From NCBI GenBank assembly GCA_973895155.1, contig OZ316891.1:32251208-32315207 (forward strand): DNA of 64,000 nucleotides, written 5' to 3'. Of this stretch, positions 1-64,000 are shown piece by piece; positions within the stretch are counted from its first letter, which is position 1, and each line of letters starts with the position of its first letter. A program made the translations under genes and the position numbers. The notes below the pieces were generated by a model. That model was given only the letters and a program-made list of their open reading frames with translations. It made no database searches and was not told where the DNA came from. This DNA comes from Marsupella aquatica. Lineage: Eukaryota; Plantae; Marchantiophyta.

Positions 1-1163
1 CACTTGGAGCACTAAGCATGCGCTCGGATTTCCGGTGGTTTCTTCTTGTCAGGCGGTTTCTCCGCCAAGTGCACCGATAGTGCTTTCAGCCGGTCTGTGA
101 TTTCGTTCAGCTTTTCTACCTCCGCGGCCTTGGGGTCCGCGGTGACGACCTTGGCTCACGGTTTATGTTTACCCGTATCTGACCGTGATCCCTTCTTTCT
201 TCGGTGGTTATGAGACTCTGACTCGGTATTGTTGGAGGATGAGCCAGTTGATGTCGGGCTACTGGACAGAGAATTGCTAGACTCTGAATCAGAGTCTGAC
301 GAAGAGCTTGTCCGGCCCTTCTTCTTATGTCGTCGTTTCTTCTTCCTTTTCTTCTCGTCGTACTCAGAGTCGGAATCGCTGAAGGTATGATACCTCCTGC
401 TCTTCTTATGCTTGGTCCTCCTATTAAGTTGAGAGGCGTAGTGCGATTCCCTGAAGGACTCAACACTATCAATTGCTTGTTGTAGAGTGGTGGTCTTCTT
501 TTCTAGCACTGAGAACGCCATCCTTTGGGGTAGCGCGTTGACAAACCATTTCCTCAGTAGAGAATCATCGGGCTTAGGCCAAATCTTGGTGGCAACCTTC
601 TGGAATCGCTGCAGAAATTTGCGAAGTGAGTCATGCTTACCCATCTGCATTCGTCCGATTTTTGACAAGGCCCGAGATTCGATCCCCACGGGCCTAAATT
701 CTTGCAAAAATGCCGTCTGGAACTGGCCCCATGTGAAACCAAGGGGTTGCAAGTTATACCACGGGCGCGCTTCTCCTTGTAGCACGCCTGGAAGAATGGT
801 TAGCTTAATGGCTTCCTCGCCATTTGCCTTGGCCGTGGCCTCAAACTCAGCTATCCATTCATCGGGGTCGTCCGTGGGTCGTCCCTTAAAGGGTCGATAG
901 TGGAACCGGGATCGCTACGACACGTTCTTAGCTGCAAGGGGCCGCAATGCACCTGGTACCTATGGGGCAGGTGGAACCGGTGGAGTTCCTCCCGCCGTTG
1001 GTGCTTGGGTTCCCATCACAACAAGCGATCCTGCTTGGGAAGCCGAGCTCCCCGCTCCGTCGGATGCGGTATTCCCTTCCAAACTTGATGCTCCATCTGG
1101 TTGTACGCAGAACGTGACCGGGTAAGGGGCATGCCCCTTCCTACACGTCGAGTACAAAATCAA
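1..1163 (-). pseudogene. gag: Ty3/Gypsy gag of family-D element (runs off window), with in-frame stops
   Basis: ORFs 960-1163 and 156-785 share a frame. Retrotransposon capsid-like motifs (PFKGRPTDDPDEWIAEFE, LQGEARPWY, TWGQFQTAFLQEF) and a Ser/Lys-rich linker. Clear paralogy to gag at 18206-19666. Confidence 0.9.
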
Positions 1164-1205
1164 AGGTTACTAGCTCACTACACGGCTCCACTCATAAGGC
1201 AAAAT

Positions 1206-1229
1206 GAGTGCCCCCTCCATCTAGCGCCA
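1206..1229 (-). promoter_or_regulatory. PBS-like motif TGGCGCTAGATGGAGGGGGCACTC
   Basis: Lies between the LTR-D end (1247) and gag. An identical 24-mer lies between the LTR-B end and gag at 17973-17996. Confidence 0.7.
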
Positions 1230-1246
1230 AAAAACCAGTCGCCGTA

Positions 1247-2390
1247 TGTCGCGTCCCTAACCTGGGCCTTAAATCCAGTTTAGTTTCATGGCGCAACCTC
1301 GACCACCAGTAGGGGTGAGGGTTTGGGCAAGGAGGTGTGTAGTGGCCCCGATTAGCCCTAAGTCGGGCTAAGTCGATATACTTACTGGTATAACACTTAA
1401 GCAATTCGTACTAGTCATAGGTATATTTATTTTCCACCGCTGGAATTTTCCCTCAGTGACTCGGACTAACTCCCGGCTTGGGGCTTTTCAAGCCATCGAC
1501 GTGACAGAACCTTATGACATGCAATGGGTGGCAATCCCTACCATTAGTCCGCACCCAGTACGTCCCTTAAAATGGCGCCTTTGCCCAGACAAAGCATACA
1601 CACAACACCAATTACTTGTGGAAACATTAGAGGGAAAAGACTACATTTACTCAGCAAAGCATCAGTTTACATGGTTGACTCGATTTCTAAGGGGGTCAGC
1701 AGACCCAACGGCAGTCGATGCCCAGTCTCTATGAGGCCCCGCCTCGCTTTTGCCCAGCAAGCTCGACTCTGGCTCTCACTCCTTGGTGCGCTCTGACCCT
1801 ACTCAAGCCGGGACTCCCCGTGTCTTGCCTTTTCTTCTGCTGAGATAACTAAGCCTTCTCCCCCTTCCACGGCAAAGGGGAAACCTAAATACTACAATTG
1901 CGGAAGGGAACTGGAGGATACTACCTTTCGGGATACTACCTACTGACTAACTACCCTATGACTAACTAGCCATGCCGTACTGACTAGTTGACCGTTGACG
2001 ATAAGAGTGCTAACCGGAATGGCAACAGCTAAGCCTATTGACAAAATCTAGTTTGTTGATGGACTCCATCCTACGCTGGCGGCTCCTAACTGATTTGGTC
2101 CTAATTCTTCCTACTACCGCTAATCGGCGCCTAATGACAGCTATTCTGTCGTTACGCTTAACCAAAAGATGCCGCTGACTCAACTGCCTCGTGCGGCGCT
2201 TGCTTCCACCCTTTGCTAACCACCCCTTACGTGTGTGCTATGGTCAGACCAGGGTTTGTCCCCCTGTCGGGGCAAGACCTCGAGCCACCTTGATCAGAGG
2301 TTGGCCCAGGTTTTCCCCGCTGGAGGACAAGCAGGGCAATGCGATCTTGCAAGGCCTTGTTGTCCCGCACCGCGTCCTCCGCCTCGTTGG
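1247..2390 (-). mobile_element. Truncated 5' LTR of family D (3' part only)
   Basis: Colinear with 23396-24540 of the solo LTR-D. Ends ...CGCGACA on the minus strand just before the PBS. Fused to LTR-E sequence at about 2390. Confidence 0.85.
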
Positions 2391-4852
2391 CTAGGGAGAA
2401 GGATTTACCAGGAGGAGATTGGTCGGAGGACATCAGGTGGCTTGCCAAAAAAAGAAGCAACCCTCTTGCCACCATAGAAGAAATCCGCAAGGCGGCTTGG
2501 GAGCAGAGGCCGCGGTGGTTGATGCCGATGACTTCTAGTTACTCCACCTATGCTAAGGATAGAGCCATGGAGTACGGGGAGATGTGTGGGGACCTCGCGC
2601 TCAGCATCTTTGGGGAGGAGTTGGAGCAAGGACCCTTTTTCCAAAGGGAGTTGTTGGAAAAGCACCGATTAGAAGAAGCGGTGGCTTTGGAGAGAAGCAA
2701 GAAGGACGAGGTCATCCGGTGGCTTAGGGAGAAGGAAGCCGAGGTGGAAGTCCTGCAGGTGGCCAAGAAAGCCCAAGATGAGCTACAGATTAAGCGGCAT
2801 GAGCTAAACATCATGTAGGGGCAGTTGGATACCGCTCAGTCTGACAATCAGATTATCAAAGATAAATTGACTCGGACCCAAGGAGAGTTGGCCGGCGCAG
2901 TCAAGGAAAGAGAGAAATGGAAGCGGGAGCTAAGGGATGCAGAGGAGGCCCACTTAGCAACCAACAATCGGGCCATGGCAGAGAACCAGAGAAGGGAGAG
3001 GGCGTTGAAAGGAGAGCTTGAAGATATCCGCGGAGCCCTTGAGCAGAAGGAAGCAGAGTTAGGGAAATCCTATCAAGGGATTATTGCGCTGCAGTAGGAG
3101 CTTGCGTCCCTAACGGCCAGCTTCAAGGCCGACCTGCGTGAAAAGGACGACCAGCTCAACCAGACTTATGCCAAGATGAATAAGATGGAGTCTGTGGTCG
3201 TAGCAGAGCTCGACAAGGAGCTAAGAGCAACCCAGGAGGAGAGGGCTACCTTAAAGAAAAAATTGGAGGAAGCCAATAAGGAGCTGGAGGAGGCGTGCAA
3301 GGACCTGGACGAGACCTAAGAGGAGTTGGAGGGAATCACGAGGAAGATGGAGAACCTACAGCGGCGGGCCAACAACCAAATGGAGCGGCTGAAGACACAA
3401 GCCGCAGTATTTAAATGCTTGGCTTCATCAGGTCCAACTCCAAATGGGGAACCCAGTTACCAGGGGTAGTATTGGCCGCAGGACAAGCCGAAACACTCAC
3501 CCCGGTGCTGAAGGTAAGTGGCAAGGGGAAGGAACTGGCTGTCAAAATAGGGAAGAAGAAGAAGCGGAAACCTTCTAGGTCTGGGGGTTATACGGCTTCT
3601 CAAGCCGTTGTGACCGAGAAGATAAACCCGGCACCAATCTCTGGCATCGGCACGGCGGTGGATCCACCAGTCCTAGGAAGTGGAGATGGCAAGGCCAAGG
3701 CCGAGAGAACCAGTAATGATGCCGAGGTACCGGATCCTCCACTAGAACATGTCGAGGAGGCCGTAGCCGTATCGGAGGCCGTGACCGATGTTGAGGCCAA
3801 AGCCGAGGGTGGACCCAGTCAGGCCGATGAAGAGTTGACTCGATCAAGGGCAGGTAATCTGTCAGAGGACGGACCAACGGCAGTGGCTGCGGAGGAAGCA
3901 TTGGGGGCGTCCATTGAGGACCAGCCACCGGTGTCGTGATGGTGTAAGGGCGCCGTCCCTTTTAGGGAGGGCGGACGTGGAGGTAGGAGGCGTGAGTGGG
4001 CAGGGCAGGCGCTGATCTCCAAGTTTAGACTTAGGATCAGGACCAGGAGATGGCCCTGACACTTAGATTAGTGGGATTTCGGATCCACGGGTGAAGGCAA
4101 CACTTGTGCTCTTGCGTTGCTGTACATAGGTAGATTACAGTCAGGTAGATTACAGTAGGTAGATTAGGCTTACGCTGCAAGGAATCAGGCGGATCCACGA
4201 CCAGGATAAGTACTTGGGCTGCGGGGAGTGCAGGGCCTCTTCTTTAGCAAGTTTTTAGTTGCACCAGCAGGGCTGGGAACAAGTAGTAAGAGAAGCTCTC
4301 AGTTAGTTATATAGTGACCCTTGTGTATATTCATGTTTCCTCATACCTAAGAACTGAATAGAGTTGGCCTCACGGCTTAGTTTGCAGAGCTTGTGTATGA
4401 GATGTACTATTTGTATTGCAAGTGCATGGTATAACTCAGTCAGAAGGAGTCATTTTTCTATTTGTGTGTCGCATTAACTTGTGTGAAGAGTGCCCACATC
4501 AACAAGTAGAAGGGAAGTAAGCAAGGGAGTGAGAGTTGGATGTGTCGAGCTGAGAGAGGTCTTAGCGGCTTAACCAAACCAATTGGGGATCATTCCGGCG
4601 GCGGAATCCAAATATACCTAACCAACAGGAGGGAAAGACAAGAGAAGGTCTAGATTAGGCCAACTGCGTATCTCATGACCCGATGAAGGATTTGTCTAGT
4701 ATATGTGTGTAAAATGTTAATAGTAGTAGTAGGAGGTTAGCAGCATCCCATGCCGCTAAGCCACGGAAACGGCCTTGCCGAGCATGAAACCTGCGGGAAT
4801 CGGCTTGGGCGGGGGGGTTTCTTGGGTTTGGGGAGCCATGGGATGCACCACA
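2390..4852 (+). mobile_element. 3' half of a family-E LTR with decayed coiled-coil ORF (2392-3939)
   Basis: Near-identical to 27990-29013 + 33574-34994. Ends ...GGATGCACCACA like the other E copies. Confidence 0.85.
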
Positions 4853-5743
4853 CCCTCCTCTGAATTGATGGCCGCGGGGTACGACTCAGCAAGCGCCAAA
4901 CAACCCAGCACCACTCCAGCAGGGCCGAGGGGATAACACGGTAACTCTAGCCACCCCGGCACCAATACTCACGGTAGTCGCGCTACCACCACCTGACCAA
5001 GAGGAAGGAGAGATGTCCCCTTCTTCTAGTCACCCCGGGAATCAGTCTCGGGGTAGGAAGAGGAAGGAGCCTGCAGCCATATCTGGGTTGCCTTTGGCCA
5101 CGGTTGCGGTTGCCAAGCTGACCATGCATCGCATGGGGGACAATGTTCACAAGAACATCCTCCACCTCAAGCATGCATGCTATCTGAAGACCCAAGGGTT
5201 TGAGCACCTTGCCTCTCTCCCTTGGAACTCAAGCAGGTATTACAGACAGGATATGTCGGAGTTCATTCAGAACTTTGACGAGGCCCATCAACAAACCCGA
5301 GTGCACGAAAGAGTGATGTGTCTCAATGAGGCACGTCTAAAGATGATTTTTGGTTTACCTGAGGGGATAAACCGAGTAGAGTCGCGGGCTCCTAGGGGAA
5401 AGGGAGCCAAATACCAGTCCTCTAGCTTCCCGGCCGAGGGGGTAGTGGACAATGGGTTCTTAATGAGGACGTGCCTCATCCCGGAGGTAGCAGAATGCCT
5501 GGAGTTCCAGCGGTATGCCCTCCACATGATGGAACCCAGAGGAGAAATATTGGCCGCTCAGGTCATCCAGGTGGAGAACTATCGGCCTAGGAAGTGGGCG
5601 TCCTTCTTCATCAAGAAGTTCCACGAGGAGATGGAGCGGAGAAAAAAGACTTCGTACCTTGGCGGAAGGGCTACTTCGCTAGCCACATCGAAAGCATTAT
5701 CGAGTGGTACGCTTGTTTTGACCGCCATAGCCTCCCGCGTATC
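4853..5743 (+). pseudogene. Middle part of LTR-B encoded ORF inside the 5' LTR
   Basis: ORF 5013-5837 matches the central part of the 882-aa ORF (GLPLATVAVAK..YLKTQGFEHLASLPWN..MIFGLPEG..LHMMEPRGEI) until LTR-A sequence begins. Confidence 0.85.
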
Positions 5744-5825
5744 AATTCCTAAATTTTTTACGGTGTTTAGACTGCAATTATTGCTAACTATAACTGAAAT
5801 AGCATTCAAAGTTACTAAGTTCCTA

Positions 5826-5975
5826 AGTTACGAGTAAACTCCCTTTACGAGTTTACGAGTAAACTCCCTTTACGAGTTTACGAGTTTACGAGTAAACTCC
5901 CTTTACGAGTTTACGAGTTTATGACTTTACGAGTTTACGAGTTAGGACTTAAGAGTTTACGAGTTACGCTTTACG
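5826..5975 (+). repeat. Short tandem repeat (TTTACGAG) in LTR-A
   Basis: Directly visible 8-mer repeats. Confidence 0.9.
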
Positions 5976-6177
5976 ATTTGGCGATCCTATGTCGTGACAT
6001 CTTACGGCTAGTTCAACGGGACTCCACAATAGAAGAAGAGCGCGCCTTGGAAGGGAAGGAATGCAGGACATAAGCGCTCATTACTGACTTCTCTTCCACC
6101 TTACCTCTCAGACTCTTACAGAATTCAACCGGTATTTCAGAGATGTCAAATGGAGGCTTCACCCTTTCTATTCTAGG

Positions 6178-6444
6178 ATGCTAAACTCTGATGAATTCCT
6201 ATACCATTATCCCCAAGTATATGCTGCTACTTGCAATAATTATGACATGATTGGGATGTATAGAGAAGCTCTTCGAATAGACATATGTTATCTAAGGAAG
6301 ATAATGCCCCTGATGTATCCTAAAAGGCAATTGAGATGCCTACCCTATTCTCGAGGATTCCCACGCCAGGCTGAACTAATGGAAGTTACACAGAATCAGA
6401 CTCTTACCCTTGTGGAGTTACTCAAACCAGAAGAGATCCGATAG
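6178..6444 (+). CDS. Small LTR-A-encoded ORF (88 aa), unknown function
   Basis: Conserved in three LTR-A copies with many synonymous differences. Confidence 0.55.
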   Translation: MLNSDEFLYHYPQVYAATCNNYDMIGMYREALRIDICYLRKIMPLMYPKRQLRCLPYSRGFPRQAELMEVTQNQTLTLVELLKPEEIR

Positions 6445-6891
6445 CAAGCTTGAAGAGTAGTCTTAAGTGATTTAGTTAGTTTTAAGAATAGTGCATCTTA
6501 TCTGATTTTTAGAAATGTGTTCTAGAGCTTTAAAAGCTGTCATACTTCTTCAATATATAGTCTGTACTTAGGAAAGCCTTCTAGCAAAATTTGAGGCTTT
6601 TATGAGCTACGAGTAAGAAGTTAAAAATAGTTAAATTTGCCAAGTTTTTACTTCTATTGCAATTACGAGTTACGACTTAGTTAGACTTTTACGAGTTTAA
6701 GAGTTTACTAGTTCACAGCTTTTACTAGTTTACAAGTTCAGACTTAGCCAGATTTTTGGCTTTTCACTTACTGAATCGTCATTTTAACTTTTTGAGGAGT
6801 ATGAAGAGGCATGTCTCTTCGACTTTATGACCTCTTACTCTGTAGATTTTTACTATAAGACCCCTCCACCACTAGTGTAGATTATGGTTAA

Positions 6892-8944
6892 TGTGACGCC
6901 GATGACATGGTCCTTATTCTATAATCTGAGTAAGTAGGTTGCTGTATACAAGGAGTAGCTATTGATATTGCATAACAATTAGCAAGATGGCAAGAATAAG
7001 GGCAATCATGGCGTTGAGTAGGGAAATAAAAGCTATGTCGTGGGTGGTCGACGACCATATCTCTTTCAATACATCACCAAATCCGGATCTGTAAAGAGCA
7101 TTGGAAAGATCTGGTCAAGGCGAGTAAAATCGATATAAAACACTCGAGAAATGGAGGTGTATTAAGGAAGATATGATCTTATTAGTGTGACGGGTTAGTG
7201 TGTAACCCGGGATAGCGGACACGGATAGCGGATACAGATAGAGGTTAGCGGACACGGATATCGGATACGGATAGAGGTTAGCGGACACGGATAGCGGATA
7301 GCGAATAGAGGTTAGCGGACACGGATAGCGGATACGGATAGAGGTTAGCGGACACGGATATCAGATACGGATAGAGGTTAGCGGATACGGATAGCGAGCG
7401 GACACGGATAGCGGACACGGATAACGGACACGGATAACGGACACGGATAACAAACACGGACAACGAACACGGATAGCGGACACGGATAGCGGACACGGAC
7501 ACGGATAGCGGCTTAGCCCGAGGCCACGGGTTAACTCTTCTAAGGTTAGATAGGATAGCTAGGCTAGCCGAACTCGGGTTAGCTCTGTAACTCGGGTTAG
7601 CGTAGCAATGAGTACCCCCTCTCGGTTGCGGGGGCATAACTTTCTGTGTATTTGGCCAAATTGGCTATGATTGACCTCGTTGGAAAGAGGAGCTCAAGCC
7701 GCTTCCAACGCTGCTATCCACGCAGAAAATGGTTGAATAGAGAAATCGGGAGAGGAGGCGCAAGCTCGCAAAAACCATGGAGGAGGGCCAAATCCGAAGT
7801 ACATAGCCAATTCAAGATAGAAATAAAGTTGCGAGATAGGGTTCAGTAGTTAAGATAGTGGCGGCTCTGTTAGGGCTGGGATGGGGCTCCAGCAGTGTAG
7901 TATCCACCCATTTTGGCTCAGTATGAGAGTATATAGAGCAGCCCCCGGTAGAGGCAAGGGGGGGGGGAACTCCAGTTGTGTGATCTCACGTAGACTGAGC
8001 AGCATGGAGGAGCTCTGTGCAAGCAAGGCTAGACTTGGACACTGCGTGTTGGGGAGAGCTTGGTGGTGCTATTACTCAGGGAGTAATCAGCCAAGCTTCA
8101 CAACAACGGGTTGCTAGGTTGCGAGCTGGATTATGGCTCTTTCTAGTGGGCAACACAACTGGGTTCTTTTCCCTCGATATAGAGCCTTGGTGATAGGTGA
8201 TGTATTGGTGATTGTAAACTGTGGGAAGGATTTCAATTTGATTTGTGGTGAGCACATTAGGGAGGCTGAGACACTATTTGAGGGGCAGCAGGAGGAGCAT
8301 TTACAGTTCAGTCTGGCAAGGCTACGTGATCCATGGGGAGTGTTCTCAGTGAACTGTTGTGCACATCTTTGAATCTAATTGAGTTTTCCTCTCAGGCCTC
8401 ATTTCTCTCATGGATGTGTGTGTGTGTGAGGCAATCTGAGTGTATGATGGGACTAGCAGCGCCACTAAGAGGTGTACAGGGTGCATTGAAGCGGGTTGGG
8501 TGAGGACTGTCATAGCTCTGATTGCTGAGAGTGGAATGGCAGAGTGGTGGGGCAATGGCTTAGAAGTCCCTAAGCCGGGAATCAGTCAGGAGTCACTGGT
8601 TTATGGGTACATTCCGGCGGCGGAATAGAAACATACCTATGACAGTAAGCATACGTATAGACCTATGCGCACCGTAGCGCTAGGCCCTGTGTGTACGGGC
8701 CCGATATGAAGACCCCTTCTCACCAGAACTATCATGAGCGCAGATCTGATCCCCAACCTTGGTTCCTTGGGATTGAGCTTGGGTGATGTGTGATAGAGCT
8801 TTGCTATGATAGTCTGGTGTTAAGGGCATAAATTGGTGTTTACCGGCCTTCACAACATCCCTTCGTGATCCTCAGGTACAAGGAGATGGTTTTGGCACCC
8901 ATAGTGACGTCTTTGGTGTTAAGACCCATGTCAATCGCATGACA
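6892..8944 (+). mobile_element. Family-C LTR (2053 bp)
   Basis: Starts TGTGACGCCGATGACATGG and ends CCATGTCAATCGCATGACA (imperfect terminal IR). Carries the shared ATTCCGGCGGCGGAAT..ATACCTA motif at 8611-8639. GTTAA on the left matches GTTAA after 15242. Confidence 0.75.
7209..7512 (+). repeat. Minisatellite (GCGGACACGGATA-type units) in LTR-C
   Basis: Directly visible 13-bp and related units. Confidence 0.9.
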
Positions 8945-8994
8945 CAAATCACATCTTTTAAATAAATGTGATATTTGAACTAACGTAGCTTGTT

Positions 8995-9597
8995 ATGGTT
9001 GGTCGCAGTTGGACTTATTTTACTGTTGGCAGATTGTTGTTTCCTGTTGCCTGGGGGTGTCACTGTAAACTTACTAGGGGTGGGCTCAAATCTTGGCAGC
9101 AGACTTTGGTGGGTATGTTGCCTTTCCTACATCACCAGGCGCTATGTAGGCTCCTCCTACGGGTTGCCACATGGCTGGCCACTGTTTGGACTCTCCTGCA
9201 TGGGTTGGTGTTGAAACATATTTTGGCACCGCCTGAGGATGCAAGAGACGATGAATCTTATTTTTCAGCAGATGAAATAGAAGAGCAGAATGTTGTCGGG
9301 ACTTCCTTGTTGCCTGGTTTGCCAGATGATATAATGTTGTCAGATGTGTGGCTCAGAATTCTTCTATGGTCAACCGCACAAGACATTTGCAAATATAGAC
9401 TAATTAGCACACAATGGAGGGACTTGGTAGCTAGCTCCCCCCAGTGGAGGGCATTACAACCACTTCTTGTAGGCACAGATCGAACCCCACCCTGGTATGC
9501 CCATGGCATACTCCTTGATGACCTGATGTACATGCCAGTGTACCTCAGGTGTGAATACCATCGAGAACAGGGTGGGTATCCAGATGAGCTCTGGTAA
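8995..9597 (+). pseudogene. F-box-like gene fragment
   Basis: SLLPGLPDDIMLSDVWLRI...CKYRLISTQWRDLVASS matches the plant F-box consensus. No C-terminal substrate domain is recognisable. Confidence 0.55.
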
Positions 9598-12500
9598 TAA
9601 CGTGACACTAGAAGAAACCGGCCCTATCTGAGACCCTCCCTTACATGACTTACTTGAGACCTTTGGAAATCAGTGACTCCAAGGTTATTGGTGTCATCTT
9701 TGTTACACCTTCTCAACTAAGTTTTGGTGAATTTTTGGAGAGTCGTATCTTTAACTATTTGGAGTGTTGCAATTGGAACTTAGTGTAGGCAATTATTTTG
9801 AAGTTTTATAAGTGACTCAGCACAATTATAATAGCGCTTTCTGCCATCTTTATCACCATGGTTGCACATATATAAGAACAATGTAACTTTGGCTCTTATT
9901 AAATAATAATCTCGGCCCACATCCCAAATCCAACCCATACATATATACTTTATTTGTATGATTCACAAAATGATTATAGGTGTGGCTATATATACCTGAG
10001 GCCGGTGCAATTGCAAGTCGCGCGCCATGATGCAGGCCACTGGTTAATTACTCCATCATACAAACAAAAAGACACACACTAAACCCACTAACATCATTTG
10101 GCAACGTTCTGTCTCCAAATATACCCCTTGGCCAATTTCAAATGGTTGCAGCTCCCTTCATGTAGGAATATTGAACGGCCCAATATAAGGGACTCTTTTT
10201 GTTAAGGGTACAATGTAATGCCTTTGCCGCAAGACCACTTCTACCTACTCTTCCTTGTAATATGTGTTGCCCTCAATTGGCTTCATGAACCCCTTCACCT
10301 AATGGACCATGCCGCAAGTTTCCACATGCTACATGGTAATGCCTTTGCCCATCGAGTGTTTTGCCCGAACCCCTTGTGCCAAAACCCATGGGAGAAACAA
10401 CGAGTGCCTTTGCGCGCATAGAGTGTCGGCATTTGGTGAGCGGGAAGGAAGAGCCAAACATCGTCAGGCTTGGGCTTTCGAGTGAATCCTATCGAGCTTC
10501 TTTGAGTGTCTTGTCTCCGCGCTTGCAGGAGACCCTGCTTGGATTCTTGCTACTATTGGGAGCTCGGGGTTGGAAGGAGGGTTGAGTCATTGGTGGTGGA
10601 AGGAGCTGTGGGTTTAGGAGGCTGCTTATTGCGAGCACAAAACATTGCAGCGGTGACATTGCTAGGTTTTGCGATTGTGCTGTGGGTTTAGGCCGGGTTA
10701 CTATGAGCTTATGTTGTTGCAGCACTACCGTGGATAAGGGGCTGTGGAGGACCGAGGAGCTACGACGTAGAACTGAGGAGCTGCAAAAAAGTGGGGAGTG
10801 ATCTTGAAGGCCAACTATCTAGCGTGAGGTGGATCATCGTGGTTGCAATAGCGACCGGGCCCTGTTTTGCATTGGCACTGTCAGTAAGACAGTTTGTGGA
10901 CGCACGAAAGAGTCGCAAGGAGTTGTTCTTGCGGGCTGACACAACTTCATGGGAGTGTTGAAGGTTTAGGGTGAGCAACAGTGGAGAGCTCATTGCTTGG
11001 TGGCAGGATTCAAGGTCGTCGGCACATTGTGGACATCTCACAAAGTTCATTGTGTGAGGTGGATGATAGGGTTGCAAGGCCAACCGGGCCCTACTTTTGC
11101 ATTGAGCAATGTGAGTGAGGTGAGGGGACCTATTGCTACCCTTTATGTTTGCGCTCCCATTGCCCCGATTATTGCTTGACAGCTTGCTGCGGAGTTTGTG
11201 AGGAGAGCGGAGTTTGTGAGGAGAGACATTGCAACCCTTTCTCGAACAAAATCTCTGGAGGTGGATAGGGTGGCCGCATTTTAGGTTTGTGGAGGACATT
11301 GTTTTGCTTGCATTTGCATTGTTCTTGTTGCGGACATTGGATTTCAACAGCGAGGCTTTGAGGCGGAGTTGGAGTGGAGGTGAACATTGATCTCAACTGA
11401 GTGAGTTTGAGCTGCAACATAGGTGGACATTGCATCTGCTTTGAACCGCACTCCTCGGGAACAACTCTGGCATTTAAGCTTTCGGCGCTTCTCTTACTGC
11501 CGTGAACAACTCTGTAAGGTTGTAGGCAATAGTGCGCTTAGTGAGGTCCTACTTAGTCAAGAGCAACTTCTTCCTATCAAAGACACGCTTGGGATCCCAA
11601 ACTCACATGATTGTCTGTTGAATGTGCTTTTTCACTGTCTCTCCCCACGTCTCTCTTGGCAAAACTAGATGATACTCCAGCCTTTTACGATTCCTCTGTT
11701 TCATCAGTGTGTCAATCACTCCCTCACTTCTCATACCATAGTTACCTTCCCTATCAACATCGCTCTCATTGGAGCTGAAATCATCTTCTTGCGTCCTTCA
11801 CAGCATCTGCTTAACGTTTGTGTAACCGGGAGTTACCAGGCCCTTTGAGTTTTTCATTGTTTGCCTATGGTGCTGGCATTATTGTCACACTTGTTCTCAT
11901 TCCGCAGTGCACTATTTGCAATTCAATTATCCTTCAGAATTCTGTCAAAAGGTGAAGTATTAGTAAGTCCGACTACATTTTCCCTTTACTCACAATTTCA
12001 TTTCATAATCGCCTACGTGTGGGAGCATTCCACAAACTGAGCAAAGGTGCAACTGTGGTGGAGATATGCGGAGCTGAGCTAAGCTAAATCTTGGCAGGTC
12101 CTCATCAATTGAGCGCAGGCTGGACTGACATGAGCGTTACTATTCAAAGAGGAAGCTGCTGAGTGCATGGAGCTGCAATTGACATTTGGTACTAATTGCT
12201 GATTTTGTTGGAGCTTCCTTTGCGCAAGCTGGGTGTATTCTGACCTTGGAGCTACCGGGGCCGCTACTGGAAGGTACTATTGCTCCTGACTACCATGACT
12301 GTAATGTCGGATATATGCGTGAATTGTCGTTTGAGTAATGCTTGTAAAATCTTGTAATGCTTGTAAAATCTTTCAAAGTTTGTGAAGGTAAGATAAACTG
12401 TGGAGTCTCTCTGTCATTCTTCTTGTTCCAAGCCTACAACTCGTCCTTTTTGCCATGTCCTCTTCTGTATCCTGTTTTGTATCTTGTATTTTGTCACTTT

Positions 12501-14122
12501 AAATTGTCCATGATGTTGTGAGATGTTTCATTCATTCTAGTTCGCTCTGGTTCAAGTCATTACTCAGTAAGTCAAATCTTCCATGGTTAGAAATTAAAGA
12601 CAAGCTTAAAGAAACTAAATGGCAGTCCAATATTTGAGTTGGGGAAAATAATGAGGAAATGAATGAGGTACAGGATACACATAAATAAAAATGACTGTGA
12701 GCTGCAGCTGGTCAGGTGGAGGGGATTGCAAACGCGCTACCATCAGCGACACATCTCAACTTTCCGCAACGAGCGCTGTTGACATTCGGCTGGTTGTAAG
12801 TGTATTTCGAAATTGACCCTAACTTGCTTATGAAAATAAAACACTTCAAGCTGTGAATATAATTACAGGAATGACATTTAAGGCCACCGCATGTTTGGTA
12901 TTGGGTTCTCTAGAATTTTGGTACCCTCTTTCCTCACCTCAAATTTGAACAATGATGGTAGTCTCAGGCTCCGTATTGCCTACAATCAGTGGTACTCAGC
13001 GTGGGAGCTGTTGAGGCTGATTTTGAGCCGAGCTTACCTGAGCACACTTGGGAGCTGCTGCATTGACAGGTCTGAAACTCTGACGGGTTGGCTTAAATCC
13101 TTTGCTTCCTTGTGCTCTATTTTGGGGAGTTAATAAAGTTTGGCCTTGAAATGGTTACTTACACTTATGTTTGAAAGTTGACCTGTAACTCCCCTGAGAC
13201 CGGTACTCTGTCAGTTCCGCTGGTAGTCTGTCTGTCGGGTTCTTTCTAATTTTGGTAGTCTGTTTGTTGGGTTCTTCAACTCCAGACATCTGAAATTTTT
13301 CCCCTCTCGCTGTATCCACTGATGCCAACTCACTTTCATCACCTCAATTCTGAACAATGATGGTAGTCTCAGGCTCCATACTGCCTATAGTGAATGGTAC
13401 TTGGTAAAGTTTCTATTGTCTCAATCGTACTTGAATTCGAGGAGAATAAGAAGAAGCCAAGGTCATTAATTATGTTGGTTGTGTCGACTCCTTGTTTTGT
13501 GTATTGTGACTTTGGCTCTAATGTGTGAGAGCTTCTAGCTGCGATGTCCACCTCAGATGAAGTGATTTGTCTCACAATGCCATTGCTCATGAAATCTTGC
13601 TTCTGCTGATGAAACCTTGGATCTTCTTAATCAAATGCTTGCTGCCTTGTTACAACGTTTGTCCAGTTGACCGCTTCAGTGCCTATTCTTCATTTCCTGT
13701 TGTTCCATTTTTGGATATTTTTGCTTAAGGAACCTGCATTTCCTTCCCTGTCCCCATGCTATCTCCACTGCACCTTCCATTGCTAGCTATGCTGATTCCT
13801 TCCACTGCTAGCTCTAGACAATGATGCAGTCCAAATGCTGATCAGTCTCACTGGGGTTGCCGGTGCAGACATGACTCGCACTGTGTGATTGTAGTTTTGT
13901 TTTGTCGGGAAGAATGTGTTTGGCTAAGATGCTAGATTGTGGCTTGTCTTCTTGCTTCTAGCTCGTGTATATTCAATTAATAGAAGCTAGGAACGAAGTG
14001 AAAATTGAATTTCCTTATATTAAGCATCTTGACCTAGAAACTCAATACATAAACTCCAGGAGTCCCTTGGGACATAAAATGAGCCAAATTGTTTCAAAAT
14101 TGGGAACCTGCACCCGCACTAC

Positions 14123-14466
14123 TCAAACAAATGTGTTGGGCCTGGTGGCCTTGTAAGTCATCTTCAGCTTTCGCAATGGAGGTTGAATCTTGCGGTACGT
14201 CAAGGGGAACTTGATCTTCGAATCATGGAACTGCTTGGTACTTTCTCGCTTGCACAGAGAGACAGGGACTGTCGTAGTCTTGATGATCTGGATGCAAGGG
14301 AACCGAACTCTATGACAAGAAGCCATCTCATCATACATCTGCTCTACAGCTCCGTTCAACGTGGTATGACGATATTCCTTGTACATGTTGTGATAACCTG
14401 TACGACTCTAATACCTCACCCAGATACCGAAGTTCTTTTGTTTGTGGTGGGCTTCTTTTCGAAGAT
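14123..14466 (-). pseudogene. RPL18A: 60S ribosomal protein L18a (eL20) last-exon pseudogene fragment
   Basis: [71 protein letters not shown]. One frameshift and one in-frame stop. Preceded by a CAG splice acceptor at 14469-14467. Confidence 0.92.
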
Positions 14467-14995
14467 CTGGTAGACACATTATTCAGCATTTGCTAACTTC
14501 AAAACTAGAAGGGTAACACATTAAACAACAGAGAAACTCACAAGTTCATCCTCCTTTGGTCCTTTAGAGTCTGTACTTTGATTATGAAGTTTGACTGAGT
14601 TTCTATTTACTGAAAGAATGTGACTATGTAAGAGTTCCGTTTGGCAGTGGATTGGTTGAAGCACTTCATGCTAGTGTGTTGTCCACAGCTCTTCAACCAG
14701 CTTTCGTATTCCTTGTCTTTCACCACTTACAATGACATCAATTCAGCTAAGACCATAGAAGGTTCCAAAGCATCTAACTTGTAAAATCGCATTCTGTTAC
14801 ATCAAGGACTAAGGTGTTGGGTGCCAAAGGAGACAGCACAACAAACACGCTGAAAAGACTTCAGGACTAGGTTCAACAAGGTAGTGAAGGTGCTTAGAGC
14901 CATAGTAAGTATGCATTCTGTATCTTTCTCTGTTGATGTGAGCTTGTGCATAATGGGAGTTGTAGTTGGCAAGAGTTCCAAATATGAATAGAAGA

Positions 14996-15242
14996 GGCCC
15001 AATATGAAGACCCCTTCTCACCAAAACTATCATGAGCGCAGATCTGATCCCCAACCTTGGTTCCTTGGGATTGAGCTTGGGTGATGTGTGATAGAGTCTT
15101 GCTATGATAGTCTGGTGTTAAGGGCATAAATTGGTGTTTACCGGCCTTCACAACATCCCTTCGTGATCCTCAGGTACAAGGAGATGGTTTTGGCACCCAT
15201 AGTGACATTTTTGGTGTTAAGACCCATGTCAATCGCGTGACA
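14996..15242 (+). repeat. Duplicate of the last 247 bp of LTR-C (8698-8944)
   Basis: Near-identical direct repeat ending ...CGCGTGACA, followed by TSD GTTAA. Confidence 0.9.
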
Positions 15243-16004
15243 GTTAAGTTATGCATTTTTGCCTTTTCTTTGTGTTAAACTAGTTGATCATGAATCTATG
15301 AGTTCGAGATCAGGTTTAACATTTAGAGACTTACCTCCTTCTTGTGTTTTTACCTATGATTATAAACATAGGAAGTAAAATTCCTTTTGTGCAAATCTTT
15401 TGAATTGTAATGATAGATTCCTTGTTGGTGATTCATTGCAATCTCTTGAGTTCTTAAAGTTAACTCATTGAGTTTAAGTCTCATTGAAATTGATGGATTT
15501 TCTTTCGTGTTGCTCAGTACCATCTAAATGTTGAAGTAGCTACCTTTTAGATCTTATCTGAGTACCACTTAGAAAGAAAGGATAAGACATGTTGACGGCA
15601 TTTTAAAAGGTACTCTAGTAAGCAGTTTAGATCTGAGAAGCAATATGGATTTGAATCCTTAAGTCTTTTCATTTTGACTTATGTCTAAGGAGTAACCTTG
15701 GTCTATTCCAGACTCCCTTAGCGTACTTTGAGATGATTTTCTCTTGTGTTTTGTTAATCATTCCCTTTTCATTAATTTATGGTTACCTCATGCTGAGTTA
15801 TCATTGAAAACTACTCACCGCTGTGGAGTGATCTTCAAAATACCTTATTGAAGTAACCAAACTTGATTACTATGTGTGGAAAACATTTTTAGTTCTTTAT
15901 TATTGTTTAAATCTATCAAACCAACCCCATCTTGTTCTTTACGAGAACGAATACCAAGTTTGAAGACCTTTAAGTGTGTTTTTGGTTCTTCATAGCAAAC
16001 TACA

Positions 16005-17959
16005 GTTCCCAGCCCAGGTGAGGCGACCGCAGACCAAGGCCCAAAGTCTGGCAACTGCAAGTCCTGCTACCCCGGCCCTGCAACCTGCTGCTGCCACCCC
16101 GCTGGGCATACCCATTGACGTTATCGCGACCTTAGACGCGATCAATCGGGACAATGCAATCGAAGTCGGGCCGGATGAGGCCACACCCAAAGCAGATGCC
16201 ACGGTAGCTGAGGAGATTCTGCCACCCCCCGCGGTTATGCAGGAGAACCGCCCACCTCCAGTGGAACCAGCCCCTACGACCGACTTACCTCAAGGGCTGG
16301 ATGTGTCCACTCCTACTCTTGAACGGGTTGGAGTCTGCCCATGCCCAAATCCAGATGGACACAGTCTAGACCATCCGGAACTCTTTGCGTTGGGCACATT
16401 TCTGAACGGGTTGCTGGGAGATTTCTTGCAACAGATCTCTCGGGACACCAGGGAATACATGGCCCGGAGGGTGGCCTTCTTCTTCAACCAGGAGTTGGTC
16501 GTGGCTGTAAGGGCACGACATGCACAAGCAGAGACAATGTAGAGAATAGAGCAATATCGGGTTGAGTCTGCCTACCTGAAGGATGAAGTGGCAACCCTGG
16601 AGGCTGAACTCTAGCAACTACGACCTCAGGTAATGGCCACGGAGGACCAGGTTGCCAAGGCTAGGGCCCGAGAAGCTTTAGCAGAATAGGCCGGGCTTGG
16701 GAAGGACGCCGAGATCGCACGGCTCTGGACCAAAATTGACGGTTTGAAGGGACAAACCGTCAATTGGCAAAAGGATCTGGAGGAAGCTGACTCTACATCT
16801 TAGTGGGACACAGCCAAAATTGACACCCTAAAGGCAGAGGTGGCGCGGCTTCAAGGAGAACCCCCAAAACAGGCCCAGTTGGTGGATAAGCTGACGAGTG
16901 ACACCCAGCAACTGGAGGAGGCATGCGAGGAGGCCGCGGAAGAGGCGGATGCGGCAAAGCGGGAGGACAAATCTCTGCTAGACCAGGTCCAGCTACTCAA
17001 GCAGGACGTCGACAGACTCAGAAGGCAGCGGGATAGCCGCTCCCACTCAGGCGGCTCTGGCAAGCGTGCCAGGCATTAGCGGCGGAGTAGGATTAAAATA
17101 GAGTTAGGAATAGCTAAATCAGGCTATAGGGACAAGCACATGCCCTAGTTAAAGCAGCACTGCCATGCTGTCCAACCTGCGTAGATTAGGATCTTCTAAT
17201 AAGACAAGCCGTTTTTTGGCCTGACAGCCAGGTTAGTTAGGACCTTAGTTAGCAAATCTTTGGGCGCGAGGGCACTCAATTCCTTGGCCCTTAGTATTTA
17301 GTGCAGCCCTTGGTAGAGGCAAGGGGGGGATTTTTAGTCTCAGTGTTGGACATCCGCGGTATGTGCGGGGAGTCCCGACCTCTAGGAGTGAAAGAGTACC
17401 AAGGGGAGGGTGTAGGACTAAGCTCGCTGGGCGAGTGCGGAGCCGGGCTCCATTGTAGTGTACACCCTTGGCCTTGGACCTGTTCATTCCAGAGCTTCCG
17501 GGTCAACTAAGTGTACGCATATGTCCCCTATGTAGTAAAATCCCTTCCCATTATTTCCTTCATGTAAATCGAGATTGTATGCTTGTGCGTATGTATATGT
17601 GTGTGTCTTGTGTATAGGTGCCAACGCTTGGCTGAACGCACTACCCAAGTTGTGCACGGGGTGCAGCTTGCGGGTAAGTGGTTGCGAGCCCGGGTTGGGT
17701 ACCCATATCATCAAATCCGGATCAAAGGCGGACAACACGAAGGCTTAGAAGCCAGTAAGCTAGGGTCGATCCTGCTATCGACTGAGGTACATTCCGGCGG
17801 TGGAACACAAACCATACCTAGGAGGTGTCCGTATATGACAATAGGCGCACTTAGCGCTAGTTTATGTGAGTTAGGTGCATTCCGTGCCTCCCTCCCTGCC
17901 CAAACCCTCATTTTGACAAAGGATGTGCCCGGGTTAAGGCCTAGGTTGACGACATGACA
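16005..17959 (+). mobile_element. 3' part of family-B 5' LTR including C-terminal part of its ORF (to 17079, several stops)
   Basis: CPCPNPD.H.LDHPELF and ...GKRARH* match the 882-aa ORF. Ends GACATGACA just before the PBS. Confidence 0.88.
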
Positions 17960-17972
17960 TAGCCTTTGTTTT

Positions 17973-17996
17973 TGGCGCTAGATGGAGGGGGCACTC
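17973..17996 (+). promoter_or_regulatory. PBS-like motif TGGCGCTAGATGGAGGGGGCACTC
   Basis: 13 nt after the LTR end and upstream of gag. Identical to 1206-1229. Confidence 0.7.
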
Positions 17997-18205
17997 TACG
18001 AGTAGTAGAGGGGAGACATGTGCGGGTGCACCTGGGAAGAATACACCAGGCCCTTGTGAGTTACTAACCATCGCATTTATACGAGTAAATGCCCGTCACT
18101 CGTTCTCAAGCAGCTTACTTGAGAAGATTGACCATCAAATGAGAGAGTGCAACCCCAACAAGCTCCGACTCTTCAGGCTCGGAGGATTCACAATCACCTC
18201 GACGA

Positions 18206-19717
18206 ATGAACATACCACCGGGACCTTTGGGGTCTGGTCCAGCCGGTCCTGCTCTCGTCCCTGCTGCACCTCCGCCAGCACCACCACCGCCACCAGTACC
18301 TATGGCTGCCCCCCCACCGGCTATGGCCCGCGCTGCTCAAGCTCCCCCACAAATATCACAACGATCGCGGTTTCATTATCGAGCTTTCAAAGGGCGTCAT
18401 GGGGATGATCCGGATGAATGGTTGGATGAGTTTGAAGCCACTGCTAAGGCCAACGGGGAAGACGCCATTAAGCTAACCGTCCTCCCCGGAGTGATGCGGG
18501 GAGAAGCTCGTCCATGGTACAACTCGCTGCAACCCGGGATTACATGGGCACAATTCCAAGCCGCGTTGCTGCAAGAGTTTTGTGCCATTGGATCAATGCA
18601 GCGTTCTTTATTAAAGATCGGCCAGATTCGCATGGGGAAGAAGGAGTCCCTATGAAAGTTCATTCAGAAGTTTCAGAAACTTGCTGCCAAGATCTGGCCC
18701 AGGCCGGGAGACGCGCTCCAGCTTACGTGGTTCCTCCATGGTTTGCCCATGAATATGCAATTCTGGGTGCGCCAGAATAACCCAATTTCAATGCAAGCAG
18801 CCATAGCGTGCGCTGAAACCTACCGGGAGTCCACCTATAACTTCCGGCAAAGCCAGCGGGCACGCCGCAATAAGGGCAAGTATGAGACCTTCAATGATAG
18901 TGACTCTGAATCGGACGACAAGAAGAAGAAGAAATGCAAGAAGAAGAAGAAACATCGTTTGACCTCGTCCAGTTCGGAGACAGAATCTAGTTTGGATTCA
19001 ACTTCGACCAGCGGATCCTCCACTTCTAGCTCATCAGGAAGTGATTCAGAGAGCAAGAGCCGGGGCAAGAAGAAGAAGAGGCAAGTTAAGAAGGAGGGGA
19101 AAATCAAGCCCCGGGTTTGAAGAGCGATACCCGATCCAAAGGCCGCCAAAACAGACAAGCTTAATGAAATCACGGATCATCTCAAAGCATTGTCAGTACA
19201 TCTTGCGGAAAAGCCGGTGGAGAAGAAGAAGCCACCTGAGACCCGAGCCCATGCATGGTGTTCAAAGTGCCTCCAATCCGGGCATGTTGTGCAGGAATGC
19301 CCAAGATGGAAGAATCGAGTCCACCAGGTGGAATTAGATGATGTTGACAACCCGGGACCTGAATTGGAGTCCACGAAGTATTTCTTTGAAGACCCTTCTG
19401 ATTCGGTGTATCAAATTTCAACGATGGGTCCGGGTAACTTAGCAAGTAGAACTGCATACCCCTACCCAAACAATGGCAGGAGTTTCCAAGTTATCAGTAA
19501 CCTGAGCATTCCTCCTAAGCCAGGGATTTGGCGATCCCCGGTTTGTCACAACTGTGAGAAGCCAGGCCACTTTGCACGGGAATGCACTGAACCAAGACGG
19601 CAGGGGGATGGCCGAGGCAAGTCTGCAAAATGGAAGCTTGTTCCACGGCCAACTGTCCATTGGTAATAGCCGCTCAAACAAATGCAACAAGACCGGTCCA
19701 GGGCGGACCGGCCACAA
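18206..19717 (+). pseudogene. gag: gag of family-B element (stops at 18653, 19118, 19664)
   Basis: Capsid-like motifs (AFKGRHGDDPDEWLDEFE, RGEARPWY). CCHC knuckles CSKCLQSGHVVQEC and CHNCEKPGHFAREC. Interrupted by LTR-E at 19718. Confidence 0.9.
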
Positions 19718-20706
19718 TGTGATGCCTAGCCAAGAATCACTAGCCCGGTTTAATGGTAAGGCAGGAGTGTACCCTGGAAACACCTTAGTATAGGAACAAA
19801 ACAAGGAAAATATAAACAATTAAGGGTGACTATGGAACCCGGGCCGAGGCCAGAAGTAAGAATGCGGGGGGAGAAAACACGGTTAGGGTTAGGGCGCGCT
19901 AAGCGTCGGCAGCTAGGGGTGACCAACGGGAGGGAAGACCTTAGGAGGAGAGGGGTAAGGACCGCTCGCAAGGAATAGTGGCTCATTTGCAAGAATGAAC
20001 TGGGCAGACGACTATGGGAGGCCAATCGCTGTTAGCTGCTTAGGCAAGCACTCGGGGTGGGAACATATACCAACGATCGAGTCAAGGAGGTATGAGCAAC
20101 GTCAATCAAGCGGCACATTTTTGGGGATGCCTATTCAAACGGGCAACTGAGTACATTAGGACTTACGAGGATGAAGAATCGGAGAGAGCAGCTCGAGAAC
20201 GGCAGGAGCTTGCTCGACTGCGGGAGCTGCAGAAGTCTGCCTTCTTAGGAGGAGAACTCATCAAGGCTGAGTTCTTGTGGACTCCTACTGCCAATCAGCT
20301 CAATGACCTTCTGTTTTGCAAAGACAGAATCGTCGGCATTCGGGAAGCCATCAACCGCTGCAACGATGCGCACTGGGAGTTGAAGGGTAGCACGGAGGGG
20401 TGGACAAAGGCAACTGTTATGAGCAACGTTATTCAAGCGGCACATTTTTGGGGATGCTTGTTCGAACGGGCAGGTGAGTACATCAGGACTTACGAGGACG
20501 AGGAATCGGAGAGAGCAGCTCAAGAACGGCAGGAACTCGCTCGGCTCTGGGAACTACAGAAGACGGCTTTCTTAGGAGGAGAACTTATCAAGGCCAAGTT
20601 CTTGTGGACTCCTACTACCAATCAGCTCGACGACCTTCTGTTTTGCGAAAACAGAATCGTCGGCATCCGAGAAGCCATCAATCGCTGCAGCGACCTACAC
20701 TGGGAG

Positions 20707-22545
20707 TGTAGTTTGCTATAGAGAATCAAAAGAACTCTTTTACGTCTCTAAACTCGGTATTCGTTCCCGTTAAGAACAAGATTGGGTTGGTTTGATGAAA
20801 TAAACTAAAAATAAAGCTTTAAGCTGTTGTGTCACACATAGTAATCAATCTTGACTACTTTAATTAGGTACTTTGAAGATCGCTCCACAGCGGTGAGCAG
20901 TTTTTGATGATAACTCAACATCATATAACCATCAATTAATCAAAAGGTTGCAATTAACGAAACACAAGGAAAAATCTCTTAGAGTATGCTAAGGGAGTCT
21001 GGAATAGACCAAGGTTACTCCTTAGACATAAGTAATAATGGAATAACTTTAAGGGAATCCAAATCCACACGGCTTTTCAGATCTAAACTGCATACTAGAG
21101 TATCCTTTTAAAATGCTGGCAACATGTCTTGACCTTTCTTCCTAAGTGATACTTAGTCAAGATCTAAAAGGATAAATACTTCAGCATTTAGATGGTACTA
21201 AGCAACATGAAGGTGAAAACATCATTTCCAATGCAACTTAAACTCAATGAGTTAACTCTAAGAACTTGTGAGATTACAATGTGTCACCAAAGCGGAATCT
21301 GACATTATAATTCACGAGATTCATAACTGAGGTTTTACTTCAAGTATTTGGGTTCCAAAATACAAGAAGGAGGTAAGTCTCTCCAATTATTAAGTCTGAT
21401 TTAGAACTCGTAGGTTCAGAATCAATAGACTTAACAAAAGGGAGGCAAAAATGCAGAACTTAACCATCATCTACACTAGTGGTAGAGGGGTCTTATAGTA
21501 AAAATCTACTGAGTGAGAGGTCACAGGGTCGAAGAGACATGCCTCTTCATACCCCTCAAAATTTTAAAATGGCGATTCAGTAAGTGAAAAGCCGGAAAAA
21601 TGGCTAAGTATGAACTCTTAAACTCTTAAAAACTTAAACTCTTAAAAACGTAAAAACTTAAACTCTTAAACTCTTAATTTCAGTATACTAAAAATTGAGT
21701 AGATTCAACTATTTTTAACTTTCTACTCCTGGTTCGGAAAACTCTGAAATTTTTCCAGCAGGGTTTCCTAGGTACAGACTACAGCCTAAAGAAGTCTCAT
21801 AGCTTTTAAAGCTCTACAACACATTTAGAAAAATTGGTAAAAGTACTATACTTTTCAATACTAGCTAAAAAGATAGTCTCCTTCAAGCTTGTTGTCGAAT
21901 ATCATCGGGTTCGAGCAGCTCCACGTAGGTGACAGTCCGATTCTGTGTTACCTCCATCAGCTCAGTCTGACGTGGTGATCCTCGAGAGTAGGGTAGGCAC
22001 CTTAGTTGTCTCTCAGGATACATCAAAGGCATTCGCTTCATCAAATAACAGGAATCTATACGAAGAGCTTCTCTGTATATCCCGATCACATCATAGTTGT
22101 TGCAGGTAGCAGCATACACTTGAGGATAATGAAACAGGAACTCATCACTACTCATCATCCTGGAATAGAAGGGTCGAAGTCTCCATTTGACATCTCTGAA
22201 ATACCGGTTGAAGCTGGGCAGAGTTTGAGAGGTAAGGTGGAAGAGAAGTCAGTAATGAGCGCCTATGTCTTGCATTCCTTCCCTTTCAAGGTGAGCTCTT
22301 CATCCGTTGTGGAGTCCCGTTGAACTAGTTGTAAGATGTCACGATCACAGAGTCGCCAAATCTTAAGGTGTAACTCGTAAAGCAGTGAACTAGTAAACTC
22401 GTAAACTGAGTTTACTCGTAACTTAGGAACTTAATAACTTTGAATGCTGTTTTAGTTACAGTTAGCAATAATTGCAGTCTAAACACCGTAAAAAATTTAA
22501 AAATTTTCAGTTTCTTCATGCTTTTGGAATTACCCACTACTTACA
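20707..22545 (-). mobile_element. Solo LTR family A (1839 bp)
   Basis: TGTAG...TTACA termini. TSD GGGAG at 20702-20706 and 22546-22550. Host ORF resumes after it. Confidence 0.93.
21883..22158 (-). CDS. Small LTR-A-encoded ORF (91 aa)
   Basis: Homologous to 6178-6444 and 41820-42095. Confidence 0.55.
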   Translation of the reverse strand: MMSSDEFLFHYPQVYAATCNNYDVIGIYREALRIDSCYLMKRMPLMYPERQLRCLPYSRGSPRQTELMEVTQNRTVTYVELLEPDDIRQQA

Positions 22546-23395
22546 GGGAGTTGAAGGGTAACACGAACGGGTGGACGAAGGCAACCTTGCTAGGAGAAAC
22601 ATCCACGGCAGCCGAGATGAAGAGGAAAGGAAACAACAACAAAGAGGACACCCCGGCAAAAAGAACGAGGTCGGCGGCACCTAGGAAGCCAGCACCGCAG
22701 CAGAGCGGGACTAGGGGAGAAGCCGAGGAGGAAGAGGTCAATCCCATCAATGCCATTCCAACAGACAATGACACCTGGAAAGGCTGGGTGGCGACCCTAC
22801 CGGAGGAAGTGCAATTACACTTTGCACGAGAGGAGGATGCATGCTTTACAGCCATGCAGACCAAGAACTACCAAGGCTTCATGGCCGGATCCGGCTTGGA
22901 AGCCTTTGTAAGATTACCATGGCTGAAGTCGGAGGTGCCGGACTCAGACTTATTAGAATTTGTGGGATCATGGGAACCCGAGACCAATTCCACGAGGGTG
23001 TATGGGAAGGATTTCTATCTCACTCCCCGGGTGATTGCCGAGGTGTTTGGCTTGCCGATGGGTGATAAGACCAAGGTTGATACCAGGAAGACCTTACTTG
23101 ACAAGGAGTTTTGGTCGTTCCCAGGACCATCAACGAAGAATGGCTTTTTCCGGAACACCTGCACCAACCCACACATCGGAGAGATGATCGATTTCTTGCG
23201 GGTGACCATGCACTGTAACTTGCTGAGGGTAGAGATCAGCAAGGCTCAGGTCTACCTGGCAGAAAGGCCAGACCCAAGCCGGGATTATAACGGGTACCTC
23301 CTCAACCAACTGAAGGAGATCTTGAAGGAGGAATAGAAGGTGATCGGCGTGGGAAGCGTGTCCCGGCTTGGCTATCACATGCCGCTGTTGTGCCG

Positions 23396-26300
23396 TGTCG
23401 CACCCCTACCCTGGGCCTTAAATCCGGGTTAGTGTCGTGGTGCGACCTCGACCACCAGTAGGGGTGAGGGTTCGGGCAAGGAGGTGTGTAGTGACCTTCA
23501 ATAGCCCTAAGTTGGGCTAAGCCGCTATACTTACTGGTATAACACTCGCATAATTCGTACTTGTCATAGGTATATTTATTTTCCACCGCTGGAATTTTCC
23601 CTCAGTTAGTGACGCGGACTAACTCCCGACTTGGGGCTTTTCAAGCCATCGACGTGACAGGACCTTGTGACATGCAATGAGTGGCAATCCCTACCATTAG
23701 TCCGCACCCGGTACGTCCCTTAAAATGGCGCCTTTGCCCGGACAAAGCATACACACAACACCAGTTACTCTCAGAAACATTAAGGGGAAAAGACTACATT
23801 TACTCAGCGAAGCATCAGTTTACATGGTTGACTCGACTTCAAAGGGGGTCAGCAGGCCCAACGGCAGTCGATGCCCAGTCTCTACGAGGCCCTGCCTTGC
23901 ACTTGCCCAGCAAGCTCGACTCTGGCTCTCACTCCTTGGTACGCTCTGACCCTACTCAGGCCGGGACTCCCCGTGCCTCGCCTTTCTTCTGCTGAGATAA
24001 CTAAGCCTTCTCCCCCTTCCCATCGCGGAAGGGGAAGCCTAAATACTACCATAGCGGAAGAGAACCGGAGGATACTACCTTCCGGGGTACTACCTACTGA
24101 CTAACTAACTGCTGACTACCGGTCGCGCTGCACTGACCGGTTGACCGTCGACTACGAGTGTGCCAACCGGAATGGCAGCGGCCAAGCCTACTGACAAACT
24201 CTAGTCCGTTGATGGACTCAATCCTACGTTGGCTGATCCTAACTGACCGGCCCTAATTCTTCCTACTGCCGCTAATCGGCGCCTAATGACAGTTATTCTA
24301 TCGTTACGCCTAACTAAAAGATGCCGCTGACTTAACCGCCTCGCGCGGCGCCTGCTTCTACCCTTCGCTAACTACCCCTTACGTGTGTGCAGTGGTTGGA
24401 CCAGGGCTGGTCCCCTTGTCGGGGCGAGACCTCAAGCCGCCTTGATCAGAGGTGGGCCCAGGTTTTCCCCGCTGGAGGACGAGCAGGGTGACGCGGTCCT
24501 GCAAAGCCTTGTTGTCCCGTAATGCTTCCTCCGCCTCGTTTGCAGCTTTGTCGGCTTCAGTCTGGAGCCGCGCCACCTCCAAGTTGAGCTGGTCGATGGC
24601 GTCGCGATGGACCTGGTCCTGCGCTAGCAATTTATCTCGTTCGGCGGAGAGACTAGCCACCTGCTGTGCTGCCTGCAGGAATTGTTTGTTGAGGTCGGTC
24701 AGGCTGGTAACCCGAGCCAAAGATTCTGAGCGTAATTGAAGCACGGTGTCGTCCAGCTTCTTGAGTTCGGCCTGCGCTCCGCTTAACTCCTGGGTTAGTC
24801 CGTCCCTCTATTCGACAGTGCGGACTAAATCCTCGCGGCGGGTCGTTGCCTCCTCCTCGAGGTGCTCTACCAGCATCTGGAGACGCCCGATCTCATTCCC
24901 CTTCGCCATGAGTTCTTCTTCCAAGCGGCTGACGATCCGTGGTTGGTGCTCTAACATGAAGAAGGCTGGCTGAAAGTACGCCGAGACTTGTTGTCCGATG
25001 TATGTCGCCAACTCCCCAGACATAGTCTGGCTAAACTTCTGGACCAGGTCGTAGGCCATGGTCCCCGGGGCTACTTGGTAGTCCTCCATCCTCTTGGGTA
25101 CCGGTGGTTCCTCGGCAGGGGCAATGAGCTCCTCCGTAGTCAGCGCTAGGGAGGGGAAGGTTTCTTCAGGTGGTGGAGGGATTGGGGGTGGTTGTACTGC
25201 AGGTAGCGGAGGCTCAACGGAAGGAGGCGGTGGAATTTCCACAGGGGGCGGTTGCGGAGTATTAGTCGGGGCTTCCGGCTCGGGGTTTGTCCGAGGGACA
25301 GTAGTCCGCGTAGTCGGGGTTGCCTCCTCTGGGGTGGGGGTGACATTACCCGGGGCTGAGGTGGCCGTATTCTTTCCTCTGGCCTCCCACCGTGCCTTGT
25401 ACCAGGCGAGGATAATGGCGATATGACTCCCCAAGTAAGTCTTCCCTCCAATAGCCATACCACCCTGAGCCCGCTTCAGCTCCCCCGAGAATCTTCGGTA
25501 GAAGAATTGGGCCCAGTTTCGTCGTTTGTACTGTTCCACCTGCACTATCGTGCAGAGGGAAATCTCGGATCGTGGCTCAATCATGTGTAGGGTAGTCCGT
25601 ATGAAGTTAAGCCGCTCCATACAGGTTAAGTTGGTGCACGCCCCCTGCTTGTATCCGTTGTCCGTCTTACCCTCGGGTTTGAAGTGCCGCGGCGTATACT
25701 CCTTATCCCGAATTCGGATTTCCACCGGCACCGGCCCGGTTGGTAGGCCGAAAATTTGCGTTAACCGATGCTAGGTGAGTGATAAGGTCTGCCCCGAAAC
25801 CTTGGTGGTTGACGCATCAGTGTCAAAATTGGAGATGAACTCACAAATCTCCTTCGGCCCGGCGGCGCACGGCCTCCATAGTAAGTGGGCGAACCGCTCC
25901 AATTGATGCTCCTTGAGATAGTCCGCATGTTCGAGTTTCTTGATCGCGATCCAGACTACCTCGGGGACGCGGATTACCTGTAATAAGTTGGACTTTGGGT
26001 TATCCGGGGGCCGTCGGGTCTGGTTGGTCGGGGGGTTTGCCGGGGCAGGTGCAGGCGCGGCGTCGGTCCGTGTTGATTCGGGGGCCGTCATAGTCCTTGA
26101 CCGCTTATGAGGACGCTGTTCGAGTTGCGGACTAGCTCGCTCGGAACCCGAAGAACACTCCGCGTTGATTACTGGACGGACTTGGGACTGGTTCGGTGGT
26201 ACTCCGGTGGTCATCGGTTGAGGCGCTGGGGTAGCCATATCCCAATTGAAGGCGTTGGAGCTTTCCCTGAGGAACGTGAGATTACGCGCCGCTTCCCGTT

Positions 26301-27233
26301 GTCTGCTGATGTCTTCTTGGCGCTTTTCGGCTACGATCTGCTGGTCTAGGTACCCCGGAATCTTGTCGAACTCCGCTTGAGTAAGCCGCTGGTTGCCCTT
26401 CAGCTTAAAGAACTTAGCTGGAACCTCAAGAATCGCCTCTGCTACCGATCTAAGCCCTTCCTCGCTGAGATATAGTTCGGTGATGTAGTCTCGCAGCTCG
26501 TTATAGCTAGAATCCCTGGTGATGGCTGTCCTTTCGCAATTAACTAGTGCTACCTTGGTTACCAGCTTCGCGTACCTTCGTTCGTAAGCGGCTTTCTCGG
26601 GGCAAGAGTACCAGTAAGTCTCAGAGAACTTAGCACCTACCTCGCCAAACAAGGTCCAAAATCCCAAGGCTGTGAGGGTCATACTAACCTCGTAGTCCAG
26701 TTCGTTGTGTCCACGTTCCCACCTGGCTGGTCCTTTTTCGCGGAGGCCTCGCTCGTCCTGACTAAATCTCGCCACATTTCGCTCTTCTCCCTCGATAATT
26801 TCCTCGTAAAGGTCGACTGGATTCAATCAAAAAGGCGAGCGGATGGCAGCATCCGTGAATTCCAAAAAGGTAAACGTGAGCGAATGGCCCGCAGTGCCAT
26901 CGGCTCCTCTCTTATGGGGGTGCCCGGACGAGCTCGAGCGTGAGAAGGTCAGGCCGTTTGGTCATTGATAACGAGCTGAAGTCGGCGTCTCGGTCCAAGC
27001 GTGATTCTTCTAACTGATTTTTACTCCACTGCCGCCACCGTACCTTGGTCGTGCGTAATAATCCCTTTCCTGAACTCGTAATTATTCGGTTATCTTAACC
27101 TACTCCTAATCTAATCATAATGGCAACTTGACGGCTATACGTGCTATTCTATGCTATGGCTACGGTCCTAATGACCGTATAAGTCCTAATCTACGACCTG
27201 GGTTCGGTCAAGTGACACGTTACCCGTGTCACA
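23396..27233 (-). mobile_element. Solo LTR family D (3838 bp)
   Basis: TGTCG...TCACA termini. TSD TGCCG at 23391-23395 and 27234-27238. Its end matches the LTR preceding PBS+gag at 1247. Confidence 0.93.
24379..26826 (-). pseudogene. LTR-D-encoded ~815-codon ORF (PMD-like core, Pro-rich, coiled coil), two in-frame TAG stops
   Basis: ORFs 25771-26826, 24808-25731 and 24379-24744 share one frame. Core EFISNFD..LSLT..IFGLP.G..DNGY..ERLNFIR..LHMIEPRSEIS aligns with the 882-aa ORF. Confidence 0.85.
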
Positions 27234-29013
27234 TGCCGGTATGCCAGAAGTCAAATCTTTGCCCCAGTACTTCCCCTATTGGCAAGGGCACCGGAGGAGG
27301 TTTCGGAGCAGAGGCCGGCACCAGAGAAGCCCAACCAACCCGACATTCCAACGATCAAGCAGGTGTTTCGGACAAGGAAAGAAGCTGTGCCGATGTAGCA
27401 ACCAGGCATGCAAATTCTGCTGAACTTGCTGGAGAAGGAAAAGAGAACGGTTCCGGCAACGGCAACGGCAACGGCAACAATACAGGACGATGCCCCCGAG
27501 GTCGGCTTAAGCCGACTCAGAGGGGAAGATCCCTTTACCGGAGCCAAGGAGAGAAGGAGGCCAGAACACAAGCCGGGAGTGCGAATGTATGTGGGAGCCT
27601 CAAGCCCCGAATCAGAGGCAGAGCAGCCTAAGGCTCCTTTCCACGGAGAGCAGAAGGAGACGACAGCCTGGAAACCAGAGGAACCAGAGGCCGTTTTCAC
27701 GATTGGACCAGGGGAACAAGGGGAGAAGGCGGGAGTCCAAGTAGTGGAGGAGGCGGGAGAGGACTACAGCAATGATAACTCCGGCTATGGGTTGGATCAT
27801 CATGTTCCAGGAGTAAGGACCTGTGGCCAATTTATCCCCACGCTTCCAAGAGTAGTTTGAGGGGACCCCAACCAGCAGAGTAGCCCCGAGTCTCCCCCAC
27901 GAGAGATTTCTCCCCCAAGCTTTGATGGCATAAAGCAGACGGCACAGGAATTTCAGGAGTGACTTAGGGAGGAAGAGAAAGCAGCCCTGGCTAGGGAGAA
28001 GGATTTACCAGGAGGAGATTGGCCGGAGGACATCAGGCGGCTTGCCAAAAAAAGAAGCAACCCTCTTGCCACCATAGAAGAAATCCGCAAGACGGCTTGG
28101 GAGCAGAGGCCGCGGTGGGTAATGCCGATGACTTCTAGTTACTCCACCTATGCTAAGGATAGAGCCATGGAGTATGGGGAGATGTGTGGGGAACTGGCGC
28201 TCAGCATCTTTGGGGAGGAGTTGGAGCAGGGACCCTTTTTCCAGAGGGAGATGTTGGAAAAGCATCGATTAGAAGAACCGGTGGCTTTGGAGAGGAGCAA
28301 GAAGGACGAGGTCATCCGACGGCTTAGGGAGAAGGAAGCCGAGATGGAAATCCTGCAGGTGGTCAAGAAAGCCCAAGATGAAATACGGATTAAGCGGCAT
28401 GAGCTAAACATCATGCAGGGGCAGTTGGATACCACTCAGTCTGACAATCAGATTATCAAAGATAAACTGACTCTGACCCAAGGAGAGTTGGCCGGCGCAG
28501 TCAAGGAAAGAGAGAAATGGAAGCGGGAGCTAAGGGATGCAGAGGAGGCCCACTTAGCAACCAACAATCGGGCCATGGCGGAGAACCAGAGAAGGGAGAG
28601 GGCGTTGAAAGGAGAGCTCAAAGATATCCGCGGAGCCCTTGAGCAAAAGGAAGTAGAGTTAGGGAAATCCTATCAAGGGATTATTGCGCTGTAGCAGGAG
28701 CTTGCGTCCCTGACGGCCAGCTTCAAGGCTGATCTGCGTGAAAAGGACAACCAGCTCGACCAGACTTATGCCAAGATGAATAAAATGGAGTCTGTGGTCG
28801 TAGTAGAGCTCGACAAGGAGCTAAGAGCAACCCAGGAGGAGAGGGCTACCTTAAGGAGGGAATTGGAGGAAGCCAATAAGGAGCTGGAGGAGGCGTGCAA
28901 GGACCTGGACGAGACCCAAGAGGAGTTGGAGGAAATCACGAGAAAGATGGAGAACCTACAACGGCGGGCCGACAACCAAATGGAGCGGCTGAAGACACAA
29001 GCCGCAGTATTTA

Positions 29014-32000
29014 TGTGGTGCATCCCATGGCTCCCTAAACCCAAGAAACCCCCCAGCTCAAGCCGATTCCCGCAACTTTTGTGCTTGGCGGGGCCGTTTC
29101 CGCGGCTTAGCGGCATGAGACGCTGCTAATCTCCTCTACATCTATTAACAATTTACACACATATACTGGACAGATCCTTCATCGGGTCATGAGATATGAA
29201 GCCGGCCTACTCTAGGCCTTCCCTTGTCTTCCTCTCCTTTTGGTTAGGTGTATTTGGATTCCGCCGCCGGAATGATCCCCAATAGGCTTGGTTAAGCCGC
29301 TAAGACCTCTCTCAGCTCGACACATCCAACTCTCACTCCCTTGCTTACTTTCCTTCTCCTATTAGTTGATGTGGGTACTCTTCACACAAGTTAATGCGAC
29401 ACACAAATAGTAAAATGACTCCTTTTGACTGAGTCATACCATGCACTTGCCATACAAACAGTACATTTCATACACAAGCTCTGCGAACTAAGCCGTGAGG
29501 CCAACTCTATTCAGCTCTTAGGCATGAGGAAACATGAATATACACAAGGTCACTGTATGACTAACCGAGAGCTTCTCTTAGTACTTGATCCTAGCCCAGC
29601 TGGTGCAAACTAAAAACTTGCTAAAGAAGAGGCCCTGAGCTCCCCGCAGCCCAGGTATTTATCCTGGTAGCGGATCCGCCTAATTCTTTGCAGCGTAAGC
29701 CTAATCTACCTAACAGTAATCTACCTGCCCGGATCTACCTATGTACAGCAAGGTAGGGGCACAAGTGTTGCTCCTACCAGTGGAACCGCAATCCCACTAA
29801 GCTAAGTGTCAGGGCCGCTCCTGGTCCTGATCCTAATCTTAAACTTGGAGATCAGCGCCCGCCCTGCCCACTCACGCCTCCTACCTCCACGTCCGCCCTT
29901 CCTAAAAGGAACGGCGCCATTGCACCATCACGACACCGGTGGTGGATCCTCAATGGACGCCCCCAACGCTTCCTCTTCAGCCACTGCCGTTGGCCCGCCT
30001 ACTGACAGATTACCTGCCCTTGACCGAGTCAACTCTCCCTTGGCCTGAGCCACTCCCACGGCTTTGGCCTCCCCTTCTTCTAGGGTAGTTGGATCCTTTG
30101 CCATGACCCTGTCTGGGGTCGGTGCTGGGTCTACCTCCTTGGTCACCACGGCCTGTGGAGTCGTATTACTCCTTGACCCTGAAGGTTTCCGCTTCTTCTT
30201 TGTTTCCGGCTCGGCAGCTGGTCCCTTCCCCTTCCCACTTACTTTCGGCACTGGTGCAGGTGGTGCGGCTTGTTCTTCGGCCAGTACCACTCCTGGTAAC
30301 TGGTTCGCCCCAACGGGCGATGGACCTGCTGCAGCTAAGCATTTAAATACTGCGGCTTGTTTCTTCAGCCGCTCTGTTTGGTTGTCGGCCCGCCGCTGTA
30401 GGTTCTCCATCTTCCTCGTGATTTCCTCCAATTCCTCCTGGGTCTCATCTAGGTCCTTACGTGCCCCCTCCAACTCGTTTTTGGCCTCCTCCTGCTCCCT
30501 GTGGGCTTCCTCCAATTCCTTCTTCAAGGTAGCCCCTCCTGGGTTGCTCTTAGCTCTTTGTCGAGCTCTGTCACGATCTCAGACTCCATTTTATTCATCT
30601 TGGCATAAGTCTGATCGAGCATATCGTCCTTCTCCCTTAGGTCGGCCTTGAAGCTGGCCGTTAGGGACGCAAGCTCCTGCTGCAACGCAATAATCCCTTG
30701 ATAGGATTTCCCTAACTCGGCCTCCTTCTACTCAAGGGCTCCGCGGCTTTTCTCGAGCTCCCCCTTCAACGCCCATTCCTTTCTTTGGGTCTCCGCCATG
30801 ACCCGGTTGTTGACTGCTATATGGGCCTCCTCTGCGTCTCTCAGCTCCTTCTTCCATTTCTCCCTGTCCTTGATTGCGTCGGCCAATTCTCCCTGGGTCT
30901 GAGTCAGTTTATCCTTGATAATCTGACTATCAGCCTGCGCTGTGTCCAGCTGCCCCTGCATGATGTTCAGCTCATGCCGCTTAATCCGCAGTTCATCTTG
31001 GGCTTTCTTGGCCGCCCTTAGATCTTCAATCTCGGCTTCCATCCTCCTAAGCCACCGGATGACCTCGTCCTTCTTGCTTCTCTCTAAAACCACCGCTTCA
31101 TCTAATTGGTGCTTCTCCAACTGCTCCCTATGGAAAAAGGGTCCTACCTCCAACTCCTCCCCAAAGATGCCGAGCGCAAGTTCCCCACACATCTCACCAT
31201 ACTCCATGGCTCTATTCTTAGCGTAGGTGGAGTAAGTAGAAGTGATCGGCATCGCCCATCGCGGCCTCTGCTCCCAAGCCGTCTTGCGGATCTCTTCAAT
31301 CGTGGCTAGAGGTTTGCTTCCTTTTTTGGCTAGCCGCCTGATGTCCTCCGGCCAATCTCCTCCTGGTAAATCCTTTTCCCTAGCCAGGGCTGCCTCCTCT
31401 TCCTGCCTGATTCGCTCCTGAAATTCCTGCGCCGTCTGTTTTATGCCGTCAAAGCTCGGGGAGAAACATCTGGTGGGGGAGACTCAGGGCTACTCTGCTA
31501 GTTGGGGTCCCCTCGTACTACCCTTGGAAGTGTGGGGATAAACCGGACACAGGTCCTTACTCCTGGAACGTGATGGTCCGACCCATAGCCGGAGTTATCA
31601 TGGCTGCAGTCCTCCACTGCCTCCTCTACTTCTTGGACTTCCGGCTTCTCCCTCTCTTCTTCGTCGGTAGGAGCTTCAGGCAATTCTGCCTCAGATTCTG
31701 AGCTTGAGACTCCTACGTACATTCGAACACCCGGCTTGGATTCTGGCCTGATTCTCTCCTTATTTCCGGTAAAGGGGTTTTCCCTTCTAAGTCTGCTTAG
31801 GTTGACCTCTGGGGCAGTGTCCTGCATTGTTGCCGTTGCCGTTGTCGTTGCCGATCTCTTTTCTTTCTCCAGTAGTAGCAGATTCTGCATGCCTGGTTGC
31901 TGCATCGGCAAGTCTTCCTTCCTTGGCCTAAACACCTGCTCAATCGTAGGGCTAACAGGTGGTTGAGGCTTTTCTGCTACCGGCCTCGGTGCTGGAGCTT

Positions 32001-33568
32001 CCTCGGGTGTCCTTACCTGCAGGGGAAGTACTGGGGCAAAGGTCTGACCTCTGGCATACCGGCACAACAGCGGCATGTGATAGCCAAGCCGCGACACGCT
32101 CCCCATGCCGATTACTTGCTGCTCCTCCTTTAAGATCTTCTTCAATTGGTTGAGGAGGTGCCCATTGTAGTCCCGGCTTGGGTCTGGCCTCTCTGCCAGA
32201 TAGACCTGTGCCTTGCCAATCTCTGCCCTCGGCAAGTTACAATGCATGGTCACCCGCAAGAAGTCGATCATCTCTCCTATGTGTGGGTTGGTGCAGGTGT
32301 TCCAGAAGAAGCCATTCTTTGTTGATGGCCCGGGGAACGACCAGAACTCTTTGTCAGGCAAGGTCTTCCTGGTATCAACCTTGGTCTTATTGCCTATCGG
32401 CAAGCCAAACACTTCGGCAATTACCTTGGGAGTAAGATAGAAATCCTTCCCATATATCCTCGTGCAATTGGTCTCGGGTTCCCATGACCCCACAAATTCT
32501 AATAGGTCTGAATCCGGCACCTCCGGCTTCAGCCATGGTAATCTTACAAAGGCCTCTAAGCCGGATCCGGCCATGAAGCCTTGGTACTTCTTGGTCTGCA
32601 TGGCCGTAAAGCATGCATCCTCCTCCCGTGCAAAATGTAGTTGCACCTCCACTGGTAGAGTTGCCGCCCAGCCCTTCCAGGTGTCATCCCTGGTTGGAAT
32701 GGCATTAATGGGATCGACCTCCTCCACTTTGGCTTCTCCCTGCCTCCTGCTCTGCTGCTCGGCTGGCTTCATTGGTGCCGCCGACCTCGTTCTTTTGGCC
32801 GGGGTGGCTTCATCGTTGACGGCTCCCTTCCTCTTCATCTCGGCTGCCGTGGAGGTTTCTCCTAGCACCGTTGCCTGGGTCCACCTTTCCGTGCTACCCT
32901 TCAATTCCCAGTGTATGTCGTTGCAGTTCTTGATGGCCTCTCGAATGCCGATGATTCTGTCTTCGCAAAACAGAAGATCGTCGAGCTGATTGGAAGTAGG
33001 AGTCCACAAGAACTCGGCCTTGATGAGTTTGCCTCCTAAGAAAGCCGTTTTCTACAGCTCCCACAATCGAGCGAGCTCCTGTCATTCTCGAGCTGCCCTT
33101 TCTGATTCTTCGTCCTTGTAAGTCTTGATGTACTTAGTTGCCCATTCGAACAGGCATCCCCAGAAATGTGCCGCTTGATTGACGTTGCTCATACCCTCCT
33201 TAGGTCGATCGTCGGTATCTACTCTCTCCCCGAGTGCTTGCCTAAGCAGCTGACAGTAGTTGGCCTCCCGTAGTCGTCTGCCTAGTTTGTGCTCGCAAAT
33301 GAGCCACCATCTCCTGCAAGCGCTCCTTACCCCTCTCCTCTTCCGGTCCTTCCTCCCGTTGATCCTTCCTAGCCGCCGATGCTTAGCGCGCCCTAACCCT
33401 AATCGAGTTTTCACCCCCAACGTCCTTACCTCCGGCCTCGGCCCGGGTTCCATAGTCGCCCCTAATTGTTTATATTTTCCTTGTTTTGTCCCTATACTAA
33501 GGTGTTTCCAGGGTGCATTCCTGCTTTACCTACTTAACTGGCCGAGTGATTCCTGGCTAGGCATCACA
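29014..33568 (-). mobile_element. Solo LTR family E copy 2 (4555 bp)
   Basis: TG..CA termini identical in type to copy 1. TSD ATTTA at 29009-29013 and 33569-33573. Confidence 0.93.
29928..33453 (-). pseudogene. LTR-E-encoded ~1100-aa ORF (PMD-like core + long coiled coil), stops and frameshifts
   Basis: Pieces 33082-33453, 31498-33009, 30728-31252 and 29928-30527. Core LEAFVRLPW..LLEFVGSWE..LTPKVIAEVFGLP.G..NGF homologous to B and D ORFs. Confidence 0.85.
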
Positions 33569-35578
33569 ATTTAAATGCTTGGCTTCATCAGGTCCAACTC
33601 CAATTTGGGGAACCCAGTTACCAGGGGTAGTATTGGCCACTGGACAAGCCAAAACACTCACCCCGGTGCCAAAGGTAGGTAGCAAGGGGAAGGAACTGGC
33701 TATCAAAATAGGGAAGAAGAAGAAGCAAAAACCTTCTAGGTCTGGGAGTTATACGGCTTCTCAAGCCGAGGTGACCGAGAGGATAAACCCGACACCAATC
33801 TCCGGCATCAGCACGGCGGTGGATCCACCAGTCCTAGGAAGTGGAGATGGACCGGATCCTCCGCTAGAACATGCCGGGGAGGCCTGAGCCGTATCGGAGG
33901 CCTGAGCCGTATCGGAGGCCAGGACCGATGATGAAGCCAAAGCCGGGGGTGGACCCAGTCAGGCCGATGAAGAGTTGACTCGGTCAAGGGCAGGTAATCT
34001 ATCAGTGGACGGACCAACGGTAGTGGCTGCGGAGGAAACGTTGGGGGCATCCATTGAGAACCAGCCACCGGTGTCATGACGGTGTAAGGGCGCCGTCCCT
34101 TTTAGGGAAGGCGGACGTGGAGGTAGGAGGCGTGAGTGGGCAGGGCGGGCACTGATCTCCAAGTTTAGATTTAGGATCAGGACCAAGAGTCGGCTCTGAC
34201 ACTTAGATTAGTGGGATTTTGGATCCACGGGTGAGGGCGACACTTGTGCTCCGGCCTTGCTGTACATAGGTAGATTATAGTTAGGTAGATTACAGTAGAT
34301 AGATTAGGCTTACGCTGCAAGGAATCAGGCGGATCCACAACCAGGATAAGTACCTGGGCTGCAGGGAGTTCAGGGCCTCTTCTTTCGCAAGTTTTTAGTT
34401 GCACCAGCAGGGCTGGGATCAAGTAGTAAGAGAAGCTCTCGGTTAGTTATACAGTGACCTTGTGTATATTCATGTTTTCTCATACCTAAGAACTGAATAG
34501 AGTTGGCCTCACGGCTTAGTTCGCAGAGCTTGTGTATGAGATGTACTATTTGTATTGCAAGTGCATGGTATAACTCAGTCAGAAGGAGTCATTTTGCTAT
34601 TTGTGTGTCGCATTAACTTGTGTGAAGAGTGCCCACATCAACAAGAAGAAGAGAAGTAAGCAAGGGAGTGAGAGTTGGATGTGTCAAGCTGAGAGAGGTC
34701 TTAGCGGCTTAACCAAACCAATTGGGGATCATTCCGGCGGCGGAATCCAAATATACCTAACCAACAGGAGGGAAAGACAAGAGAAGGCATAGATTGGGCC
34801 AACTGCGTATCTCATGACCCGATGAAGGATCTGTCCAGTATATGTGTGTAAAATATTAATAGTAGTAGTAGGAGGTTAGCAGCATCCCATGCCGCTAAGC
34901 CGCGGAAACGGCCTCGCCAAGCACAAAACCTGCGGGAATCGGCTTGGGCGGGGGGAGGGTTTCTTGGGTTTGGGGAGCCATGGGACGCACCACACACAAG
35001 CGATGCAGTCGTCCAAATGATTGTTGTGGACTGGCAAGATGACAACACCGAGTGGGTAAATTTGGTGGACGTGGCGGAGCACCCTAATCCATCTGACGAG
35101 GCTGAGTGCTACCAAGTGTCAACAAGAGCCAAGCGGAAGGAAGAGAAACAGGAAGAGAAACGCAGGAAAAAGCAAGATACTACTCCGGTGTAGCCAGCAA
35201 TAGATATACCCCCGAAGAAGGACAATGACTACCGTCAAGACGACCCAAAGCTATTTTACCCCCACACCGAAGAATTGGTAAAGAAACAGTTGGAGGCCTA
35301 CGAAGCTCAAGAATACCAGAAGGCAATCAATAAAGACATCAAAGTAGCCGAGGCTGCCCGGTGATAGGAGCAAGAAAAGCAAGAGGAGGAAGCCAAATAG
35401 CAGCCGAAGGAAGAAAAGGAGGACTATGATATTAAGGCAGACGTGAAAAGTTGCCCGGTTACAGCAACGGTAGGGGCAACTGCTGCAGAACAATCCACAG
35501 TACCGACGGCAACTGAGGGAGTTGCTTACCGGTCGGCGACGGAGGTGACTACCCCGAGTTGGGATCGCGGACTGCAAC

Positions 35579-35998
35579 ATGATATGCGAGGACCTAGGAG
35601 CGCTGGACATCTTGATTGAGATCAATAATTGTACCATCAAGATGGTTCTCGTAGACGGAGGAGCGGGAGTCAACATCATGATTGAGGAAACATCAGTCAA
35701 GTTAGGATACCTCACGTATCAACCCACAGCCCAAGCTATCAGATTAGCAAACGGGGCAAGGGTCCTTCCATTGGGCATGCTCACGCGGGTGCTCACTCTT
35801 GTAGGAGGGGTGGAGTTCTATCTCAACTTCCTAGTCATGAGGCCGGTTCGGCCCTCCTCTTATCCGGTCCTTGTGGGCAGGCCATGGTTGTATGGTGGCC
35901 GTGTGATCATGGATTGGGGAAAGAAGGAGCTACGATTTGGGACACCCACAGTACGAGTATCATGGGCAATGGATGATTATCAGGGTGAAACCCCATAG
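35579..35998 (+). pseudogene. Retrotransposon aspartic protease
   Basis: VLVDGGAGVNIM active-site motif and YPVLVGRPWL. Confidence 0.88.
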
Positions 35999-36549
35999 GG
36001 ACCCGAGGAATATGATTCGGAGACCTTGGAGGAAGAGGAGCTCAATATGATTGAACTCATTTTGTCCCTGTGCGAGGAAGATGTCTTTGGAGTAGAGGCA
36101 ACCCGGGAAACGCATCTCCTGAATTACCCGAAGGTTGCTATTGAGTCCACCCCGAGCACCTCTACCGCCCGGGCCGATGAAACACAAAAACGGCCCATCA
36201 ATACGGAGGACACGGCTCCAGCTAAGTAGGGAGCCGATGCTGATTCTACCAGTGCAGGACCTAGTGACCACGAACCGGCCGAACAATTGCCCGGACCCGA
36301 GACTGAGACTTAAGAAACGAGTCTCATGGGACCTGTCCATCCTGCAATTGGAGGAAGTAACTCCAAATCCGAAACCGATCCTGGTTCCACCCATGTACGG
36401 AGGAGTTTGGTTAGCTAAGCTAGATGCAAGCCTGGACCTGAGCTTGCGGAACCAGGTGGAAGTCATAAGGAAGGAGCACTATCGGAAGTACACCATTGGG
36501 ATGGATAAGTCTTTTAACCTGGGGGCCCATGCGGTACGTAGGGACAACG

Positions 36550-36921
36550 AGGTGTTTACAAAAGACAGCAAACAGGAAACAGGATTTAATAACATAAACT
36601 GGTAACAGGTTAAAAATCTGGTAACAGGAAAATGGGTGGAATTTTCTTTTGATTTTTTTTGAAATTTTTTTTTTTGAGAAAAAAAAAGTTTTTTTTTCCG
36701 GTCGACCACTTTTTTTTGCTAGCGCCCGGTGCTGCTAATAGTAGCGCCCAAAGCTAGCCAAAAATATTGCATTGTTAATTTTTTTTGGAAATAACATGTT
36801 TTAGGAGACATTTTTAAATTGTCATTTTTCCTGGTAATAGTGATTTTTTCCTGGCAATAGCATTTTTAAAACAGGAAAAAAAAATCCTGTTTTCCTGTTT
36901 CCTGTCTCCATCGCTATACCC
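36550..36921. mobile_element. 372-bp MITE-like insertion in pol
   Basis: Flanked by direct repeat GGGACAACG (36541-36549, 36922-36930). AT-rich. Imperfect terminal IR containing AGACAG(C/G)AAACAGGAAA(A)CAGGATTT. The 9-bp TSD suggests a Mutator-type element. Confidence 0.7.
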
Positions 36922-36934
36922 GGGACAACGTTGC

Positions 36935-38362
36935 ATGAACCCAAGGTACTCCATCTTAGTGAAGGAGGAAATTGACCGTCTCCTCGCCGCAGATTTCATC
37001 TACTCGGTAATGGCTAGCGACTGGGTTTCGCCCAATGTCATGTTACCAAAGAAGGGAGGTACGGAAAGAAAACCTAAGATTTGGATCTATCAAGACTATC
37101 ATAAGTTGAACGACGCAACCCGGAAAGACCATTACCCGTTACCATTCACGAATATGGTTCTAGATATGGTAGCCCGAAACAAAATTTATACATTCCTTGA
37201 CGGGTATTCGGGTTATAATCAAATTTGGATCCGCCTCTTGGATCAGCTCAAAACAATGTTCACTACGGAATGGGGGACATTCGCATTTCGGAGAATGCCG
37301 TTCGGGCTGTGTAACGCCCCGGCCATGTTTCAGCGACTCATGATGAATATCTTCCACGATTTCCTACGGGAATTTCTGGAAATATTTATCGACAACTTTG
37401 CCTTCTTTGGAACCATCGCCATGCACCCCGAACATCTACGACGTACGCTACAACAATGCCGAGAGGTTAACCTCAAGCTTTATCCCGCCAAATATTTTTT
37501 TGGGGTAGAGGAGGGAGTGTTACTTGGGCATCGTGTGTCCAAACGGGGTATCGAGGTGGACCAAGAGAAGGTCGCGGCTTGGATGGCGGTGGTGTTTCCC
37601 GTAGATCAAAAAGCGGTACGATCCTTCTTGGGCTGTGTAGGGTACTATCGTCAGTTCATTAAAGATTTTGCTAAAATTGCATTGCCCTTAACTGAGATGA
37701 TGAAGAAGGACGCGGTAATCAAGGAGACACCCAGGAGACGGATTGCTTTCGAAGAACTCCGTAAACGACTCACCACCGCACCTATCATGGTCACCCCGGA
37801 CTGGAATAAGGAGTTCCATGTGTATGTCGATGTGTCAGGGTTCTGTATCGGGTCCGTACTCAGTCAGCTTGATGAAGATGGACGTGACCACCCCATCTAC
37901 TTTGCTAGCCGTCAACTATTCACAGCCAAAAAAAATTATTCTCCCATTGATCGAGAAGCTCTAGGAATAATCTACTCATGTAAGAAGTTCCGACACTATC
38001 TGCTTGGCTACAAGGTCATATTCCACACGGATCATGATAGCCTGAAGTATATGGTCAACAAAGTGAACGTGACGGGACAGATAGCCCGGTGGGTGCTACT
38101 TCTCCAGGAATTTAACTACAAAGTTTGGGTTTGGCCAGGAAAGGCACATCTCAACGCCAACTTCTTTTCAAGGCTGGACGGCATACCAGTCAATCAACCA
38201 ATTAATGATACTTTTCCGGATGAGGAGTTATTCCACATAGGGGCGGGAACGCCTACGTGGTACGGTTCAATAATCACCTTCCTCTTAACAGGCCGCATCC
38301 CCGACGACATCAATCAGGAGGCCGCCACTGTGTTTTTATGGAAGGCCAGGCCATACTTATGA
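36935..38362 (+). pseudogene. pol: Reverse transcriptase + RNase H
   Basis: WVSP..PKK, DY.KLNDATRKDHYPLP, FLDGYSGYNQI, MPFGLCNAPA.FQR. YxDD is degenerate (FIDN). RNase H motifs VYVDVS..G.VLSQ, REALGIIY, TDHDSLKY. Confidence 0.95.
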
Positions 38363-39510
38363 TACAGGGTCACCTACATAAAGAAGGAGTTAATGGGAAG
38401 CTACGACGCTGCTTAGAGTACAAGGAGACGCTCATTGTTATGCGGGCCTTGCATGAAGAAGAAGCTGGAGGTCATTTTGCGTCTCTCACGACAGCCCGAA
38501 AGATTCTGGATTTGGGGTATTGGTGGCCTACGTTGCATCGAGATGTACAACGCTTTATCAAGGGATGTGATTTGTGCCAACGGGCTGGTGCCCCAAGGAG
38601 AACCCATAACCACCCCCTCACTTCTGTGCTCCCGCTAGCACCATTCGAGAAGTGGGGTATTGATTATATCGGGCCGTTCACTCCCGTTACCCGAAGACGA
38701 AGATGCAGGTACATCCTGCTAGCTATAGATTACTCCACCAAATGGGTCGAAGCACGGGCTACGGTAAAGGACAACGCTACAACCAGTGCCAGGTTCTTAT
38801 ACGAGCAGATCTTCACGCAGTTCGGGCTGCCCTTGGAATTAGTAAGCGACCCGTGGAACACATTTCCTCAATGACACCGTAGCCCAGCTTACGGAGCGTT
38901 ACCTAGTCAAGCACCGCAAGACTACCCCGTATCATCCTAAAGCCAATGGGCTGACAGAGAGAGCCAATGGGATCATTGGGAAGATCCTCAACAAGACAGT
39001 AGCCGTGCACAAAACGGATTGGGATGACAAGTTGTACGTAGCGGTGTACTCATATAATCTGGCTTACAAGACTACTACGAGTCACAGCCCATACTTTCTC
39101 GTGTTTGGCCAACATTTGTTGGTGCCCGTTGAGTTTGAAGTCCACACTCCACGGGTAAGCATTCGGGATCGCTTACCCGAAGCTGAAAGTTTGTCAGACA
39201 GAGCTTACCAGATTGAAGCATTAGAAGAAGCACGGCTACTGGCAGCTTGACATGTCGTAAAGCAGCAGGTAGCTTCCAAGAAGCAGCACAACAAAGGACT
39301 ACGGAAGGTCGACGTCATGACAGGCGATCTAGTCTTGCTGTACGACAGTAGGTACATGCAGTTTCTGGGGAAGCTTCATACCCATTGGTTAGGGCCTTTC
39401 CTAGTCAATCAGATCTATCCTAACGGATCTTTGGAACTTGCAACGTACGCCGGCGATTTACTACCCACGCGAGTTAGTTATGATCGTGTGAAGAAGTACC
39501 ACTATCAAGA
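38257..39510 (+). pseudogene. Integrase (frameshifted)
   Basis: HHCC (LHEEEAGGHF..GYWWP..CDLCQR), WGIDYIGP, IDYSTKWVEA, LVSD, TTPYHPKANGLTERAN, and GPF motif (KLHTHWLGPF). Confidence 0.92.
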
Positions 39511-39552
39511 CGACGACGTCGAGAGTGATGTTTGCGAGGATGCTTCACAATT

Positions 39553-39562
39553 AAACAGGGAG
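39553..39562 (+). promoter_or_regulatory. Polypurine tract
   Basis: AAACAGGGAG, 3 nt before the TG of the 3' LTR. Confidence 0.6.
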
Positions 39563-39565
39563 CTA

Positions 39566-40442
39566 TGTGATGCCGCCGATACGACGGGTAATGAGTGATC
39601 CGGTCTAACCGCGCTTAGCATGCGCGTTAGGGGTATCTTAGGCCGTTATTATTAGCATAACAACAGTATTTAGGTAGCCATTATGAGTAGGAAATCATTA
39701 GTCAATAAGGGGAATTCATGTTCGGGCTGGCGGTGGGTCTCCATTCGCACGCCCGGGTTGTGAGCGTGTAATGGGCCCCCTTTCCCCCCTCAGGTCCGTA
39801 TAACAAACCCCGAGAGGCGGCCACTGACACGAGTTGACCCGGACCGGCGAAGGGGCCGGTACACTGCGAGCATGAAAGGCTTGGCCTATAAGCGACAAGG
39901 AGGCGTCGGGCGATCGACGAGCTCTCAGGGTATAAAAGGTGGCCGATCCTTTGCAGTGCACCAATTCTTCAGTTCACGCGCTAGCTTTGACCCCGTCTCT
40001 CTCTCGCTTTTCCTTAGTCACCTGTTATCTCCTCTGAATGTCGCACACAATCCTTTCCAGTTTGGCCATACGATTTTGGACTCAGTTCCTGTCTATCAGA
40101 GGGCACTTGGCTGACTCATTGAAACACGCCAACTTGCGCCGATACGAGATTGAACGCGAATACAAGAGAGCCATCCGCCTAGCAGGACAACACCACTATC
40201 TCCTTAACTTTGATTATCCATCCCAAAGCGAGCTTTACCGACCCAAAGAAGTATCAGGGTACTTCTTTGACAAAGGAAAATACATCGGCTTCTAGGAGGC
40301 ATTGCTTTGGCTCCCGGATGAGGTCTTCAATATCCCGGGCACGATCAACTTGCAGCGGCACCACTTCGGCCACATCCCCGCTCGGGTCCGGGTTATCATC
40401 AACAGCGAGTTCAGCACTACCCGGTCGACAGGGCCGTCTGCA
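39566..40442 (+). mobile_element. Truncated 3' LTR of family B including start of LTR ORF (ATG 40038)
   Basis: TGTGATGCCGCCG matches the start of the solo LTR at 47156 (minus strand). MSHTILSS ORF start is conserved. Confidence 0.9.
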
Positions 40443-40589
40443 GATGTTGCATCAACAACAGGCCCTTTATCTATTCCCTTCCTCTTCTTTGACTTGGATG
40501 ATCTGGTAGAAGGACCAACCTCTGTAGCAAACTCAAACAAAACTGCTATATCAGTACCAATGTCAAACAAACAAGTCACAGAGTCACCA

Positions 40590-42482
40590 TGTAGTTTGCC
40601 ATAGAGAACCAAAAATCACATTTTAAAGTCTCCAAACTCGGTATTCGTTCCCTTTAAGAACAAGATGGGGTTGGTTTGATGTAATAAACTAAAAACAAAG
40701 CTTTAAGCTCTTGTGTCACACATAGTAATCAATCTTGACTACTTTAAACAGGTACTTTGAAGATCGCTCCACAGCGGTGAGTAGTTTTTGATGATAACTC
40801 AACATCAGATAACCTTCAATTAAGCAAAAGATTGCAATTAACAAAACACAAGGAAAAATCTCTCAGAGTATGCTTAAGGGAGTCTGGAATAGACCAAGGT
40901 TACTCCTTAGACATAAGTAATAATGGAATGACTTTAAAGGGAATCCAAATCCACACGGCTTTTCAGATCTAAACTGCATACTAGAGTATCCTTTTAAAAT
41001 GCCGGCAACATGTCTTGACCTTTCTTCCTAAGTGATACTTAGTCAAGATCTAAAAGGATAAATACTTCAGCATTTAGATGGTACTAAGCAACATGAAGGT
41101 GAAAACATCATTTCCAATGTAACTTAAACTCAATGAGTTAACTCTAAGAACTTGTGAGATTACAATGTGTCACCAAAGCGGAATCTGACATTATAATTCA
41201 CGAGATTCATAACTGAGGTTTTACTTCAAGTATTTGGGTTCCAAAATACAAGAAGGAGGTAAGTCTCTCCAAATGTTAAACCTGATCTCGAACTCATAGA
41301 TTCATGATCAACTAGTTTAACACAAGGGAGAGGCAAAACTGCAAAACTTAACCATCTCTCTACACTAGGGGAAGAGGTATAAATAGTGATGAACTACAGA
41401 ATAAGAGGTCACAGGGTCGAAGAGACATGCCTCTTCATAACTCTCAAAAAGTCAAAACGACGATTCAATAAGTGGAAAGCCGGAAAAAATGGCTAAGTAT
41501 GAACTCTTAAACTCTTAAAAACTTAAACTCTTAAAAACGTAAAAACTTAAACTCTTAAACTCTTAAAAACTTAAACTCTTAAAAACGTAAAAACTTAAAC
41601 TCTTAAACTCTTAATTTCGGTATACTAAAAATTGAGTAGATTCAACTATTTTTAACTTTCTACTCCTGGTTCGGAAAACTCTGAAATTTTTCCAGCAGGG
41701 TTTCCTAGGTACAGACTACAGCCTAAAGAAGTCTCATAGCTTTTAAAGCTCTACAACACATTTAGAAAAATTGGTAAAAGTACTATACTTTTCAATACTA
41801 GCTAAAAATATAGTCTCCTTCAAGCTTGTTGTCGAATATCATCGGGTTCGAGCAGTTCCACGTAGGTGACAGTCCGATTCTGTGTTACCTCCATCAGCTC
41901 AGTCTGACGTGGTGATCCTCGAGAGTAGGGTAGGCACCTTAGTTGTCTCTCAGGATACATCAAAGGCATTCGCTTCATCAAATAACAGGAATCTATACGA
42001 AGAGCTTCTCTGTATATCCCTAGTACATCATAGTTGTTGCAGGTGGCAGCATATACTTGGGGATAGTGATGCAGAAACTCATCACTATTCATCATCCTGG
42101 AATAGAAGGGTCGAAGTCTCCATTTGACATCTCTGAAATACCGGTTGAAGCTGGGCAGAGTTTGAGAGGTAAGGTGGAAGAGAAGTCAGTAATGAGCGCC
42201 TATGTCTTGCATTCCTTCCCTTTCAAGGTGAGCTCTTCATCCGTTGTGGAGTCCCGTTGAACTAGTTGTAAGATGTCACGATCACAGAGTCGCCAAATCT
42301 TAAGGTGTAACTCGTAAAGCAGTGAACTAGTAAACTCGTAAACTGAGTTTACTCGTAACTTAGGAACTTAGTAACTTTGAATGCTGTTTTAGTTACAGTT
42401 AGCAATAATTGCAGTCTAAACACCGTAAAAAATTTAAAAATTTTCAGTTTCTTCATGCTTTTGGAATTACCCACTACTTACA
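40590..42482 (-). mobile_element. Solo LTR family A (1893 bp)
   Basis: TGTAG...TTACA termini. TSD CACCA at 40585-40589 and 42483-42487. Confidence 0.93.
41820..42095 (-). CDS. Small LTR-A-encoded ORF (91 aa)
   Basis: Third copy of the conserved ORF. Confidence 0.55.
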   Translation of the reverse strand: MMNSDEFLHHYPQVYAATCNNYDVLGIYREALRIDSCYLMKRMPLMYPERQLRCLPYSRGSPRQTELMEVTQNRTVTYVELLEPDDIRQQA

Positions 42483-43144
42483 CACCATTTTCCTTCTCCT
42501 TACCAGTAGTGTAATAGGTCTTCTGGGCTATCCTAGTTAGTCTATCCTTTGACATGAAAGGATTGTAGCACAATTGACTCACAAGAGTGGACTTGTAGAT
42601 AGTCCTTCCCTCATAAGTTACACTAGACACTACTGACCGGGGTGTCTGCACATCAGTTAAGTCTGCTTGAACTCCAGCCAAGACATGCCTTACTTCATGT
42701 CCTAGTGTCTCCATCTCACAAAATGGGTTAGTGTCCACCTCAATCAAACAATCATCAACTGTTAGTGGCTCAATACAATCCTGACTGTCCAGAGTGTCCC
42801 ATGAATCAATCCAATTGAGATCTTCTTCAGGATCTTCAAACTCTAGAAAATCTCCAATTGGGGGCTCAGGTCTAGGGCCTATAGTAGATTGATGCTCAAC
42901 TGTGTCTTCAGCATCATCACATAACACAGCCTCTTTCATGACACTTGTATCCGGCCAAGTCTCTGCCTCCACCTCCCAAGGATGAACCCACCATCATCTT
43001 TTTGCTGTTGGCAAAGAACTCCTTGGTGACATGTTCAGCTTGCACAACAAATCCTTTGCTTCCTACAAACCTTCCTTTAGAGCATCAACAACCAGCTCAT
43101 TAGTTTGAATTGCAGAGTAATCAAATAAATTTGGAGCTTGTTCT

Positions 43145-46100
43145 TGTCACGTCGTAGGCTTCGGCCTTAACTCAGACTTCAGCTTAGACGGGCACATCCC
43201 TCGTAAATCTGAGGGTTCGGGCAGGAAGGGAAGCACGTAATGCACCTTATTCTCGTAAACTAGCGCTAAGTGCGCATACTGCTAAATACGAACACCTCCT
43301 AGGTATGGTTTGTGTTCCGCCGCCAGAACGTACCTTAGTCGATAGCAGGATCGACCCCGGCTTAAGGGCTTCTAAGCCTTCGTGCTGTCCGCCTTCGATC
43401 CGGATTCGATGATACAGGTCCTCAACCCGTGCTCGCAACCACTTACCCGCAGGCTGCACCCTGTGCACGTCTCGGGTAGTGCGTTCGGCCTGGCGCTACC
43501 ACCCATATACGAGAAACCCACACACATATGCGCACACATGCATACAATCTCGATTTACATGAAGGAAAATGATGGGAAAGGATTTTACTACAAAGGGAAC
43601 ATATGCATACACTTAGTTGACACGACAGCCCTGGAATGCACAGGTTCAAGGCCGAGGGTGCACACTACAACGGAGCCCGGCTCTGCACTCGCCCGGCGAG
43701 CTTAGTCCTACCCCCTCCCCTTGGTACTCTGTCATTCCCAGAGGTCGGGACTCCCCGCATGTCCCGCGGATGTCCGACTCTGAAACTAAAAACCCCCCCT
43801 GCCTCTACCGAGGGGTGCACTAAATACTAAGAGCCGAGGAACGGGGTGTCCTCACGCTGAAGATTCGCTGACTAAGGTCCTAACTAAGCTGACAGTCAGG
43901 CCGGAAAACGGCTGTGTCTTATTAGAAGATCCTAATTTACGCAGGCTGGATAGCAGGGCAGCGCTGCTGTACCTAAGGCAGGTGCCTGTCCCAAGAGCCT
44001 GACTAAGCCAATCCTAATCCTAATCTATTCCTACTCCGCCGCTAATGCCTGGCACGCTTGCCAGAGCTGCCCAAATGGGAACGGCCATCCCGCTGCCTTC
44101 GAAGCCTGTCATTGTCCGCTTTGAGGAGCTGGACCTGGTCCAGCAGAGATTCGTTCTCTCGCCTCGCCGCGTCCGTCTCCTCTGCTGCCTCCTGACATGC
44201 CTCCTCCAGCTGCTGGGCGTCGCTCATCAGTTTACCCGCCAGCTGGTCCTGCTTCTCGGCCTCGGTTTGGAGCCGCGCCATCTCGACCTGCAGCGTGGCT
44301 ATCTCCGTCGCATCCCGTTGGGCTCGCTCCTCGGCCTCCTCCAGGTCTTTCTGCCAGGTGACAGCTTGTTTCTTCAAACTGTCAATCTGGTTCCGGAGTC
44401 GTGTAATCTCGGCCTCGTTCCCAGCTTTGGCCTGTTCGGCTAGGGCGGTAAGAGCGTACGCCTTTGCTAACAACTCATCGGCGGCTGCAACCTTGGGTCG
44501 TAGTTGCAGAAGCTCAGCCTCTTGAGCCGCCACTTCGTTCTTTAGGTACACGGACTCCACCCGGTACCGCTCTATCCTCTGAAGGGCCTCCGACTGGGCC
44601 CGACCTGCCTTTACGGCGGCAACCAACTCCTGATTGAAGAAACAGGCTACCTTCCGGGCCATGAACTCCCCGGTATCCCGGGCAATTTGGTGAGAGAAAT
44701 CTCCCAGAAGCCCGTTCAGAAATGTACCCTGTACGAAGAGTTCCGGGTGGTCCAAGTTGTGCCTGTCCGGATTTGGGCACGGGCAGACATCAACACGCGC
44801 AGGGGCCGGGGCAGTGACGTCCAGCCCTGGGGACATAACGTTGGAAGGGGCTGGAGTGTCCTCCTGCAGCGATGTCCGGTTCTCCGGAATTGCCACCGGC
44901 GGGTCCTTGGGAGACCCGGGTTCGGGTAAGACCTCTGCCGTACCAACTTCTGTACTTAGCCCGGCTAGTTGGGTTGCATCAACGGTTGCGACGACCGACC
45001 CCTCCGGCGCCTCCTCGGTTACGATTACAGCTATTTGTGGAGGTGGGGTGGGTGAAGCTGGCGTGTCCACTGGACTTCGGGCCTCGGGTTGGGGCCGTCT
45101 CTCCAATGCCGGAAAAACCCACCTAGCTGGGACCAGCTTTGTAACGTTGATGCGGGGAAGGGTTCGTCGATCAAACCGGGCGTACCACTCAAGAATGATT
45201 TCGATGTGGCTAGCGAAATACGCCTTCCCGCCAATGTACAGCGTCTTCCTTCGCCGCTCCATCTCTTCATGGAATTTCTTAGCGAAGTACGACGCCCATT
45301 TCCTAGGTCGATAGTTCTTGACCTGGATAACCTGGGCGGCGGAGATCTCCCCCCGGGGTTCCATCATGTGGAGAGCGTACCTCTGGAACTCTAGCCGCTC
45401 AGCTATCTCGGGCATGAGGCAGGTCCTCATCACGAACCCGTTGTCTACTGATCCCTCTGAGGGAAAACTTGAAGATTGGTACTTGGCCCCCTTGCCCCCG
45501 GGAGCCCGTGATTCGACTCGATGGTCACCTTCGGGTAACCCGAAGATCATCTTGAGCCGTTCTTCTGTGAGGGACATATTCCTTCCCCGCAGCCGAGTCT
45601 GTTGACGTACGTCGTCATAATTCTTGACGAATTCTGTCATGTCCTCCCCGTAGTACCTGCAAGTGTTCCAGGGGAGAGAGGCGAGGTGCTCAAATCCCTG
45701 AGTCTTCAGGTACACCGCATGCTTGGGATGGAGGATGTTGCTGTGAACGTTTTCCCCCATGCGATGCATCGTCACCTTGGCTACGGCTACCGTGGCCAAC
45801 GGTAACCCGGATGCAGTGGCGGATTCCTTCCTCTTCTTTCCCCGTGACTGACTCGGGGAAGGTGATACTTCCCCATCCTCCTGATCGGGCCTGGGGAGTG
45901 CCACTGCGGTTGGTAACGGGCCCGGGGCGGCCACGGTCACCATGTTGTCTGCTAGGGCCGCTCCTGGGGTCAGAGCAGGGGGTGGGGACGATATAGTGTC
46001 GGCCCCCCGAGCGCTTGTTCCTCTGGGCCGCCTGGTCAAGGGTGGGGTAGCCTCGTCGTCATCGCTAAGATCCACAGCGTTGATGACGGAGCATACCTGT

Positions 46101-47156
46101 GCTGGCTGGGTGATAGGTGGTGGGGTTTGGCTAGGCTGCGGCTGAGGCTGAGGCTGAGGCTGAGGCTGAAGCTGAGGTTGCATGGGCACGGGTACGGGTA
46201 CGGGCCCGGCTGAGTTGGTCATGTTGGTTGATGGCCGAGTTCCCATGAAGCTCTGCAGGTGCTGGTAGAAGTTCTCCGAAGCGAGTGCGGACGCCCTTGT
46301 CGAACGGTTGGTACTGGACTCGCCGTTAATGACAGCCCGAACCTGGGCAGGGATGTGGTCGAAGTGATGTCGCTGCAGGTCGATTGTACCCGGGATATTG
46401 AAGACCTCGTCCGGAAGCCGAAGCAATGCTTCCCAGAACCCGATATATTTGTCTCCGTTGAAGAAGTACCTAGATACCTCAGCTGGTCGGTAAAGCTCGC
46501 TCTGAGATGGGTAGTCAAAGTTAAGGACGTAGTGGTGTCGTCCTGCTAGGCGGATGGCTCTCTCGTATTCGCGTTCGATCTCGTATCGGCGCGGGTTGGC
46601 GTGTTTCAATGAATCGGCCAAGTGCCTTCCGGTAGATAGGAACTGCGTCCAGAATCGAATGGCCGAGCTGGAGAGGATCGTGTGCGACATTCAGAGGAGA
46701 TAGTAGTGGCGACCTAGAGAGAACGAGAGAGCTGGGGTCGAAGCTGGCGCGCGGACTGATGGACTGGTGCACTACAAAGGGTTGGCTCTCCTTTTATACT
46801 TTGAGGGCTTGTCGATCCCCGACGTCTCCTCGACGCCCATAGGTTGAACCGCTCACGCTTGTGGTGTACCGGCCACTCCGCCGGTCTGAGTCAGCGTGCG
46901 TCAGTGGCCGCTTCCTTAAGTTCGTTATACGGACCCGAGGGAGGGGCCCCTCCACGCTCGTAACCCGGGTGTGCGAATAGCGACCCGCCGCCAGCCCGAA
47001 CCTGAAGTCCCCCTTATTGCCTAATGATGTCCTACCCCTAATGATTACCTAAATACTGTCGTTATGCTAATAATAGCGGCCTAAGACCTACCTAACGCGC
47101 GTGCCGAGCGCAGTTAGACTGAATCACTCATTAACCGCCGTACCGGCGGCGTCACA
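43145..47156 (-). mobile_element. Solo LTR family B (4012 bp)
   Basis: TG..CA termini. TSD GTTCT at 43140-43144 and 47157-47161. Start matches the post-PPT sequence (39566) and end matches the pre-PBS sequence (17959). Confidence 0.95.
44042..46690 (-). CDS. Intact 882-aa LTR-encoded protein (N-terminal helical region, PQ tract, PMD/plant-transposon-like core, Pro-rich linker, coiled coil, basic C-terminus)
   Basis: Uninterrupted ATG-to-TAG ORF in LTR sense orientation. Homologues in four other LTR copies. Confidence 0.88.
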   Translation of the reverse strand: MSHTILSSSAIRFWTQFLSTGRHLADSLKHANPRRYEIEREYERAIRLAGRHHYVLNFDYPSQSELYRPAEVSRYFFNGDKYIGFWEALLRLPDEVFNIPGTIDLQRHHFDHIPAQVRAVINGESSTNRSTRASALASENFYQHLQSFMGTRPSTNMTNSAGPVPVPVPMQPQLQPQPQPQPQPQPSQTPPPITQPAQVCSVINAVDLSDDDEATPPLTRRPRGTSARGADTISSPPPALTPGAALADNMVTVAAPGPLPTAVALPRPDQEDGEVSPSPSQSRGKKRKESATASGLPLATVAVAKVTMHRMGENVHSNILHPKHAVYLKTQGFEHLASLPWNTCRYYGEDMTEFVKNYDDVRQQTRLRGRNMSLTEERLKMIFGLPEGDHRVESRAPGGKGAKYQSSSFPSEGSVDNGFVMRTCLMPEIAERLEFQRYALHMMEPRGEISAAQVIQVKNYRPRKWASYFAKKFHEEMERRRKTLYIGGKAYFASHIEIILEWYARFDRRTLPRINVTKLVPARWVFPALERRPQPEARSPVDTPASPTPPPQIAVIVTEEAPEGSVVATVDATQLAGLSTEVGTAEVLPEPGSPKDPPVAIPENRTSLQEDTPAPSNVMSPGLDVTAPAPARVDVCPCPNPDRHNLDHPELFVQGTFLNGLLGDFSHQIARDTGEFMARKVACFFNQELVAAVKAGRAQSEALQRIERYRVESVYLKNEVAAQEAELLQLRPKVAAADELLAKAYALTALAEQAKAGNEAEITRLRNQIDSLKKQAVTWQKDLEEAEERAQRDATEIATLQVEMARLQTEAEKQDQLAGKLMSDAQQLEEACQEAAEETDAARRENESLLDQVQLLKADNDRLRRQRDGRSHLGSSGKRARH

Positions 47157-48843
47157 GTTCTCCTTCATCTAGAGGATGTAAAGTTGCCCAAACATGATCT
47201 TGTTTATCATGGGATTGACGTATCTTCAATCCCTCTAGTCCATACTCTAATCCAGCTAGTCGATTCAGTCCCACTGCACTGTCTAGTAGAGATCCAAAGT
47301 CATAATTTCTCTCATGGCCACTCATGCCACCTACCTTGCTGAAAAATATCTCACAACAATCTGATCCCAACAAGTGAAATGGAACTTGCAAATATGGGAA
47401 CTTGTCCCGAAAGGCACATGTCACACCATTCTGAGTAGTGTAGTAGTATATCGTGCTATTAGAGTATGTATGTTTGGTATGAGTGCTATTGGAGCCGATA
47501 AGGTTCCGTCAGGTTTGTGTGAGAGGGTACTTCTCACTTGTGAAGCATTGAAAGGTCATCTTTCAATGTTGAGCCTTGGAGAGAGAGGAGCTTGAGTGTG
47601 GCTATGGTGGCTGTGAGCTCCGCTTGTGTAACATGGATTCCTTGAGTAGTGCAAGGTGCGTTGGCTTGACATACGTGTGTGATCGGATCGATGCGGGATT
47701 GATGGGGTATTGTTGACCGGGATCGTTGTGCCGATTGTATTGAGATTACATTGAAAGATCAGATGCAAACTCTGTTGTGCGGACTGTGCAAACAGAAGTT
47801 CATTTTGGATTGATCGAGCTGGTGATGGTTTGTGGAAATCGTTTCAATCTGTTGCGTGGATCCGTGGTATCTCGGATCTCATTGAGTAGATCGTTAGTCC
47901 TTCAATCTGCTGCAGTTTGTGTTGGCGAATGCTATTTTGAGGAAAGAGATCACAGATCATTGAAGATTGCAGATCGCTCATTGTGTCATCGGATCTGGGC
48001 ACATAACGCTGCTGTTGTAGCCGAGTTTGAATGTTGGTTTTCGTGGAGGAAAGCATTCCGCGAATGTTGGCAGATCGTCGGACAGTGGAAGTCATCTGCG
48101 AGGCTTCAGATCTGATTTTCGACTACTGTGATAAGGCACAAGTGAAGCGGCGATCTGCCGATGCTCCGCGCGGTTATGTGGAAGGGCCAATCCGCGCGAA
48201 GTTGCTGCAACTCGCGGATCCGAGCGACAGGGCGCCGACTGCTCGCAGCTGATCCGCAACTCCCGACTGTCCGTCGTTCTGTGAAGGGAAACTGAGAGAC
48301 GGAAATCTGAATGTTGCCGAAACTCGATTCGGTGTAGCGAAGCGTTGCGGGCGTGAAGGGCTCACTCTTTGGCTCATCTCGGCGTTTGAGGCTTCGAGGC
48401 AACTCGTGGCTATTCTGGGCCGTGAGCGCGAGGGGAGGCACGAGGTCGAGCGCGAGGAGGTCACCCATCCCGGGGCTATTCCCAGCCGCAAGCGCTTAAC
48501 TGGCAAGTTCTCATCCCACCTTGTGTACACACAAGCTTTGACAACTTGTTGTTTAGATTCAAGCGCCAGGGGGCTTTATACACTTCCCGGTTTGTTTAGA
48601 GGCCTATTCTAGGCCAAATCAAAGGTTGTTTCAGGGTTTTTGATACTTCTGAGTCCATCTAGACTCACATATTGAACCAATTTTGCCTTGGTTCTCATCT
48701 ACAACATTGGAGTGCCATTGTGAAGCCTATTATGAAGGCTCTTCCTTGAACCTTATGCACATTGTCATATTGATTTGCATTTGCTTTTGTGTGGAGAGTT
48801 GAATGATCAGCCTATTCATTAAAAGTGTATTATTATTTGATTT

Positions 48844-49146
48844 ATGTACATTTGGGCAATGAAAAGTGTACTTTTGGGCTTAGAAAAGTGTACATTTGGG
48901 GATAAAAAAGTGTACAATTGGTCTAAAGAGTGTATATTTGGGCAATGAAAAGTGTACATTTGAGCATCAAAATATGTACATTTGGCTTAAAAAGTGTACA
49001 TTTTAGTACATTTGGCCTAGAAAGTGTACATTTGAGTGAAAAAGGATACATTTGGCTTAAAAAGTGTACATTTCAGTGCATTTAGTCTAGAAAGTGTAGC
49101 TTTGAGTGCAACAAAGAGTACATTTGGCCTAAAAAGTGTACATTTT
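48844..49146 (+). repeat. Left subterminal repeats AAAAGTGTACATTT
   Basis: About a dozen spaced copies. The motif overlaps the inner TIR sequence. Confidence 0.85.
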
Positions 49147-49366
49147 CCTGAAAACTTTTATTGTAATCATTTAAAATAAAGAAATTAATAAAAAATATTT
49201 TTAATTATGCAGAAAAAATAAACATTCATATTCATAATAATCAAAAGTTTAGAAAATGAGTAGATAGTCTACTAAGTAACTAAACACTCAATGGCATGGT
49301 CTCACAATATATATAATTCTTACATAAAAACTAGTAACTATCTAATTATACCTTAGCTAGTGACAA

Positions 49367-52300
49367 CTAAGTGTACTTGTCCATCCTTTGGAGATAACTT
49401 TGGACAGTTTGTAGAACATTTCGAGGAATCTTCAAACCTCTGCCAACCATGTTTTCTTCCTTCATTCCAGATTTAAAACCATACATTGCAGAATTTGCAT
49501 ACTGCCAATGTTGAGTGTTCTCACCAAATCCTGGATCTCGTTCCCATGTCTTGGTGGACATGAAACAATTGAGATACCTAGCACTCTCACTCACATCAAG
49601 TTTAGAGTGTTTAGGCCTCCACCATTCCACGGGGAACATTGGAGCATATTGTTGAGTCAAAGGAGGGTCTCTTGAAGATGCAATTGGGACTTCATGCTTA
49701 GGGTCCACCTGACCCAAAGCTCTCACCAACCAGAAATGACCTCCACCATTTTTCTTCTCCCAATCATCCTCGGGTCGAAGAAACACAAAGTTTCCTTCAC
49801 AAATATCCTGGAGGGGAATCCACCGTCCTTGTTCTCTCTCAGCTCGAGATCCAACAAATGGTGCTGCTTGATCTTCCATCTCTTCCAAGACTTCATTTTG
49901 AAGAGCTGTCATCTCTGCAGTCTCCTCATCTTCACTTAGAGGACCACTCTGTTTGCATGCCGATTGGTTGACCTTGTAACCAGTGCCGTGGTTAGTCTTA
50001 GGCCAAAATCCATTTTTCAATGGAAATTGATTATTTCCCTCCCCTTCCATTGCAAGCCCATTTGACAACAGCTCCACAATTCTTTCCCAATATTTAACAA
50101 GAGGAAATCTTTCCTTGTATGCTATTGAAGTCTCATCAATGCAACTCCTTCTCAAAAAATCAAGGTACTTGTTAAGGAATGGGATTATCTCTTCTGATTT
50201 TTTGTGTATCTCTCCTATGGATTTAGCTAAGGGTTGTCCACTGGGTAAAAGAAGAGAATTTGTTATTGGATCAGTTTCCCAAATGCACCTTCCGCCAACG
50301 GGAGCCCAAGCTTGCTTAACATGGGACTTATACTGAAATATTGGTACATTATCTCTCATAGAGAAAAGAAATGATACCGGTTTTGAGTGACCTTGAATAT
50401 CTTTGACCTTAAAACTTTGAAGATATTCTTTGTAAGATGCAACTTCTTGTATCAATCTTGGAACTGGATGAATGCTCTCACATTCCCAAACCTCTGCCAT
50501 TAGTGCAAGAAGGGTTGCAACTTCCTTGTGCTGAACTTGATATGATACCTTGGAAAATAGTGCATCAACATCTTCGTGCGTATGACCAACCATTAGAAAG
50601 GACATTTGAACAGTTTCAAATATTCCTCTACTCACAAGCTCCGAGCAAAATGCCATGACCGTTTGGTTTTTGTTGTCCTTTGCTGAATTATCCATTTGCA
50701 ATGTTAGGTGCCTTGGCAAGGGCATGAACAACGGACTGCCCTTCTCACCACCCACGTCCCCTCCATCATCCTCATCCTGTCGGGTTGTGATGGTCTCAGT
50801 CTGACTGTCGGTAGCTCCATCTTCAGAACCAATATACCTATTTACTTGAATATTCTTTGGTTCCAAATATCCCGACAAAAATGCATCAAAGTCAAGTAGG
50901 GCTTGAAAGAAAGGTTTGTGAGGTTCCCAATGCAAGCCATCAAGCATGTCACCTGTCTTGTCTCCATTGTACTCTTCAAGATCTCGAAGACATTTAGCCA
51001 AGGATGTCATTGTGAAATCTGCATCTCCTGGCCAAAGGCCAGTGACACTAAAGTGTGCATATACTCCTGGATCTCTCCCGTGGGTCAACATCCCCGTGAG
51101 AGCGATAGGTAGCGACATTCCATGACCCAAAAGTGATTTAGGAGTACTAACCATTTTTGGAATCCATGTCTTTGCTTGATCCATCTTGTCGTGAATAATG
51201 CAAAGATATTCTCCTGGATGTTGCTTGGCCATCACTCGATGAGCGTAGTAAACATATCTACGTGACATTTGCTCACAAAGATGTTGAGCTCTTCTTTCTT
51301 CAATTTCAGCACGTTCTTTTTTCCTTCTCTCTCGCATCAAACTGTCTTTGTATTCACAACAAAGCGTACACTTGGCAAATGCGCCATCCTTGTGAAAACT
51401 GAAGTTTGCAAATGATGTGCTCCATATCTTGTAGAGAGTGTTATCCGTAACAGGAGGAAGCCCTTCTTCCTTCATCTTTGTTCTCACATCTTCCAAAATC
51501 TCTAACTTTTTGTAACACGCTAGAAGTTGATACTCAATGCTGTCTGTCCCATGAGCCCCTCCATAAGGCATATGAGGCATTGGCTCTGCATTTTGAGTCA
51601 AAAATGCCTCTAGAAGAGCTCGCGCATGCAAGGTATTTGACCTTGTTTTCTTCAAGCCTGTGTTCCCATGGAACCCAATTTTGCAACCCTCCATGTATCT
51701 TCTCTTGTAATCATAATACTTGGTGTGACTAAAACCATGGATGGTTGCAAATGCATCTTTACAGATGACCATACCTTTGAGAACATGGTGTCCCTTATCA
51801 CGAACATCATCCTCTCTGTAGTGGAAGAGGTTGAAAATGTGTGATGTTTTGGACTCGCTAGACATCCCATGAAATTCCATCCTAACATCTTCTATATCTT
51901 CCCTTGGCATAATGAGACAACATTTATGCTTGCAGCAATTTACTCTTTTGATCTCATCGATTGCGGCTTCTATTGTTTTTGAAACTGCCTTGGTTTGCAA
52001 GAGCCTCCTTTTCTTCTCAACAGGATCAACTTGATTCCTCTTGTTGAAGTTATATGGCCTTTGACGACATCCGGATACGGATCCAACCACATGATCCGGA
52101 TTCAGATCATCCCTATCCATTGACTCCATATTCTCTGTACCTTCTACCAGAATGTCTGACAAAAATTTTCCAGTTGCTACTAGTTTTGTGTGATCAATTC
52201 GCCACCGAACCAAACTAATTACTCCCTTGTTAATGCTTGGAAAGTATTGCGATTCCATGACATCTTTCACAGCAACCCCTACATAGTCTTCTCCCAAGAT

Positions 52301-53158
52301 TTCATCATCAACAGCCGCCGTTGCTTGAGGCATAGTGATAGTCCCAGTGGCAACCTTACTCGATCGTTCTGAACCAATGTATAATTCGACCAACTCTGAC
52401 ATCCAGTTGGACCATTGGTAATAATCAGAATGAGTTTTGGTCGATTTTGTTGATGGAGAATGTGAGACAAAACTCTCCTCAATTAAAACGTCGCCATCAC
52501 CTTGCTTCTTAGAGGAAGACTTTCTACCTTCATCAACATTCCAACCTTTTTTATGAACATCGGCCAAGTCCCAGAGAACCCATGAGTCTTTTGCCTCTTC
52601 AATTGTTTCAGCCCCATTGTGTATGTAAGGTAAAGCCTTACTACCATGAATAACATCAGTGATTTTCACACTGATCCGAGACTCACCAAGAAATATGTTG
52701 TGACATCGGTCCTTTGGATTTACCTTGAAAATAACTCCAAGGGCTACACAACACCCATCAATGAGCATTTCAACCTCGTCCCCTTGCCTTAGAGTGTTTG
52801 ATGCATCCTCCATAACAATTGTAGGAGATTTATCCAAGTTATTATCTGGTCGAGTTGAACAACTACCAGTACTGATGCGTTTTGGGGAATCTAGAGTTAT
52901 AGAGAGATAGGCGCACGAGATCTCCCAAATAACACATGAGTCAATGGCATCGAAAAGATTTTCTACCCTTGGTAGTGGAAATGGTAGTTTTTGAGTTGGC
53001 TCAAAAACCTTCTCCACGAGCACACCAATTCGATTATCTCCCAACAATATGTTGTGCACCCTATCCTGGGGGTTAATTTTCTGAAGTGTCCCATAACCGA
53101 CATCATATCCATCAATTGTCAAGGTCACATCATCACCTCTTGAAAACCTTCCAGTCAT
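49367..53158 (-). CDS. Sola-like DDD transposase, intact (ATG 53158; ORF open from 53182)
   Basis: FAKCTLC CxxC..H motif. Candidate catalytic Asp motifs IIHDKMDQ, LQMDNSAKDNKN and FLMVGHTHEDVDALFS. Three N-terminal ~75-aa repeats and a C-terminal beta-rich domain. Confidence 0.88.
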   Translation of the reverse strand: MTGRFSRGDDVTLTIDGYDVGYGTLQKINPQDRVHNILLGDNRIGVLVEKVFEPTQKLPFPLPRVENLFDAIDSCVIWEISCAYLSITLDSPKRISTGSCSTRPDNNLDKSPTIVMEDASNTLRQGDEVEMLIDGCCVALGVIFKVNPKDRCHNIFLGESRISVKITDVIHGSKALPYIHNGAETIEEAKDSWVLWDLADVHKKGWNVDEGRKSSSKKQGDGDVLIEESFVSHSPSTKSTKTHSDYYQWSNWMSELVELYIGSERSSKVATGTITMPQATAAVDDEILGEDYVGVAVKDVMESQYFPSINKGVISLVRWRIDHTKLVATGKFLSDILVEGTENMESMDRDDLNPDHVVGSVSGCRQRPYNFNKRNQVDPVEKKRRLLQTKAVSKTIEAAIDEIKRVNCCKHKCCLIMPREDIEDVRMEFHGMSSESKTSHIFNLFHYREDDVRDKGHHVLKGMVICKDAFATIHGFSHTKYYDYKRRYMEGCKIGFHGNTGLKKTRSNTLHARALLEAFLTQNAEPMPHMPYGGAHGTDSIEYQLLACYKKLEILEDVRTKMKEEGLPPVTDNTLYKIWSTSFANFSFHKDGAFAKCTLCCEYKDSLMRERRKKERAEIEERRAQHLCEQMSRRYVYYAHRVMAKQHPGEYLCIIHDKMDQAKTWIPKMVSTPKSLLGHGMSLPIALTGMLTHGRDPGVYAHFSVTGLWPGDADFTMTSLAKCLRDLEEYNGDKTGDMLDGLHWEPHKPFFQALLDFDAFLSGYLEPKNIQVNRYIGSEDGATDSQTETITTRQDEDDGGDVGGEKGSPLFMPLPRHLTLQMDNSAKDNKNQTVMAFCSELVSRGIFETVQMSFLMVGHTHEDVDALFSKVSYQVQHKEVATLLALMAEVWECESIHPVPRLIQEVASYKEYLQSFKVKDIQGHSKPVSFLFSMRDNVPIFQYKSHVKQAWAPVGGRCIWETDPITNSLLLPSGQPLAKSIGEIHKKSEEIIPFLNKYLDFLRRSCIDETSIAYKERFPLVKYWERIVELLSNGLAMEGEGNNQFPLKNGFWPKTNHGTGYKVNQSACKQSGPLSEDEETAEMTALQNEVLEEMEDQAAPFVGSRAEREQGRWIPLQDICEGNFVFLRPEDDWEKKNGGGHFWLVRALGQVDPKHEVPIASSRDPPLTQQYAPMFPVEWWRPKHSKLDVSESARYLNCFMSTKTWERDPGFGENTQHWQYANSAMYGFKSGMKEENMVGRGLKIPRNVLQTVQSYLQRMDKYT

Positions 53159-53295
53159 TCTCGGATTTAGTAACCTGCACAATTTTCAGAAAAACCATCA
53201 CAAATCCGAATGACAAGAATTTGAAGAGACTCACAATTATCCATACGGTCATTTGATTGCCATTCCGCGAATCCAAACGTTGGCTCAACTATCAC

Positions 53296-54432
53296 ACTTG
53301 GATTGGGGTGGTCCAAATCAAAACCACAAAGATTGTATTCCGAAGGTCAAATTTAAGCATCTCGCTTGAATTGGGATCGTCCGAATCCAAACCAACCTCT
53401 ATCCAACACACCCTCTTGGATTTGGATGGTCCGAATCCAAACCCAGATGGGATCCCAAAGGTCCCAATTCAACAAACGCGCTTGGATTGGGATGGTCCGA
53501 ATCCAAACCCAGATTTTATTTCAAAGGTCCCAATTTAAGCACCGGGCTTGGATTCGGATGGTCTGAATCCAACACCAGATTGTATTTCAAAGGTCCGAAT
53601 TCAACCCACCATCTTGGATCCGAATCCAAACACAGATTCTATCCCAAAGGTTACAATTCAACAAACCGGCTTGGATTGGGATGGTCCGAATCCAAACCCA
53701 GATAGTACTTCAAAGGTCCCAATTTAAGCATTGGGCTTGGATTCGGATGGTCCGAATCCAAAACCAGATTGTATTCCAAAGGTCCGAATCCAACCCACCA
53801 TCTTGGATTCGGATGGTTCGAATCCAAACACAGATTCTATCCCGAAAGGTCCCAATTCAACAAACCGGCTTGGATTGGGATGGTCCGAATCCAAACCCAG
53901 ATTGTATTTCAAAGGTCCCAATTTAAGCATCGGGCTTGGATTTGGATGGTCCGAATCCAAAACCAGATTGTATTTCAAAGGTCCGAATCCAACCCACCAT
54001 CTTGGATTCGGATGGTCCGAATCCAAACACAGATTCTATCCCGAAGGTCCCAATTCAACAAACCCTCTTGGATTGGGATGGTGCGCGAATCCAAACCCAG
54101 ATTGTATTTCAAAGGTCCCAATTTAAGTATCGGGCTTGGATTCGGATGGTCCGAATCCAAAACCAGGTTGTATTTCAAACGCCCAAATTCAATCATCTCG
54201 CTTGGATTGGGATGGTCCAAATCCAAACCGAGATTGGATCCCAAAGGTCACAATTTAAGCATTGCACGCTTGGATTCGGATGGTCCGAATCCAACACACC
54301 CAAGATTGGATTCTGATCAGATGGTCCCAATCCTACAAAATGGATTGGATTCGGATCATCCGAATCCAAACAACAATCTAGGATTAGGACCATTATAATC
54401 CACACATCAAGTCTGGATTCAGATGGTCTAAC
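53296..54432. repeat. Array 1 of palindrome TTGGATTCGGA-TGG-TCCGAATCCAA (~66-bp monomers, ~198-bp trimers)
   Basis: About 17-19 copies. Higher-order period visible at 53671, 53870 and 54068. Lies in a putative minus-strand intron (GT at 54637, AG at 53175). Confidence 0.93.
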
Positions 54433-54902
54433 TCCACAATGAAGATTATGTTGAGATGGATATATTGAGATTGAGATCTCTTCCTAATCAAATTTAGACA
54501 TTCCGGGTTTTTTGGAACATTGGGTAATTCGTGAAATAATAATTGGGAAGTCACTAGAATGCAGAACAAAGTGAAAGGTAAACCCTAAACTTCCCTAAGA
54601 ACTCAAAATAAGCAAAGCGACTAAGACCATAACTCACCTCAGCAGTCTTGTTTTTCCAGTATGTCTCCAAGGTTGGCTCTGCTACCTCTAAATTGATGAA
54701 TAAGTTCATATCAAACTGACTAAGAAAGCTATCAAAGCCACTTCAAGTCTAAACTCCATCAGAGAGAAGAGCTGAGGAGGAGTTGCGCAGACCTGGATGC
54801 CCAAGTGAAGATATGAAACTAAAACAACAATGATGTCCGTAGAGTACCTCTTATACTCGTGGGTTGGTATGTTCGGCCCTGAATGTGCAATCCGATAAGG
54901 TT

Positions 54903-55012
54903 GAGGCAACACCGAGTATCGCGGTTAGAACAATCATCCAATCCTTTTTCAATCCATTGTGTCAGACAAAGGATTGGATGATTGTTCTAACCGCGATACT
55001 CGGTGTTGCCTC
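54903..55012. other. Perfect 45-bp inverted repeat with 20-bp loop between divergent genes
   Basis: 54903-54947 is the exact reverse complement of 54968-55012. Confidence 0.95.
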
Positions 55013-55393
55013 CCAAACTGATAGGACCAGATCCCTTCTTGGTCTCTATCCGTACAGAGATCATCCGTACAGAGATGATCCGTGTAGCGATCATCCGTAC
55101 GCAAACAAGCCTTTCAGGAGGGGGTAAAGGGATGACAAGGTCTTCCATAGACCTCATTGTTGTTTCGCTCTCTGTCGCTCCTCACTGTCGCTCCTCACTC
55201 TCGCTCCTCACTCTCGCTCCTCACTCTCGCTCTAGCTCCTCATTCTCACTCCTTGCTCTCGCTCTTGGCTTGCTGCCGCCGCTATCCCTTGCCCTTGCCC
55301 TAATTGCCTTCTTGCCCTAATCTGTTGCAACGCCCTAGATCTTGCCCATCTTGACGTGTCCTCAATATATCCTGCCACGTGTCACTCCTAAAA

Positions 55394-58300
55394 ATGGAAG
55401 TTGCCAAGAAAACTGTCATTGTCCTGCTCGCCGAAGAATCTGATGACTTGGATCTCTCCTCTGTCGGTGATCTTGTGGCCCTAGCGCTTGGGGATTCCCA
55501 AGAATTTCAATCACAAGTCCAAAGTAAGTTTCCAGAGGTTTATTCATGCATCTTAAGTTGTTGGATTCGGATGGTCCGAATCCAAGAGGGTTGTTTGGAT
55601 TCGGACCATCCGAATCCAAGTGGGTTGTTTGGATTTGGATGGTCCGAATCCAAGTGGCTTGATTGGATTCGGATGGTCCGAATCCAAGTGGCTTGATTGG
55701 ATTCGGATGGTCCGAATCCAAGAGGGTTGTTTGGATTCGGACCATCCGAATCCAATGGGTTGTTTGGATTTGGATGGTCTGAATCCAAGTGGCTTGATTG
55801 GATTCGGATGGTCCGAATCCAAGTGGCTTGATTGGATTTGGATGGTCCGAATCCAAGAGGGTTGTTTGGATTCGGACCATCCGAATCCAAGTGGGTTGTT
55901 TGGATTCGGATGGTCCGAATCCAAGTGGCTTGATTGGATTCGGATGGTCTGAATCTAAGAGGGTTGTTTGGATTCGGACCATCCGAATCCAAGTGGGTTG
56001 TTTGGATTCGGACCATCCGAATCCAAGTGGGCTTCTTGTATTGGATTTGGATGGTCCGAATCCAAGAGCCCTCAATCTCACTTTGACAGTGATTTCTTAA
56101 AACAAATTTCATGGATTTAAAGTCTAATATGAATTTTCACTCTCCAATGCAGAGAGTGATCTGGTGAATACAACTCTCGCCATTTCAGAGGCAGACTGCG
56201 ACGATGGGTTCATTTTGGAGGACCGCGATCCAGGATTTCAGTGGGGACTTGAGTTCTCGCGAGTAAACTTCCGCCTAAATTCATTTAACATTCAGGATCC
56301 AGTGTTATGTGTCAAGATCAGGACAGGCAACAACCAAACATTGGTCATCGGACCCGTGGTCTCTGTGGGAATGATAGGAAGAGGAATGAATTCTATCATT
56401 GTAGAGGTGTCGGACACGATGAGGTGGGCAAAGTTGCAGCTCCCGTCAAAGGCTTTCTCGGCCGAGTTCAATGTGGAATGGTATGCAAGTGGGGAATTAA
56501 GTGTGTTGTCGATGGGATTCTTTCCAAAATCCTACACAAAGGAGAAGATTATTGGAGGACTGAAGGGAATGCTTCCTTTGGACATTTTTTATGGGTTTCT
56601 TTATTTGAAACTCAACATTGTAAACAACCCATCAAAGTTCTCTCTTCCATCCACATGGACTCTTAACAATTTGCTTCAGAAAGCAGGTCTGGTGTCACCA
56701 GACTCAAATGTTTGGATCACCAAGGCACTAGCCTTTGCACACACGCTTGACCTGGAAAAAGCAAATCTATGGGTAGAGTCTTTGGTGAAGTTGAGGAAAA
56801 GTACACAACCACAGAACATAATTGAGTCTACGCCAGCCAAAGGAACTCCAGCAACTACGACGGAGATAGCACAAACTACTGCAGCAACAACCATGGATAG
56901 AGCGGCAGGGAAGCGGAAGTAGAGGGAGAAGAAGCTTCCGGTTGAGAAACCTACTTCAGTTGAGAAGAAGATCACGGCTCCAGCCGAGAAGAAGAAGCTT
57001 CCAGCCGAGAAGAAGTCGAGGGAGAAGAAGAAACAAAAAACCAACACCGGAGTTGTGAATTCAACTCCTGTAGATTTTTCATTACATGCTGAAGATGAGG
57101 GTGATAGGCCACATGCTCCAGAGGAGAAAGACGTCTTAGAAGGGAATGAAGTTCTTCAACAAATGGAGCAGTACTATACTTTTGGGATAAACGAAATTTT
57201 TCTGATCCCAGTTGAAAGTATTTTTGCCGCACCAGCGAGACTATGCTATCGGATGATGAATTTTGATCATGTGCAAGACATTGTTGATTCCATGATCAAA
57301 ACACCTGGGCATGAGCCACATGTCGCTGATTTGATTCCTTTTAATGTCGAGCGAAGAAAGGTACTCCACTTTGAGAATACGGAGTCGGACCGGAAGGATT
57401 TTTTGGCCAGAGTGAAAAAGGGCGAGGTCCAATTTCTAGCAGTTAGTGGTCAGCACTCTGCGAGAACTGCGAGATGGATTCATGATTGGGCAACGAAGGA
57501 TGCCAAGCTCACCCAGTTGGCCAAGAAGTTAGAATTCAGGAAATCCAGAATATTGTCTAATCGCACACCGTCTTCAATTCTTGTTGAGCACTCCATGAGA
57601 TCGAACGCCATCAATAGCACGATGGTGTTTCAGTCTTGCTTTAAAGATACAGTTGTCCATGCGAGGCGGCAGTTTGTTGAATGTGGAAATCCAGACAAAC
57701 CAAAACATGGCGACAACAAAACAAATGCTCAAGACAACCAAAAATTTCAGGTAAGAAATGTGATTACTTTGTATGCATTTCTCTACCATAGAGAGTAATT
57801 CTATTTTGGATTCGGATGGTCTCAGTCCGACACAATTTGTCAAAGAGTATTGGAACTTTTGGAATGTTTAGTACAAGTTTTGTTTTTGATTGAGACCATC
57901 AGAATCCAAAACTATTATCGCACATTAGAATCCTTTTTTTCCAACCCTTGAGTTGGGGATAACTGACTAGCTTTCCTTTTGGATTGTAGGATTGGTTGGC
58001 TCTGGCAAGAATGACTATGGGCAGGAAGGACTTGCGAAATGTATATTGGCTACTTTTTGCGGACAATGATCTTTTTGAGTTGTGGCGGTTAGTCTGTGAG
58101 ATGTGGTTGCATGGGAAACTTCCTAATGGAGCTGGGATGGAAGGAAATAACAAGTCCAAAAAAGCAATTACCGTTGCCATGTTTCGTCCCTTTGATGGTG
58201 AGTTGATCTCACAGAAAGACATCACAAAAATCCTGACACAAGTGAAGTCAAGAAAGGCATTGCTGAAGAAAGATGCCACTAATAAATCTGACATACCCTC

Positions 58301-61300
58301 AATAGAGGAGCTTGCGAAGGATGTGAAAAAAGTGAGGAAGCTCAAGTCTCTCATTGAAGAGTACTACTTCGGCAAGGATCCAAGGAATTTCCCTTCGGAT
58401 ACCGACTGGAAGAAAGTTGTAGAGGTTCTGCCATTGTTGAGTGTTGATGCAGAATTCAGTAGATGCAGAAGAGCGGCTGGTGAAGTTTTTTTGTCAAATC
58501 TGTTGAAGCCAAATCATACTAGGGAGAGTGCAATCTTGCCAATAGCTCTGGTGATGCGCCTTGATGACATTTATTGCCAGAAGTTTGGCGGAGGGACACA
58601 TTCTCGGAGCCAACCGTGGGTCACGTTCTTTAGTGACAATCTAATGAAAACAGTTGATCCACCAGCAATAGAAGAATCATCTCCAACGTGCTCACTTGCC
58701 ATTGTTGACTTCAGTCAAGATCACCAGAAGCTGTGGACGGAAGTAGAAGTTTTGGTCTTTCTGCAATACATTGTGGAGCTACCACGAAATCTTACAATCG
58801 TTGTAGCCATAACTGTTCATCCGGGGCCTCTTGCAATGAATGTCCTAAGCTCACTTCGAAAATTGGGACAAGAGAAATCTCTCACGATTCACATTGAGTA
58901 TGGGAGTTATTCTCGAGAGGATCAACCACACCCGCTTGATTCGTGTTGGGGAGGCGGAATTGAAGAAGTTATATTTGCAGGAATTTCTCGAGATGAAAAT
59001 GTCAATTGGAATGATGTTTTCAAACCCAATCACCCAAAGCCAAAATTCTTTTTTGGTTCAAAAGATACTGATTTTGAGGTCACCAAGATTGACACTGGGA
59101 AGGCAAAGGTTGACACAGACGACGTGTCAAAACCCGAAGATCTAAAAATGATGCTGACCCCAGAAGAGGCGACCAAGGTTTTGCACATGGCCCCTTGATT
59201 GAGATAGTTGGTGCTCGTGGTGGTTGGGTGAATCCACATGCCAAACCCACGCGGATGATACAGAGGATTATTGAATCCTTGTCAGAAGCTGGAGACTTGA
59301 TTCTTGATTTTTTCTCGGGTGGTCAAGTGATGAAGACATCATTCTTGGTGCAACGCGAATGCTTTGTTTATTGTGACTCTCAAGATGAGAGACACTTTGT
59401 GGAAGCGTATGCTTCATTCCTTTGCGAGAGGGTCCCCTCAATCAAGGAAAATTGGGATCCTCGTGGTGGGAGTTCTAGGCATTGGAAACCCACTATTGCG
59501 GATGTTTCTGCCAAACATGAATCAGCTGATAATTCCGAAGAAGTGAGCGCTAAGTCAGTCAAAGATGATGGGGAATCAGAGGTGGCGTATGCAAAGAATT
59601 TGGATGACCGTGTAGGTCAAAGTGAAAGCATAGAACCCTACGATGTTGATGATAACATTGGTCTTGCACCACGCCCTTCATCAGGTGCAGATGACGTCCC
59701 TTTGGAACCCTATGAAGTTGAGGTTGATGACAACTTGGACAAGGATGGTCTCAATCCAAATGTGGTGCAACGAGAAACGGACGGAATTGGTGATCCAATT
59801 GACATTGATACATTTGAAAATCATTCGTCAACCAATTTGGTCGTGGACGGTGGAGACAGACAGGTCAATTCGAATGAAGCTGACACCCAAAATTTGATTC
59901 CCGGGACGGCTATCGAAGTACGTGAGATTCCCATGACCCCAAAAGCCCGTGCATCAGCGACTATTGACAACCAGGCAGGTGCTTCAATTTGTCCTGACAC
60001 ACTCTTTTCAGCTTCTGATGACAAATTGGTTTTTGTTCGTTCACACTCGGGAAGTCCAGTTGTCCTTCCTTTCTCAAAGAAAAAAGGGAATAGAGTTGGA
60101 TCAAGCGGATGGAGGTCACTTGAACGTGATGCACGATGTTATGTGTGGAAAAGTGGGCCAAATAGAGGCCAAGAAGTTTCATTGGATGCTGCTCCATCGA
60201 TTCTTAACAGGAAGGAGTATAAGAGAGGAGAATTGGGATTGATAACTCCTGTTTGGACGTCACCTTATTGGGTAGAACAAAGTACTTCAGATGTCAACTT
60301 TGAAATCCAAGAGGAGCTGGGTGTTGACATTATTGATGAATACGGATCTCTTTTTTCAGACTGAGATCAAACCGTCTGACTTTCCATTTTTTCATACCAA
60401 TCTAAAATACTTCTCGGTCTCACAGAATGCGGTCAGCAATTAGAGCCTCGATATCCACCTACGCTCTTTGGGGCTTCTAAAAATGGTATGTAGGTTTTCT
60501 TTGTTGTTAGTCATTGTCTTGTATTTTTGGACTGAGATTGTCTCAGTCCAAAGTTCAAATTTGGTTTTCTTTCTAAGAGTTGTATTTGTTGCACTTGCAG
60601 AATCGAGACCTTGTCCCATCAAGCGGAAGTTGCTGATTTTGGATCTTAACAAAATACTTTGGGATTCACTTGAATTCCAAAGCAAGGGCAAATCCAGAAA
60701 CATTGTGACCCCAAATGGAGTGCATTGGGATAGATCAAATGGAACTAGTCGCATGTATACAGAGAGGCCAGGGTTCCATGAGTTTCTAAAGTTGGTTTTT
60801 GACCGGTTTGACGTTGCAATTTGGACATGTGCTGGGATGCCGCGGACAGTGAAAATGTTGAACATGATGTTCACTGTTGAGGAGCGGTTGAAACTGAAGT
60901 TTGTATTCACACAGGTGGAAGCCTTTGACACAGGCATTCAAAGGCGTGACATTACAAATGGAAAGGCAAATGTGCTATTGAAGGATTTTCGGGTGGTATG
61001 GAGTGCATTTGGAAATCTATATGATGAAACCAACACACTCCTTGTGGATGACTCCCCCTTGAAGGCATTTGCCAACCTAGACATGACCGGACTATTTCCA
61101 GTGCCCTACACGCATGCCAATCGTGGAGACAATTTTCTTCTAACAATTCTTTGGCCATGTCTTGAGAAACTGTCACATGCAAGTGACATTCGTTGTTATC
61201 TTCTCCTAAACTCTCCAAAGTGGTCTCTATTGCACATTAAGAGAGACAAGGCAAAAAATGAGATTACTTATGATCAACTTAGTAAGAGATGTGCAGCAAA

Positions 61301-61637
61301 AATTTGGAAGTCACAGTATAGGCATAGTGTGCTGGACCTCAATAGCAATGAGATTCCTTGGGCTGTGAAGCACCGTATATGTAGCTTACGTCCTGAGGTG
61401 GAACTTGACGATGCACTTGTCACCTCACTTACTAGATCATTTGTAGGACGGGAATATTCAGGTTTGTATAGAGAAAATCCCAGACACTTTTTGCGGGAGA
61501 TTATAGCAGTTAGGAACAACACCACCAAATTTCATCTCCCTGAAGATAAAGGGAGTTGCAACCGTGACATTAGGGTAGATAGTAAAGGAGACAAGGGCAC
61601 GTGCTCAAATAAATATTGTAAGGAGCACTTTGTTTAG
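55394..61637 (+). pseudogene. Spliced cargo gene: ParB/Srx-like + beta-class N6A/N4C DNA methyltransferase-like + FCP1/NIF HAD phosphatase-like (~1750 aa reconstructed)
   Basis: Exons 55394-55523, 56153-57750, 57990-60485 and 60601-61637 are joined by GT-AG introns that keep frame. Lesions: TAG 56920, frameshift between 59114 and 59195, TGA 60362 and TGA 60377. Motifs: YRMMNFDHVQDIVDSM..FLAVSGQHS..SN (ParB-like); NPHAKPTRMIQRIIESLSEAGDLILDFFSGG (MTase motifs X/I); LLILDLNKIL, RPGFHEFL, VAIWT, NTLLVDDSPLK (NIF). Confidence 0.75.
55561..56065. repeat. Array 2 of the same 25-bp palindrome (34-bp period, ~15 copies)
   Basis: Copies at 55561, 55595, 55629, 55663, 55697... with recurring 9-bp spacers. 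Entirely inside intron 55524-56152. Confidence 0.95.
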
Positions 61638-61896
61638 AGATCTGACTCATGTTAAGCCCATTAGATTGTAAAAATGGGTGCCAGCCCTGGATATTCATCG
61701 TAAGTTTGGACACAATTGTATATAATTATTTCACACATTATCAATCAATGGTCCTTGCCTAGGCTTCTTTGTGCGTAAATGTTTTTACAAGTATGATCTC
61801 TATCCCATGGTTCTTTGTGAACTAATAAGTAATATAATACTATTATAATTAATATAATATAATATAATAATATAATACTAATAAGATTTGGCCTAT

Positions 61897-61976
61897 AAAG
61901 TGTACATTTAGGTATCAAAAAGTGTACATTTGGGCTTCTTAAAGTGTACATTTGGGGACATAAAAGTGTACATTTC
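61897..61976 (+). repeat. Right subterminal repeats AAAGTGTACATTT (4 copies)
   Basis: Same motif as the left end. Confidence 0.85.
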
Positions 61977-62267
61977 AGGACTGATTTGTGAACAAAAGAA
62001 AATACACTTTTAATGAATAGGCTGATAATGGTATCCATTCTTGTTTCTGGATCCTCTTCACACATGTTTCCTATTTATGCGCCATGTTAGTTTGGTGTGG
62101 GCATTTGATTCCATAAGAATGATCCGGGTTTGCAACCGGACATTCTAGTTGTGCTGCGTATTTCTCTCCCGGTGATGTTGGAGTGATGCCCAACACACCA
62201 TGGTGAGTGCTTGTGGTGCTGACAGGGATAGATTGCCCTTAGGGTTAGCACATAGATTAGGTTAGGG

Positions 62268-63905
62268 TTGGTCACCACGGATTCTTCTGGTGCTGCTGGA
62301 TTACCCAATGGACGACGGACCAGTTTCACTCGGAGTGGGGCACAGTTTCGGCCAACGGCATTGGTAGCAGTCAATAGTGCAGCTTCAGACAGTGATTCTG
62401 ATGAGGACTCAGTGACCAGTTCTCCTCGTCATCAGGTGGTTGCACCTTTGTTGTGGGATATGGACGAGATGTACGGGGCTACAAAGGGCCCACGACGATA
62501 CTCTGGTGCAGTTGGCACAATTGATCTGGATGACTTCATCCAGGAGTTTGATACGTGGTGCGATATGCAGACATTGCATAACGCCACGTTGTTTACCCCT
62601 TTCATGGCATGGAAGGGATTATTTCAGCATTTGGAGGGGCCACCCATGGATGACTACCATGAGTTTCGGAAGGCTCATTTGGTTGAGATTGAGGCATGGA
62701 GGCAGCATTGGTCACCTAATTATGTGTCCATCACCTATGGCACTAGTGCGGCTGCCCAACCCATTGCCACAGCTGTTGCCTCTTCTAGCAGCACTAGCCA
62801 GAGTGGCACACCATCCACCAGCAGCACTCCAGCAGCATCCACCGCTACTCCTGCCGGTGTGATTGTGACAGGAACTGGAGTTGCGCCAGCATTTAATCCT
62901 GTGGTGGAATTCTTTGAGGTACTGAAGCAGAACTATCAGGGTGTGAGAACTGATAAGTTGAAGGGTCTCCAGGAGTTCCACCGCAAGACTGGAGAGAGTC
63001 TACGTGAGGCATACACTCGTATGCACAGATTGATCACTGTCACCAAGGGAGTGATAGAGGCTCAAGCAGTCCAGTTTTGGTATGCAATTTTGGATAGAGA
63101 ATTGCGACGTAGAGTGAGAGATGTCACTCTGCTTAGGGATGCAGATCCCACATTAGCAGTTGTTTTCACCCTTTCTGAGCGCATTGAGCTCAATATGGTG
63201 AATGAGAAGGTGGTGACTTCTGGATTTACCAAGGAAGCACCAAAGGCTGCATCTACATCCACACCACAGCCTACTGCATGGAAGAGCCAGAGGGAGAAGC
63301 CTACTGCACGAGAGTCTACCAGCCAGAGACCTGTGCCCTCTTATGCTGGACAGCAGTCAGGATGTTGCACCTGTGGTGGGGATCATGCACGGAGATATTG
63401 TCCAGATCATAGAGGATCAGGGGGAGCATCAGCGCCTGATCAGCGACAGTGTGATCACTGTGGAGCTCCTGGACACACCAAGGATAGGTGTTTCTCACTC
63501 CATCCTGAGTTACGGAGAGGAGGATCCCGTACACATGATCAGGGAAGAGGAGGAGGAGGTAGAGGGGGTGGACGTGGTCGTGGCATGCCACATGCAGGGA
63601 GACAGGGAGGTAACGCTGCCCCTGCTGTAACCATAGATCCAAAGGATGCTAAGATTGCTCAATTGGAGCAACAACTAGTTGCCATGGCTAGTTCCCAAGT
63701 GAGACCTACTTCTGGTGATGGGGCATCTACATCCTATGGACCTTCCACATCCCATGGTCCTTCCACATCTTATGGAGCTGATGGAGATCTTGCCACCATG
63801 GGATTCATGTCTGGCACTGCACATATTGATGCATCAGCAACTTTAACACGTGGGGTAGCCAAAGCTCTTGAGCCCCGAGGAGCAGTAGTGGAGCTAGATC
63901 CATAG
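62268..63905 (+). CDS. gag: Gag-like protein of another LTR retrotransposon
   Basis: RYSG..DLDDFIQEFDTWC, RKTGESLREAYTRM, knuckles CTCGGDHARRYC and CDHCGAPGHTKDRC, RGG-rich tract. The frame continues past the TAG to the window end. Confidence 0.8.
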   Translation: MVTTDSSGAAGLPNGRRTSFTRSGAQFRPTALVAVNSAASDSDSDEDSVTSSPRHQVVAPLLWDMDEMYGATKGPRRYSGAVGTIDLDDFIQEFDTWCDMQTLHNATLFTPFMAWKGLFQHLEGPPMDDYHEFRKAHLVEIEAWRQHWSPNYVSITYGTSAAAQPIATAVASSSSTSQSGTPSTSSTPAASTATPAGVIVTGTGVAPAFNPVVEFFEVLKQNYQGVRTDKLKGLQEFHRKTGESLREAYTRMHRLITVTKGVIEAQAVQFWYAILDRELRRRVRDVTLLRDADPTLAVVFTLSERIELNMVNEKVVTSGFTKEAPKAASTSTPQPTAWKSQREKPTARESTSQRPVPSYAGQQSGCCTCGGDHARRYCPDHRGSGGASAPDQRQCDHCGAPGHTKDRCFSLHPELRRGGSRTHDQGRGGGGRGGGRGRGMPHAGRQGGNAAPAVTIDPKDAKIAQLEQQLVAMASSQVRPTSGDGASTSYGPSTSHGPSTSYGADGDLATMGFMSGTAHIDASATLTRGVAKALEPRGAVVELDP

Positions 63906-64000
63906 AGGGGGGATGCACGTCAGACAAAGCTTCCTCAGTCTTTTACATTGTCAGAGACAGTTCACACTGCCTCTATGAACCCTGTTCGGACAAACCCTGA

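Follow-up and report, generated by a model that had tools for sequence, protein, structure and literature searches.

A methyltransferase-like protein family with a replaced catalytic motif is encoded on a liverwort DNA transposon

The window that we analysed is a 64,000-nt stretch of contig OZ316891.1 from the liverwort Marsupella aquatica. It contains a DNA transposon with a transposase-like open frame, a three-exon gene encoding a beta-class amino-methyltransferase-like (MTase-like) domain and a phosphatase-like open frame. The features of the element are as follows.

48802..48805 (left) and 62027-62030 (right), unstranded: target-site duplication AATG, in agreement with the four letters shared at the joint of empty sites
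48806..62026, unstranded: DNA transposon of 13,221 bp, delimited by inverted ends, target duplication and empty sites
48806..48831, plus strand: left terminal inverted repeat of 26 bp, identical to 62001-62026 when that is read on the opposite strand
48845..49146, unstranded: left subterminal array of ~22-nt repeats with a unit like AAAGTGTACATTTGGGC (Tandem Repeats Finder and reading of the sequence)
49367..53185, minus strand: transposase-like open frame of 1,272 codons, with DUF7869 (PF25273) at E 1.6e-43
53368..54367, unstranded: array A, the 21-bp palindrome GGATTCGGATGGTCCGAATCC with a period of ~66 nt, upstream of the transposase-like frame
55394..55523, plus strand: predicted exon 1 (from ATG) of the ParB-like/MTase-like gene, joined to exon 2 in one continuous frame through the donor GTAAGT (55524) and the acceptor CAG (last base 56152)
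55557..56066, unstranded: array B, ~15 copies of the same palindrome with a period of 34 nt, inside intron 1
56153..57750, plus strand: exon 2, with an in-frame TAG at 56920-56922; the protein P0002 of Calypogeia fissa spans the junction and confirms where the exon ends
57193..57612, plus strand: likely ParB/Srx-like domain (weak structure model), with F-x-A-[IV]-S-G-[QA]-H-S conserved
57751..57989, plus strand: intron 2 (GT..AG), absent from P0002 and P0154, which read through
57990..60364, plus strand: exon 3, encoding a helical region, the MTase-like domain, an acidic linker and a conserved C-terminal domain; its frame is interrupted by a TGA and a 1-nt deletion
58615..59440, plus strand: beta-class amino-methyltransferase-like domain (Pfam, family profile and structure model of the relative P0006)
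58707..58718, plus strand: place of motif IV, D-F-S-Q in the window, D-F-S-R in other copies and D-[FL]-x-[RHK] in the family
59231..59248, plus strand: motif X, N-P-H-A-K-P, with Lys kept in 62 of 63 relatives
59306..59323, plus strand: motif I, D-F-F-S-G-G, conserved in 85-93% of relatives at each position
60444..61637, plus strand: NIF/FCP1-homology phosphatase-like open frame (PF03031, E 2.4e-14; score 53.8 bits, cut-off 21.8)
61897-61975, unstranded: shorter right array of the same AAAGTGTACATTTGGGC-like ~22-nt unit
62001..62026, minus strand: right terminal inverted repeat, 26 of 26 bases complementary to the left end

The MTase-like gene is borne by a class II element with terminal inverted repeats (TIRs) and a high copy number. 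An earlier note on this DNA, made from the letters alone, had placed the gene on a transposon, and the inverted ends, target duplication and empty sites all bear this out. In contigs from four runs (X1 to X4), 48801 is followed immediately by 62027, and the 13,225 nt between them are absent. Between 1,185 and 7,707 contigs per run matched 48300-62500 at 90-100% identity, and 241 to 1,480 per run matched the gene alone at 85-100% identity. The palindrome GGATTCGGATGGTCCGAATCC occurs 45 times in the window when both strands are counted, against an expectation of zero. All of these matches lie within 53368-56063 except one, at 57808.

The DUF7869 frame appears to be transposase-like, as judged from its sequence. 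It matches TNP1/EN/SPM weakly (E 0.021). Its neighbours in the Atlas are DUF7869 clusters, and in one of these 11% of the members have DDE_Tnp_ISAZ013 (a lead only). The length of the target duplication, 4 bp, did not single out a superfamily either. A PDB sequence search with this frame returned no meaningful relative, and no paper naming DUF7869 was found in the limited literature searched. In the NIF-like frame, the motif DxDx(T/V), which we take to be HAD motif I, is absent: the window has D-L-N-K-I, and P0128 of Riccia sorocarpa has D-V-E-G-L. This frame lies next to the MTase-like domain in the window, and the R. sorocarpa gene models P0059, P0113 and P0128 have the NIF domain either fused to the MTase-like domain or beside it. 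The Riccia fusions may be gene-model artefacts.

The window's copy of the MTase-like gene is a pseudogene, unable to make the protein. Besides the TAG in exon 2, it has a TGA (59196-59198), and one nucleotide is deleted immediately downstream of 59198, where contigs of three runs have an extra T. When the exons are joined in silico, just two in-frame stops appear. The peptides SLAIVDFS and NPHAKP had been read as parts of one domain; both are encoded, but here they lie in separate frames (57990-59198 and 59114-60364, respectively), with the TGA and the deletion between them. A 26-nt mini-intron (GT at 59178, AG at 59203) could have explained why the frame changes, but we rejected it, because relatives are uninterrupted at this place (AP-x-[YFW]-E-[MI]-[VI]-G) and other copies have one more T. 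The pseudogene state, the further domains of the gene and its conserved NIF-like neighbour are not mentioned in the earlier note.

Positions 58615-59440 encode a homologue of the beta-order N6A/N4C amino-methyltransferases, by both sequence and fold. The proposal of such a domain at this place is upheld by a match to PF01555 (N6_N4_Mtase), a profile match to M.RsrI and a fold with Z scores of 15-18, and the peptides first quoted for it, NPHAKP and DFFSGG, are present. Alignment with PF01555, suggested as a check, gave a match for the open frame 59114-60361 at E 1.2e-5, but its 25.8 bits fall short of the Pfam gathering score of 26.7. This match covers 29 residues only, at profile positions 163-191. 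Four independent relatives match the same part of the profile, each with E between 1e-5 and 8e-5. Among the 38 longer relatives scanned, scores ranged from 16 to 29 bits, and three reached the gathering score (P0008, 29.2; P0020, 27.6; P0057, 26.7). The family profile matched M.RsrI at E 2.1e-5. It also aligned (hhalign probability 93.5%, E 2.3e-7) with a phage ParB-MTase, the open frame L002:4017-5294 of an IMG/VR viral contig, which itself matches PF01555 at E 2.9e-31 and ParB_N at E 2.6e-5. Wider searches returned little: one phage match to P0006 by tblastn (E 0.08), five proteins when the 65-row family alignment was used as the query of a protein search, and one 1.8-kb locus (L001) in a metagenome scan.

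The fold was examined in an AlphaFold model of P0006 (pLDDT 82.4, pTM 0.74), in which the MTase-like fold occupies model residues 169-464. The model has a permuted Rossmann-like fold, with the catalytic half preceding motifs X-I-II. Foldseek returned 85 matches at E ≤ 0.001 (best E 2.8e-8), and the top matches were RsrI, CcrM, MboIIA, TTHA0409, M.BceJIV, PvuII, HpyAVI and N4CMT. In VIA-align, CcrM had the highest Z score (18.0, with an rmsd of 3.8 over 230 residues) and PvuII had 15.3, and M.BceJIV, MboIIA, TTHA0409, HpyAVI, RsrI and the bdelloid N4CMT fell within this range (193-230 residues). Members of the MT-A70 family reached a Z score of 11.8 at most.

The best-conserved columns of the family are motif X (VNPxxKP) and motif I (LDFFSGG). 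The stretch VNPxxKP...(V/I)LDFFSGG aligns with HPTQKP...VLDFFAGSG of M.RsrI, and also with the phage enzyme. In the loop of FxGxG type, the last Gly is Q or shifted in the family (F-S-G-G-Q). The motifs on the S-adenosylmethionine (AdoMet) side are retained, and the protein may bind AdoMet itself.

The catalytic tetrapeptide is a different matter. The earlier note had suspected that motif IV (DPPY/SPPY) is replaced at SLAIVDFS, and this proved correct. In the P0006 model, the conserved Asp is the last residue of strand 199-203 (LAIVD) and the next residues, F-T-R, are in the loop, which confirms the position. The degeneracy is real, but its scope is wider than decay of a single copy: none of the 48 relatives that cover the site has (D/N/S)PP(Y/F/W). 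Loss of motif IV is a family-wide property, with D-[FL]-x-[RHK] in its place. The Asp is kept in 43 of 48 relatives, R, H or K stands at the fourth place in 40, and a Trp lies nine residues past the Asp in 39. The Gln in the window is peculiar to that copy, as all contig depth from the four runs has G at 58717, giving D-F-S-R. By comparison, 16 of 17 bacterial or viral open frames with the same motif I pattern keep [DNS]PP[YFWH], in the form DPP[YF]. The catalytic motif is missing in all relatives examined, and the domain is therefore likely to be a non-catalytic binding module.

We considered whether these proteins are instead active methyltransferases that use D-[FL]-x-[RHK] as a non-canonical motif IV, acting on DNA, RNA or protein through an intact AdoMet pocket. 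The conservation of motifs X and I, the highest in the family, is in keeping with such activity, as are the conserved Asp and basic residue of the substitute motif and a fold kept whole, with Z scores up to 18. From its sequence pattern, the replacement motif (Asp, basic residue, Trp) could indicate a different chemistry rather than none. However, we know of no amino-methyltransferase that works without P-P and an aromatic residue. The control set points the same way, since nearly all of those prokaryotic and viral relatives keep the canonical motif. Furthermore, changing SPPY to APPA abolishes 4mC addition by the rotifer N4CMT, according to PMC8885841. We therefore regard an active enzyme as unlikely.

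The family is large: at least 225 representative clusters match with E ≤ 1e-3, and 42 with E ≤ 1e-30. Its architecture and motifs persist between members that are only 25-30% identical, in at least two liverwort classes, the motifs being shared by members as low as 29% in identity, and other records of the family hold uninterrupted open frames of 700-1,009 aa. No description of it was found in the limited literature searched. Of the 45 coding differences with the best support in close copies, 15 are synonymous and 30 non-synonymous, where neutrality predicts 22-29% synonymous. This is near neutral, so there is no clear purifying selection among recent copies.

Such near-neutral differences would suit a captured passenger gene, functionless, decaying and in the course of being lost by the transposon. 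The two stop codons and the frameshift of the window's copy fit this account too, as does the CpG observed/expected ratio of 0.55 for the element. However, a functionless gene would hardly be expected to keep a multi-domain architecture and its motifs across such divergence, or to remain as long open frames elsewhere. Moreover, the loss of motif IV is coupled to the gain of a new conserved motif, unlike random decay. We judge the passenger explanation to be very unlikely.

All relatives to which an organism could be attached are from liverworts: 31 were looked up, giving 16 proteins of Riccia sorocarpa and two of Calypogeia fissa. This confinement would accord with a role as non-catalytic partner or decoy of the host enzyme DN4MT1, pairing with it, diverting it or blocking it at the transposon, in the manner of METTL14 with METTL3 or MTA9 with MTA1. 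Several solved beta-class enzymes act as dimers, which would make such pairing conceivable. Liverworts also have a bacterial-type 4mC enzyme in use, as bioRxiv 10.1101/2021.02.12.428880 reports. Against this, no member from Marchantia polymorpha was found among the named matches. We give a DN4MT1 partner as little credence as a passenger gene.

The gene likely also encodes a ParB/Srx-like domain upstream of the MTase-like domain, as suggested by modelling. The model has a pLDDT of 52, and its ten best matches among 48,161 chains (model residues 91-230) all have the ParB/Srx fold, with Z scores from 6.8 to 3.5; scores below 8 are indecisive alone. They include KorB (Z 6.8), PadC (6.7), SerK (6.2), pNOB8 ParB, sulfiredoxin and SbnI, among others. 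S-G-[QA]-H-S is invariant at the place of the GxxR-type nucleotide-binding box, which we take to be the motif of ParB/Srx-fold domains, and five of seven rows have an Arg or Lys two to three residues further on. ParB-like and MTase-like domains occur together in one protein in seven relatives. Sequence comparison gave little: ParB_N (PF02195) had no Pfam match in 57100-57750 at E ≤ 5, and hhalign against one phage ParB aligned 13 columns with a probability of 8%. Note that the genuine phage ParB-MTase also falls short of the ParB_N cut-off (24.6 versus 26.3 bits). The fungal family DUF3723 was an Atlas lead for this part of the gene (score 0.94, 165-171 shared features), and we treat it as no more than a lead because it had no Pfam backing at E ≤ 5. 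The upstream exon gave chance-level Pfam matches only, and the first part of exon 2 (56155-56919) has no Pfam family and no relative among the stored proteins.

Taken together, we favour, with reasonable though far from full confidence, the view that the MTase-like domain is a non-catalytic DNA-binding, perhaps AdoMet-binding, accessory module that serves the TIR transposon. The ancestor would have been a bacterial or phage fusion of ParB-N with a beta-class MTase, an architecture seen in L002:4017-5294. Loss of the P-P-aromatic motif would then have abolished amino-group methylation, and the protein would have the role that a second protein, which binds DNA, has in other two-gene transposons. 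Its targets might be the ~30 21-bp palindromes with CpG that surround the shared promoter, or else the 22-nt repeats of the subterminal arrays. On its own element's repeats, it might help transposition or expression, or hold off silencing. The palindromes or the subterminal repeats could be bound by the transposase instead.

A more elaborate version would make the protein an anti-silencing device. Here, an AdoMet-holding ParB-like/beta-MTase-like dimer would dock on the ~30 palindromes at the two-way promoter and block or divert host cytosine methyltransferases, including DN4MT1. DN4MT1 itself would descend from this ParB-MTase lineage, acquired horizontally and spread by such elements. We offer this as speculation, and rate it as very unlikely.

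Whichever reading of the protein holds, this is a large liverwort family on a demonstrably mobile element, in which the catalytic motif is replaced and the motifs of the methyl-donor pocket are the best kept. If intact copies bind AdoMet or their own repeats, they would represent a new kind of transposon accessory protein. Such binding would also open a way to study how the transposons of early land plants cope with DNA methylation. Even a functionless passenger would still be a useful marker for an unclassified family of DUF7869 transposons with a 4-bp target duplication.

The closest architectural parallel is with the bacterial and phage fusions of ParB-N and a beta-class MTase, in which, as here, a ParB-like N-terminus (likely in the present family) is followed by a permuted MTase. 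Motifs X and I are common to the phage ParB-MTase (HPTQKP...GDTVLDFFGGSG) and the family (VNPxxKP...GDTVLDFFSGG). However, sequence similarity between the two is confined to ~55 columns, and the phage protein has DPPY and 426 aa, whereas the family has D-[FL]-x-[RHK] instead. The family proteins also have a ~200-aa helical insert, a long acidic linker and a C-terminal domain, and their genes have introns and lie on a eukaryotic transposon.

In fold and permuted order, the domain resembles CcrM (6pbd), M.BceJIV (8urk), M.MboIIA (1g60), M.RsrI (1eg2/1nw8), M1.HpyAVI (5hfj) and M.PvuII (1boo). Unlike these solved beta-class enzymes, to which it is 8-17% identical, it has lost the catalytic tetrapeptide, and the second Gly of FxGxG is displaced.

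To our knowledge, bacterial-type amino-methyltransferases are rare in eukaryotes, with two proven cases, the rotifer N4CMT and the liverwort DN4MT1, both of them recent discoveries. The present family shares with the bdelloid N4CMT (8s9m/8s9o) and Marchantia MpDN4MT1a/b a bacterial-type, PF01555-like domain in a eukaryote. The P0006 model matches N4CMT with Z scores of 15.7-15.8, and DN4MT1 has the liverwort lineage in common with the family. Both known enzymes are encoded by host genes, have SPPY and have proven 4mC activity, as described in PMC8885841 and bioRxiv 10.1101/2021.02.12.428880. According to the former, MpDN4MT1 lacks additional domains at either terminus.

Pseudo-methyltransferases provide a functional parallel. 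METTL14 (EPPL), DNMT3L and MTA9 are partner proteins that keep the MTase fold, have lost the catalytic motif and act via binding. They belong to other clades (MT-A70 or C5-MTase), and METTL3-METTL14 and MTA1c are weaker fold matches of the P0006 model (Z ~11.8). AdoMet binding is mostly lost in METTL14, DNMT3L and MTA9, whereas the AdoMet-side motifs are the best conserved in the present family.

Mobile elements that carry genes from the DNA-modification toolbox are a further parallel. The VANC anti-silencing proteins of Arabidopsis VANDAL elements bind short motifs repeated within their own element, and these repeats resemble the palindrome arrays described here. TET/JBP dioxygenases are carried by fungal DNA transposons (PMC12730594), and Dam-like adenine MTases by retrotransposons (bioRxiv 10.64898/2026.05.21.726589). 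The present element is like these in carrying such a gene. However, the TET/JBP and Dam-like enzymes are presumed active and come from different families (dioxygenase and alpha/Dam class, respectively), whereas here a beta-class domain without its catalytic motif is joined to a likely ParB-like domain and has a NIF-like neighbour.

Profile matches, Foldseek ranking and the structural Z values of a modelled relative (P0006) establish a predicted beta-class amino-methyltransferase fold with permuted beta order for the methyltransferase (MTase)-like domain at window 58615-59440, as the earlier note had proposed. In Pfam, the frame at 59114-60364 matches PF01555 (N6_N4_Mtase) over 29 residues around motifs X and I, the AdoMet-side motifs (E = 1.2e-5). 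This match is genuine and, for a single sequence, marginal, since its 25.8 bits fall slightly below the gathering score of 26.7. The lack of any significant PF01555-like match, which the earlier note named as its refutation, is thus not what we found. The C-terminal part of PF01555 is matched by all four of the first relatives (E = 1e-5 to 8e-5), and 3 of the 38 longer relatives scanned reach the Pfam cut-off. Among 1.84 billion representatives searched with HMMER, 225 proteins matched at E <= 1e-3, of which 132 remain at a cut-off of 1e-10 and 42 at 1e-30. The family profile also retrieved M.RsrI from the PDB (E = 2.1e-5), with VNPxxKP...LDFFSGG aligned to HPTQKP...LDFFAGSG. The AlphaFold model of P0006, made from a 65-row alignment, was confident (pLDDT 82.4, pTM 0.74). 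Its best Foldseek matches were all beta-class amino-methyltransferases: RsrI first (E = 2.8e-8), followed by CcrM, MboIIA, TTHA0409, M.BceJIV, PvuII, M1.HpyAVI and rotifer N4CMT. Over model residues 169-464, a second structural aligner gave CcrM a Z of 18.0 (230 residues, rmsd 3.8) and the remaining beta-class enzymes 17.2 to 15.3, with a step down to only 11.8 for the MT-A70 family.

Judging from alignments, the methyl-donor side of this domain is kept across the family, and the catalytic side is swapped for a new conserved motif. Motif IV, (D/N/S)PP(Y/F/W), had been described as apparently replaced by SLAIVDFS. Of the 153 stored proteins that we aligned with the profile of the family, 48 cover this place and none of these has P-P, which extends the absence of (D/S)PPY to the relatives. 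A conserved Asp (43/48) stands there instead, followed by F (30/48) or L (15/48), then S, T, A or G, and then R (30/48), H (6/48) or K (4/48); a Trp lies nine residues past the Asp in 39 of the 48. The window's D-F-S-Q reads D-F-S-R in other copies, with G at 58717 at all contig depth in four runs. In the P0006 model, strand 199-203 is L-A-I-V-D and F-T-R comes next in a loop, exactly the place that DPPY occupies in amino-methyltransferases. As a control, [DNS]PP[YFWH] was found in 16 of 17 bacterial or viral ORFs retrieved via the family's motif I pattern, and the 17th still gave a full PF01555 match. The family's most conserved columns are the Lys of VNPxxKP (62/63) and D-F-F-S-G-G (85-93% each). 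These retained columns might be taken to signal an enzyme that is still active in spite of its odd motif IV; we consider this unlikely. Changing SPPY to APPA in rotifer N4CMT abolishes 4mC addition (excerpt of PMC8885841), and from this mutant and the loss of motif IV we infer that the family would not methylate amino groups.

In seven relatives, the domain encoded by the exon before intron 57751-57989 recurs alongside the MTase-like domain within one protein; it carries an invariant F-x-A-[IV]-S-G-[QA]-H-S. The ten best matches of its model among 48,161 chains all have the ParB/Srx fold; matches of this fold include KorB (Z = 6.8), PadC (6.7) and a serine kinase (6.2), and further pNOB8 ParB, sulfiredoxins, SbnI, Atu1540, SspE and BrxU. 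We call this domain likely, rather than proven, to be ParB-like because the model is poor (pLDDT 52), a Pfam search of the domain returned no ParB_N and hhalign against one phage ParB aligned just 13 columns. Elsewhere in exon 2, an open frame of ~255 codons (56155-56919), 5' of a TAG, belongs to no Pfam family and is matched by none of the stored relatives; it finishes in a Lys-rich stretch that runs on past the TAG. After an acidic linker, a conserved C-terminal domain of ~120 residues (59990-60361; ...DKLVF...SPVV...G..VS...EYGS), likewise without a Pfam family, is common to most full-length relatives.

The suggestion that the gene is transposon-borne held up. Flank reading and then a script identified a perfect 26-bp inverted repeat (48806-48831 and 62001-62026), with AATG on both sides. 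Contigs of all four runs link 48801 straight to 62027, skipping 13,225 nt with 4 letters that fit either side; this joint is an empty site. The gene itself is highly repeated: between 241 and 1,480 contigs match it at 85-100% identity in each of the four runs (two organisms). The element sits within another repeat; the flanks (48300-48805 and 62027-62500) are as deep in contigs as the element, and the empty site is high-depth in all four runs.

Features of the element and its reading frames
48806-62026, the element, 13,221 bp, with inverted ends, AATG and empty site
Within the element, - strand, DUF7869 frame of 1,272 codons (E = 1.6e-43)
Within the element, + strand, ParB-like/MTase-like gene, three-exon model
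56128-57798, + strand, long open frame interrupted by one TAG
57990-59198, + strand, long open frame holding SLAIVDFS
59114-60364, + strand, long open frame holding NPHAKP...LDFFSGG...RECFVYCD
60444-61637, NIF/FCP1-like frame (E = 2.4e-14)
53368-54367 and 55557-56066, two palindrome arrays in opposite orientation; 57808-57828, a single copy
Both ends of the element, subterminal 22-nt repeats

Both peptides cited in the earlier note are present, but in separate frames, SLAIVDFS in the second and NPHAKP... in the third. The query 57990-59177 retrieved four long proteins, one from the liverwort Calypogeia fissa, which run uninterrupted across 57750/57990, confirming a GT..AG intron at 57751-57989, and also past the point near 59196 where the frame changes. 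Further upstream lie an ATG (55394), a GTAAGT donor (55524) and an acceptor whose last base is 56152. Joined by script, the three exons form a single frame from ATG 55394 whose only stops are TAG 56920 and TGA 59196. Contigs from three runs have an extra T just after 59198, with which the window reads M-A-P-[TGA]-F-E-I-V-G where the family has A-P-x-[YFW]-E-[MI]-[VI]-G. Two nonsense codons and a 1-nt deletion thus make the window copy a pseudogene. A low-depth variant in three of the four runs skips 247 nt at 56938-57186, with a single T instead.

Three Riccia sorocarpa gene models have a NIF domain either fused to the MTase-like domain or placed after it, which argues that the pairing would predate this element copy; the fusions could be annotation artefacts. 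The NIF/FCP1-like ORF reads D-L-N-K-I at the HAD DxDx(T/V) place, and a Riccia relative D-V-E-G-L; this second enzyme-like gene of the element, too, may encode a non-catalytic protein.

A 21-bp palindrome, GGATTCGGATGGTCCGAATCC, with two CpGs per copy, occurs about 30 times in the element (45 strand-matches versus 0 expected). Its copies are confined to the space between the two divergent genes and their first introns, with one at 57808-57828, and there are none elsewhere in the 64 kb. The arrays flank the region between the transposase-like and MTase-like genes, the second lying within intron 1 of the latter. Mid-way in the presumed two-way promoter region is a 48-nt inverted repeat (54903-55012; 98% complementary, 14-nt loop).

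We think it probable that the MTase-like protein is a non-catalytic transposon accessory, which would bind DNA and perhaps AdoMet; the proposed role is modelled on that of the second protein in other two-gene transposons. All 18 organism-named proteins among the 31 looked up are from liverworts (16 Riccia sorocarpa, 2 Calypogeia fissa), which makes a liverwort origin of the window itself probable. That the protein pairs with the host 4mC enzyme or serves as its decoy is, in our estimate, highly improbable. It is also very doubtful that it is a passenger without function. Listed differences among close copies (15 synonymous versus 30 non-synonymous) look neutral, which fits copies decaying after insertion and is silent on selection in the active lineage.

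The window holds a nest of transposons. Frames for retrotransposon gag and RT/RNase H (156-914, 36818-38362), many repeated blocks and many internal repeats of 80-98% identity lie between 1 and 47 kb. Another element may be formed by inverted arms of 417 nt (40026-40442 and 46286-46702; 84% complementary) and the 882-codon coiled-coil-like ORF (44042-46690, - strand) that they enclose.

Our search of main texts of the literature returned no beta-class domain that lacks motif IV, keeps the AdoMet motifs, shares its protein with a ParB-like domain and has an NIF-like neighbour in a liverwort TIR transposon. Transposon-borne DNA-modification genes, ParB-MTase fusions and pseudo-methyltransferases are already known. 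TET/JBP genes are carried in fungal DNA transposons (excerpt of PMC12730594), and Dam-type MTases in retrotransposons (excerpt of a 2026 preprint, bioRxiv 10.64898/2026.05.21.726589). A phage ORF on an IMG/VR viral contig (L002:4017-5294) matches the family over motifs X-I (93.5% probability, E = 2.3e-7) and combines ParB-N with a beta-MTase, as the family likely does; unlike the family, it keeps DPPY.
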